DNA of 63,316 nucleotides, counting the filler, from Octopus bimaculoides (Eukaryota), in assembly GCF_001194135.2 (NCBI RefSeq). It is 3 parts of 2 records of this genome, joined end to end, with 100 filler letters (N's around TTAATTAATTAA, not from the genome) between each part and the next. Parts side by side here need not be neighbours in the genome. Positions count along the whole stretch, not along the records: positions 29,197 to 57,540 come from NC_069005.1; 2 more parts are not named here. One strand, 5' to 3'. The first letter of the stretch is position 1; each line of letters begins with the position of its first letter. A model generated the notes under the pieces. The model worked only from the letters and a program-made list of their open reading frames with translations, had not been told where the DNA came from and did no database searches. Position numbers and translations under genes: made by a program. Positions 1 through 63,316 of this stretch are shown piece by piece.

Positions 1-375
1 TCTCATTGCGTGGTGACATCAGTTGGCCCGCCCGATCACCTGATTTAAATCCTTGCGATTTTTACCTCTGGGGATACCTCAAGTCAAAGGTATACATTAA
101 TCGCCCTCGATCTATTGAACAACTTAAAGATGCCATTCGTCAAGAAATTGCTGCCATTCCTCATGAAATGATCCGCCGAGTTATGGACAACTTTCATGAA
201 CGCCTTCGACAGTGTGTGGACAATGACGGCTCCCATTTGACTGATTTAATTTTTAAAACCAAATGAAACAAAATGGCATTATATGTACTTTCAAAAATAA
301 ATTATTTTTTTTGTTTCGTTACTTTTTTTTTTTTTTTTAATCCAAAAATGTGTCAGATCATTTTGCCGGACCCTA
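1..375 (+). mobile_element. Tc1/mariner-superfamily transposon 3' end (transposase C-terminus plus right TIR)
   Basis: WPARSPDLNPCDFYLWGYLK motif (6-266). Ends at ...gccggacccta, followed by a TA run. Confidence 0.85.
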
Positions 376-684
376 TATATGCACACACACACACACTCAT
401 ACATAAATATATATACATACTAATGCCGTTTTTATGTTAAGTTATAATAAAAACAATTTTATATTAAACTGAAGGATTACTCAGTACTTTTTGTAGAGTA
501 CATAGTTATTATTTGTTAACAGGAATTGTGATGACAGTGAATTCAAAGTCACTTTCAACGCTATTCTTGTTCAAGAATAATAAATATACATACATGTACA
601 TACATACATAAGTATACATACATGTATATAATATATATACACACACACATACATACACACATGTGGGGGCCATTCTGAAGCATG

Positions 685-716
<32 letters not shown>

Positions 717-1013
717 CATACATATATATAAATACACACACACATACATATATACAAACATGTTCTTATGTACAAAAAAAAAAAATTCTTAAACATGTCC
801 CCAACCCTATTCCACTCCAAAATATTAATTTTAGTTATTTTTGTTTTGTTTTGTTTTAGTTCTAAAATTTTTCATTTTTGTTTTCAACCAGCAGCAAATA
901 AAGAAATAAAGGAGAGAGAAAAAAGTTTTAAAAATAATTTTCTTTGATTCCAATGTAGATTTCTTATTTGTATTATTGTTGATGCTCATGTTGTTTTAAG
1001 CTCTCATGCGATG

Positions 1014-1019
1014 TTTATT
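1014..1019 (-). promoter_or_regulatory. Candidate polyadenylation signal for NUDT9
   Basis: AATAAA on the minus strand about 810 nt past the stop, with a T-rich tract further downstream. The intervening sequence is mostly N. Confidence 0.25.
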
Positions 1020-1826
1020 TGTCTCATATATGTTGNNNNNNNNNNNNNNNNNNNNNNNNNNNNNNNNNNNNNNNNNNNNNNNNNNNNNNNNNNNNNNNNN
1101 NNNNNNNNNNNNNNNNNNNNNNNNNNNNNNNNNNNNNNNNNNNNNNNNNNNNNNNNNNNNNNNNNNNNNNNNNNNNNNNNNNNNNNNNNNNNNNNNNNNN
1201 NNNNNNNNNNNNNNNNNNNNNNNNNNNNNNNNNNNNNNNNNNNNNNNNNNNNNNNNNNNNNNNNNNNNNNNNNNNNNNNNNNNNNNNNNNNNNNNNNNNN
1301 NNNNNNNNNNNNNNNNNNNNNNNNNNNNNNNNNNNNNNNNNNNNNNNNNNNNNNNNNNNNNNNNNNNNNNNNNNNNNNNNNNNNNNNNNNNNNNNNNNNN
1401 NNNNNNNNNNNNNNNNNNNNNNNNNNNNNNNNNNNNNNNNNNNNNNNNNNNNNNNNNNNNNNNNNNNNNNNNNNNNNNNNNNNNNNNNNNNNNNNNNNNN
1501 NNNNNNNNNNNNNNNNNNNNNNNNNNNNNNNNNNNNNNNNNNNNNNNNNNNNNNNNNNNNNNNNNNNNNNNNNNNNNNNNNNNNNNNNNNNNNNNNNNNN
1601 NNNNNNNNNNNNNNNNNNNNNNNNNNNNNNNNNNNNNNNNNNNNNNNNNNNNNNNNNNNNNNNNNNNNNNNNNNNNNNNNNNNNNNNNNNNNNNNNNNNN
1701 NNNNNNNNNNNNNNNNNNNNNNNNNNNNNNNNNNNNNNNNNNNNNNNNNNNNNNNNNNNNNNNNNNNNNNNNNNNNNNNNNNNNNNNNNNNNNNNNNNNN
1801 NNNNNNNNNNNNNNNNNNNNNNNNNA

Positions 1827-1939
1827 TCACCAGCTGCCATTCAAGTCATTTGCTACTTTTTTCATAAACTCCCTGTGGTTAGCGTAAAGTTTGAGGTTTT
1901 GTGCTATATCAAGCCATTTCACACTGACAGCATCATCCC
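1827..1939 (-). CDS. NUDT9: NUDT9 last coding exon ([37 protein letters not shown])
   Basis: Acceptor ttgtttcag|, TGA at 1829-1827. The 3' UTR runs into an N gap. Confidence 0.93.
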
Positions 1940-4900
1940 CTGAAACAATAAGAAACATTAATTAATAAAATGAAAGTAATTCATCGTCATCATCATCATC
2001 ACCATCACCACCACCACCACCATCATCATCATCACCACCACCACCACCACCACTACCACCATCATCATTTAATGTCAGTTTTCCATGCTGGTATGGGTTG
2101 GACGGTTTGACCGAAACTAATGAGGCCAGAGGCCACATCAGGTTCCACTGTTTGTTCTGGCAGGGTTTCTATGGCTGGATGCCCTTTTTAACAATGACCA
2201 CTCCATAGAGTGTGCTGGGTGCTTTTAAGGTGGCACCAACACATGTGCTTTTTATGTAGCACCAGTGCCAGTATCAATTCTTCTGTAGTATATGGGTCTT
2301 CTCGAGTACTGGTCCTTGGTCATCTCCCCTCCATAATGCTCAGTGTCTTGAGATCAGCCTTCAATACACTAATTGTGGTTATTCTTGTTATTTAGTGCCA
2401 GTACATGTGTGATCTGAAGCATTCCTGTTATGATCATCTTTCTTTTTCGCTCCAAACATAAGGTATTTTGGGTTACATTAATTAATGCATCTGTGTTTTC
2501 TTAAGATAGCAAAGTAAGGTTTGAGAAATGTCTGGATGTTTCTACTTAGGGAGAGGTTTGAGAGATATCTGGCTCATACTACTCAAATTCTCTTTTGTTA
2601 AGCAGTATCATTCTCACCCACCAACACCACCACCACACACCCATGAGGAGAACTTCTGCATGATTGCTTGACCAACTAGAAAAAGTACCCAACAGACTTC
2701 AGAAAGAACAGACTAGATAATGTAATCTTAGATAAATTATGTTTAAAAAATATAAGATAATCACAGCTACAATGTCTATGATCAAAAATCTAAAAGATTA
2801 CAGATGATCTGCATCAATATAGATTACAGATGATTAGAGACAGTCTGTGATCTACACCAATAGATCTAAGTGGTAAGAGGTCAAATCAGAGTAGGTATGT
2901 GATCTGAGAGAGAGAGAGAGATTAAGCTGCTATTTCTAGCAGATCAAGAGGCTATATGGAAGCTCCATCACTGGCTCAAAGGTAATGGTGATGGCACTGA
3001 GTATGTTAGTGGTGATGGTGATAATGGTTGTAGTGATGATGATGTTGAGGTATATAAGGATCAAGTTGATGATAAAGACGATGGTGATAATAGTTGCAAT
3101 GACTGTAATGCTGATAATAATGATGATGGAGATGATGAATCTCTGTTAAAATACTCACCAGCAGTTAGTGTTAAATTAGCCACACTAGTTCCATTGTCAT
3201 CGTGGAAATTCATAGCAACTGTTTCAATCCAAGAATTGTCTGTGTTCCTGATATCATCCACATAACCTTTATATACCTAAGTATAGATGAACAAAAACAA
3301 CAGGAGAAGATGACAACAGTTGAACATGGCAACAGAACATGATAACAGTTGAACATGGCAACAAATAAACATAGCAACAAATGAACATGGCAACAAATAA
3401 ACATTGCAACAGGTGAACATAGCAACAGGTGAACATGGTAACAAGTGACCATGGCAAAAGATGAATTGGGGTACAGGACAATGAGTAAACACAAATAGAT
3501 GAGCATAGCAACAAGAGAATAGAACTGATAATAGAGCAAAGTGAATACATGCTTTGCAGTTGTTTACCCACGGGTCAACCTCAGTGTATATAGGACTACA
3601 TTATGCAATGTATCCTTTATCTTTTTAGAAAGTAGGGGTAATTTGAGGGACATGCAGCTATTTTAGCAGGATGTGTAATCAAAGAGGTTCCCTTGTTTGT
3701 TGATTTTTCCTTGAAAGTTATTTATTTGATGTAGTTGTTAGTTGATTTTGCAGCTGAATGGGTGTCTCTTTCTATCAGAACACCTGTACTTCAGACCCTG
3801 TGGTCAGTAGTCCTGCAGTCCGGTAATGTATCCTCACACCCACCACATGACAGCAATATAAAACCATGCATAATTTTACCACTGTTCACTTATTCCTGCA
3901 CAAAGGAACTCAGTTACAAGTATTCCTCCAAACTTTCACTCATCTGTGTTTTTTTTTCCCTGCTGATATTGATTTCTTCTAACAATTGTTCGGACTGGAC
4001 ATCGGCCAAACTAATCTGACCCATGTAGGAGGAGTAGAGACAACAACAATCACATGGATTGACACATTCACATGACTAGTTTAATCTTTTAGCATTTAAA
4101 CTGACCACACCAGGCTCAAATATTCTACCTGTTTTATGTTCAAACTGACCAGATCTGACCTCTCACACCTACCTTATAATGTCATTTTACAAATAAACAA
4201 TCATCGTCATCATCATCATCATCATTATCATCATCATCGTTTAACGTCCGCTTTCCATGCTAGCATGGGTTGGACGATTTCACTGAGGACTGATGAACCA
4301 GAAGGCTGCACCAGGCTCCAATCTGATCTGGCAGAGTTTCTACAGATGGATGCCCTTCCTAACGCCAACTGCTCCGAGAGTGTAGTGGGTGCTTTAATAT
4401 CATTTAAATCTCAAAATTACGAGATAATGTGAAAGAATAAGGATTACATTTGAGTAATCCGACACATGTGTGTGTCTGTATGCGTGTGCAGTTGTGTGTA
4501 TGCGTGCATGCAGGTATGTCTCACTGTTGTGGTTGTTCTTCTTTTGACCAAAGTCTTTACTGATCAAGCTGACTTATAATCTGGTTTGGCCATACCATCT
4601 TTTACCATCTTTTACAGATAACTCAAGACTGCTGTTCAAACACATGCTTCCGGTCACTCTGAGTTATTTTGGTTAGCTCATTTTTGTGGCTGTGTGGTGA
4701 GAAGCTTGCTTCCCAACCACATGGTTCTGGGTTCAGTCCTACTGTGTGGCACCTTGGGCCGACCAAAAACTGAGAGTAGATTTGAAAGAAGCACACTGTA
4801 TGTGCGTGTGAGCGTGTCTTTATGTTTATGTTTGTCCCCCACGACTGACTGACAACCAGTGTTGGTGTGTTTATATCCTCAGAATTTAATGATTTGGCAA

Positions 4901-7900
4901 AAGAGACTGATAGAATAAGTATTAGGCGTAAAAAAGAAATTCTGGGGTTGATTCGTTCAACTAGAATCTTTCAAAGCAGTGCTCCAGCATGGCTGCAGTC
5001 AAATGACTGAAACAAGTAAACGAATAAAAGAAAATGAATAAGAATATTACCTAGGCTACAAATTTGTTCACTCTTTTTTGTATAAGTCCCTTGGCTACCA
5101 GAGTCAAGATTGGATAAGTGTTGTGCTGATGATGCCTCTCAAGGTAGAAACATGTGTCCATGACTAGTTTCTATTCTCCAGACAATAAGCCAGTCCTATA
5201 CTCTAATAACATGTCAACTTTGGAGAATTTGCCATTCTCGAGACATAGTCCATTTTCCATGTGGAGCTGGTCTTATTAAGCGAAGATAATTTGAATAAAT
5301 CAAGAACTTATGCTGTATGGTATTTGATATACCTGTATTATCCAACACATCCATGCTTAAAATGCTATATTTTGGCTGGTATTTTTAGGTTGAATGGTTA
5401 CATAGATCCTCTATAATTGGTTAGTGTGTATGTATTTGCATGTTTCCATGAGTATGTGTATATGTATGTACACCAAGAATTTAGTTAAAGCACGCAAATG
5501 TCCCCACCAAACTCACCTCTTTGCCATTTCTAAAAAAGACTTTTAAGCATTTCCGTAGTTTGTCTCGCTTCTCAGGTGTTAAATTTAAGGCATTCAAAGC
5601 TTCTTCACTAAATTCTCGTTGTAGTGTGGTAGTTACCAATTCTCCAGCATCAACCATACCCTGAGAAAAAGAAACATATACATATACATATGCACATACA
5701 CCAACTCATACATGGGTGTCACGGGTGGGTGTTATTTACATGGTACCACCAACGACCATGATTCCTGGGTGCCAATTTACATGGCAGCAGTATTGACCAC
5801 AACAATTCACAGGTACCATTTACATGGTACCATCAATGACCATGACTACAATTCATGAGTGTCATTTACATGACACTGACAAGGTCACAACTGTGATTTC
5901 ACTTGGCCTGACGGGTCTTCTCATGCACAGCATATCGCCAGAGCCCTCGCTCACTTATCACCTCTGAGAGGCCCAACATTCAAAGATCATGCTTCACCAT
6001 CTTGTCCCATGCCTTCCTGGGTCTACCTCTTTCACAGGTTCCCTACACAGTTGGAGATTGGCAAACAGGAAAACGGAACTCAAAATATAAGTACATATAT
6101 TTTTTTATTATTAACCCTTTAGTATTTATAATGGTCATATCTGGACAAAATATCCTACTCGTTTTTATGTTAAAACCAGCCAGATCTGGCTTCTCACCCC
6201 TACCATACAATGTCATTCTAAAAATATGCAATCACATCATTGAAATCTCAAAACAGTAAGAGAATACATAATTAATTGAGAACTACGTGGATAAATAAGT
6301 ATTACATTCAACAAAGTAATCAGAATGCTAAAGGGTTAATAACTGGCAATGAGCTGTAAGGAATGCTTGATAGGACAGAAAGGGTTACAAGCATAAACAG
6401 AATGCCTATACACACACACACATATATACATACACACACACACACACACACATATATACATAAAGGCGGTGAGCTGGCAGAAACGTTAGCACACCGGGCG
6501 AAATGCTTAGCGGTATTTCGTCTGCTGATACGTTCTGAGTTCAAATTCCGCCAAGGTCGACTTTGCCTTTCATCCTATCAAGGTCGATTAAATAAGTACC
6601 AGTTATGCACTGGGGTTGATATAATCGGCTTAATCCGTTTGTCTGTCCTTGTTTGTCCCCTCTGTGTGTAGCCCCTTGTGGGTAGTAAAGAAATAACACA
6701 CATATATACATACACACACACACACACANNNNNNNNNNAAAACCAGCCAGATCTGGCTTCTCACCCCTACCATACAATGTCATTCTAAAAATATGCAATC
6801 ACATCATTGAAATCTCAAAACAGTAAGAGAATACATAATTAATTGAGAACTACGTGGATAAATAAGTATTACATTCAACAAAGTAATCAGAATGCTAAAG
6901 GGTTAATAACTGGCAATGAGCTGTAAGGAATGCTTGATAGGACAGAAAGGGTTACAAGCATAAACAGAATGCCTATACACACACACACATATAAATATAT
7001 ATATATAATCATTATCATCATCATTGTTTAATGTCCACCTTTCATGCAGGCATGGGTTGGACAGTTTGACAGCGGCCAGTCAGGTGGAAGATCACCCCAG
7101 GCTACTGTGTCTGTTTTGGCAGGGTCTTTACAGCTGGATGCCCTTCCTAACACCAACTACTTCACAGAATGGACTGAGTGCTTTTTATGTGGCACCAACA
7201 CTGGTGAGGTCAGTTTCGACATGGTTTTTATAGCTGAATGCTCTTCCAAATGCCAACCACTTCACAGTGTGGAGTGGATGCTTTTTATGTGGCACCAACA
7301 CCAGCAGGGTCACCAACTAACTTGCAAGACATGGAATATTGAGAAGGGGTATTAGAGAAGGGGATCTTGTGTCAGATGATGAAAGAGTAAAGTGAAACAG
7401 AGAGGAAGAAACAAGTGTCTTACTATAGAGGAGGTGCATACCTGGCCAGAGAAAGAGAGAGGGGGGGGAGAAAGAATTTCTGAACTAAATTTTCTACAGC
7501 CAGATGCTCTTTCTATTTCTAACCCTCACCTGTTTCTTACCACAGCCACACTTGCGCCTATGGCCTCGCCTGTGCCTAATGCATATATATTTACATGCAC
7601 AAACAGATGTACACACATGGACACATTTTTCCATTTGAGTGGAGTGTAATGAGAGGAATGAAGAGTGTAGAACGAATAGCATGGGTAGAAAATGGTTGGA
7701 TGATGCATTGTGACTATGTGTACTCCAGCAGAGTATAGCTGAGTCGATTGTAACGAGATGGTACATGTTCCAGTAGATCATGGATGAGCGGAGTGCAGTG
7801 AATATGGCTAAATGTTGGAGTCATAGAGGGTAGTTCGGTAGTACATAGTTATCATTAGTCTTTTAGCATTTAAACTGGCAATATCTGGCCGAGATATGCC

Positions 7901-8600
7901 TCCTGTTTTAAGTTCAAACTGGCTGGGTCTAACCCCTCAGACCTACCCTACAGTTTCATCCTAAAAACAGACAATCACACCATCAAAATCTCAAAGCTAT
8001 GAGATAATACATGATAAATTCAAAGTAATATGAATGAATAAGCTTTACATTTGGCAGAGTAATTTGAATGCCAGAGGATTAAAAAATATAAAAGTGTTTA
8101 CCCCAGGAATGGCCCAGTCACCAGTGTCTCGTCTTTGAATGGCAATAAACTGTAGTACAGGTTTACCATCATGACCTCTGACCTTGTCTCCATCGACCAC
8201 CTTCCACCTGGGAGAAAAAGAAGAGATCAAATTTGAATAGTTGTACAACAGATGTGTATACATATAAATACAAATATATTAATGTAAACTCATGCAGATG
8301 TTTTTATACACTCAGACAGACATATTCACATAAATACACTAATGAAGGTGCATGGCCTAGTGGTTAGGCTGTTGCACTCATGATCACTAGACCATGGGTT
8401 TGATTCCCTTACCAGGAGTTGTGTTGTGTTCTTGAGCAAGACACTTCATTTCATGTTGCTCCAGCCCCCTTTTTGATCAGGAGGAAAAAATATTGGCCTG
8501 CTCGCCTAGCCAGTGAGGTGGCATCATTTGAAGGCTAAAACAATGCAAAAAGTGCATCGTGACCAGTGATGTGTAACAACATCTGACAACCTAGTCAGAT

Positions 8601-8639
<39 letters not shown>

Positions 8640-11048
8640 CGTGCGTGTGTGTGCATGTGTGTGTCACACTTATACACACACATATACATTCAGAGTAAAG
8701 ATAAAGAGTAGAATATACAAATTGTAATTATACACCCTAAAGATGAGCTATATCCTTTAAAAAGTGTGTGTGTGTGTGTGTGTGTGACAAATCCGCCATA
8801 AAGTACATACCAACTAATATTTAACCCATTAAATCCTGTAAGTCAATGGTTCTCAACTGGGGTCCATGCAAGCAAAATAGTAATTTTGGGATCAACAGTA
8901 TTATTTTAAGGATCCATGAAAAATTTTTTCTTTAGATGTATTTATTACAAGAAACAGCGAGGTTTCTTTCTCTAACACTTAACATAGTTTTACATTTTCT
9001 TGCTAATGTATGCAGGTGAACGTGTGAAAAACTAAATAGGAATTTTGAAAGAACTATCTATAAGACTAGTTTTTTAAATGTCAAATAGCTATGGGGTGTC
9101 CACCAGCATAAAATAGTAATTAAAGCGGTCCATAGATAAGAAATGGTTGAGAACCACTGCTGTAAACCATAAAATTTTTGATGAATTGATGGTAACAAAC
9201 TACCTTGAGCTAGATTCAATTATATATATGACCCTTAACCCTTTATCATTCAGATTACTATATCAAATGCAATGCCTAATTTACATTGTTTGGAATTGAT
9301 CATGTTTTATCTTGTTTGAGGTAGTATCAAAGCATTCCTGGACTAGTTCTGTAGCATGCCAACAGATGGCAGCATGTGGTTGCATGTGCAGTGAGAGCTA
9401 ACAGTGACCTTCACGAGGCAGTGTGCTGAGTGACATTGCTCTGTTTACTTCACAAGTTGAGAAATTTGTGTTTTTGTGCTGTAGCTTGTGATTTTTGTCA
9501 TGGAGAGGAAGTTGGAACAAATAGCCAACATGCTCTGTTTACCTTGATATGAGATCACTGTGTTGCACACATATGGTTGTGATGCATGTGCCTGGTGTAC
9601 TCTTATCAGACAAGTAGTCACAATGGGTATATTGCGCTTTGTATATTTGTACCCCTGTACCACTTGATGGCATGAATTACTCTCTCACTTCATAATAATA
9701 ACAGGAGCACTCAGAGAGCCCAAACCTCCACCAAGGCAACACCAACGTCCTCTCAATGATTATCCGGAGATGATTTTTAAAATGAGAATATCTGAAATAA
9801 GCTTGACTGCTCTCACAAACGAGGATACTAAAAATGAACCCGACCGCTCTCAAAAATTAAGTAAAAAAAACAGGAAAAATAATCCAGAATCCCAAAATCT
9901 AATCAGTTTGTGTCAGTCACGAGGCCAACCATCCCTAAAAGTTTCATCCGAATCCATCTAGCGGTTCTTGAGATATCTTGTCCATGGACAAACAAACATA
10001 ACTGAAAACAATACCTCAGCCTTCACTAAGGCGGAGGTAACAACAACAACCCTGAACTAGACGAAGAACCTGAAGCCACTGCCACAAAACAAGCAAAACG
10101 GATCAAGCTGACTGCAAAATGAATGGTGGAGACAGAAGCCTCTGCATGGACAACATATATTTCGAAGTCGAAATGCTGGCGCAGACCAAGCAACAACCCA
10201 CCAGTGGCTGAGAAGTTCGCGACTGAAAGCAAAGATTGAAGGTTTCATATTGGCAGCACAAGATCAAAGCTTGCTTACCAAAAACTACCATTTCTTCAAA
10301 ACGGTTCTGACCCTAAATGCAGATTCTGAGATACGTTTGATGAAACAATAGACCATCTCATCTCGGGACATCCAGTGCTGACACCAAATGAATACAAAAA
10401 TTGTCACAATAGGGTGGGACAGTATTTACATTAGAAAATAAGTAAACACTACAAAATCAGCCCTCCTGCTTACTGGTAAGAACATGATCCTGAGCTGGTC
10501 GTTGAAGGTAAAAATGTCACTATCCTCTGGGATTTTCCAGTCAACACCGACAGAACTACCCAGGCTAATTGGCCAGACATAATTATTAAAAACAGGGAGG
10601 AAAATACTTGTAGACTAATAGATGTAAGTGTTTCCTCTGATAAAAAATATATCTATAAAGGAATTTGACAAATTAAGTAAATATAAGGACCTGGAAATTG
10701 AAATACAAAAGATGAGGCATCTTAAAGTGAAAACTGTTCCTGTTATTGTAGGTGCTCTAGGTATGATAAGAAAGGGATGTCAGAAACATGTAGATAAGAT
10801 CCCAGGAGACCCAAGTCTCAGAGAAATCCAAAAGATTGTGCTGACAAGTACTGCATACATTCTTAAAAAAAACCCTATCATTTTAAATGTCTGTGTTGTA
10901 TTGCATGAAGACATTTTACTACTACCCCTGCCGCTTCCCCTCCCCAAGCTTTCAGTCATATTGTAATATCTCTTATCCTTCACTCGCCCTAGGACGCTGG
11001 GTGTGTCTTGGCAAGTGATTGTAACAAACATGCAGATTAAAAGTAAAA

Positions 11049-11108
<60 letters not shown>

Positions 11109-11664
11109 TCAGGGCAGATGGATAAGACATGTTTGAATGAAAGATGACCACATTCAAAAACTTCTTTTGTATGGCCAACAAGTAGAGGGATACTGTGGTA
11201 AAGGAAGACCTGTCCAGAGGTATAAGGATAAGTTGAAACAATCACTAAAATCTCTGCAAATCTCTACAGCTTAATTTGATATCTTGGGAAAGTTATTGCC
11301 TTGATTGATCTGCATGGTGTAAAATGTGTCATGATGCATCAAAACAACTTGAATTAAAGAAACAGAACAATAAAAGAATTATATCCTGCAACCAACAGAC
11401 ACATTTGCTCAGTTCCAGGCAAAATCAAAATCATTAGTGCCCCCATTGAGCAAAATCTATTCCTGGACTCAAACTACATTCAAGCCACCATCGCAAATAG
11501 ATGTAGCTTCTTTTATTATCTTATTTTTAAAGTTGTTTTTCCTTTGTCTCACATTTTCTCTCTTTTTCTTCTTAAATCCTCTCCTTCAAACACTCATACA
11601 TGAAAATCAGTGTGAGTAACCATCACTAATAATAATAATAATAATAATCATGATAATGATGATG

Positions 11665-11705
<41 letters not shown>

Positions 11706-11815
11706 CCTTTCTACTTTAAGTACAGGGCCTGAAATTTTGGGGGAGAGGGATAATCAATTATATTGGCCCCAGTACTCAACTGGTACTTATTTTATTGACT
11801 CCCCCAAAAGGATGA

Positions 11816-11859
<44 letters not shown>

Positions 11860-12490
11860 GAGTAACCTTGTAATGATAGGGTCAGCAGCATGATTAGGTC
11901 CCCAACGACCTAGTAGTCCACGACCTTTGATACCTGTTCTACCATGTGGGTTCCTGCAAAAATGACAATAAACAAGAAAAAGAAAATAAAAAAAATATTA
12001 AGCAAAAAAGGAACAATGAGGTGAAACATTTATGTTAATGAAGGGATCTCTTTGAGGTTACAAGGCCTAAAAGAAATAACAGTGAAATATCCTTCAAATC
12101 CCATTCGACCATCCTCAAAAGGAAGGACATTTAATAATGTGGTCTTGGATGTGTTATGCTTATAAATAAGATGGGTTGTCATGGTTGGAAAGTCTTTGGT
12201 GTTTGGTCATCTGGCTCAGGAGTAACTATAATGACAAACGGAAGGATATATTAGATATTATGATTCTAGATACACAATGTCTGGATAAAAGACAGGATGG
12301 CCATGGTTAGGAAGCTTTATATATACATAGGCGCAGGTGTGGTTGTATAGTAAGAAAATTGCTTCCCAACCACATGGTTCCAGGTTCAGTCCCACTGTGT
12401 CCTTGGGTAAATGTCTCCTGCTCTATACATAAAGCATAAGGCTCTGGTAGATGGAAATGGAAAGAAGCCCATTGTATATATATCTCTTTC

Positions 12491-12523
<33 letters not shown>

Positions 12524-13096
12524 AGTTGTGTATGTCTCCTTGCTTTGACTGCATGACAGTGAGTGTCCCTGGCATACAAGTGGTGTCCTTCATTCCAGTC
12601 TTCTGTGATAATCATGTCTGGTCATAGAGAAACATTATTTGGAAACAGGCGAGGGTTGGTAACAGGAAGAGCATCTGGCTGTAGACTATCTGCCTCAACA
12701 AATTCCATCTGACACATGCGAACATGGAAAAGTGGATGTTAAATAGCTGATGATGATACATACATACATACATACAGAGACCAGTTGAGTTAACTAGGAA
12801 TTCTCTATGAGGTCACTCATTCTGCTAAAAACAGCAGTTAAATTTTCATTAAATGAAAGAATCATCTTAAAGAAAAGAAGGACAGGCTTTGCAGTGTAGC
12901 CCTGCCTTACATATACCATATCTAAATAAAGGGAATTGTTTTTTGATCATAGGTGTTCAGAACCAAAGCTGACCTGTGGTTAAACGACAATGACATGAAG
13001 AACACTGGATGTCAAACACTGCAGACAGGTGTTTATAACAGTTTGCTGAGTAGAAGTTATTTAAAGGTGACAAATTAAATGCTGCTACCGCTGTTG

Positions 13097-13155
<59 letters not shown>

Positions 13156-13521
13156 GTCACCGCTGCCACCACTGCTACCACCACTACCACCATAGCTTTC
13201 AGGAAGATAACTGTAGTTTTGTAAGAGCAGCTGTCATTTTACAGCTGGATGGATGTTTGCCCTATAGCTGTAAAGAGTCCTGTAAAGTAGGGGATGTTTT
13301 GGGACGTAGATGTGTTATAATCAAATCCGGGAAACTGGAGCAAAAGCCAGTGCCATGGGTTGTAGAGCATGGAATGACATCATCAGCAGAGTCTGATTTC
13401 CAGTGGCACCCACAACAAATTGGTTGAGAGGACAGCCTCCCCCTCTGGACACCTGTTAGGGATTAAAGAAGAAGAAGAAGGCGAAGAAGAAGAAGAAGAA
13501 GAAGAAGAAGAAGAAGAAGAA

Positions 13522-13553
<32 letters not shown>

Positions 13554-16500
13554 AGAAGATGAAGAAGAAGGCAAAGAAGAAGAAGAAGAAGAAGAAGAAG
13601 TAAAACAGCAGTAGCAGCAGACCCACCAGTGAAGGAAACTACATTTTTGACTGACTTAATAGTTGTGGTGGTGGTAGTGGAGGTGATGATGGTGGTGGCA
13701 GCGACAGTGGTGGTGATGGTATGTTTTGAACATGTGAACTCAGATTCAAGCATGTCATCATAACAGCACAGTACATTACTAGCTTTCTCAACACTTCTAT
13801 ATTTCTGAACAACTATACTGAGTTCAAATTCCCCTGGCAGACACACAATGACCTATGTTACATTGGAGCTACTATCACTCACCATCATCAACATCATCAT
13901 CATCATTTTAATGTCCACATTTCCATGTTTGCAATGGTTGGGTGATGTTTATTGAAGCAGATATTTTTACAGCCAGAGCCTCGCCTGTTCCTAAGTAAGA
14001 TTACCTTGCCCCATGGCCAGTCATGTTTGCACAGAAAACTGGAAATGAATGACACAGCTTCCAAGACAGTGACAGTTATTCACGATGAGGCACAAACATA
14101 CACACACTTACACACTCTCTCTTTATCTGTCTCTCTCTCATGCACACACACGCATTCTTACATACATACATACATGCATGCACACACACACACACACACA
14201 CACGGCACTTCATTCAGTTTCCACCTACCAAGTCCACTTGCAAGGCTTTGGTTGGCCAAGGCTACAGTAGAAGTCACAAGGTGCCATGCACTGAGACTGA
14301 ACCTGGATCCATGTAGTTGGGAAGCAAGCTTCTTACCACAAAGCCTATATATATATATATAGGGAGAATTCACAAAAAAAAACAAAAGACGAAGACAGGT
14401 GGTGTAGGCAACAAACAGATGTATTAGTATAATGCTCGGGAAGTGAAAAAGTCTTTAACGTTTCAAGCCTATGCTCTTCCACAGAAAGGAACACAGAAAG
14501 AAACATGGGGAGAATATATATATATATATATGATGGGCTTCTTTCAGTTTCTATTAACTAAATCCAGTCACAAGGCTTTGGTTGGCCTGAGGCTATAGTA
14601 GTGTAGTAGAAGACACTTGGCCAAAGTATCATGCAGTAGAATGGGACCTGAAACCATGTCATTGAGAAGCAAACTTCTTATCCATACAGCTACGCCAGCA
14701 CCTACTTGGAATGTTTTTGCTTTGATAGCATTGTCAGCAAAACTGATGGGATAACAGATGGAAGAGAGGAATTAACCCTCAGACCATAGACTTAGCCTGA
14801 ATGTTAGCAACAGAGTGCACTCCCTTATTAAAGTGGAAGAACGTCCCTGGAAGATGATAAACAATCTGGAAGACTTGCCATGAATGTCACCCCCGAAAAT
14901 GTGGTATTGTGCATCGAGAATTCATGCTCCAGCACCAGACAATTAATCAAGAGTTCTGCTGTGACGTTTTGAAGCATTTGAGGGAGGACATTTGGTGAAA
15001 GCGACTGGATCTGTGGAGCACAAAGAAGTGGATTCTTCATGATGACAATGCACCCTGTCACTGAACTCTTCACACTTGTGAGTTTCTTGCCAAAATCAAG
15101 ATGGTATTGCTTCCACCCCTGCTATATTGGCCAGATTTAGCACCTGCAGATTTCCATCTCTTCCTCAAAATGAAAATGCAGCTCAAAGGTCACCGTTTTG
15201 ACACCGTTGTTGAAATCCAGAGTGAATTACAGAAGGTCCTCGACTTGCTTATGGAAAATGACATCCAGGCCAGATTTCAAAAGTAGTAGGAAAGCTGGTA
15301 CCAGTGTATTGCAGGGCAAGGTGACTATTTCGAAGGAGATGATGTTAAAATTTAGGTAAATAAGTTATTTTTTATTAAACATAACAAATCCTGGAACTTT
15401 TTGATACCACTTGTAAGTCATCTACTTGAGAACAGTAATAGATCCCTCTGTCTGGCTTCCACCCATTTTTCATTTACCAAATTTCACTCCAAAGAAATTT
15501 GTCAATCTGAAGCTATGGTAGAAAATACCTGGCTACAAGACTGAAGCTAAAACCATGTTGTTGAGCAAACCTGTTAACAACATAGCCATTTTATAGACTA
15601 AAATACATAGTTCTTGATTTCATTCTACTGTGTGGTACCTTGGGCGATTGTCATCCACTATAGCCACAGGTTAAGGCTACAATGAATGACAGACAGACAG
15701 ACAAGAAAGATGACAGGAAAATAGTGTGTGGGAGGTGAGGATATTTTAATAATAGGTGATAATGCCAGGAATGTTAGCACATGTTTATCATGAGACATTA
15801 GAGGACAAATGATAAAGACTCAGTGTGACAACTGTTATAACAACAACAACAACAATGGTTTCAAATTCTGACACAAGGCCAATAGATTGGAGTGGGGGGG
15901 GGGCTNNNNNNNNNNGGGGGGGGGGGCTAAGTCAACTACCTCAACCCTAGTGCTCAGCTGGTACTTATTTCATTGACTCTTGAAAGGAATGAAAGACAAA
16001 GTCAACCCCAGCAGAATCTGAATTCAGAACATAAAGACAGATGAAATACCACTAAGCATTTTGTCTGGAATGCTAACGATTCTGCCAATTCACTGCCTTA
16101 ATAATAACAATAATGGTTTCAAATTTTGTGGGAGGGGATCGGTCAATTACATTAATCCCAACTGGTACTTATTTTATTGACCCTGATAGGATGAAAGGCA
16201 AAGTCGACCTGGGTGGAATTTGAACTCAGAATGTAATGACAGACTAAATGCCACTAAGCATTTTGCTCAGCATGTTAATGTTTCTGCCAACTTGCTGCCC
16301 TAACAATAATAATAATGATGATGATAGTAATAATAATAAATTTAAAAAATGACAACATTATCGTAGCCATGTGTTGAGAGGGATCCTTTTGGGGTTTGAA
16401 TAATTCACCTCTGGAAACATAGGTGCTTCGTTCATCATCGTTAAACGACCTTTCTTCAGGGACCTCGAGGGGGGTGGGATACTCAACCTGAAGAAAATTC

Positions 16501-16686
16501 TAACTGAGCCCCACCTGCAAGGTCATGCACTCTTTATCTCGATATAAGATCACCATGCCGCGCACATATAGTTGTAATGCATGTTCCTGGTGAATCCTTA
16601 TCAGATGGGTAGAAATGATGGGTATATTGGGCTTTGTATATTTCTACCTCAGTGTCACTTTGATGGCATGCACTGTTCTCACACTC

Positions 16687-16754
<68 letters not shown>

Positions 16755-17220
16755 GTAACCATACTCTTGGATATGTCAATACACACAGATAGAGAAATCA
16801 AAGCTAATAGACAAGATATAGTTGTCAGAGATCACCAAGAAAAAATTGCCTTCTAATCGATGTATCAATTCCAACAGATGATGATGCATCTCTAAAAGAA
16901 ACAGAGAAATCTCAAAATGCAAAGATCCAGAAATAGAGATAACCCAAATGTGGAGCCTAAAATAGAAACAATTCCTATAATAATAGGTACATTAGGTATG
17001 ATAAAAAAAAAACATTCAGACAAAACCATAACAAAAACACTAGGACTTGCAATTATATATAACATACAGAAAACAGCACTACGAGGCACTGCGCACATTC
17101 TATGTAAAGCGCTTTTAATACAGTGAAAATAAGACTACCACAACAAACCACAGCACATACCCAAGGCATGCAGGGCTGCACTTGGTAGTGCAGTGGAAGC
17201 ATATGATAAAAATAAGACTA

Positions 17221-17279
<59 letters not shown>

Positions 17280-19111
17280 CAATAATAATAATAATAATAT
17301 CAATAATAATAATAATAATAATAATGGTTTTAGTTTTTGGTGCAAGGTCAGCAATTTTGTAGGGGGAAAGGAGTTAGATGGTTACATCAACCCCACTACT
17401 TGATTGGTGTTTTATTTTATCACAAAAGGATGAAAGGTGAAGTTGACCCTGGCGAGATTTGAACTCAGAATGTAAAGAGCCAGAAGAAATACTGCCTAGC
17501 ATTTCATTCAACACGCTAACGATTCTACCAGTGTGCTGCCTTAGTAATGACAATAATAATTCTTTCTAATTTTGGCATATGGCTAGCAATTTTCAGAAGA
17601 GGGGAGTCGATTTTGTTGATCCTGCCAGTACTTGACTGGTACTTTAACTGGCACTCCATCAGTTACGATGACAAGAATTCCAGTTGATCTAATCAACAGA
17701 AACAGCCTGCTCATGAAATTAATGTGCAAGTGGCTGAGTACTCCATAGACATGCATACCCTTAATGTAGTTCTCAGGGAGATTTGGTGGCCCTTTGAAGT
17801 ACAGGTATTACTCATTTTTGTCAGCTGAGTGAACTGGAACAACATGAAATAAAGTGTCTTGCTCAAGGACACAACATGCCACCAGGAATTGAACACGTGA
17901 CCTTATGATCATTAGACAAATACGCTACCACTAAACCACATGCCTCCGCTTTATTTTATTGAACCCAAAAGAATGAAAGGCAAAGTCATCCTCTGCAGAA
18001 CATAAAACTGGAAGAAACGCCACTAAGCATTTTGTCTGGTATGTTACCGATACTGCTATCTTACTGCCTCAATAACTGTTTCAAATTGTGGCACAGGGCA
18101 AGCAATTTTAGGGGGGAGGGGTTTAGTCAATTTTATGACTGGTACATTATTTTATTGACCCTGAAAGGACGAAAGGAAAAGTTCACCTCAGCAGTATTTG
18201 AAACCAGAATGTAAAGAATTGGTACGATTACCACAATGCATTTTTTCCGATGCTCTAATGATTTTGTCAGCTTGCCACTTTGGTCAATAATTCTTTCTAA
18301 TTTTGGCACAAGGCAAGCAATTTTAAGAGAAGGAGACAAGTCATTACATCATCTCTAGTACTTCACAAGTATTATATTTCACTGACCTCAAAAGGATGAA
18401 AGTGAAGCTAACTTTGGCAGGATTTGAACTCAGAATGTAAAGAACTGGAAGAAATACCATTAAGCATTTTGCCTAATGTGATAACAATTCCACTAGCTTA
18501 CCACCTTCCACCTTCACCTTAATAAATGATAATGGGCCAGTCCACATTGGGGACAGTTTGCTGGTTTCTCTGACATATATATTACTCCCTGGATAGGACG
18601 CTGGTCAGTCATAGGATCACTCATTTTTACCAGCTGAGTGGGCTGGAGCAATGTGAAATGAAGTGTTTTGCTCAAGAACACAACAGGTTACTCAGTCCAG
18701 GAATTGAAACCACAATCTTATGATCATGAGTCCAACAATCTAACCACTAAGCCATGTGCCTCCACAATAAATGATAATAGCAACAACTTAATACATTAGC
18801 ATGTTGACCACCTACCTTGGTACATGGTTGTATATATCGTATTTCTTGCCAAATGTTTGACGGTCAATATTATTATCAAGGCTGTTCCATTTGATTTTGA
18901 TCGGTTCTGATAATTTTCTGTGGAAGACAATTCGAGGAAACATTGATTATTTATGGTTTCATAGTTGAGTTGTTCCACCGGACGAAGCAAGGGGAAGGAC
19001 AAACCGGCTGTACAACCTCATCATTACACATTCACGCACATAAACAGAGGAAAACCAAAGTGTGTATGCTTGTGTGTATGTGTGTATATACATATATATA
19101 TNNNNNNNNNN

Positions 19112-19161
<50 letters not shown>

Positions 19162-22100
19162 CACTCAATATAAGCTCAGAGAGGAAAGATTACACATACA
19201 TGTACAAACACACTTTGTCTCTCTCTCTCTCTCTCTCTCTCTCCACACATATCAACATACACACATGCATCACCACATGCACTCTCACACACACCCACAT
19301 ACTTCATTACCAGTAACAACACCATCTTATTTTTCAGACAGTTTTCCATGTAGTACACACACATGCGCACGTACACACACACTCACACACGCTCACACTC
19401 ACACACGCTCACACTCACACACACACACATTCTTTCCACACGAAGCAAAGACATGCACAAACAGAAGTATTTATATACAACAAGGATGTAATAAATAAAT
19501 TAAATAGTAAGAGTGTCTTAATTAGGCATGGAAAAGTGCAGATGACTGAAAGGCGAGTTGGGGTGTGTAGTGGGAGTACTGGAAAGTCAGCAACACTGTT
19601 TGGACATATAAATAGACTTTGAGAGTACAGGTGACTGAATTATCAGTGGTTGTGGTGAGCAGAGGAGCTAGGAGGTCAGCAAGACTGTGGTGTATCTGTG
19701 ACCTTGCGTAAATATATTCCACAGGGAAGGAACATCTTGTTCTGCGGGTAGCCACTTAGGAAAGACTTCTGTTCCCCGCCCCCATTTTCTCCCAAATTTG
19801 TTTATTTTTGTAATTTTTTTTGCCAAAAATCCCTGTTTTCAGATATGGAGGTTCCAGGAAATTGCCAAAAATTGGCATTGTGAAAGTTCCCCCCCCCCCA
19901 ACTTCTTCAATTTTGACTTTTTTNNNNNNNNNNNNNNNNNNNNNNNNNNNNNNNNNNNNNNNNNNNNNNNNNNNNNNNNNNNNNNNNNNNNNNNNNNNNN
20001 NNNNNNNNNNNNNNNNNNNNNNNNNNNNNNNNNNNNNNNNNNNNNNNNNNNNNNNNNNNNNNNNNNNNNNNNNNNNNNNNNNNNNNNNNNNNNNNNNNNN
20101 NNNNNNNNNNNNNNNNNNNNNNNNNNNNNNNNNNNNNNNNNNNNNNNNNNNNNNNNNNNNNNNNNNNNNNNNNNNNNNNNNNNNNNNNNNNNNNNNNNNN
20201 NNNNNNNNNNNNNNNNNNNNNNNNNNNNNNNNNNNNNNNNNNNNNNNNNNNNNNNNNNNNNNNNNNNNNNNNNNNNNNNNNNNNNNNGTTGAAAAAAAAA
20301 TTTTTTTTAAAGGGTGGTTTTTTTTGGGTAGGGATGGGTGGAAGTCTTGCCACCATTTAATTTACAAATATCCTCATCAGTGGTTCTCAAAGCGGGCAAT
20401 ACTGCTCCTCTGGGGACAGTGAAAAGATTGGAGGAAGAAAAGTCGGACGATAATAGTGTAACCAAAAGGGGGCAATGGGTGTGAAAACAACAAAATAATG
20501 GGTTAATTAGGTTAAGTTTTATTTGTGAAATACAGTTGTTTGGGGTTTGCTTCAAGAAGTGGTGGTGACTAGAAATGTGGTCTGGGTGCCAAGGGAATAG
20601 CAGCCCAAAAGTGTTTGGGAACCACTGATCTAACTGGTTAATATGTTAGGAACAAACTTGTTCCCAAATGTTAGGAACAAACTTGTGTCTCTCTACCTAG
20701 CTATAAAATCTCAACTAGAACTCAGTTGACAAAAAAAAAAGTAGATAACTCTCATTTAAATGACAATGTTATATCTTAACAAAAAGAGGGTATAGTTTAC
20801 ATAATGTGGTTCTGCTAAGGTTATCTCTGCACATTTTCTACAGCCAGTATTGATTTTGTTACGACATTGTAACAAAATCAATGCTGGCTACAATTTCTAT
20901 AGAAAAATCATCAATGTTTAACGCCTGCTTTCCATGCTGGCATGAGTTGGACGGTTTGACTGAGGACTGACAAGCCAGATGGCTGCACCAGGCTCCAATC
21001 TGATCTGGCAGAGTTTCTACAGCTGGATNNNNNNNNNNGGCTCCAATCTGATCTGGCAGAGTTTCTACAGCTGGATGCCCTTCCTAACTACTCCAAGAGT
21101 GTAGTGGGTGCTTTTACGTGCCACCGGTACAAGGGCCAGTCAGGAGGTACTGGCAACGACCATGCTCAAATGATGTTTTTTACGTGCCACCTGCACAGGA
21201 GCCAGTCCAGCAGCACTGGCAACGACCTTGCTCGAATGTTGTTTTTAACGTGCCAGTAAGGCGATGCTGGTAACAATCACGCTCGAATGGTGCTTTTTAT
21301 GTGCCACCGGCACAGGAGCCAGTCAGTGGCCCTGGCAGCAATCACGCTCGGATGGTGCTCTTAGCACTCCACTGCACAGATGCTAGTCAAGCGGTGCTGT
21401 CATCGAATTTGATTTCGATTTCACTTGTCTCAACAGGTCTTTGCAAGCATAGTTTAGTGTCCAATGAAGGAAAGGTACACATAAGTGGGCTGGTTACACC
21501 ACTGACATAGGCCACGGATTATGGTCTCACTTGGCTTGCCGGGTCTTCTCAAGCACAGCATATTTCCAAAGGTCTCGTTCACTAGTCATTGCCTCGGTGA
21601 GGCCTATGTTCGAAAGTCGTGCTTCACCGCCTCATTCCAGGTCTTCCTGGGTCTACCTCTTCCACAGGTTCCCTAAACCACTAGGGTGTGACACTTTTTC
21701 ACACAGCTATCCTCATCTATTCTTGCCACATGACCATACCAGCGTAGTCGTCTCTCTTGCACACCGCATCTGATGCTTCTTAGGCACTTACACTCTGTCA
21801 AGTATGCACACTGACATTACACATTCAGCGGAACATACTGGCTTCATTCCTTGCAAGCTTACGCATGTCCTCAACAGTCACGGCCCATGTTTCACTGCCA
21901 TGCAGCATGGTTGTTCGTACACATGCATCATACAGTCTACCTTTTACTCTGAGCAAAAAGCCCTTTGTCACCAGCAGAGGTAGGAGCTCTCTGAACTTTG
22001 CCCAGGCTATTCTTATTCTAGCAGCTACACTTTCAGAGCACCCACCCCTGCTACTGACTTGGTCACCTAGGTAGCGGAAGCTATCAACTGCTTCTAGTTT

Positions 22101-23741
22101 TTCTCCCTGGAATGTGGCAGAAGTTGTTCTCTGCATATTTTCAGTGTTTATTACTTCTGAGCATCTGCCACATACAAAAACTATCTTCCTAGTTAGCCTT
22201 CCTTTGATGTTGCTGCACCTCTCATGTGTCCATCTTATACTGGGTACATCTTATAGAGTTTCTACCTATGCCTTTTCTACAGATAGAGCAGGGCCATCTA
22301 CCTGAAGGGGTTTGTGGTTTGTCTGTCTTCCTACCTATTAGGACTTTGGTTTTAGCTAGGTTGACTCTAAGGCCCTTCAATTCTAGACCTTGCTTCCACA
22401 CCTGAAACTTCTCAAGTTCTTATAGTGACTCAGCAATTAGAGCAAGGTCATCAGCATAGAGGAGCTCCCAGGGACATCCTGTCTTGAATTCCTCTGTTAT
22501 TGCCTGGAGGACTATGATAAATAGGAGGGGGCTGAGGACTGGACCTTGGTGGACCCCTACCCAGAATTCTTCACTGTACTCATTGCCAACCCTCACCTTA
22601 CTGACAGCGTCCCTGTACATGGCTTGTACAGCTCTCACAAACCACTCATCTATCTCTAGTTTCTGCATTGACCACCAAATAAGGGATTGGGGGACCCTGT
22701 CAAAGGCTTTCTCCATGTCAACGAAAGCCAGGTACAGAGGTTTATTTTTGGCAAGGTATTTCTCCTATCTGTAAAGATATCCTTAACAACTGATGTAACA
22801 GTGGGGGGGGGGAGGCTGGTATGCATGGGCAACTGCTGGCCTTCCATAAAATAACCTTGCCATGGACCTGTGCCTCAGAGGGTAACTTTTTAGGTTCAAT
22901 CCCATGTTCATTCATGCCTGAAGGGGTCTTTACCTCTTTATGGTTGCATAATGAAATATGATGTCCCTACAGGTCATTAATGTGGTTCTGACAGAAAATG
23001 AGGCAAGATGGGCACACACTTGGTTATAGGTATGCTGAATCATAGCTTGCCTTGGGCTAAAAAAACAATCTCAATGTGCAGGGACACATTAGCCCTTGAG
23101 CATTCAGATTACTCTGTCAGATGTAAAATATATTCATTCACATTGGTTTGAATTAATCTTTTATCTTTTATCTTTAACTTGTTTCAGTCATTAGACTGTG
23201 GTCATGCTGGGGCACTGCCTTGAGGAATTTTTATTTGAACATTTTGACCTTAGTACTTAATTTTGAAAAGCCTGATATTTATTCTATTGGTTTCTTTTGC
23301 TGAACTGCTAAGTTATGTGTATGTAACACACCAACATTGGTTGTCAAGTGGTGGAGGGGGGGGGGGACAAACACAGACACAATGACACTCTCTCTTACAC
23401 ACAAACACACACACATAATTGATAGGCTTTTTTCAGTTTCTGTCTACCAAATCCACTCAGAAGGCTTTGGTCACTTGCTGAAGGTGCTATGCAGTTGAAC
23501 TGAACCCAGAACCATGTGGTTGGGAAGAAAGCTTCTTACCACACAATCATGCCTTATAGCTTTGAGATTTCAATGATGTGATTGCTTAGGTCTTCGGAAA
23601 TCCTCATTTGAAAAAAAACTCAGAAAGTTTTTTTTTCTTGAATTTTCAAAGTTCAAAGGTTCAAAAGTCACCCTGTTATCTTTCTATACTAAACCACAAC
23701 CATGTTGCATGAGATACACCAATAGTTTTTACTGCACCAAT

Positions 23742-23781
<40 letters not shown>

Positions 23782-24437
23782 AATCTCATTCTTCTTTTTT
23801 CTCTCTCTCTCTCTTTCTCTACTTACTTACCTACCTACATCACCAAGCCATTAAGGTCATGAATAGTGACGAAAGTACTTTGACTAATAAATAACTAATT
23901 GATTGTTTAACCAGCACACTAAACAAACAATTGATTAGTTAGTTGGTTTGATAATTAACCAATTGACTAACAATGAAGAAGTGATATTGAACCAGTGTGT
24001 GTGTGTGCATTATTGTTATTACTGTAATGACCCTCCCAAGACAACAAGATTTGTTTCAACACACAAATTCACATCAAGAATCTCGCAAACCAAGTAGAAA
24101 AACAAAATAAATCACAAAATAACTTGGCAGAAAAAATAGCAAAAACCCCCATCCCCATCCCAACCAAGAAAAAAAACGTCTCAACAAAAAAAAAATTAAT
24201 TTACCTGATATCAGGATCGGCCCAGGGGGGCTGTTGTAAAACAGATTCAGCTGTATAATCAACAGGCTGGTACTCCTTGTACTCAACATCCCAGCTGACT
24301 TTGTCATCAGGGACATCAAATCGATAGATGTCTTTGGTTCGAGGGTAGAGACCACCGCGACAGTTCATGTGCATCTTTATGGAAATCTTGTAGCTAACTC
24401 GCAAAGGCTTGAGCAGTTTTGAGGTATTGATTCCCAT
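1827..24437 (-). CDS. NUDT9: ADP-ribose pyrophosphatase NUDT9-like, spliced CDS complement(join 24205-24437, 18816-18917, 11867-11953, 8102-8207, 5517-5660, 3159-3276, 1827-1939), 903 nt = 300 aa + stop
   Basis: Seven GT-AG exons with mutually consistent phases. The translation is colinear with vertebrate NUDT9: [92 protein letters not shown] (Nudix box), [37 protein letters not shown]. Confidence 0.95.
2005..2370 (-). mobile_element. 3' end of RTE-type LINE with (GAT)n tail; similar copies at about 4200-4400, 5900-6060, 7015-7450, 12590-12760, 13880-14080
   Basis: Shared motif catcatttaa(c/t)gtc..tttccatgc..gcatgggttggacg...ctggatgcccttcctaac, which is also the 3' end of the RT-bearing copy at 20907-22770. 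Confidence 0.7.
3159..3276 (-). CDS. NUDT9: NUDT9 coding exon 6 ([39 protein letters not shown])
   Basis: Acceptor atacttag|, donor G|GTGAGT, 118 nt. Confidence 0.93.
3314..3454. repeat. Minisatellite, about 9 units of 16 bp (CAACARRTGAACATRG)
   Basis: Visible periodic units such as caacagttgaacatgg, caacaaataaacatag and caacaggtgaacatgg. Confidence 0.8.
4686..5030 (+). mobile_element. tRNA-derived SINE family 1; other copies at about 12329-12545(+), 14205-14345(-), 14533-14703(-), 23160-23535(-), 28855-29085(-), 34402-34560(+), 46625-46740(-), 47800-48210(+), 52360-52640(-)
   Basis: Head gtggctgtgtggtaag..ccacatggttc(c/t)gggttcagtcc, CORE-like gcaccttgggc, tail gtgctccagcatggc(c/t)gcagtc..gactgaaacaagtaaa. 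Confidence 0.8.
5517..5660 (-). CDS. NUDT9: NUDT9 coding exon 5 containing the Nudix box ([23 protein letters not shown]...NGKE)
   Basis: Acceptor tttttctcag|, donor GAG|GTGAGT, 144 nt, GX5EX7REUXEE pattern. Confidence 0.95.
6115..6335. mobile_element. piggyBac-type MITE (221 bp); degenerate copies near 4080-4460, 6739-6907, 7855-8082, 9235-9310, 23090-23160, 27200-27380
   Basis: TTAA on both sides (6111-6114, 6336-6339). TIR CCCTTTAGTATT / AATGCTAAAGGG, 11 of 12 matched. Confidence 0.75.
6463..6695 (+). mobile_element. tRNA-derived SINE family 2; other copies at about 46172-46385(+), 46478-46590(+), 52010-52207(-), 54990-55127(-), and a cluster at 15843-18515(-)
   Basis: ggcggtgagctggcagaaacgttagcac...gttctgagttcaaattccgcc.aggtcgactttgcctttcatcc...aagtaccagtt. 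Confidence 0.8.
8102..8207 (-). CDS. NUDT9: NUDT9 coding exon 4 ([35 protein letters not shown])
   Basis: Acceptor ttctcccag|, donor GGG|GTAAAC, 106 nt. Confidence 0.93.
8844..9159. mobile_element. hAT (Charlie-like) MITE
   Basis: TIR CAATGGTTCTCAAC / GTTGAGAACCACTG. 8-bp flanks ctgtaagt and ctgtaaac match at 6 of 8. Confidence 0.7.
9699..10040 (+). mobile_element. Non-autonomous Helitron/Helentron-like element
   Basis: Starts taacaggagcactcagagag inside an (AAT) run. Ends in an 11-bp hairpin acctcagcctt-cact-aaggcggaggt (10013-10038). Internal aaagtttcatccgaatccatctagcggttcttgagatatc resembles such elements. Confidence 0.5.
10051..11048 (+). mobile_element. 3' fragment of RLE-type non-LTR retrotransposon (R4/Dong-like), frameshifted
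   Basis: [32 protein letters not shown] remnant ([12 protein letters not shown]), [47 protein letters not shown]. Followed by (TAA)n at 11049-11108. Confidence 0.85.
11867..11953 (-). CDS. NUDT9: NUDT9 coding exon 3 ([28 protein letters not shown])
   Basis: Acceptor tttttgcag|, donor AG|GTTACT, 87 nt, near-identical to the NUDT9 signature. Confidence 0.95.
13095..13600. repeat. (CTA)n at about 13095-13155 and (GAA)n at about 13465-13600
   Basis: Direct reading of the trinucleotide runs. Confidence 0.95.
14453..14488 (-). ncRNA. Hammerhead-like motif with variant core (CUGUGGA) inside a TA-flanked repeat (about 14362-14512)
   Basis: Minus strand cttt-CTGTGGA-A-gagc-atag-gctt-GAAAC-GTT-aaag: helix I cttt/aaag, helix II gagc/gctt, palindromic AACGTT, but A6 is replaced by U. 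Confidence 0.45.
14835..15415 (+). mobile_element. Internally deleted mariner transposon (pseudogenised transposase)
   Basis: [53 protein letters not shown], ..[16 protein letters not shown]-like end ggaactttttgataccacttgta. Confidence 0.85.
16754..17223 (+). mobile_element. 3' fragment of R4/Dong-like RLE retrotransposon flanked by (AAT)n on both sides
   Basis: [61 protein letters not shown]. (AAT)n at about 16686-16753 and 17224-17325. Confidence 0.85.
18816..18917 (-). CDS. NUDT9: NUDT9 coding exon 2 ([33 protein letters not shown])
   Basis: Acceptor cttccacag|, donor AG|GTAGGT, phase 2/2, 102 nt. Aligns to the FNEKDGHVERKS..YEIENGRPR segment of human NUDT9. Confidence 0.88.
20378..20627. 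mobile_element. hAT-type MITE
   Basis: TIR CAGTGGTTCTCAAA / TTTGGGAACCACTG (13 of 14). TSD is degenerate. Confidence 0.6.
20907..22770 (-). mobile_element. 5'-truncated RTE-clade LINE (RT domain fragments, 3' UTR, (GAT)n tail)
   Basis: [72 protein letters not shown]. Frameshifts present. Confidence 0.9.
24205..24437 (-). CDS. NUDT9: NUDT9 coding exon 1 from first in-frame ATG ([34 protein letters not shown]...PPWADPDI); exon acceptor at 24464
   Basis: Acceptor ctacacag|ATC at 24464, donor AG|GTAA at 24205/24204. The basic, acid-free N-terminus could be a mitochondrial presequence (inference). Confidence 0.9.
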
Positions 24438-24528
24438 GTAAACTGAGACGGTAGAAGGCGGGATCTGTGTAGGGAGGGATGAGAGAGAGAGAGAGAGAGA
24501 GACAGAGAGAGAGAGAGACAGAGACAGA

Positions 24529-24565
<37 letters not shown>

Positions 24566-26404
24566 TATAGGTGGATGGGATGAAGAGGAAGTAAGGTAGT
24601 AGCGGAGGGAGGAAGAGGTAGAGGAATGAAGAAGAAAATGGGAGGGAGAGGAAGTGGAAGAAAAATAATAAGAATAATTAAACAATTAATCAAATATGTA
24701 GATAATTATATTGAATGAGAAAATGAAGCAACAAATAGGAAACAACCTCCAGTATTAGGACGTATAGGAGAAATAAACACACACACTCACACAAAATAAC
24801 ACAGAAAAAAAAAAAGGCAGACAGTAACAAAGTCATACATACACACTCATCACAAACGTCTTGAGTTTTCTCCACTCCAATCCCTGCCCAAGCTTTCACT
24901 GCTGTTTCTGCACCCATTGCCTCATTAACATATCACATTTCATATCTCATCCACTTCCAAGCTTCCAGCTAATTGACAGCAACAGCCTTGCCAAAAGAAG
25001 ATTTGGTACCATCTGAGACAGCTAAGTAGATGACCAAGTAACTTACTAACCATCCTCTTAATTATGGCCCCTTCATTATATTCCTCACTCAAACTCTACC
25101 CTAGCAAGTGATGGAGGATATATTTTGGTTAGGGTGAGGAGAGAGCATTGTTCTTTTGCAAGAGTGTTGCAGTAATAGAGATAAAGATTACAGTCTATGA
25201 TGCCTGGAGAAAGTTATAGTCCACAACAATGTCTGTATTATGATTATCAATGAAGCAAAGAGGCTACCTTAATAAACTGCTCAATGTGCAAGTTCAGCTG
25301 CTTCTCAAATTATTTCTACAAATTTTGTGGGATTCTCATACCTATACTTTACCAACCAAGATTATTGCCCCTTCACTTGCTAGACACCCAGCCACTTTAT
25401 TCAGTACTAAAGTTGTGTCCTTGAGCAAGACACTTTATTTCACATTGCTCTAGTCCACTCTCTGAGAGCTATATTATGGGACTCATATTTGTGCAGTACT
25501 CAGCCACTTGCATGTTAATTTCATAAGCAGATTGTTCTGTTGATTGGATTAACTGGAACACTCATCGTCATAACTGACAAAATACCAGCTACTCGCCCAT
25601 ACTTCTCGTTCACTACTCATCATATGCTGTATTTCACAACTCATCCAGCCTCTTCATTCACTATTAACCCTATCCCCACCTTTGTTACTCACCCTAACTC
25701 TTTCATTGTCACCCACTCTACTTCACTTTTCTTTTCTACCATTACTACAATAGCATGTGTTTCTCTCAAGCAGCTGGTTGCATTCTATCTCTACCCAAAC
25801 CTACTTGGAATACTTGTCTCTCTGCTTCCTGTTCCTCCACCCTAACCTAATACTAAACACATTACTTTCTTTTCTGAGCATCAGAGCATAAAATTGTGGA
25901 TTTATCTTCCCCTGCCAATGTGTTTTTTTTTCCCTGCAGACATTGATATAAGTCATTGATTTTAACTCGGAAAACCAACCCATCAATGCTATTGCTCTGG
26001 GAGAAGCTTTGCCAACTACTTCATAAAACACAAATGCACAAACACATAAACACACAGACAATTACACGCCAAATACACTTACACATAAGCACCCACATAC
26101 ACACACACAGACATATGCATAACCACACACTAACATTACTTACATAAAAATATAAACACAGGTACACACAGCCATTCCCTATACATACTGACCTGCAGAT
26201 GTTTGATCTAAATACCAACTACTTCTCTGAACATTTTCAACTACTTAAACCACATACCGCCGCCGCTACTGTCATTACCAATGCCACTTCTATGAACACC
26301 ACTAACACCAGATCCCACTTTCACTACAAACACCCTCACCCCCCCCCCAAAAGAAAGGAAAGAAAAGATTAAAAAAAAAACAATGTAAAAAAAAAACACT
26401 ATAC

Positions 26405-26562
26405 CTGGAAAAGGTGTTCAGCTGATGACGTCCCCACAGAGGGGAAAGTTCGGCTGATTGGTGTGTAAGAGATGAAGAGGAGGATGATAGAACCGGTAAG
26501 GAGGAGGAAGACCAAGAGTGAGAGTTGTGAAGTTTTGTTACTAGATATTACATCAGTAGCTT
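26405..26562 (-). other. NUDT9: Probable upstream NUDT9 exon (5' UTR or non-AUG N-terminal extension)
   Basis: Strong acceptor tctctttcag| and donor CAG|GTATAG. The frame is open and in phase with the 24464 acceptor. No in-frame ATG. Confidence 0.6.
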
Positions 26563-28561
26563 CTGAAAGAGACAAACAGACAGACATAAAATGATAAGAA
26601 TGGCTTGAGTGATTGGTTCAGTTTGATTGGTTGTTGTAGTGTCATTGTTGCTCAAGCCCCAGGTGAGGAGTGGTCCAGCAACCCTATGATCAAAAACGTT
26701 CCAGCCATGCCCAGCCCATCTTTAAAACAACATTGATCTGGTGAAGTGTTGCTGTTGTTAAGTCCCTGGTGAAAACTGATCTAGCAACCCTGTCCTGTCA
26801 TGACCATCCCATCTTAAAAATAACATTAGCTAGGTGAGGTGCCAAAGCACACCTTCCAACTATAACCATCCATATGATTTTTGCACTTTCCATATTTCTG
26901 TCGGGTGAGCGTATTTATTCTAAAAGCCAAAGGAATGGCGTGATAAAAAAAAAAAGTGAAATTTTGAAAAAAATGATCTTTTAGAACTTCAGTTGTTATA
27001 TCTAGCTTGCCAAGCAACTACATTTGTGGCCGTTCTTCATTCCATCTGCTGGTTCAACAGGCATTCACACATGCAAGGTAGGTATTGTTATTCTGATATG
27101 TGGGCGAATAGAAAAAATTGGTTTTCAGAGATTTGTCTGTTATTCATAGCATGTTAAGCAACCACATTCAAAGCACCCTGCTTTTCATCTGCAAGTTTCA
27201 CCAATATCCATTTAGCATTCAGATTATTTTGTTAAAATGTAATGCTTAGTTGTTCACATTGTTTTGAATTAATCAGGAATTTATTTTGTAGCTTTAACTG
27301 TTTGATGATGTGATTGTTTATTTTTAGAAGGACAGGGGACAGCAGGTAGAATATTTTGGCCAAATTTAGCTGGTTTAAAAACAATCAGAATTGTGATAAG
27401 GGGGTAAGAGGTATTCTGAAAAGTGAAGAGAGAGTGAGTAGGGGATTTTAAAAAAAAGATTATAATTTCAAAGATAAATAATTTTTTTCACTATCATAAT
27501 TTCCATGTTATTTCCACATACAATTTCCAAGATATTTTCAGAAAAATTGGAAACCCAAAACATTTGCATGTGGGGAAGTTATTTAAAACTTTGGAAAGCT
27601 ATTTTGAGGGCAAATCATAATCTCCTTTCTTTGGAGAGATCATAAGTTTTCTTCACTTACATGCCTAACCTACCCTATTTTCTTCACCTGCTTCCAAGGA
27701 AAATAATATTTTCCCATAACTAGACATGTCTTTCATGGATGACTGGAAACAAAGTCTTGCTTGTATGACAATGACACCCATTTGCAATCTTCAGAAGATA
27801 TCTAGACAAGGGCACATACCCATCTACCCTTCTTGACATTCTGTTCTCATACTCTTTTCTTTATTCTGTTCCATACGCTTTTCTTTGAGGGTATGCTCTG
27901 ACACTTCATCACTGCCATCTTTATCTCTCTTTCTGGCTCCACACTATTCACTCCCATCCACGCTTAAATAAATGTACAGTCAAGTTATCTCCTCTACAAC
28001 AATAAGCCTGTTCCTGAGCCTCCTATCATACAATATGAAACCTCTCAACAGCTAGCATAAAGACACTTTCCTCTCTATTATACTATCTCTAAGTTAAGGG
28101 AGCTCTATAACCTTGCAAGTTACGGGATAACCTCACTAGTACTAGTGCCTCCAAAAATATAAAAAAAGCATCCTATACACTTTGTAAAGTTGTTGGCATT
28201 AGGAAGAGAATTCTGTTGTAGAAACCATGTCAAAACAGAGAACTGGAGCCAAATGTAGCACACTGATTGATGTCAACATGGAAATCAAACATGAAGATGA
28301 TGAAACAACTTGTATTGGATAGAACATAAGTATATTATGTTATAATGGGACTTGAAGGTTCTCAATACCAGCAGAGTATCTCCTTCTCCCGTTACAATTA
28401 TTTTCTGTAGTCTTAGGATCTGGAACTTGAAAGAAAAAGCTTACAAGCGGATGCAATTCAATGGTTGTTTATTTAGTTCTCATTCATGGGGTTCGCTCCT
28501 GGCGACCATCTGTATGGCCGCGCGTACTTTGTTATAGCTCCGTTCATGTGAGGTACATTAC

Positions 28562-28800
28562 CTCTGGAGATAACAGGTGAAGTTAGAGCAGACAAGAATC
28601 TACTGTGAGCTGCCAGTTGGCAGTGTTGCTCAGCGTGAGCATGAATGCAAGAGAGAGAATCACCTTAATACGCCTCCTTAAATAGATGTTGCCCACGAGA
28701 GCCTCGCTGTGTTCTCGTGCATGGCAAACATGGTTGTAAGCGAGATTTCACTCTTGTCTCAGACATGGTAATGGCTGCCAGCGAGGTCTCACACAAAATG
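28562..28800 (-). other. NUDT9: Probable first NUDT9 exon (5' UTR with uORFs); 5' end approximate
   Basis: Donor GAG|GTAATG at 28562/28561, phase-compatible with the 26562 acceptor. Lies in unique, CpG-richer sequence. Confidence 0.5.
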
Positions 28801-28830
28801 GCGCTGGCGTCTTGTGTCACGCTACAATGT
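28700..28830 (-). promoter_or_regulatory. Putative NUDT9 promoter/TSS region with YY1-like motif
   Basis: CpG-enriched unique sequence just upstream of the donor. AAAATGGCG at 28795-28803 (CGCCATTTT on the gene strand) matches the YY1-type motif common at housekeeping TSSs. Confidence 0.35.
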
Positions 28831-29196
28831 ATACACAAAAAAGTATTTATCATTTGACTTTTATCTTTTACTTGTTTCAGTCATTAGACTGCAGCCATGC
28901 TGGGGCACAACCTTGAGGAGCTTTAGTTGAACTAATTGACTCTACTAGTTATTTTCTTTTTAAGCCTGGTACTTATTATCTCAGTCTCTTTTGCCAAACC
29001 ACTTAGTTACAGGGATGTAAACACACCAACACTGGTTGTCAAGTGAAGACGGGGGACAAACATAGGCACAAAGACACACATACACACAGATATATANNNN
29101 NNNNNNNNNNNNNNNNNNNNNNNNNNNNNNNNNNNNNNNNTTAATTAATTAANNNNNNNNNNNNNNNNNNNNNNNNNNNNNNNNNNNNNNNNNNNN

Positions 29197-29241
<45 letters not shown>

Positions 29242-29243
<2 letters not shown>

Positions 29244-29560
29244 TAGCAGACACAGCCGGCGTTGCTCGTGATTTAAATGGCATAGTTTGTATATTTTGTG
29301 CAGTTAATTTGAAACATGTGATTAGGGTAAGTGCAACATTGACGGCAAAACATTTTTGGAGTAAATGAAGAGCTAATTCGACTAAGTGATACGTCATTTG
29401 TCTGTCTGGAAGATTCCAGGCCCAAACCTTGTCCTGGAAAAGTCGGTGGAGAGGATGGGATTTTTGAACGCACGAAAAAACTCTCAGTGGATATACTCTC
29501 GTTTGCGGCTCTCGGTGTTGCTGCTACCACGCAGAGCAATCAGCAGAAATAGGAACTACA
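29242..29560 (-). mobile_element. Probable Helitron 3' terminus
   Basis: Minus strand ends CGAGCAACGCCGGCTGTGTCTG-CTAG|T (GC-rich hairpin remnant plus CTAG) next to a TA run. Weak PIF1 C-terminal-like remnant upstream (GQGLGL..VSLSRISS). Confidence 0.45.
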
Positions 29561-30190
29561 TCGATGGGATAAATTAAGCCTGTGGGCATGCTCAACAGCA
29601 TCACATGAGAGAAATCTATATGAAAGAAATGACATGTTAAGGGACAGTGTGGCTGAAGATGTTGATGCAGCATTCCTGGCCTGGTGAATACTCCGTTGCT
29701 CATCGTTTTCCATTACTCTTGCAGCAGCTGTATATGCAGCATATTGTGATTATCTAGTTGAAGTCTCATGTGACGATTCATTTGTTCTGCTTCTTTTCAG
29801 TTTCTCTGCTACCGCCGTTTTCCGACTAATGTAGGAGCTTTTCTTTGGAGACATTATATCAAGAAATATGACGTAATAAACTAAGATGAAAATTGTACGT
29901 TGATAATGAAATGCTAATAAAAAAAGGTAAATATTATAAATAACTTAGCAAATTTTAAGAAAAGTTACTTCACAAAGAGTTACCTCCCTTCTCCCTAGTA
30001 GTCGTACTTACCCCAGAAAAGGGGGCTTTCTGGCTCAAGAGGCCCCATTACTCATTATGTGAAAAGTTCTAAGAGTCTAAAGCCATTTCTAGAACATAAG
30101 TAGTATATGATTCCAGTTTAAAGAAAATCAGTTGCAAACTTCAGAAGTTATGCGAGTTTACACACACGCCACACACACGCCACACACACG

Positions 30191-30239
<49 letters not shown>

Positions 30240-30420
30240 GAGTTGATCGGATCAACTGGAACCCTCGACGTCGTAAGCGACGGAGTGCCAACAATATATG
30301 GGCATGTTTAGATATGCAATTATATGCATGAGAATAAATACATTCATAAAGCAAAACACACAAATCTGCACACACACATACATTCATACATACATACATA
30401 CATACATACATACATACATA

Positions 30421-30950
30421 GAGAAGACCTGGATGGAAAGCACTCAGCATACAACAGAGAACATGCATGTGTGTGTTGCCCGGAAGTTTGATGAAGACAG
30501 TAGAATTAACACGAAGCGCAGCCTCTCTTGGACACAAGACCACTACATCACATCACACGTTGAAGGCTATGCGTTTGCAACCAAGCAACAAGAGATTGCG
30601 ATGAAGTACCTGGTGAATAAAAGAGACAGTGACGCTTTTGTAATCCCAAGGTGCAACCGCTTGTGTAGGCTACGTCATTTCCGTGGAAGACATTACGCAT
30701 GTGATTACCTGCTGTCCTAAAATGTCGTGACGGTGTCGTTGCCAAAACAATTTACAATGCCATCTGCAGAAAAGACTGTCCCGAAATAAACTTAGAAAAT
30801 CCCTTCATACCAATAATAATTGGAGCACTAGGTTTTGTTAGTAAATGCTTAAAGGAGAATCTGGATAAACTGGGATTTTCAGAAAGAGAAATTGGCCGGC
30901 TGATTCGTACATTACAAGTCCAATCTGCAAGACTCTTCTCAAGTTCCAAA
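30421..30950 (+). mobile_element. Internally deleted RLE-type non-LTR fragment (a distinct R4-like lineage)
   Basis: TSHVEGYAFA..QEIAMKYL, CRL, then IPIIIGALGFVSKCLKENLDKLGFSEREIGRLIRTLQ. Confidence 0.7.
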
Positions 30951-31339
30951 TGTGTATTTGTCTATTTTAACTAATTCCCAAAGATGGAGCCTTGTATCTT
31001 TGTTGGAAACCGGCTCTCTCTTCAGTGGAGGATATATATAATAATTTAAAAAACAGAAGAGCTATACATACATACAAACAAAAATACCCTGTTGTTGATG
31101 TTGAAATTGCAATGAAGGAGTCTTGAATCTAGGTTAGAAACCAGCTCTTTCTCTATTGGCTAAACATATTGAAATAAAATTGAACAATGACATATCTACA
31201 TACATACATGCATACATACGTACGTAATACATACACACGGATATAAAAGCATACATGCATACACACCTACGCACACAAACACACATATGTGTATATACAT
31301 ATGTACGTATATATACACATACATACATATATATATATA

Positions 31340-31765
31340 CTCTTTACTATTTTACTCTTTTACTTGTTCAGTCCTTTGACTGCGGCCATACTGGAGCACC
31401 GCCTTTAGTCGAGCAAATCGACTCCAGGACTTATTCTTTGCATGCCTAGTACTTATTCTATCGGTCTCTTTTGCCGACCGCTAAGTTACGGGGACCTAAA
31501 CACACCACCATCAGTTGTCAAGCGATGTTGGGAGGACACAGACACACAAACATATACACACACATACACACACACACACATATATATATATACATATATA
31601 CGACGGGCTTCTTTCAGTTTCCGTCTACCAAATCCACTCACAAGGCTTCGATCAACCCGAGGCTATAGTAGAAGACACTTGCCCAAAGTGCCACGCAGTG
31701 GGACTGAACCCGGAGCCATGTGGTTGGTAAGCAAGTTACTTACCACACAGCCACTCTTGCGCCTA
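31340..31765 (-). mobile_element. Near-complete copy of SINE family 1
   Basis: Head, CORE-like middle, internal (CA)/(TA) repeat and 3' tail are all present on the minus strand. Confidence 0.85.
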
Positions 31766-32029
31766 TATATATATTCTCTTTGTTCATTTTCTCTTATTAC
31801 TTTCTGTTGAAGCGTGTACTCTCGAAACGTAAAGACTTTCTCATATTCCCGAGCATCAAGCTAATACACATGCTTGTTGTTCATATACCCCTCTTCGTCT
31901 TTTGTTTTTCTATTAATTTCAACTATGTATATATGTATGAACCAGGGGTGTCCATTAAAGACTTCCCCTGAACAACTTTCGGCTATTGCAGGAAACGGAA
32001 CTTGTGCGAGTATAACCATACATGTTTGT

Positions 32030-32389
32030 ACATACATTATTTACATTATTTACATTATTTACATTCGACGAATATTTGTTCTCATCTTGTTTGTTGTTAA
32101 CACAACGCTTCTACTAATATACCCTCCAGCCTTCTTCAGGTGTCTTGGGGAAATTTCGAACATGAGTTCTCATTCCTAAGGTATTTTTCGATGTTATTAT
32201 TATTATTATTGTTCGGGGTCACTGCTTGGAATCGAACTCGGAATCATGGGGTTAGTAGCCTGCGCTCTTAACCACTACATCATATGCCCGTGGGCATAGT
32301 GGCGTAGTGGTTAAGAGCGCGGGCTACTAACCCCATGATTCCGAGTTCGATTCCAATCAGTGACTCTGAACAATAATAATAATAATAAT

Positions 32390-32439
<50 letters not shown>

Positions 32440-32718
32440 NNNNNNNNNNNNNNNNNNNNNNNNNNNNNNNNNNNNNNNNNNNNNNNNNNNNNNNNNNNNN
32501 NNNNNNNNNNNNNNNNNNNNNNNNNNNNNNNNNNNNNNNNNNNNNNNNNNNNNNNNNNNNNNNNNNNNNNNNNNNNNNNNNNNNNNNNNNNNNNNNNNNA
32601 CCACTACATCATATGCCCGTGGGCATAGTGGCGTAGTGGTTAAGAGCGCGGGCTACTAACCCCATGATTCCGAGTTCGATTCCAATCAGTGACTCTGAAC
32701 AATAATAATAATAATAAT

Positions 32719-32773
<55 letters not shown>

Positions 32774-32950
32774 TCGAAAAATACCTTATGAATGAGAACC
32801 CAGGTTCGAAATTTCCCCAAGACACCTGAAGAAGGCTGGAGGGTATGTCCTTATCTTGTTAACAACAAACAAGATGAAGACAAATATCCGTCGAATGTAA
32901 ATAATGTAAATAATGTACATAATTCCTCATCTCTTAAATATAGAACTGTA
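32030..32950. mobile_element. Head-to-head inverted pair of tRNA-headed, hammerhead-bearing non-autonomous elements
   Basis: Symmetry axis at atgccc-gt-gggcat (32290-32291). Each arm reads outward as tRNA-like head (TGGCGTAGTGG, GAGTTCGATTCC), (AAT)n, then a ~180-bp tail with a hammerhead. Both hammerheads here are decayed (32099-32144 minus; 32821-32860 plus). Confidence 0.8.
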
Positions 32951-32959
32951 TGTTTGTAC

Positions 32960-34205
32960 ATATCACATTGTAAATTGCAACTTTGCACTAGTATTCGTTT
33001 GTCTATTACGGCTGCTGAAGTGGACTAAACTGTTACAAAGACAGCAGTTGAATGCAGATCAGTGATCAGGTTCTTATACTTGAAAGGTCGTATATCAAAA
33101 GAGACTTTCGATGAGATGAACGAAGTGATGAGGCACCATGATATGACGTAGTTAAGCAATGGCATCGCCAGTTTAAATGTGGTCGGACGTCGGTGGAAAG
33201 AGCTCCTATTCCTGGACGACCACATTCTGCAATTGATGACAACACCGTCCCAAAAGTGGAAGCCAGCATTTTGGAGGATTACCGCATAACAATTCGGCAA
33301 CTAGATCAAGAAGGGAAGATAAGTGTAGGGTCTGTGGAAAAAGTCATTCAGGACCATTTGCACATGCAGAAGTTCTTTGCACAATGGATCCCCGGATGAT
33401 TTTGTCTTTCAGAAGCAGGAACGAGTCAATTGTTCCCAGGCTCTTTTGACAATGTCAAGAAAACGAGGAGGACATTTGCAGTAGACATATCACACAGGAT
33501 GAAACATGGGTCTATCATTATGATCCAGTCGAAGCAATGGAAGCATAATAACTCACCACCTTCAAAGAAGGCTCGGGACCAAGCATAAGCAGGCAAAGTG
33601 ATGCTCACAGTCTTAACGGACCTGCATGGAGTAGTGATGATGGATTTTCTAGCGAAGGGCATCACAATTAACTGGGCATATTATGCTTCTCTGCTGCAGA
33701 AATTGCGGGACAGCATCAAAGCAAAGGCGTGGCATGCTGACCAAAACATTCCGCCTCCTGTAAGACAATGTCCTGGTTCACAATGTGCATGTTGCTCAGA
33801 TAAAAGCACACTGCTGCAGCTATGAAATCCTTCCTCATCCCCCTTACTCTCCCGACCTCTCACCGTCGGACTTCTACCACTTTCCAATCACNNNNNNNNN
33901 NNNNNNNNNNNNNNNNNNNNNNNNNNNNNNNNNNNNNNNNNNNNNNNNNNNNNNNNNNNNNNNNNNNNNNNNNNNNNNNNNNNNNNNNNNNNNNNNNNNN
34001 NNNNNNNNNNNNNNNNNNNNNNNNNNNNNNNNNNNNNNNNNNNNNNNNNNNNNNNNNNNNNNNNNNNNNNNNNNNNNNNNNNNNNNNNNNNNNNNNNNNN
34101 NNNNNNNNNNNNNNNGCCATGTAGAGAAGGACTAATAATTATGCCAAGTTTCGTTTATCCCAGTCTTTGAGATGTGAGTCGGGGGAAATCTTTAATGAAC
34201 ACCCC
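32960..34205 (+). mobile_element. Mariner transposon, frameshifted and gapped
   Basis: CRSVIRFLYLKG, WHRQFKCGRTS..PGRP, TQDETWVYHYDP, YYASLLQKLR, HPPYSPDLSPSDF. TIR-like end tttaatgaacacccc. Confidence 0.9.
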
Positions 34206-34263
34206 GCCATATATATTATACTATATGCGTGTGTGTGCATAACAAAGATAATAAAGATATGTA

Positions 34264-34315
<52 letters not shown>

Positions 34316-34840
34316 GTTTGTCTGTCTGTCTGTATATCTATCTATCTACACACACACATAAACACACACACAAACATACACACGCGCAAACATACATAGA
34401 AGTGCAGGCATGATTATGTGGTAAGAACCTTCTTCCCAAACACATGGTTTCGGATTCAGTGTCACTGCGTAGCACTTCAGGTATGTGTGTTCTACTATAG
34501 CTTCGAGCCTCCCAAAGGCTTGTGAGTGGATTTGGTAGGCGGAAACTGAAACAGCCCACTGTACATACATACATACATACATACATACATACATACATAC
34601 ATACACACACTTACATACATGTCAGCAAGTCGACTTGCGCTTCTTTGCAGCTAAGAGGGTTTTACTTCTTATTTCTAGCAATGTTGGTGCTACCCTGCTT
34701 CGCCAGTCACAATTAATGACAATTGAGTAATTTCATTTTGACTTTATATTGCTTAAAACCGACTTCGTTATTTTATATAGATGTATTAGGTTATCCAGAA
34801 TGCTCTGAGCGGTTTTTAATATGCCAAATGAGATATAAAT

Positions 34841-37794
34841 AACTAGTCAACAAAAGAAAAATTTTGAAATGATGTTGCGACACCAAATATCTTTTTTTTT
34901 TAGCTAATTTGAGGGCGCTGAATCTGAAAATGACCTTACTTTTCTTGGTTTCTACTCTACAGAAACGCTTCATTTTTTGGGGAAAAAAAGCATATTTTTT
35001 CATTTGTTTTCTGTATATTTGATATTGATCGATGGCAATATTTCTCAAAGTAAAATCGTAGAAACTTCTCAATTCGTATTTAAACCAACAAATAGTTGTC
35101 TGCTTATTAAGAAATGCTATTTTTGTAATAACAATCAGACCCTAAGTCTTTAAAAATAATACGATTGAATATATCAAGACCAACAAGTATTTACATCAAA
35201 TCATTAAATAAACTAACAGCAGAAATAAAACCTTCGTGAACATAAGAACTATGGTAACAATTTTCTCTTTCTTGATTGTCTGTCATGTTCAATGTTATTT
35301 AAGTCCCTTTTGATATCCAGCAGTAGTCAGCCATCATTCGTTTGTCCCACCGTCTCTGGTAGCGCTCTTCAATTGTCTTGATATCCTGATGGAATCGTTC
35401 TCCTTGCTCATCACTCACATCTACGTAGTTATCCGGTAATTTATCTCGATGGCTATGTAAAAAATGAACCTTAATACTCATATTAGCGCCTTTATCCTGT
35501 AGGCTTTTCAACAACTTTTCCACTACCTCCTTGTNNNNNNNNNNNNNNNNNNNNNNNNNNNNNNNNNNNNNNNNNNNNNNNNNNNNNNNNNNNNNNNNNN
35601 NNNNNNNNNNNNNNNNNNNNNNNNNNNNNNNNNNNNNNNNNNNNNNNNNNNNNNNNNNNNNNNNNNNNNNNNNNNNNNNNNNNNNNNNNNNNNNNNNNNN
35701 NNNNNNNNNNNNNNNNNNNNNNNNNNNNNNNNNNNNNNNNNNNNNNNNNNNNNNNNNCAAATTCATCATTCTTAATGAGTTTCCTGATATCAGAACCATC
35801 AAAGACTCCTGCTTCGAGTTTTTCGATGCTACGTCATGGAAACGATTTACATAATATACTCAAAACATTTACTTTCTTTGTCGAGTGATTTTCTATACTG
35901 CTTCATTAATCCCAATATAACATGCAAGGGACGGAAGATGATTTTTTTCTTTCGGAACTAGCGCTGCATTATAACGTTCTTTTCACTGACCTTCAACTGT
36001 AAGGGTGGCCAATCTTCCCTTTTCCAGTGCTCCTATTTTGCTCTACTGTCCCACATACACAAAAAACACATGGGAATTTCGTGAAGCCACTTTGTTGACC
36101 AAGCAAGAAATTTACCATTTTCAAATCGACACATAACACCCATTTATGTTTGGTGTAGTCAATCTGCTCCATAACATGTTTGATGGCATATAGGTATTGG
36201 TTCATACATGTTAGTATTATGGAGCAAAACACATTCAAACTACGTTTTGAACTATCAATGAACAATCTCCATTCATCAGTATCGTATTTGTGGAGGCCTA
36301 GTCGAAGAAGAATGCTCCCAATATCATTGCAATGAACAAGATCCGTGTTTTCATTAAAGAATGGTACAAATTCGTCATCCCTATTTCGATAGAAGGTTAC
36401 CTTTGTGCCTTTTGCTAACAGGTGTTTTTCATTGAGCTTGGAGGCCAAAGTTCTGCTGATTCTTTGCTTAGATTTATGTCTCGAACCAAATCATTCAGAT
36501 CATTTTGGTTAAACGGCTCTGACACGGTTTCGGGAACATAGTCGGGATCGTTTTCGCTGTGTCTCTCGTTTACATCAGTATCAGATTCATCACTTTCAAG
36601 AAGTTTTAACAAGTTTTCGTGAAAAACTGGGAATGGCAAATCATCTGAATGCGGCAGTGGTCGAATAGCGGAATGAAGACTGGGATAGTCGATAGATCTG
36701 CGTCTATTTTGGTTCAGTCTCACAACACTGACTGAGCAGAAGTAACATTCGTCAGAGTGGTTCTTTGGCTCACGCCAGATCATAAGAATAGTGAATCTCA
36801 GCGATTTTTGGGTACCTGAAGTCCATTGTCTTACGTTTTCCAAACATGTCTTGCAAACAATGTGAGAGGCCCATGATTTGTCTTGATCACCAAGCTCGAT
36901 GTGAAAGTAAGCACGATAGACTTCTTTGTAAAAGTCAAATATCGTTTTCCTGTTGGCTTTCGATGTGAACTCGCCGCATGTATAGCAAACTGAGTTGGGA
37001 TCATTTCTGAATCCTATCGTTGAAGCCATGCCATTTGATATCTATCTCTATGATTAAAAAAGAACATGAGTTGGTTGAGAATTTACATTACACTTTGCGT
37101 GTTCCCATTTAGGTAATTTAATCTTTCTTAATATCTACGGAAAGACTCGTAAAACTGTCAATAACAAAAGATGGAAAGAGTCGTTACGCTGATTCTACTT
37201 CGTATCTTCGTAATCCCGCGTGGAGGGCAGATGTTACGATGAAACTATTTTCATGATATTCATCATATACAGTGGAATAGGTGCATTCAATTGGGATGTC
37301 TTCAATTGGAGTTTCTTTTTCCAACTGTGAAAACAAGAGCTCTTAATGTGCTTGAAGGGATAAGAGTGAAGGGATAAATTTATGAATATCAAACAGAACA
37401 TTTTAGGGCTTCATTTTTTTTGATGTCACCTTAATTACCAGGTTTACTAAAGAGTATTACTGATAAAGCTTATCAGTTAATTTGAATTTTGGCAATGAAT
37501 TGGAAAAATTCGGTACTTCTATTTTAAAACACTTTTTTTCTTATAAAAATAGTTTTTAATCAGGTGGTTGACATAAACTGCTTGGCCTGTCTGAAAATTC
37601 ATAGGTTTCTACTACCTTTTTTTAATTAAATTTTGCGATTAGCCAAGATCGTAAATCGATGTATTTTTCCAATTTCAGTACAGCAAAAACGCTAGCTAAA
37701 TTTGAAAAACTAAGGTCATTTTCGGAATCAGCACCATCAAATTAGCTAAAAAATGTGTTTTGTTTCTTGACGCCAAAATTCGTGTTGACCATTG
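34841..37794 (-). mobile_element. Near full-length Chapaev3-type (CMC/EnSpm superfamily) DNA transposon, frameshifted transposase, long TIRs
   Basis: N-terminal CYTCGE..GDQDKSWASHIVCKTC..WREPKNHSDECYFC, central WRLFIDSSKRSL..VDLKMV..GQQSGFTKFPC, C-terminal KVHFLHSH..SDEQGERFHQDI..RYQ..W..MMADYCW. Matching inverted ends (gtcaac..ttttttagctaatttga.gg.gctga.tc.gaaaatgacctta). Confidence 0.85.
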
Positions 37795-37799
37795 TAATT

Positions 37800-38972
37800 G
37801 ACCTTTGAATAAAATTTATTCAATGAAATAATTTCCATTATTATTGATAAATTCCATCAGCATAAAATTTGATTGGTTTCGAAGAAAAAAGTTATCTAGA
37901 TTCATTTCGACATCATTTACATCGTTAAATGTTTTTCTTTCCAATGAGTTCTGTAGAGACAAAAACAATTGGTAGTCGGGTGGTGCAATATCTGGAGAAT
38001 ATGTTGGATTGGTTAAGAGATTCCAGCCAAGTTCATATAACTTTGTTCGATTAACCAAATACACCAGTGGTCGGGCATTGTCTTGTTGGAACACTGAACC
38101 TTTCCTGTTGGCAATCTTCGGCTTCAATTCTTTGTTTTGTTTCAAATTAACCAGCTGACGACAGTACTCATGAGAATTAATGGTCTGGTTTTGTGGGAGA
38201 AGATCATAATGAATAATATATTAATGATCCCACCAAACACAAAGTATAGATTTTTGGCATGGATATTCGTCTTTGGTTGCTGTTTTGGTGGATCATTTCG
38301 CAAACTCCATGATCTTTCCCGCACTAGGTTTTCGTACACATTCCATTTTTCATCTCCCGTCACAAGTTGCTTAAAAAAAGGCATGCTTTTATTCCGTTTC
38401 AAAAGCATATCACAAACGGAATACCGGTCCAAGCAATTCTTTTCTGAGAGTTTGTAAGGGACCCATACATTACAGCGAGAAATGTATCCTAGCTTCACTA
38501 GGTTTTCATGAGCCGTACTTTAGAAACTTCCAACTCCTCTGCAAGTTCTCTCGTAGTAACATTCGAGTTTCCTTCAATTTTTGCCTCCAAAACATCTTCA
38601 TCCAGTTTTGAAGGTCTTCCACTACAACTGTCATCTTCCAAGCTAAACTCTCCAGCTTCAAACAGTTGATTCACCTACAGCATCATCACCATAAACTTCA
38701 CAAACATTTTTGCAATTCTGTGCAGAATGTCCCTCCTTTTTAAAAATGAATAACATTACAACACGAATATGAAATTTTTGTTCATCCACTTTAAATGTTA
38801 ATAAAGGGTAACTGGAATGAAGGATAAATCTATTTTTTGTCAGGAACAAAGAAGAGATGCCCTACCACTTCAAGCGACGCCAAAGTTTTAATTGTATTAC
38901 GTATCAGGTGTAGTCAATGAAGCATGGCAAGATTTAGCGTAAAAACGCTCAGACCTTTCCGGACAACCTAAT
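37800..38972 (-). mobile_element. Mariner transposon (Hsmar1/SETMAR-like), frameshifted, 3' TIR missing
   Basis: WVPYKL, VTGDEKW, FQQDNARP, YSPDIAPPDYQLF. 5' TIR TATTAGGTTGTCCGGAA. Confidence 0.9.
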
Positions 38973-39295
38973 ATATATGTAGCTGCGTGTGTATATTTGT
39001 GTTGCATTTGTGTTTCCTCACCACCACTTACCCCGTCCTATGTAATAAGTACCAGGCTTAAAAAAAGACTGGGGTCAATTTGCTCGACTGAACCGTTCAA
39101 GGTGTTGCCCCAGTAGGATCGTAGTCCAGTGATTGAAACACGTGAAAGGTAAAATATTACGCACATAGACACACACAGAGACCCCCCCCCCCCNNNNNNN
39201 NNNNNNNNNNNNNNNNNNNNNNNNNNNNNNNNNNNNNNNNNNNNNNNNNNNNNNNNNNNNNNNNNNNNNNNNNNNNNNNNNNNNNCACACACACA

Positions 39296-39960
39296 CACAG
39301 CGTGGTCCAAAAGTAACAAGTCCATTTTAAATATAATAACTCATTTACAATTGATTTTTCAATTGTTTTTTGTTTCAGATTATTGACCCGTGCTTTTTAG
39401 AAAACAATCATAGAGAAAGTTACGTCAAAGCAACGAGTAAAAATAATCGAATTTTATCAAGAAAATCAACAATAAATTATGTTAACCTAAAGGGCATACA
39501 TTCGTTATTTTAGGTTCAGACAATCAACATCAAAGCATCTTAGAACAACATTCAACGTCTACGGTTGAGAATAAAAGAAAAGCTTTCACCATCAACCCAA
39601 TGGCGGGTCCCAGTAGCTTGGTGTATTCCGAAGCTCACCACAGGGGAGTCAAAGGATACTGAATTTATTAAGTGCAGCTAGTTCAAGAACTAAAGCTAGC
39701 AGATTATCGGATGCGATTAGTGTATGCTGCCCAGATTGGAGTATTGCTAAAGATTGAGACCAATCAACTTAATTTCCACAGCTTGGTTGAAGGCCACCAA
39801 TATCCGGATGATGCTTGAAATGAATAACTATTTTATGGAGGCAAGCCAACGATTGTGTTCGTGCATTAAAAAGGTCATCGAAGCTGATGGCGTATTTATA
39901 GAATAATCTTATAAGGAAGCTTATTAAGAACATCTGCACAAACTTATCTTTAAATATATA
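39296..39960 (+). mobile_element. Internally deleted Tc1/mariner-like element
   Basis: TIR-like cagcgtggtccaaaagt, N-terminal RVKIIEFYQENQ, C-terminal ..KKVIEADGVFIE*. Confidence 0.55.
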
Positions 39961-40041
39961 GTCTTTCTTTGCTAGATTACAGATTTTTCTTTATTAAATC
40001 TTCAGATAAGTCCTCAGAAATCTTAAACATCCGGCCTATCG

Positions 40042-40079
<38 letters not shown>

Positions 40080-40082
40080 ATC

Positions 40083-40424
40083 TTCCCTAGAAAATAGATA
40101 GCAGCCAATTTTGTCAGTGAATTGAATTTATCGCATTGTGCTTGAATAAATGCAACACTTAACAGATCTTTTCCATTCATCCGATGCAACAGTTTATCTA
40201 CTGACATCAAATGATGGAAAGCAATGCTACGCATACACAGGTTCGTGAACATCCCTGCTTGACTCCTGAATACAATTGATGGATGGGTTTTCCACTCTCT
40301 CCTTTCGAATTGTTCCTCCAAGGAACATGAATTACGCTTATTATCTGTATATTACATCAATTAATATAATCTGACAGCTTGGCCGAGAAGTACCGCCTTT
40401 GAGCGTATAACTGCGTAAGCATGC

Positions 40425-40498
<74 letters not shown>

Positions 40499-40500
40499 GG
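40083..40500. repeat. Unclassified ~400-bp interspersed repeat ending in (CTAT)n; second copy at about 56951-57360
   Basis: Both begin ttccctagaaaatagatagcagccaatttt and end gtataactgcgtaagcatg-(ctat)n. Confidence 0.75.
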
Positions 40501-41223
40501 TATATACATACATATATGCATATATATGTATATATATGCATATATTTGCTTACATATGTATATGCATGTATATAATATATATATATATGTCTGTATATAT
40601 TTAGATGTATGTATATATATATATTTATATATGTCTATATATATATATATANNNNNNNNNNNNNNNNNNNNNNNNNNNNNNNNNNNNNNNNNNNNNNNNN
40701 NNNNNNNNNNNNNNNNNNNNNNNNNNNNNNNNNNNNNNNNNNNNNNNNNNNNNNNNNNNNNNNNNNNNNNNNNNNNNNNNNNNNNNNNNNNNNNNNNNNN
40801 NNNNNNNNNNNNNNNNNNNNNNNNNNNNNNNNNNNNNNNNNNNNNNNNNNNNNNNNNNNNNNNNNNNNNNNNNNNNNNNNNNNNNNNNNNNNNNNNNNNN
40901 NNNNNNNNNNNNNNNNNNNNNNNNNNNNNNNNNNNNNNNNNNNNNNNNNNNNNNNNNNNNNNNNNNNNNNNNNNNNNNNNNNNNNNNNNNNNNNNNNNNN
41001 NNNNNNNNNNNNNNNNNNNNNNNNNNNNNNNNNNNNNNNNNNNNNNNNNNNNNNNNNNNNNNNNNNNNNNNNNNNNNNNNNNNNNNNNNNNNNNNNNNNN
41101 NNNNNNNNNNNNNNNNNNNNNNNNNNNNNNNNNNNNNNNNNNNNNNNNNNNNNNNNNNNNNNNNNNNNNNNNNNNNNNNNNNNNNNNNNNNNNNNNNNNN
41201 NNNNNNNNNNNNNNNNNNNNNNN

Positions 41224-41290
<67 letters not shown>

Positions 41291-41358
41291 CAAGACAAAA
41301 TGAGATAAAATGTGAGTAGTTTTCAGAATATTTATAAGGAAAAATATATAGATATATA

Positions 41359-41407
41359 GTCTTACAGCTGTTTCTGTCGATATTATGGATATCCCTTCAT
41401 CAGAGAC
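41359..41407 (-). ncRNA. Type I hammerhead ribozyme motif, helix II partly decayed, in a Penelope-like repeat (about 41294-41600)
   Basis: Minus strand gtct-CTGATGA-A-gg-gatat-ccata-atatc-gaca-GAAA-cagctg-TA-agac: helix I gtct/agac, palindromic ACAGCTGT, GUA site. Confidence 0.6.
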
Positions 41408-43389
41408 GATATGAGATAGTTAAACAGAGGTGAATAATTGAGTTCGAAATTCGAAATTATTATGGAAGAGGAGGGGATATGGAATATAGAGGGAAATAAG
41501 AAAATGAAAGTAGAAATAAAACAAAATATATAAAGATATTCTTGTTGCAATTCCATTATTCGAGGAAAGTGGTGTATAGATGTGGTAAAAGAGTTTCCTG
41601 TACATGCTATGTAAGTTCCATTAGTGGTTCATGTTTAGTCATTTCAAAGTAAGGAGGCGTGGATACTGTATTGCTTATTGGAAAGGATCCACACACACAC
41701 ACACACGCACGCACATACGCACACACAAATGTATGTATGTGTGTTTGTATGATAGAAATATAGATGCATGTTTTCGCAGGTATATACTCAAAGGCCAAGC
41801 TATTAGACTATAATGTATTAATTTATGTAATACACACTCACATATATGTATATGTATGTATATATATATATATGTACATGAGCATGTATATATATATATA
41901 CGTATATATTTGTGTATATGCATACACATATACATNNNNNNNNNNNNNNNNNNNNNNNNNNNNNNNNNNNNNNNNNNNNNNNNNNNNNNNNNNNNNNNNN
42001 NNNNNNNNNNNNNNNNNNNNNNNNNNNNNNNNNNNNNNNNNNNNNNNNNNNNNNNNNNNNNNNNNNNNNNNNNNNNNNNNNNNNNNNNNNNNNNNNNNNN
42101 NNNNNNNNNNNNNNNNNNNNNNNNNNNNNNNNNNNNNNNNNNNNNNNNNNNNNNNNNNNNNNNNNNNNNNNNNNNNNNNNNNNNNNNNNNNNNNNNNNNN
42201 NNNNNNNNNNNNNNNNNNNNNNNNNNNNNNNNNNNNNNNNNNNNNNNNNNNNNNNNNNNNNNNNNNNNNNNNNNNNNNNNNNNNNNNNNNNNNNNNNNNN
42301 NNNNNNNNNNNNNNNNNNNNNNNNNNNNNNNNNNNNNNNNNNNNNNNNNNNNNNNNNNNNNNNNNNNNNNNNNNNNNNNNNNNNNNNNNNNNNNNNNNNN
42401 NNNNNNNNNNNNNNNNNNNNNNNNNNNNNNNNNNNNNNNNNNNNNNNNNNNNNNNNNNNNNNNNNNNNNNNNNNNNNNNNNNNNNNNNNNNNNNNNNNNN
42501 NNNNNNNNNNNNNNNNNNNNNNNNNNNNNNNNNNNNNNNNNNNNNNNNNNNNNNNNNNNNNNNNNNNNNNNNNNNNNNNNNNNNNNNNNNNNNNNNNNNN
42601 NNNNNNNNNNNNNNNNNNNNNNNNNNNNNNNNNNNNNNNNNNNNNNNNNNNNNNNNNNNNNNNNNNNNNNNNNNNNNNNNNNNNNNNNNNNNNNNNNNNN
42701 NNNNNNNNNNNNNNNNNNNNNNNNNNNNNNNNNNNNNNNNNNNNNNNNNNNNNNNNNCTCTTAGTAGTAAAGACGACGCAAGAGACCTTTTGGCCGAAGG
42801 CACATAGCCCCTTTCGTAATGAAGCTAGAAATAGAGTTTTGGCCAGTCAGTCGTGAAAAAAAAAAAAACAATAACAAGACCACCTGAAACGAAAGACTTG
42901 GAAGCGAAAATTGTTCCAGACAAGAAGATGTTATCTCTTTTCTAATCGGTTCCAGTTGTGTCCTAAAAGATTCAGTTTATATACGATTTCCGTTTACTAA
43001 TCAACGAGCGGGGAACTTTATATCTCTTTCACAACTGGCTGACCAAGACAGTGTTCTTAGCTCCACAAGTAAAGAAGTTATGTACTTCCGACCAGCACTT
43101 CTGATGTGTCGTCTGTATTGATAAGAAATAATAGACACGAATCCAATGGCATCTTTCTGAGCGGTCATAAACAACGATTACATAAAATGTTACTGCTAAA
43201 AAAATGTTTAGAGTGTGCCTTTTTTCCCCACTAATGAACAACTGAGCGATACCCCCCCCCACACACACAGGGAATATATCACGTTATTGTTTCACTTTTA
43301 TATACATGGATATACATTCACACGTCAGTTGAAAAGTGAAAATGTAATAGTAATAATTTAACACTCAATGGTTTTACATTTCTGTATAT

Positions 43390-45110
43390 GACCTATTCAT
43401 GTAAGTGCGTCTTCATATATTGTGTTTTCTGTCTTGTCATATTTATCACTGAGAATGTAGAGGTTCTTTTCAATTCCAACTCTAGAACATCCAACATAAC
43501 AGCTGACCATATGAGAAGCAAGTTTGAAGGAGGTTAAGTACTACCACCTTTTGAGATTGGCCTTGTGCTTCGTTGGTAGACATTGCAAAGCTGTTTGACT
43601 GGAAACTGCAGTCTCTTGAACTGAAAGGGGAGATCATTTGAGATGAAAGGTATCCTTGGAATGAAGACATTCTCACGCATCATGTTGCCATGATGGAGAA
43701 GAGATTTCTCAGCTGCATAGGAGACTTGCACATTTGTGCCTCTGTTAGAGACCTCTGAGATGGCAAGCCTGGCGATATGTTTGACATACTGTGTTATCAA
43801 CCATGCATAAGGCTGTAAATGGTGTGGGTCCCTTGAGATGGTGTAACAGAAGCCTTAGATAGTAGCACTCTGAGTAGTTGAGATGGACAACATAAACTCT
43901 GCCAAGTATGTCTGATTTCTTGATTCCCAGATGATGTGCGGGTGCTCCAAGTGCACGTCTTTTCCATTTGTTTTGGTACCAGGTATAGAATTGTGGAACT
44001 TCATTGTGTAGCAATCTTGTAACTAATTAATCATCTTGACAGAGCTTGAAGAATGTTGTGAGTGTGGTATTTTTGGGAGCTGCCATTTTCAGTTGGACTG
44101 TGTCTGTCAGTGGGCTGTCCCTGAGATGGAGAACAATGTCACACTTGTCATGTTCTTGCCCATCCAGAAGCATACTATTTCTTTTGCTGTTGGTGCATTA
44201 AACCTCCATCCATGTTAACCAGATGGTTTCTTGTATGATCTGATAGCTACCTTGTAATCCATGGAGTCAGGTGGAATTGTTTCAAGTGCAGTCCTGAAGC
44301 TTCCGATCAAGTTGTTGTTGTTGTTATGCAGCAGCTTTTACAGAGTCACTACAATGTTCATCCTGATGCCGGAAATGTTCTTACACCTCTCTTGCCCTTC
44401 TTGTTGAGAATCACCCATAATATATTTGAAGGAATTTTAGTGAATCATTTGACAGAGGTAGTAGAGAGCCAATCCGATTATAAATCTGACCGTGGACCTT
44501 AAAAGTTTGTAAGAATCCTGGCTCAGTTAGATCGCTTGTGGTTCCAAATGATGTCATCTGTAGTGCAGCACTGCACTGTCTAATTTTGTTTTGGAAGTGC
44601 TTGAGATCTTGGTCAGTTGATGACAACAGTTTCTGCAATAGCTTTGGAAGTTGGGGATTGCAGTGAGTTTAACCTTTCCACCATTGCAGCACAGTGCAGG
44701 TGTCTCTCCAGACTACTTCTTTGCTTTACAATGTGTGCACTCAGTTGTCATTGCACCAATGGAAACGCTAGTGTCATCTGCATAATGAACGGCTGGATCA
44801 TAATTGAAAGCTGCTTCATAGAAGCTGCTTCTTCGAGCTGTAACTCCTCTTCGTTCTGCCGAAGAGATCCTATTCCTTGTTAGTCGTGCATATCTCTGTT
44901 GATCACTTTGTGGTGCGCTGACTTTTGTAGTACACAGTCTGTTCGTTTCTTTGTACGCTTCACTTTCTGCCAATATCTCTTTTTTCCTGGACAAAGACAT
45001 TCTTTTGGCTGACCTTGAAATTGTAGACAAATTGGCATAGCTACAGATTTCTACCCCCACTCGACTTTGGATGATCATAACTTTCAGAAAACTGGATATT
45101 TTTTAATGAA
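43390..45110 (-). mobile_element. Internally deleted Helitron Rep/helicase pseudogene
   Basis: N-terminal C-x2-C (ECTHCKAKK), ALQMTSFG..FKVHGQIYNRIGSLLP..KFLQIY, GRVYVVH..ECYYLRLLLHHLKGP..TYRQACHLRGL, PIF1-type VFIPRIPFI..LPFQFKRLQFPV..FAMSTNEAQGQS..FSYGQL. Confidence 0.9.
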
Positions 45111-45851
45111 ATTTTGCTATGAATATGTGTTATATCATGTGGATTCTGAATATACAAAATTTTGCCTTTGTCATATGGAAAGGATCTAGACAGAATATTC
45201 CATTACAAATCGAATTGTTTATTATAATCTTTTAGAGACAAAATTAATTTACTAAACCTAGTATTGTTGCGTTTTTTGATATATCTAAATGTCGAGTAAT
45301 GGTTAGATATTCTTTTCGACAACTGAGATGAAGAACTACCTATGTAAAAAAGACATCAGAACCCTCTTCAGCCGGTTTTTGACCACAATTTCCAGCAGCT
45401 TCATATAACCGTCTGAATTGAGCCTAAAACCCTCTTCTGGCGTGCTGGCGTAGCTAGAACGCATGTTGTGTTGTCCACGTCTTTGTATCTCCATTACAGT
45501 TGTCCGTCACATCTTATAGCCTTTGTAATGTTCACAGAACATTGAACAGCAGTCATGATGTCAGTATTTTGATACCCGGCACGAATGATTATTATAAAGG
45601 AACACTTCTCTAATATTCAAATGGCTTCCAGTCCTCCATATCAGTAAACTTCTTCTCAACACGCTTACCGACGCCGTTGACTGTTCACTACTACATTAAG
45701 TTGTTCATGAAAAACAGAAAACATAAAAATCATCAAATGTACCCCGAACACCCTGTATGTTTGATCAGCGCCACTTTAGGAGCAACCTATAATACAACAA
45801 CAACAACAACAACAACAACATCCTATTCAACATCTTTTCTCCATTTTTCAG

Positions 45852-46009
45852 AAATCACAGACAAATGCCTGCAATACAGTAAGGATTTGGACTGCAGGTT
45901 CTATGATTGTTTACACGGAAGATTTCCCTGTGGTGGACCCAAGAAAAAGAATAGACCTCGTGCTCATTGTGTGAGATCCAAGGAAAAAGCACATAAATTA
46001 ACTGACGTG
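45852..46009 (+). CDS. Stanniocalcin-like protein, internal exon A (ITDKCLQYSKDLDCRFYDCLHGRFPCGGPKKKNRPRAHCVRSKEKAHKLTDV)
   Basis: Acceptor ccatttttcag|, donor GTG|GTAAGT, phase 1/0. Five Cys in a C-x8-C-x4-C-x6-C-x12-C pattern. Confidence 0.82.
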
Positions 46010-46073
46010 GTAAGTCAAACTTCTGATTAGAAACGCGCGTGAGAAATAGTAAGAGACAGAAGAGTGAGGGAGG

Positions 46074-46115
<42 letters not shown>

Positions 46116-46384
46116 GAAGAGACAGTTAAGAGGAAGGAGAATGTCATGTTTTATTATCATTATTATATCGTAAGGTGGCGAGATGGCAGAATCGTTTGCA
46201 CGCCGGTCGAAATGCTTAGCGGTATTTCGTCTGCCACTACATTCTAAATTCAAATTCCGCTGAGGTCGGCATTGCCTTTCATCCTTTCGGGTTGGATTAA
46301 TTAAGTACCAGTTGAGTACTGGGATCGATGTGATCGAATGTCCCCCTCTCTAGAAAATCCAGGCCTTGTGCCTATAGTAGAAAA

Positions 46385-46468
<84 letters not shown>

Positions 46469-47357
46469 CGGAAGACTACGAGCTGGCAGAATTATTAACA
46501 CACTAGGCAAAAAGCTTAGCGGCTTTTCGTCCGTCTTCTGAGTCCAACTTCCACCGAGGTCCACTTTGCCTTTCATCCTCTCGGGTTCATAAAACAAGTG
46601 TCAGACATACAAACACACACACACATATATATATACATACATATACACGACAGGCTTATTTCAGTTTCCGCCTACCAAATCCACTCCCTAGGCTTTGGTC
46701 GGCCCGAGGCTATATAGTAGAAGACACTCGTCCGAGGTGCCCTTCACTATTTTTTAATATTTATACATTATCGTATGTGAAAGTGCATAGCTCAGTGGTT
46801 AGAGCGTCGGGATCACAAGCATGAGGTAGTGAGTTCGATTCCCGGACCGTGCCGTGTTTTGTGTTCTTGTGCAATACTCTATATTTCACGTTGCTCCACT
46901 CCAGTTCATTCAGCTGTAGAAATGAGTTGTGACCTCAGTGGTGCCAAGCTGTATCGGCTTTTCCTTTGCATAACATCGGTGGCGTGGAGAGGGGAGGCCG
47001 GTATGCACAACTGACTGCTGATCTTCCATAAACAGCCCTTCCCAGACTTGTGCTTCGGAGGGCAACTTTCTAAGTGTAATCCCATTATCATTCATGATCA
47101 AAGGGGTTCTTTTAACTCTTCCTTTTTTTCTACGCCACATCCTTACCTTGTTATTCTATTCCTTACTCCGCCAGATTAGAAAGACCAAGTACTGGGATCT
47201 TTGTTATCTACTTGGCCTCCATTCCTCTCAAAATTGCTTGTCTTGTGTTATAACTAGACAGAATTAGTATTCACTCACCCCAAATAAATAAATAAATAAA
47301 CAATCCCTTGAAAAGCGTCAATTTTTGTTTTTACTAACCACTGTCTAATATTTACAG

Positions 47358-47584
47358 GGTAAAATCTGGATTAATAGTATCATAAAATGTTTCATGAAAG
47401 AGGTGACACTTATCTACAAACGTCCGTCACTCGATTGTAATGATGTCGACACATTGATCCTGGGCACACAACACAAATGTTACACAGCCAATGATTTCTG
47501 TAATGTTGGCTGGGAACACCGCAGGGAACTGTGGAAAATATTCAGTGTACCCATGAGTACGTCTAAATCACATTACTATAAAAT
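47358..47584 (+). CDS. Stanniocalcin-like protein, internal exon B (GKIWINSIIKCFMKEVTLIYKRPSLDCNDVDTLILGTQHKCYTANDFCNVGWEHRRELWKIFSVPMSTSKSHYYK)
   Basis: Acceptor tttacag|GGT in phase with exon A, donor AT|GTAAGT. Cys spacing x23-C-x15-C-x13-C-x6-C equals that of human STC1 C74-C98-C114-C128-C135. Confidence 0.85.
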
Positions 47585-48599
47585 GTAAGTATTTGTTCTT
47601 TCTGTTGTTGTTGCTGTTGGTGGTAGTGGTAGTGGTGGTGGTGGTGGTGGTGGTTGTGGTGGTAGTCATGATGATGGTTGCATTGATCGAGTGAGGGACA
47701 TCTTGGTGCTGTGGAGGGACTTTTAATTATTGGTGGAGACTCAGTTAAACTTTGATCGAACATTCAGATGGTCGGGCGTTGTTCTGGATATCAGGATATA
47801 ACATATGTGTGGTCGTGTAGGAAGTAGCTTGCTTCCAAATCACATGGTTCCGGGTTCAGTCCTACTGCGTGGCACCTTGGATAAATGTCTTCTACTACAA
47901 CCTCGTGCCGACCAAATCCATGAGTGGATTTGGTAGACAAAATCTGAACGAAGCCCGTCGTTTATATGTGTGCATGTGTGTGTGTGCGTGTGTGTGTATC
48001 TGTGTGTGTTTCTGTGTCTGTGTTCCCCCAGCCCACACACAACGCACGACAACCGGTGTTGGTGTGTATACGTCCCCATAAATTAGCGGTTCGGCAAAAT
48101 AGGTAGGCATAAAAAATAAGTATTGGTATCGATACGCTCGACTAAAATTCTTCAAGGTGGTGCTACAGTATGGCCGCAGCCTACATGAATGAAACAAATA
48201 AAAGGTAAAAGATATCTGTGTCTAGCTGAATAACATACATTTGCTACCCATTCTTTCGCGACGTGATGAATCATTGAGGGACATTTTTTGCTGTTACATG
48301 AAAAATTCCCTGCTAACCGCCCAAAGCACCACCTTTGAGTATTACGATAACAACGGCATAATAATTCTATATCCACCAAGCAAGCAAGCAACCAATTAAC
48401 TAAGATAAAACTATGTAACCAGTTAAAGCATATTTGTAGTGGAGGAACTATTTTGTCTCTGCAATATTTTCTCAGTTTTTTTCTTCAGTCCTGGTGCATA
48501 GCCGAAGGAATATTTTCTCTATTTTTCTATGCTAATTGAGCTTTATTAAAGTAATTTTTTTTTGCTGCTTTGCATGACCATCCTGTCTTATTTAGGGTC

Positions 48600-48935
48600 A
48601 ACATTAATCTTGCTTTCGTTTTAGGTCGAGGCAGTCTACGTCACTGTTGATGTGGAAAATTTTTGTACTAGTCATTATCTTTCGGGTTTTCACATCAATG
48701 GTTCTGATCTCATAAAACATTCAACCAAGTAGCCGAAATGCTGGAATGCATACTAACTTGGTATTGCAAATACATTGTGGTTCATTATTTTAATGTATGC
48801 AGAGAGTTCTGAGGTTCATATTTTTCTTGTCCGTCTGTTACATGTTATAGTTACGCGTTTCCTGTTACACTACTATCGTTAGATATGTTTTCATATACCC
48901 CAAGGTACCTGTAACATTCTTCATCAGATATAGGA
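48600..48935 (-). mobile_element. Decayed RT (thumb region) fragment of an R4-like RLE retrotransposon
   Basis: Minus-strand frames give CYRYLGVYE, SELSA..HNVFAIP and IDVKTRKIMT..IFHINSDVDCL. Confidence 0.7.
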
Positions 48936-49081
48936 GACTCATTATTTACAATATTTATACTTGACGGATATTTATCTTCATCTTGGGCATATGGCATAGT
49001 GGTTAAGAGCGCGGGCTATCAATTCCAAGATCCCGAGTTCGATTCCAAGCAGTGACCTGAATAATAATAATAATAATAATA

Positions 49082-49326
49082 AGGTAACTCGAGGTAACTC
49101 GAATGTGGAATCTAAAAACGGAAACAATTCCTATCATAGTAGGTGCCTTAGGTATAATAAAAAAATATTCAGACAAATACATAACAAAAACACCAGGACT
49201 TACAAATATATATAACATACAGAAAATTGCACTACTGGGCACTGCACACATCCTACGCAAAACACTTCCAATACAGTAACCATAAGAGCATCACAGCAAA
49301 CCACAGCACATACCCAAGGCACACAG
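49082..49326 (+). mobile_element. R4/Dong-like 3' fragment inserted in the (AAT)n of the tRNA-headed element
   Basis: EVTRMWNLKTETIPIIVGALGIIKKYSDKYITKTPGLTNIYNIQKIALLGTAHILRKTLPIQ*. Same subfamily as 16754-17223. Confidence 0.85.
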
Positions 49327-49536
49327 NNNNNNNNNNNNNNNNNNNNNNNNNNNNNNNNNNNNNNNNNNNNNNNNNNNNNNNNNNNNNNNNNNNNNNNNNN
49401 NNNNNNNNNNNNNNNNNNNNNNNNNNNNNNNNNNNNNNNNNNNNNNNNNNNNCAGTACAGTTCTATATTTAAGAGATGAGGAATTATTTACATTATTTAC
49501 ATTTGACGGATATTTGTCCTCATCTTGTTTGCTGTT

Positions 49537-49582
49537 AACACAACGTTTCGGCTGATATACCCTCCAGCCTTCGTCAGGTGTC
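49537..49582 (-). ncRNA. Intact-looking minimal type I hammerhead ribozyme
   Basis: Minus strand GACAC-CTGACGA-A-GGCTG-gagggtatat-CAGCC-GAAAC-GTT-GTGTT. All core residues present; helix I 5 bp, helix II 5 bp, palindromic helix III (AACGTT). Predicted cleavage after GUU, between 49542 and 49541. Confidence 0.8.
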
Positions 49583-51593
49583 TTGGGGAAATTTCGAACC
49601 TGGGTTCTCATTCCTAAAGATGTTACTATTATTATATTATTATTATTATTCCTATTATTAATCAGGTCGCTGCCGTGAATCGAACTCGGAATCTTGGGGT
49701 TAGTAGCCCGCGCTCTTAACCACTACGCCCACGGGCATATGGCGTAGTGGTTAAGAGCGCGGGCTACTAACCCCAAGAAATAAACACCAGATAAGTTGTG
49801 AGCCACACAGAAATTGTAGGATTTGCTTAGAGATATGGGAATACTTTTCGTATATTCAGTGAGTATCTGAGTCTCACAAGTATCTCGCTTCTTAATCTGT
49901 ACGCTCTGCCGGAGTTGGGCAGTGGGGACTGATTTATCTTTTGATTGTTGAAGGTGTCCATCATTAATCTCTTATTAGCCACAACAATATTGAGCAGATT
50001 TCAGCTGCCATGTCTACCTTCTTGGTGATTTTATTTCTTTGGATTCCAAACCAATTTCCTGCAGCTTGCTAGAAAATCGCGGCAACCAACAATAACATGT
50101 CACGAGGCCACGTGTAATCCCCTTACAAGAGCCTCATCAAATCAGTCCTGAAATGTGGCTTCTTTCTTCTGAAAGGAAAATGGGTCAACCATTCAAATCC
50201 ACATGATTCTCGTAGTCTGAGATTTGTTTCCTACAGTTGCTTTCGCTTTTCGTGCTTCTGGAATTGGTATTTTCCCATCACTTGCAGAGTTGAATTTGCC
50301 TCCTGATTCAAACTGAGTTAGCACTAGACAATAGANNNNNNNNNNNNNNNNNNNNNNNNNNNNNNNNNNNNNNNNNNNNNNNNNNNNNNNNNNNNNNNNN
50401 NNNNNNNNNNNNNNNNNNNNNNNNNNNNNNNNNNNNNNNNNNNNNNNNNNNNNNNNNNNNNNNNNNNNNNNNNNNNNNNNNNNNNNNNNNNNNNNNNNNN
50501 NNNNNNNNNNNNNNNNNNNNNNNNNNNNNNNNNNNNNNNNNNNNNNNNNNNNNNNNNNNNNNNNNNNNNNNNNNNNNNNNNNNNNNNNNNNNNNNNNNNN
50601 NNNNNNNNNNNNNNNNNNNNNNNNNNNNNNNNNNNNNNNNNNNNNNNNNNNNNNNNNNNNNNNNNNNNNNNNNNNNNNNNNNNNNNNNNNNNNNNNNNNN
50701 NNNNNNNNNNNNNNNNNNNNNNNNNNNNNNNNNNNNNNNNNNNNNNNNNNNNNNNNNNNNNNNNNNNNNNNNNNNNNNNNNNNNNNNNNNNNNNNNNNNN
50801 NNNNNNNNNNNNNNNNNNNNNNNNNNNNNNNNNNNNNNNNNNNNNNNNNNNNNNNNNNNNNNNNNNNNNNNNNNNNNNNNNNNNNNNNNNNNNNNNNNNN
50901 NNNNNNNNNNNNNNNNNNNNNNNNNNNNNNNNNNNNNNNNNNNNNNNNNNNNNNNNNNNNNNNNNNNNNNNNNNNNNNNNNNNNNNNNNNNNNNNNNNNN
51001 NNNNNNNNNNNNNNNNNNNNNNNNNNNNNNNNNNNNNNNNNNNNNNNNNNTATACACATATATATTCATACATACACACACACACACATACACATACACA
51101 CACACATACACATACACACACACACACATATATATATGCATGTATGTATGTATTCATGTATATTGATTTATTCAAGCAGGGAGAAACATGCACATAAGGA
51201 AAGTAATTTAACTATCTGTAAAAAAAAAAAAGGAAAAATTAACCAATTAATAATTATGAGAAATAAAGTTTGATGCCACTTCTGCTAGATTACTGCTGTT
51301 TTTATTGTTATTGTTTGCGTTTCCTTGTTTAACCCCAGGGCAGCCTCGAAACGGTGCAGCTGTGTTAACTGATGTTCCAACCGTAACCACCACGAAATGT
51401 TTTGTTTTTAAATAGATTTTCTTAAAGTTAACACATGTTACTTGATTTGGAAATTCATCCATCTTTATTTCGAAATGTTTATTTGAATAACATAAAGAGA
51501 GGACAATCACTAAAATCAACAAAAAAACTATGAGCATAATTGTTATAGTAACAATAAAATAACAACAAAAACAAGATCTACATGCTACTACAA

Positions 51594-51975
51594 GTTGTTG
51601 GCACTCCGTCGTTTACGACGTCGAGGGTTCCAGTTGGTCCTTCAACGGAACAGCTTGCTCGTGAAATTAACGTGCAAGTGGCTGAGCACTCCACAGACAC
51701 ATGTACCCTTAACGTAGTTCTCGGGGATATTCAGCGTGACACAGTGTGACAAGGCTGACCCTTTGAATTACAGGTACAACAGAAACAGGAAGTAAGAGTG
51801 CGAGAAAGTTGTGGTAAAAGAGTACAGCAGGGTTCGCTACCATCCCCTGCCGGAGCCTCGTGGAGCTTTAGGTGTTTTCGCTCAATAAACACTCACAACG
51901 CCCTGTCTGGGAATCGAAACCGCTATCCTATGGCCGTGAGTCCGCTGCTCTAACCACTGAGCCATTGCGCCTCCA
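51594..51975 (-). mobile_element. tRNA-derived SINE family 3; other copies at about 8343-8600(+), 17645-17948(-), 18555-18765(-), 46780-47110(+), 53000-53285(+), 56546-56872(+)
   Basis: Head ggcgc(a/g)tggctcagtggttagagc..gttcgattccc, middle gtgttcttgagcaagacac, tail aattaacgtgcaagtggctgagcactccacagac. Confidence 0.8.
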
Positions 51976-53689
51976 CACTACTACAAGTATGAAAATAACA
52001 ACAGTAATAATCCTTTCTACTATAGGCACAAGGCGTGGATTTTGTGAGGAGGGGCACATTGGTTCACACCGACCACAGTACTCAACTGGTACTTAATTTA
52101 TCGACAGCGACAGGATGAAAGGCAAAGTCAACCTCGATGGGATTTGAACTCGGCAGACGAAATGCCGCTAAGCATTTCGCCCGGTGTGCTAACAATTCTG
52201 CCAGCTCAACAACAATAGTAGTAATGATAACATCAATAAAAATAAGAAATTCAACAACTAAGGAAACAGTATGCTGTTTCTTGATATGATAAAAATAAGA
52301 GATAAATCTCACTCAAATTTCATCATTGTGTTTTATGTTGGAATAACTATTATATTTGATCTCTTGACATTTACTTGTTTCAGTCATTAGACTGCGGCCA
52401 TACTGGGGTACTGCCTTGAAGAATTTTAGTCGACCATATCGATTACAGTACTTATTTTTAAAGCTTCGTACCTCTTCCATTGGCCTATTTTGCCGAACCG
52501 CTAAGTTACGGGCGCTTAGACACAACTACACCAGATTTCAAGTGGTAGTGGGAGGCAAACAGGGACACCACACACCCACAAACCCACACATCGAAATTCT
52601 TTCAATTTTCGTCTACCAAATCCCCTCACAAGGTTTTGGTTTATTGGGTTTTCAAAGCATAACACTAATAATATAACATATTTAAGTTCTGTGTATGTTT
52701 ATAGAAAAAAAATATTATTTTGTTTTGGAATGTTGCCTCTCAAAGCAGATGCCCTATCAAAAATAGTATCTAAATATTGGGTTACCTCCATCATTCACTC
52801 ACTGTCCCATTACTGTCTCTCACATAATACCTTGTCTCTGCTTTCTCTCATTCCTTACTCCTTTTAGCACTGTCTTTCCCATCTTTCTTTCGTGGATCCG
52901 AGGCTATAGAAGACACTTGCCTAAGGTACCACGCCGATGGGCTTAACGCAGAACCATGTGGTTAGGAAGGAAACTTCTTGCCACGCAGCTATATACTGTG
53001 AAGGCGCGTGGTCTGTGTGATTAGAGTATTGCACTCACAATTGCGAGATCGTGGTTTCGATTCCCAGAGCAGTTGTACGTTGTGTTCTTAAGTAAAACAC
53101 TCCGTTTCACGTTGTTCCTCTCAACTGTAAATGAATAACCCTGCGATGGACTGGCGTTCCGTTCAAGGGAAATGTTGGCCGGCCTATTAAGCCAGTGAGG
53201 TAACATCTTTCAAAAGCTAGAGCAATGCGAAGCGATTTGTGACCAGCGGTGTACAATAACATCCGATAATCTGGTCGATACCTCGATACCGTGATATATA
53301 AACATATATAAAATCAGGACTATAGCAATCATTAAACTTGTAAGCTATGTCTCCTTTGGTGAAGAAACTTCTCATTTGACCATGGACAAGTATAACCAAT
53401 CATTCGCCCTTTGCTATTAAATTTTTTTAATATAAATCTTATCCATCAGAACCAATACACATATCTTTTAGAAGAATATGATCTGGTTCAACCCACCGTT
53501 TAACAAAATCGTTAAAACGTTTGTCACCGAAGCAATTCTTGTATTTAATTCACAGTCATTCTACAAACACCCCGAGCAGTTATTACACAACTTTTGCAAC
53601 AGGAATTTTAATTTTGATAAATAACTACAAGACCCATCATCTTAAAAGGAATTGTGATTTTCTTTAATATTATTAAATGAAGACGGAAA

Positions 53690-53850
53690 GAGAAAGAGAG
53701 AGAGAGAGAGGGGGGAGAAAGATAAAGAGAGAGAGAGAGAAAAGAAGAGAGAGAGAGAAAAGAAGAGAGAGAGAGAAAAGAAGAGAGAGAAAAGAAGAGA
53801 GAGAGAGAGAAAAGAAGAGAGAGAGAGAGAAATAGAGAGAGAGTGGTGGG
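53690..53850. repeat. Compound (GA)n/(GAAAA)n purine tract
   Basis: Direct reading of the sequence. Confidence 0.9.
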
Positions 53851-56160
53851 GGAGTGAGAAATCTCATTCTACTGAAGATGAAATGAGGCTCTGTTCATTT
53901 CATATATATCCAAATTAAGAAAATGTTGTCAATCACGGCCCATCACAAACAAACAATCACGAAGCTTATGTTTCTTATTAATAATATTTATAAAAAGAGA
54001 TTTTGTAGCATTCTCTCATAACAGTTTATAACAAATTCATCGAAACAGAAGATGCCGTAACAAAACCTCAACTGTCACGTTCCTCATTGATAATGTTTAA
54101 GTTTTCTGTTGTTTTTAAAATCAATAATAATTATTTTGATGTTCATATGGAACTATTTGTATTTACATGTCATCATTTAAAAATGGTGGAGTCTTAAAAA
54201 ATAACTTCAAACTGCATCCGGCAGTGGAACGCTTGTGCTTGAGCTTCAGGATTAAAGAGTGTAGAACAACCTCTTGGTTACTATTGTTTCCTGGTCTATT
54301 CTATCACGGAATACTAGACCCTGTCAGGATCCCAGCTATGGGTTAATTAGCATGTCTTGCCTTACCTTCCTTTTAAGCCTTGCCTTACCTTCCTTCGTTC
54401 CTTCGTCAAATACAGAACAGCGTCTGTTTCAACATTAGACAACAAATTGTGTTTTGTGATGCTATTCGCTCTAACAGAACAAAATCAAGCCTGTGGGCTG
54501 TAAAAGTACCCCACTACCATAGACGTGGCAGTTCGCTGCAGGTTGACAACGACCTCAGTCGTCGAGGATCTCCTCCTTGGCATATATATACATAATCCAA
54601 AGTATAGTAACTGAAAAATTCGTACTAGTGAAACTGTACAGAAGCAGACGAGTACGAGTAATTAGCCCTAATATAATAATACACACACGGAACTTACAAA
54701 TATTTATTTTGCATTGCTTTTGGCTATATTTACAGCGTATGTCAAAATATTTCTTCCTTATTTCTAAAGTGCACTGTAATTAAAAACAAACTTACGAAAA
54801 ACAAGAACCACTTCTCTTAACTATAAGGAAAGTCAGGAGGTATGAGATGAATATATTTATCTCACCAATTGATATGCATAAGATGATAGTCATCTCGCAG
54901 CCAGCATCATGCAAAAATAATTGTTGCGTAGCTCGGGTCAGCATTGCCAAAACGTGGGTCCAAGACGTTTTGAATTTGTGAGAGCATAACCCTTTCCAGT
55001 TCTAAACATCAGTGTAATAAAAAAGATGAAAGGCTAAGTTGAACCCGGTGGAATTTGAACTGAGAACGTAAAGAGATGTGAAATACTGCTAGGTATTATT
55101 TCAGGCGTGCTGACGATTCTGTCAGGTCACGGGATTAAGGTACATTTATAATAAAATGTGATTTAAGCGTTAAATAACTATATAATTTGAGCACTGATTG
55201 AAGAATAATAATTTTATTTTACTTAAATTTAATCATTAGAAGCATCTCTGCTAAGGACATACACTGGTGTCGGAAATAGCCAATAGGCTAATTAAATTAT
55301 TATTAGCGATAGAAGCAGTATAAATACCAAGAAGAAATATTCATCCTTATTTAAAAGTGGATGTTGTGTTAAAACACAAAGTACTGCAATAGTTACCATG
55401 AGAGAACTCTCATATTGGTTTTTAGTGCGTAAAAGCTCTCTTCTTTATATCGTGAGCGGGGAGATAACTCACTTACCATCGCCACCATCGAAACTACCAG
55501 GTAACGGGATTTCGGACTTCCCTCAATTTGTTAATGGTAGAAGCTCCACTGCTGGAGTCAGCAGCGATATCTCTGCTAGTGATACGCATAGAACCATAGT
55601 GCGTAAACAGGCACTATACTTACACATACACACATATACACACACAGACATACACACACATTCATTCACAAACACACATATTTAATGCACAATATACGTA
55701 TTTATATAATCCGGTGATAATCACAGAAAAATCTCCTTTAGTGGACCAGACCAAAAACTACGTAGTAAATCAATACGTACAAGTGTAATGTAGAGTCTTA
55801 AGCAGTTGCAATGCCGTCAGTCTAATCAGAGAGGATTATTTCATAAAGAGTATATTAACTATAAGGAAAGTCAGGAGGTATGAGATGAATATATTTATCT
55901 CACCAATTGATATCCATAGGATGATAGTCATCCCGCAGCCAGCATCATGCAAAAATAATTTATTTAGTGTATAATATATTACTTTACGTGCCTGAATTAG
56001 TATGGACGCTTTAAAAGAACTATTGTACACTTTATAAACAAACCAATGCAGATATAGAAGGCTAGCTCATCAGATCAACAAAATGTCATGGTTAATCAAT
56101 TTTTCAACTCCTGCTTATATATATATATATATATTAATATATATATATATATATATATAG

Positions 56161-56423
56161 TTCACAATGCGCATGTTGCTCAGATAAAAGCACACTGCTG
56201 CAGCTATGAAATCCTTCCTCATCCCATTTACTCTCCCGACCTCTCACCGTCGGACTTCTACCACTTTCCAATCACTAAGTCTTTTTTGAAGGGGAAGCAT
56301 TTTTCGGATGATGAACTTATTTTCGATGTAAAGTCTTAGTTCCAGACGCAACCCACCGACTTCTACAGACGACGATTTCACAGCTGCATAAAGCGATGGG
56401 AGAAGTGTGTCACCATTGGTGGT
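56161..56423 (+). mobile_element. Mariner 3' fragment, same family as 32960-34205
   Basis: HNAHVAQIKAHCCSYEILPHPIYSPDLSPSDF..LKGKHFSDDE..IKRWEKCV. About 3 differences in 111 bp from 33781-33891. Confidence 0.85.
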
Positions 56424-57307
56424 NNNNNNNNNNNNNNNNNNNNNNNNNNNNNNNNNNNNNNNNNNNNNNNNNNNNNNNNNNNNNNNNNNNNNNNNNNNNN
56501 NNNNNNNNNNNNNNNNNNNNNNNNNNNNNNNNNNNNNNNNNNNNNNTTCGATTCCCAGACCGTGCATTGTGAGTGTTTATTGAGCAAAAACATCTAAAGC
56601 TCCACGAGGCTCCGGCAGGGGATGGTGGTGAACCCTGCTGTACTCTTTCACCACAACTTTCTCTCACTCTTACTTCCTGTTTCTGTTGTACTTGTATTTC
56701 AAAGGGCCAACCTTGTCACAGTCTGTTTCACGCTGAATCTCCCCCGAGAACTACGTTAAGGGTACACGTGTCTGTGGAGTGCTCAGCCACTTGCACGTTA
56801 ATTTCACGAGCAGACTGTTCCGTTGATCAGATCAACTGGAACCCTCGACGTCTTAACCGACGGAGTGCCAACTGATGTGTCTGTATAACAAAGATAATAA
56901 AGATATGTAATCTATGTATCTATCTATCTATCTATCTATCTAAGAACCACTTCCCTAGAAAATAGATAGCAGCCAATTTTGTTAGTGATATTTTGAATTG
57001 AATTTATAGCATTGTGCTTAAATAAATGCAGCATATTTTTTCCATACATCAGATGTAACAGTTTAACTAATGACATGAAATGATGGAAAACAATGCTATG
57101 AATACACAGGTTCGTGAATATCCCTGCGTGAATCCTATATAATATTGATGACAGTTGATGGATGAGTCTTCCTCTCTCTCCTTTCGCGTTTTTCCTCAAT
57201 GAAACATGAGTTACGTTTATTATCTGTATATTACATCAATTAATATATTATAGTCTGACAGCTTGGCCGATAAGTACCGCCTTTGAGGGTATAACTGCGT
57301 AAGCATG

Positions 57308-57406
<99 letters not shown>

Positions 57407-57475
57407 GTCTGTCTGTTTGTCTGCCTGCCTTCCTACCTTCCTGCCTGTCTGTCTGCCTGCCTGCATGCCTGCCTG

Positions 57476-57540
<65 letters not shown>

Positions 57541-57640
57541 NNNNNNNNNNNNNNNNNNNNNNNNNNNNNNNNNNNNNNNNNNNNTTAATTAATTAANNNN
57601 NNNNNNNNNNNNNNNNNNNNNNNNNNNNNNNNNNNNNNNN

Positions 57641-57677
<37 letters not shown>

Positions 57678-57910
57678 ATCTGGGGAAAGTCATTCTCTTT
57701 TAGTGCATTATCATTTAACACACTCATCGGTTCGATTTCCACCTCATTTATTTAATTTTTCTAAAATTTTTGTTGTGTCTTCCAACCTTTTCAGAAGTCG
57801 TTGACACTATCCGTTATCAGCGCTGCGTTTTTTTGCTTGTTTGTTGTGCCCACGTGTGTGCGTCAGTGTGCATGTGTTTACACATATGTATGTATGTACA
57901 TATATGTATG

Positions 57911-57942
<32 letters not shown>

Positions 57943-60456
57943 CATATACGTATTTATGCATGTATGTGTATGCATATATGTATGTATGCATGTGTGTACG
58001 TTTGTATGTATGTATGTACATATGTACGCACGTATTCTGCTTATCCATGTGTTTGTGTGTTCATGTGTGTGTGTTTGTATGTGTGTGTATGTGTGTGTTT
58101 GTATGTGTGTGTGTGTATTTATGTATGAACATCTCTCGCCTTGTGTGTGTATGTTTGAATGTGTCTATGTGTGTGGGTTTGTGTGACTATGTACCTGCGT
58201 CTGTTATGTATGGATGTGTGCCTCAATATGTGTCCCTGTGTGTGTGTGAAGTGTGCGCGTGTATATATGATCGTGTGTTTCAGCCTTCATTTGTGTATCT
58301 ATGTGTGAATGTGTGTGTGTACATATTACTTATGTACCTACCTATCTGTTTATCGATTTGTTTACTTACATATCCATTTAACTACCTACCTACCTAACTA
58401 CTTACCTACCTACCTACCTACCTACCTACCTACCTACCTACCTNNNNNNNNNNNNNNNNNNNNNNNNNNNNNNNNNNNNNNNNNNNNNNNNNNNNNNNNN
58501 NNNNNNNNNNNNNNNNNNNNNNNNNNNNNNNNNNNNNNNNNNNNNNNNNNNNNNNNNNNNNNNNNNNNNNNNNNNNNNNNNNNNNNNNNNNNNNNNNNNN
58601 NNNNNNNNNNNNNNNNNNNNNNNNNNNNNNNNNNNNNNNNNNNNNNNNNNNNNNNNNNNNNNNNNNNNNNNNNNNNNNNNNNNNNNNNNNNNNNNNNNNN
58701 NNNNNNNNNNNNNNNNNNNNNNNNNNNNNNNNNNNNAGAGTCAAAGATTTACTGGCCTATGGCCTTTATTAAGCAAGGAGGGGAAAACGAACCGGATATA
58801 AACAATGGGGAGTATCTCTCTTTTCTGATGGTCATTGGCTGGTCATCGGCTTCCGGCTACGTTATCTTCTTTCAGCTACGCCACCTTTCGTCTGTGAGGG
58901 TAGAAGGTAGAGGGTTATCTCCTACTCTCATCAGCAATCACTTCCCAGCTGTGGTGTAAATATTATCGCCAATACCGCTATTATCGTTATTATGCGGTTC
59001 GCCAAACGCTAATAGGAATTTCTTGAAATGTAAGTACGGCCTAAAAATCTCCGTTCATTTTATTAATTTTATTTTTTTGGTGTACTTTATTTATTCTTTT
59101 AGTTTACATAAAATTATTAAATTTTTGTATTTTGTATATCTATTTACCCTCGTATATACTGGTGTATATACGCGGAGCGGTTGTAACTTCTCTCTGCAGA
59201 TATAATGCAATATGGGACATGCATTTATATATTTTTTATTATTTATATCTACATTTTATAATTACAATATATTTTATATATATATATATGATAATTTTGT
59301 ATATGCCATATCTTTATATCTTCTTATATCCTTAAATCCTTTAAACATTTTTATTAACGTTGGAATTTTTTATATTTTTACATAACTATATTTTTGAATA
59401 AATTTATCTGTTATAGAACCAGTTATCTCATTTTTTTTTGCTTTTGATCCATGGTTTTACAATCAATAGAATGAATTCTGAATTTAATTTGGGTTGATTG
59501 TCTGAATGGTTTTATCGTGACCACCTTAAATTTTGCTAGGATGAAGTATTATAAAACTTTCATTTTATTTAAAAGTAATCTACTTTTTTAGTGCTTAAAT
59601 TGGTTTATATATCCTTCTTATTTTATCTGGTCCTTATATCCCTTTTTAAAGTTTAAAATTTTACTTCTTATTATTCAAAATATAATAATATATAGATTTT
59701 GGTATACTTTGGTTATATCTATTTTCCCGCTGTACCCTTAATACCCATTTAGATTTCATTGTAACTTCCTTTGTTTTCTACTGTGGGCCTTTTTAACTGA
59801 TAATAATAAAATAGTTTATGTCACTCCTACCCTCCCTATTTCTGGTCATTTACCACTATCTTGCTGACTTCTTCTGAGATTTGTTTCTTTATGTGGTCAT
59901 AGAGAGACTTTATAGCCATAGTGATTTAAGATTTGGGAGAGTATCTGACGATAATTAATTTATTAGCAGCAGCTAGAACTTAACTGTCAACTCCCAGTGG
60001 TTTTAGTTCTTAGTGGACAGCTGTACTAGATCTTTTGATAGTGAAAAGGAGATAAAATTTGTAGCTAAATTACCATCTCATGACCCCCTCTGTTATTCTC
60101 TTCTACCATTCCAAATTATAATTGGGGTATTTTTCTCTCTAACTTCATTCTGCTACAATAATAGCAGAATGATATTCTTTCATTCTCTAGTTCTGATGAA
60201 ATATTTGCTAAAAATTATAATGGAGTATCCTGTATGTCGAAGACCTATATTTTGCATCCGAAGATGGTGGTGTATTTCAAATTGATGAAATGGTTGCATT
60301 GTTCGATTAAATGGAGCCGCCTGAAATGGCTGTAATGCACTAATACCTCGACATGCTTGTTACTTATTTGCTTTTTATTCACCTTACTTCGAGCAGTGCG
60401 GCTAATACCGGACTGACTTGGTTCCAACTTAAGTACCTAATTCAACCGAATCTTAA

Positions 60457-60504
<48 letters not shown>

Positions 60505-61988
60505 ATGTGTGTGTTATATATGCATGTACACATATATGTACATACATATACATATATGTATATGTATACATATGTATGTGGATGTATATATATGCGTGTC
60601 TGTGTGTGCGTGCTTGTGTGTGTGTGTATGTGTGAAAAAGGAATATTTGTAACGTTTTATAAATATTCACTGAACTACTTATGGATTAGATTTGGAGGGC
60701 ATGAGTCTAATGGTTTTTTTTCTCTCTTGAAAAACTCCACAATTCTCACGTTTTCGAAGAGATTTATTATTCTATAACTTAGAGCTCCAATGATATTTAA
60801 TACAAGTGGAAGTCTAGTGCTACGATACAAGAGGTGTAAGTCCCGCATTAATTTACCATAAATGATTTCCTTTCCCACAATTTTAGAAGCGACATTCATT
60901 TCAGTTGGATGGTTACCCTCTGTAAATGCATGGCGTTCGTTCCTAAGCATAGGGTATTATCAAGGTAGTTGAATTTGCACTGGATTGCTGCTTTTATTCA
61001 AATTTTGCATGAAGAGCCTTTAATTTGCTGTGTGTATATGCATTCTTAACCGCTTCTTTCCACCCCAAAAAACAACAAAATCGTTGCAGACTAATATCGT
61101 ATAATTGCCCGACTAACACTAATCTGAGGATTTAACAGCAACAACAATGTCCACAAAATTATAAAATTAAAATTCAAATCGAAATATAGATAGATAAAAA
61201 ATAACAACAAAGCTGCATAATTTCTTTGACGAGAAAGTTACATTATTCCATACGTGCAGCGTTGACTGAAGGTTTTGTTGTGCCGAAATCAAATATTCCT
61301 GGCAAAGCATAGCTTGTAGAGCAATGATTTAATGTTAAACACAAGACAAGAGGGTGGAGTCTCTTCATTATCTCTCTACTTGTGAAGCTAGCAGCGAAAT
61401 TCGCTGAAATCGTATTCTGGTGCAATAACAAAGATCATATGAGATAATATAATCCGTAGCCGTACATTTATTCCTGGCCTACCAACATGTCCAGTTTAAA
61501 AGCCCTACGTCAGTTAAATAGTAAGTTAGACTCACTTTTCCATTACTTTCTCGTAGAACGTCTGTATGTATNNNNNNNNNNNNNNNNNNNNNNNNNNNNN
61601 NNNNNNNNNNNNNNNNNNNNNNNNNNNNNNNNNNNNNNNNNNNNNNNNNNNNNNNNNNNNNNNNNNNNNNNNNNNNNNNNNNNNNNNNNNNNNNNNNNNN
61701 NNNNNNNNNNNNNNNNNNNNNNNNNNNNNNNNNNNNNNNNNNNNNNNNNNNNNNNNNNNNNNNNNNNNNNNNNNNNNNNNNNNNNNNNNNNNNNNNNNNN
61801 NNNNNNNNNNNNNNNNNNNNNNNNNNNNNNNNNNNNNNNNNNNNNNNNNNNNNNNNNNNNNNNNNNNNNNNNNNNNNNNNNNNNNNNNNNNNNNNNNNNN
61901 NNNNNNNNNNNNNNNNNNNNNNNNNNNNNNNNNNNNNNNNNNNNNNNNNNNNNNNNNNNNNNNNNNNNNNNNNNNNNNNNNNNNNNNN

Positions 61989-62928
61989 AAAGATGTGCAT
62001 GAGGAGATCAAGAAGTTAAAAAATTTCGGACAAGCGTGAAACACGAAGGAGTAGGACGCGCATCAACCTCTATTGACGCGAAGATTCAACAAGCTCGAGA
62101 GATGATTGTAGTGCACCGACGGGTGATCATCGATATGGTGGCATGTCCTCTGTAAATTTTTGTCACTATGTATGCGAAAACATCCACAAGATTCGCTTCC
62201 TTAAAGTCTGTAGAGCTAATGCTTACTCGCTCGCTACAACAATGCAGGCGAAGTTTCTTTTTTTTTTTTGGAAAGAATAGTCAAAGGAGATTAGACTTGG
62301 ATTCATCACTTGGAATCAGAATCTAAAAGACAAAGTATGGAGTGGAGAAACCTGGAATCGAAAGCGAAAAATAAATTCAAGATTCAATCTTCTGTAGAAA
62401 AAGTACTGCTATCCGTTTTTTAGGACGCAAAAGGGCTTATACAGGAAAATTAGACAGGGAACGGGATCCGCAGTAACAAGTGTTGGCTACAGTGAAATGC
62501 TGACCGAGAAACTAGAAATTTGCACCAAACACCGAGGTTTATCTTCTAAGCAAATGTTATTGTTTGCTCAACGATGGACGCCCACATACAACTGGTCATA
62601 CCATTGAAGCCATTAAAAAATTTGGTTTCGAGTTGCTGAAATACTTGTATACCCTCCATGTCACGACCCTTGCGACTTCCATCATTTGGACCGCTCAAAC
62701 ATACTTTAAGAGGTCATTGATTTGCTACGTACGTCGATGCGCAGGAAGAGGTGCATAAACCAGCCGAAAACCTTCACCGATGGAATAAGAAATAATGTTG
62801 ACCACTGGAAGAAGCGCATAGAAAAGCAAGAAGACTAATTCGAAAAAATTACGTAATTGTTCAATTCATGCTTTTCTTCTAATAAATTACAGAAAAAGAG
62901 TGAGTATAATCTTTGACTTACTCTCGTA
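61989..62928 (+). mobile_element. Decayed mariner transposon
   Basis: TWIHHLESESKRQSMEW, KVLLSVF, LNDGRPHT..TIEAIKKFGFELL. TIR-like end tttgacttactctcgta. Confidence 0.8.
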
Positions 62929-63207
62929 TATATGTATATATATATATACGTGTGTATGTGTGTACGCGCGCGCACATACACTCACCAGTAGAAAGAAAAC
63001 AAACAAAACAGGTGTTTGCGTATATGATTTACATGATGTAAGATAGACTTGATTACATCATGTAAATTGTGTCTGCATGTTTTCATATAAATACTTTCCT
63101 TACGCCTGTTTAAGATTTCGATCTTTCTGAGCACTACTTGTTAACTACCAATACGACTCTTAAACTAGCAGCATGCCATCCATTGTGCACACACACAAAC
63201 ACACATA

Positions 63208-63263
<56 letters not shown>

Positions 63264-63282
63264 ACGCACTCACACACACACA

Positions 63283-63316
<34 letters not shown>

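What the first reader, a model, noticed from the sequence alone, without database searches (positions are those of the whole stretch)
45852..47584. Unannotated invertebrate stanniocalcin-like gene hidden between repeats
Seen: two canonical in-phase exons give C-x8-C-x4-C-x6-C-x12-C-x23-C-x15-C-x13-C-x6-C. Established: human STC1 has C-x8-C-x4-C-x5-C-x8-C-x23-C-x15-C-x13-C-x6-C-x34-C, and GKAFV..SLKC and RYY correspond to GKIWI..IIKC and HYY here. STC homologues are known outside vertebrates but are little studied in molluscs. A basic insert (GPKKKNRPRAH) sits where STC1 has DTDGMYDI. The signal-peptide exon (phase 1 donor) and the exon with the tenth Cys (phase 2 acceptor) were not found and may lie in N gaps.
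Basis: partly seen in the sequence, partly recalled or inferred. Interest (0 to 1): 0.7.

Follow-up and report, generated by a model that had tools for sequence, protein, structure and literature searches.

The report
Octopus stanniocalcin-like gene, already annotated

Summary

The stanniocalcin reading also holds:
- Pfam PF03298 scores 32.2 bits against a cut-off of 23.
- A profile of the family hits human STC2 in the PDB at E 1.7e-16.
- The only credible Foldseek matches are STC2 chains.

"Unannotated" is wrong. The peptide is 100% identical to Octopus bimaculoides LOC106876188 ("uncharacterized protein"). Both RefSeq models are defective: one is truncated and the other is fused to the next paralog.

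The signal-peptide exon projects into N gap 40652-41223. The tenth-cysteine exon projects into N gap 50336-51050.

The gene sits in an Octopus-specific tandem array, and the next copy starts just past the piece's end. Its exons diverge faster than the flanking introns (about 20% against 12.5%; dN/dS 0.8-1.4), yet they have no indels and every cysteine is kept. A February 2026 preprint reports stanniocalcin-mimicking toxins in the O. bimaculoides venom gland. Whether this copy is one of them could not be checked.

The finding is known in kind and of modest interest.

The parts
40036..40651 (+). Conserved block immediately upstream of coding exon 1 (promoter-proximal region) of the gene
   Evidence: Collinear with O. 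sinensis L002 9220-9824 and O. vulgaris L001 8996-9645, which lie 180-350 bp before the signal-peptide exon at 10001. The block is duplicated at 56911-57380 with 82% identity.
40652..41223 (+). N gap predicted to hold coding exon 1 (start codon, signal peptide, about 106 nt, phase-1 donor)
   Evidence: Synteny: the block before the gap matches L002 up to 9824, and the next collinear block (window 42780 onwards) matches L002 10916 onwards. L002 exon 1 lies at 10001-10106. tblastn finds no signal-peptide exon anywhere in the assembled sequence. The gap edges are TA/CA microsatellites.
45289..45298 (+). 'MSSN' start used by both RefSeq models; probably not a real first exon
   Evidence: ATGTCGAGTAATG followed by the weak donor GTTAGA. 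It encodes no signal peptide. It lies in a segment (45161-45363) that matches L002 only in inverted orientation, so it is a repeat and not syntenic.
45852..46009 (+). Coding exon 2 (158 nt; Cys1-Cys5; enters in phase 1)
   Evidence: It is 100% identical to XP_014780114.1 residues 5-57. Orthologous or paralogous exons of the same length are in L001, L002 and L004; in L003 the exon is 3 nt longer.
46010..47357 (+). Intron 2 (1348 nt), filled with (AG)n, (TAT)28 and SINE-like repeats
   Evidence: GTAAGT...CAG borders.
47358..47584 (+). Coding exon 3 (227 nt; Cys6-Cys9, GKIWIN and NDFCNVGW motifs; leaves in phase 2)
   Evidence: The donor AT|GTAAGT carries an in-frame TAA if it is not spliced, which is why some database models of paralogs end at ...YYKM.
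50336..51050 (+). N gap predicted to hold coding exon 4 (about 130 nt; tenth cysteine; stop codon)
   Evidence: Window 50087-50333 matches L002 28396-28663 and L001 58030-58296. Window 51087/51128 onwards matches L001 59006 and L002 29983 onwards. Exon 4 lies between these blocks in both species (L002 about 28902-29031; L001 about 58442-58571). The L001 interval (710 bp) equals the gap length (715 N). No exon-4-like sequence is found elsewhere in the piece.
55398..55499 (+). ORF used as 'exon 1' of the downstream paralog in UniProt A0A0L8GL32; a repeat copy, probably not coding
   Evidence: It is 100% identical to residues 1-34 of P0002. Copies with an in-frame stop occur on both strands in O. 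vulgaris (L001 6227-6331 on the minus strand, 63406-63510 on the plus strand), and a diverged copy is in L002.
56910..57422 (+). Upstream-of-exon-1 block of the next tandem paralog (LOC106876189), whose exons lie beyond the piece's end
   Evidence: It matches the pre-exon-1 blocks L001 9002-9507 and L002 9231-9669 and window 40047-40496. This gives a repeat unit of about 16.9 kb.

Best explanation
These are coding exons 2 and 3 of a four-exon gene, Octopus bimaculoides LOC106876188 (my confidence in this identity is about 0.97). The gene belongs to the stanniocalcin family (PF03298). The complete product is inferred to be a secreted, non-glycosylated, basic (pI about 9), all-helical protein of roughly 150-170 residues. 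It would be held by five disulfides formed from ten cysteines, and it lacks the eleventh cysteine that dimerises vertebrate STC. Nine of the ten cysteines are encoded here. The signal peptide and the tenth cysteine lie on exons hidden in two assembly gaps. The gene is one unit of an Octopus-specific tandem array (about 17 kb per unit here; at least five copies per species, clustered on one chromosome). The coding sequence of this array changes faster than its own introns, while every cysteine and a few motifs stay fixed. My preferred reading of function is an inference, at about 0.5. I think this branch is not the animal's conserved housekeeping stanniocalcin. I think it is a diversifying set of secreted proteins made for export, most plausibly in the posterior salivary (venom) gland. 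There, a stable stanniocalcin scaffold would act on prey as a mimic of their own stanniocalcin. The known partners of stanniocalcin are pappalysin proteases of the IGF axis and calcium uptake in fish gills. If it binds a pappalysin it would do so non-covalently, because it has no equivalent of STC2 Cys120.
For: Identity: 100% match to XP_014780114.1 and to the first 132 residues of XP_052832787.1.

Family: Pfam 32.2 bits against a cut-off of 23. 25 of 27 relatives hit PF03298. The family profile hits STC2 chains 8a7d/8a7e/7y5q at E 1.7e-16 over 145-150 residues, including the tenth cysteine. AlphaFold models (pLDDT 71 and 66) have STC2 as their only Foldseek hits with probability above 0.1.

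Four-exon structure, with a signal peptide (MWKLFSIILLQWALTSQG...) and a tenth-cysteine exon, in four related loci. The downstream O. bimaculoides paralog also has the exon-4 peptide. Synteny places both missing exons in gaps.

Tandem array. The octopus copies form their own clade, apart from the ordinary lophotrochozoan type.

Fast evolution: exons against flanking introns differ by 19.7% vs 12.5% (Fisher p 2e-4) and by 22.1% vs 12.9% (p 2e-5). There are no gaps in 385 exon columns, against 119 and 56 gap columns in the introns. Pairwise dN/dS is 0.80-1.37, although about half the residues are invariant.

Venom link: the preprint 10.64898/2026.02.02.703354 reports 'stanniocalcin doppelganger toxins' (superfamily SF5) among highly expressed secreted proteins of O. 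bimaculoides and Hapalochlaena maculosa posterior salivary glands.

No Cys120 equivalent: arginine aligns with it. No N-x-S/T sequon, and pI 9.2.
Against: No expression data could be consulted, and the preprint's sequence file is not held. O. bimaculoides has at least five such genes, so this copy may not be one of the gland-expressed ones. Its own signal-peptide exon and tenth-cysteine exon are not in the assembled sequence, so intactness of the whole gene is inferred from neighbours and not seen. dN/dS near 1 can also arise from relaxed constraint. The structural matches are specific but weak (E 0.05-0.6, TM about 0.4-0.5) and rest on shallow seven-sequence alignments. No target of any invertebrate stanniocalcin is known, and PMC11925022 considers an interaction with invertebrate pappalysin unlikely.
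Confidence: 0.5

Rival explanations
1. It is an endogenous octopus stanniocalcin: a secreted hormone or paracrine factor acting on the animal's own tissues (calcium or phosphate handling, or inhibition of its own pappalysin). The paralogs would be specialised by tissue or life stage.
For: Family membership is solid. Stanniocalcins are endogenous factors wherever they have been studied (PMC5654410). Nothing here shows where this copy is expressed.
Against: It sits in a lineage-specific tandem expansion, separate from the conserved lophotrochozoan type that the argonaut, chiton, oyster and mussel proteins represent. Its exons evolve faster than its introns and dN/dS is about 1, which is unusual for a hormone with a fixed receptor. 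The hydrophobic Cys4-Cys5 segment shared by non-vertebrate stanniocalcins is replaced by a variable charged loop. The array was not seen outside the genus Octopus in the searches run.
Confidence: 0.38
2. It is a decaying duplicate (pseudogene or gene fragment) left by tandem duplication. It would be kept in annotation only because two exons still read open.
For: dN/dS against its nearest relatives is 0.80-0.90. Exons 1 and 4 are not visible in this assembly. Both RefSeq models are abnormal: one is truncated and one is fused.
Against: There is no stop, frameshift or indel in 385 nt, whereas the adjacent introns carry 119 gap columns. All nine cysteines and the GKIWIN and NDFCNVGW motifs are intact. 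Both acceptors and both donors are canonical. The exons evolve faster than the introns rather than at the same rate. The missing exons fall exactly where synteny predicts gaps bounded by microsatellites, which points to an assembly problem and not to a deletion.
Confidence: 0.08
3. It is a chance pair of open frames with a fortuitous cysteine pattern and not a gene.
For: None beyond the short length of the two frames.
Against: The Pfam E-value is 9e-8. The peptide is identical to an annotated protein. Exon lengths, phases, splice sites and cysteines are conserved in three species.
Confidence: 0.01

Closest known systems
Vertebrate stanniocalcins STC1 and STC2 (Pfam PF03298; STC2 structures 8a7d, 8a7e, 7y5q, 8hgh in complex with PAPP-A)
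   Same: The order of the cysteines matches and so does their spacing, nearly exactly: x8, x4, x23, x15, x13 and x6 are identical to STC2 in the alignments. Both have a G-K-x-[FW]-[IV] motif before Cys6. Both have an all-helical fold. Both are secreted, judging from the signal peptide in the octopus paralogs. Both genes have four coding exons (PMC8806499 for human; for octopus).
   Different: Sequence identity to STC2 is only about 20%. The Cys4-Cys5 stretch is 12 residues, against 8 in STC2. The Cys9-Cys10 stretch is 39 residues in the octopus paralogs, against 34. There is no N-glycosylation sequon, no eleventh (dimerising) cysteine in the full-length paralogs and no STC2-type Cys120. The C-terminal tail is short. 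The family is multi-copy and fast-evolving, whereas the vertebrate genes are two conserved copies. Intron positions were not compared residue by residue.
Ordinary lophotrochozoan stanniocalcin homologues (for example oyster K1PDI7 'Stanniocalcin-2', Mytilus 'Stanniocalcin-like protein', chiton, Owenia, Argonauta hians GAB1608148.1; Roch & Sherwood 2011)
   Same: Both have ten cysteines, a C-x-F-Y-x-C-[FL]-E-x-R-F-P-C-G core, a long Cys4-Cys5 stretch, a signal peptide and a length of 160-250 aa. Both hit PF03298.
   Different: The window protein is 20-31% identical to them. It has lost the hydrophobic G-[YF]-x-x-x-x-G-x-x-Y segment before Cys5, which is replaced by a variable basic loop. It belongs to a separate clade that contains only Octopus species.
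Cephalopod venom superfamily SF5, 'stanniocalcin doppelganger toxins' (bioRxiv 10.64898/2026.02.02.703354)
   Same: Same species (O. bimaculoides) and same protein family. Both are secreted cysteine-rich proteins. The tandem expansion and accelerated exon evolution found here are what one expects of a venom gene family.
   Different: The preprint reports no functional test of these proteins in the passages read.
Neighbouring paralogs LOC106876189 and LOC106876190 (O. bimaculoides) and LOC118767948, LOC118767949 and LOC118767950 (O. sinensis / O. vulgaris)
   Same: They are 45-71% identical, with the same exon lengths and phases. They lie in the same chromosomal cluster.
   Different: Each copy has its own Cys4-Cys5 loop and its own surface residues. 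The window copy is closest to its own downstream neighbour (71%), which suggests recent duplication or gene conversion within O. bimaculoides.

Membership tests
Stanniocalcin family (Pfam PF03298) | Match to the family HMM above the curated gathering score | tested here: met
   32.2 bits against a cut-off of 23, E 9e-8, covering residues 4-125 and profile positions 38-154 of 200. 25 of 27 relatives also match.
Stanniocalcin family (Pfam PF03298) | Conserved cysteines 1-9 in the canonical order and spacing | tested here: met
   All nine align with the STC2 cysteines. They are invariant across 27 relatives.
Stanniocalcin family (Pfam PF03298) | Tenth conserved cysteine (needed for the fifth disulfide) | tested here: inconclusive
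   It is not in the assembled sequence of this gene. The exon that carries it in O. vulgaris, O. sinensis and the neighbouring O. bimaculoides paralog projects into N gap 50336-51050.
Stanniocalcin family (Pfam PF03298) | N-terminal signal peptide (secreted protein) | tested here: inconclusive
   It is absent from the assembled sequence. It is present on exon 1 of the related loci, and that exon projects into N gap 40652-41223. No signal-peptide predictor was available, so the call rests on the hydrophobic MWKLFSIILLQWALTSQG sequence.
Stanniocalcin family (Pfam PF03298) | Helical stanniocalcin fold as in solved STC2 | tested here: met
   Foldseek against the PDB returns STC2 as the top four hits for both models (probability 0.85-1.00, TM 0.37-0.49, E 0.05-0.6). 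All other hits have probability below 0.1. Model confidence is only moderate (pLDDT 71 and 66).
Stanniocalcin family (Pfam PF03298) | Four-exon gene with intron positions shared with STC1 and STC2 | not tested
   Four coding exons are seen in all related octopus loci, and the human genes have four exons (PMC8806499). The human intron positions were not available for comparison.
Vertebrate-type STC1/STC2 subfamily | Conserved N-glycosylation site and an eleventh cysteine for homodimerisation | tested here: not met
   There is no N-x-S/T sequon in the window peptide or in the full-length paralog P0004, and P0004 has exactly ten cysteines. These features are not required of invertebrate members.
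Vertebrate-type STC1/STC2 subfamily | STC2 Cys120, which bonds covalently to PAPP-A | tested here: not met
   Arginine aligns with that cysteine (alignment). This agrees with PMC11925022, which says invertebrate homologues lack it.
Cephalopod venom superfamily SF5 (stanniocalcin doppelganger toxins) | High expression in the posterior or anterior salivary gland, with a secreted product | not testable with these tools
   No expression data or saliva proteome is accessible. The preprint's File S1 is not held.
Cephalopod venom superfamily SF5 (stanniocalcin doppelganger toxins) | Sequence clustering with the published SF5 members | not testable with these tools
Cephalopod venom superfamily SF5 (stanniocalcin doppelganger toxins) | Gene-family expansion with accelerated coding evolution (typical of venom genes, not specific to them) | tested here: met
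   The tandem array is shown. Exons diverge 1.6-1.7 times faster than introns, and dN/dS is 0.8-1.37.

The most novel reading that the evidence does not exclude
The array to which this gene belongs may be a venom-recruited stanniocalcin scaffold under diversifying selection. A hormone fold that is otherwise slow-evolving and single-copy would then have been amplified in Octopus. Its hydrophobic Cys4-Cys5 segment would have been swapped for a hypervariable charged loop, and the product would be exported in saliva to disturb the prey's stanniocalcin targets (the pappalysin/IGF axis or calcium uptake). If so, the variable loop and helix faces would mark the long-sought receptor or target interface of stanniocalcins.
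Probability: 0.35. Interest if true: 0.6.

Novelty: already known. Interest (0 to 1): 0.3.

Why it matters
As a discovery claim it matters little. The gene is already in RefSeq and carries the Pfam domain in public databases, and stanniocalcin-like proteins from this species' venom gland have been reported in a preprint.

Three things are useful:
- The public models of LOC106876188 are wrong. One is truncated and one is fused with LOC106876189. The reason is two assembly gaps that swallow exons 1 and 4, and this is easy to fix with long reads or cDNA.
- The exons of this cluster evolve faster than their introns on a fixed ten-cysteine frame. That is a clean signature of diversifying selection and fits a role in prey or partner interaction rather than a housekeeping hormone.
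- No receptor for stanniocalcin is established outside the pappalysins, so a naturally hypervariable set of stanniocalcin folds could help map functional surfaces.

Tried and rejected
- tblastn of the paralogs' signal-peptide and exon-4 peptides against the piece, at very permissive settings, found nothing credible. The missing exons are therefore not merely overlooked in assembled sequence.
- A pattern search for the one-residue last exon implied by the old RefSeq model (...KMY) found no site in 47585-57540.
- An exact-product look-up of the old RefSeq protein on contigs returned nothing on record.
- A homologue search with the argonaut 'ordinary' stanniocalcin, meant to find an O. bimaculoides orthologue of the conserved type, returned only the query. 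Whether this octopus also keeps a conventional stanniocalcin therefore stays open.
- The preprint's supplements are not held.
- A literature search for the accessions of this cluster gave no paper.
- Rfam and ARAGORN on the whole piece gave no RNA gene.
- A Pfam scan of the larger minus-strand ORFs at 35.3-38.5 kb and 44.7-45.1 kb gave only sub-threshold hits.
- I considered whether the in-frame TAA at the exon-3 donor marks a genuine short isoform. I rejected it as evidence, because any phase-2 intron with the consensus donor GTAAGT has that TAA, and a nine-cysteine product would leave one cysteine unpaired.
- I considered reading the Cys4-Cys5 stretch as an insertion. I rejected that because non-vertebrate homologues all have 12-13 residues there.
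Full report
WHAT IS THERE. The + strand of 45852-46009 and 47358-47584 carries two open segments. Each is preceded by a polypyrimidine tract and AG, and each is followed by GTAAGT. Read from the third base of the first segment they join in frame into 127 residues, ITDKCLQY...SKSHYYK. The intron between them (1348 nt) and the flanks are packed with microsatellites and multi-copy SINE-like elements. The piece has nine N gaps.

WHOSE GENE IT IS. The peptide is 100% identical to XP_014780114.1, 'uncharacterized protein LOC106876188' of Octopus bimaculoides, which already carries a precomputed PF03298 hit. So the window is O. bimaculoides DNA and the gene is annotated, though unnamed.

That 134-aa model starts with MSSN, encoded at 45289-45298 before a weak GTTAGA donor. 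This start lies inside a segment that matches the O. sinensis locus only in inverted orientation, so it is a repeat. It has no signal peptide.

The current RefSeq model for the same locus, XP_052832787.1 (333 aa), runs from these two exons straight into exons 2-4 of the next paralog, LOC106876189, through a bridging exon that is not in this piece. Both models therefore look like by-products of the gaps.

FAMILY. Several independent tests place the protein in the stanniocalcin family:
- Pfam Stanniocalcin scores 32.2 bits against a curated cut-off of 23 (E 9e-8).
- The single sequence finds human STC2 chains in the PDB only weakly (E 0.04). Even so, every cysteine is aligned and GKIWINSIIKC sits on GKSFIKDALKC.
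- An exhaustive profile search found 183 representatives at E<=1e-3.
- A 27-sequence alignment of the closest of these keeps all nine cysteines and one tyrosine invariant. 25 of the 27 hit PF03298.
- The profile of that alignment hits STC2 at E 1.7e-16 over about 150 residues, including the tenth cysteine.
- AlphaFold models of the window peptide (pLDDT 71) and of a full-length paralog (pLDDT 66) are all-helical. In Foldseek against the PDB, the four STC2 entries are the only hits with probability above 0.1 (0.85-1.00; TM 0.37-0.49; E 0.05-0.6).

The structural evidence is specific but modest. The sequence evidence is decisive.

THE MISSING EXONS. I fetched four related loci: L001 and L004 from O. 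vulgaris, and L002 and L003 from O. sinensis. All four show four coding exons:
- Exon 1 (106 nt) encodes MWKLFSIILLQWALTSQG... and ends in phase 1.
- Exon 2 is 158 or 161 nt.
- Exon 3 is 227 nt and ends in phase 2.
- Exon 4 lies 3-7 kb further on. It encodes ...LWNNIAKISSEC...KKLH with the tenth cysteine.

In O. sinensis LOC118767949 the annotated protein stops at ...YYKM, because an unspliced GTAAGT donor reads as TAA. An intact in-frame exon 4 nevertheless lies 6 kb downstream.

The window is collinear with L002 from 37843 to 53067 at 84-88% identity. The last block before gap 40652-41223 ends 177 bp before L002's exon 1, and the next collinear block resumes 810 bp after it. The last block before gap 50336-51050 ends about 240 bp before L002's exon 4 and 146 bp before L001's. 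The block after the gap resumes beyond the exon. The L001 interval (710 bp) matches the gap size (715 N). Both gaps are edged by TA/CA microsatellites, a plausible cause of the assembly breaks. No trace of either exon is found elsewhere in the piece.

GENOMIC CONTEXT. The block upstream of exon 1 (40047-40496) recurs at 56911-57380 with 82% identity. There it precedes the next paralog, whose exons lie beyond the piece's end. The ORF at 55398-55499, which UniProt A0A0L8GL32 uses as that paralog's first exon, is a repeat with stop-containing copies on both strands in O. vulgaris.

O. bimaculoides has at least LOC106876188, LOC106876189, LOC106876190, LOC128250809 and LOC128250800. O. sinensis / O. 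vulgaris have LOC118767942, LOC118767948, LOC118767949, LOC118767950, LOC115224535 and others, within about 0.3 Mb of one chromosome. In a neighbour-joining tree the Octopus copies form one clade. This clade is separate from the ordinary lophotrochozoan stanniocalcins of argonaut, chiton, oyster, mussel, whelk and annelid.

Those ordinary forms share a hydrophobic G-[YF]-x-x-x-x-G-x-x-Y segment before Cys5, which Roch & Sherwood (PMC5654410) pointed out. In the window protein the stretch has the same length but reads GGPKKKNRPRAH, and it differs in every paralog. It is a substituted loop and not an insertion.

RATE OF CHANGE. Against the collinear O. sinensis locus, the two exons differ at 19.7% of sites while 2686 aligned intron sites differ at 12.5% (Fisher p 2e-4). 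Against the O. vulgaris locus the figures are 22.1% and 12.9% (p 2e-5). The exons have no gap columns, and the introns have 119 and 56. Nei-Gojobori dN/dS among the four closest copies is 0.80-1.37, although about half of the residues, including every cysteine and the GKIWIN and NDFCNVGW motifs, never change. A pseudogene would drift at the intron rate and collect indels, and a conserved hormone would be slower than its introns. The observed pattern fits a fixed scaffold with positively selected surface positions. I could not run formal site models.

FUNCTION. The sequence and the family support the following:
- It is a secreted, disulfide-locked helical protein, basic (pI 9.2), without a glycosylation sequon.
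- It probably does not dimerise through a disulfide, because full-length paralogs have exactly ten cysteines.
- It has no STC2-type Cys120 for covalent capture of PAPP-A.

The rest is inferred. A February 2026 preprint lists 'doppelganger toxins mimicking stanniocalcin (SF5)' among highly expressed secreted proteins of O. bimaculoides and H. maculosa posterior salivary glands. Together with the tandem expansion and the accelerated exons, that makes a venom or salivary role the most likely one for this branch (about 0.5). An endogenous signalling role is the main rival (about 0.4), and decay is a minor one. I could not check whether this copy is among the published sequences.

VERDICT. The stanniocalcin interpretation is supported, and 'unannotated' is refuted. 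The placement of the missing exons in gaps is supported by synteny. The finding is already known in kind. The added value is a corrected gene structure and the evidence for diversifying evolution.

Noticed in passing
window 45289-47584 and beyond the piece's end; proteins P0001, P0186, P0187: The current RefSeq protein for LOC106876188 (XP_052832787.1, 333 aa) is a chimera of this gene's exons 2-3 and the next paralog's exons 2-4. The older model (134 aa) is a truncation with an implausible MSSN start.
   Followed up: yes
window 55398-55499 (+); L001 6227-6331 (-) and 63406-63510 (+); L002 8237-8332 (-): The 'first exon' MRELSYWFLVRKSS... of UniProt A0A0L8GL32 is a dispersed repeat. Its copies in O. 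vulgaris carry an in-frame stop and lie on both strands, so that N-terminus is probably spurious.
   Followed up: partly
L002 about 28902-29031; L004 30868-30954: O. sinensis LOC118767949 has an intact, in-frame fourth exon with the tenth cysteine that its annotated protein omits (the model stops at the TAA inside the exon-3 donor). The O. vulgaris model P0005 uses a different, cysteine-less last exon, although an exon-4-like sequence lies 3.4 kb after exon 3.
   Followed up: partly
proteins P0010, P0011, P0012 (Branchiostoma floridae and B. lanceolatum): Amphioxus proteins of 466-699 aa, named lysozyme g or phospholipase A2-like by their sources, contain stanniocalcin-like domains (two matched stretches each). 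They score higher against the octopus profile (118-127 bits) than any non-octopod mollusc (76 bits or less). They could be fused gene models or real multidomain proteins.
   Followed up: no
window 46786-46860 (+), inside intron 2: A tRNA-like segment with A-box and B-box motifs (TAGCTCAGTGG ... GTTCGATTCCCGG) starts a multi-copy element (46822-47110 matches L001 21156-21435). ARAGORN and Rfam do not call it, so it is probably a tRNA-derived SINE.
   Followed up: partly
window 37816-38498 (-) and 33785-33890 (+): Broken ORFs with mariner-type transposase motifs (...YSPDIAPPDYQLF..., ...YSPDLSPSDFYHF...). The Pfam Transposase_1 hit is only sub-threshold (E 0.0066).
   Followed up: partly
window 35299-37029 (-): Three consecutive minus-strand ORFs (204, 151 and 167 aa; the 167-aa frame at 35299-35802 is mostly N-gap X) have no family match apart from a weak zf-AD hit. 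They are probably the remains of a mobile element's gene.
   Followed up: partly
window 40600-40651, 41224-41300, 51051-51130: The N gaps that swallow exons 1 and 4 are bordered by long TA/CA dinucleotide repeats. The same repeats flank these exons in O. sinensis and O. vulgaris, which probably explains the recurrent assembly breaks and the mis-modelled genes across this cluster.
   Followed up: partly
window 32440-32599 (gap) with 33253-34348: The sequence after this gap resembles intron 1 of a downstream paralog in O. vulgaris (L001 66624-67541, 88-92% identity). This could be another repeat family, or a hint of a further first exon hidden in that gap.
   Followed up: no
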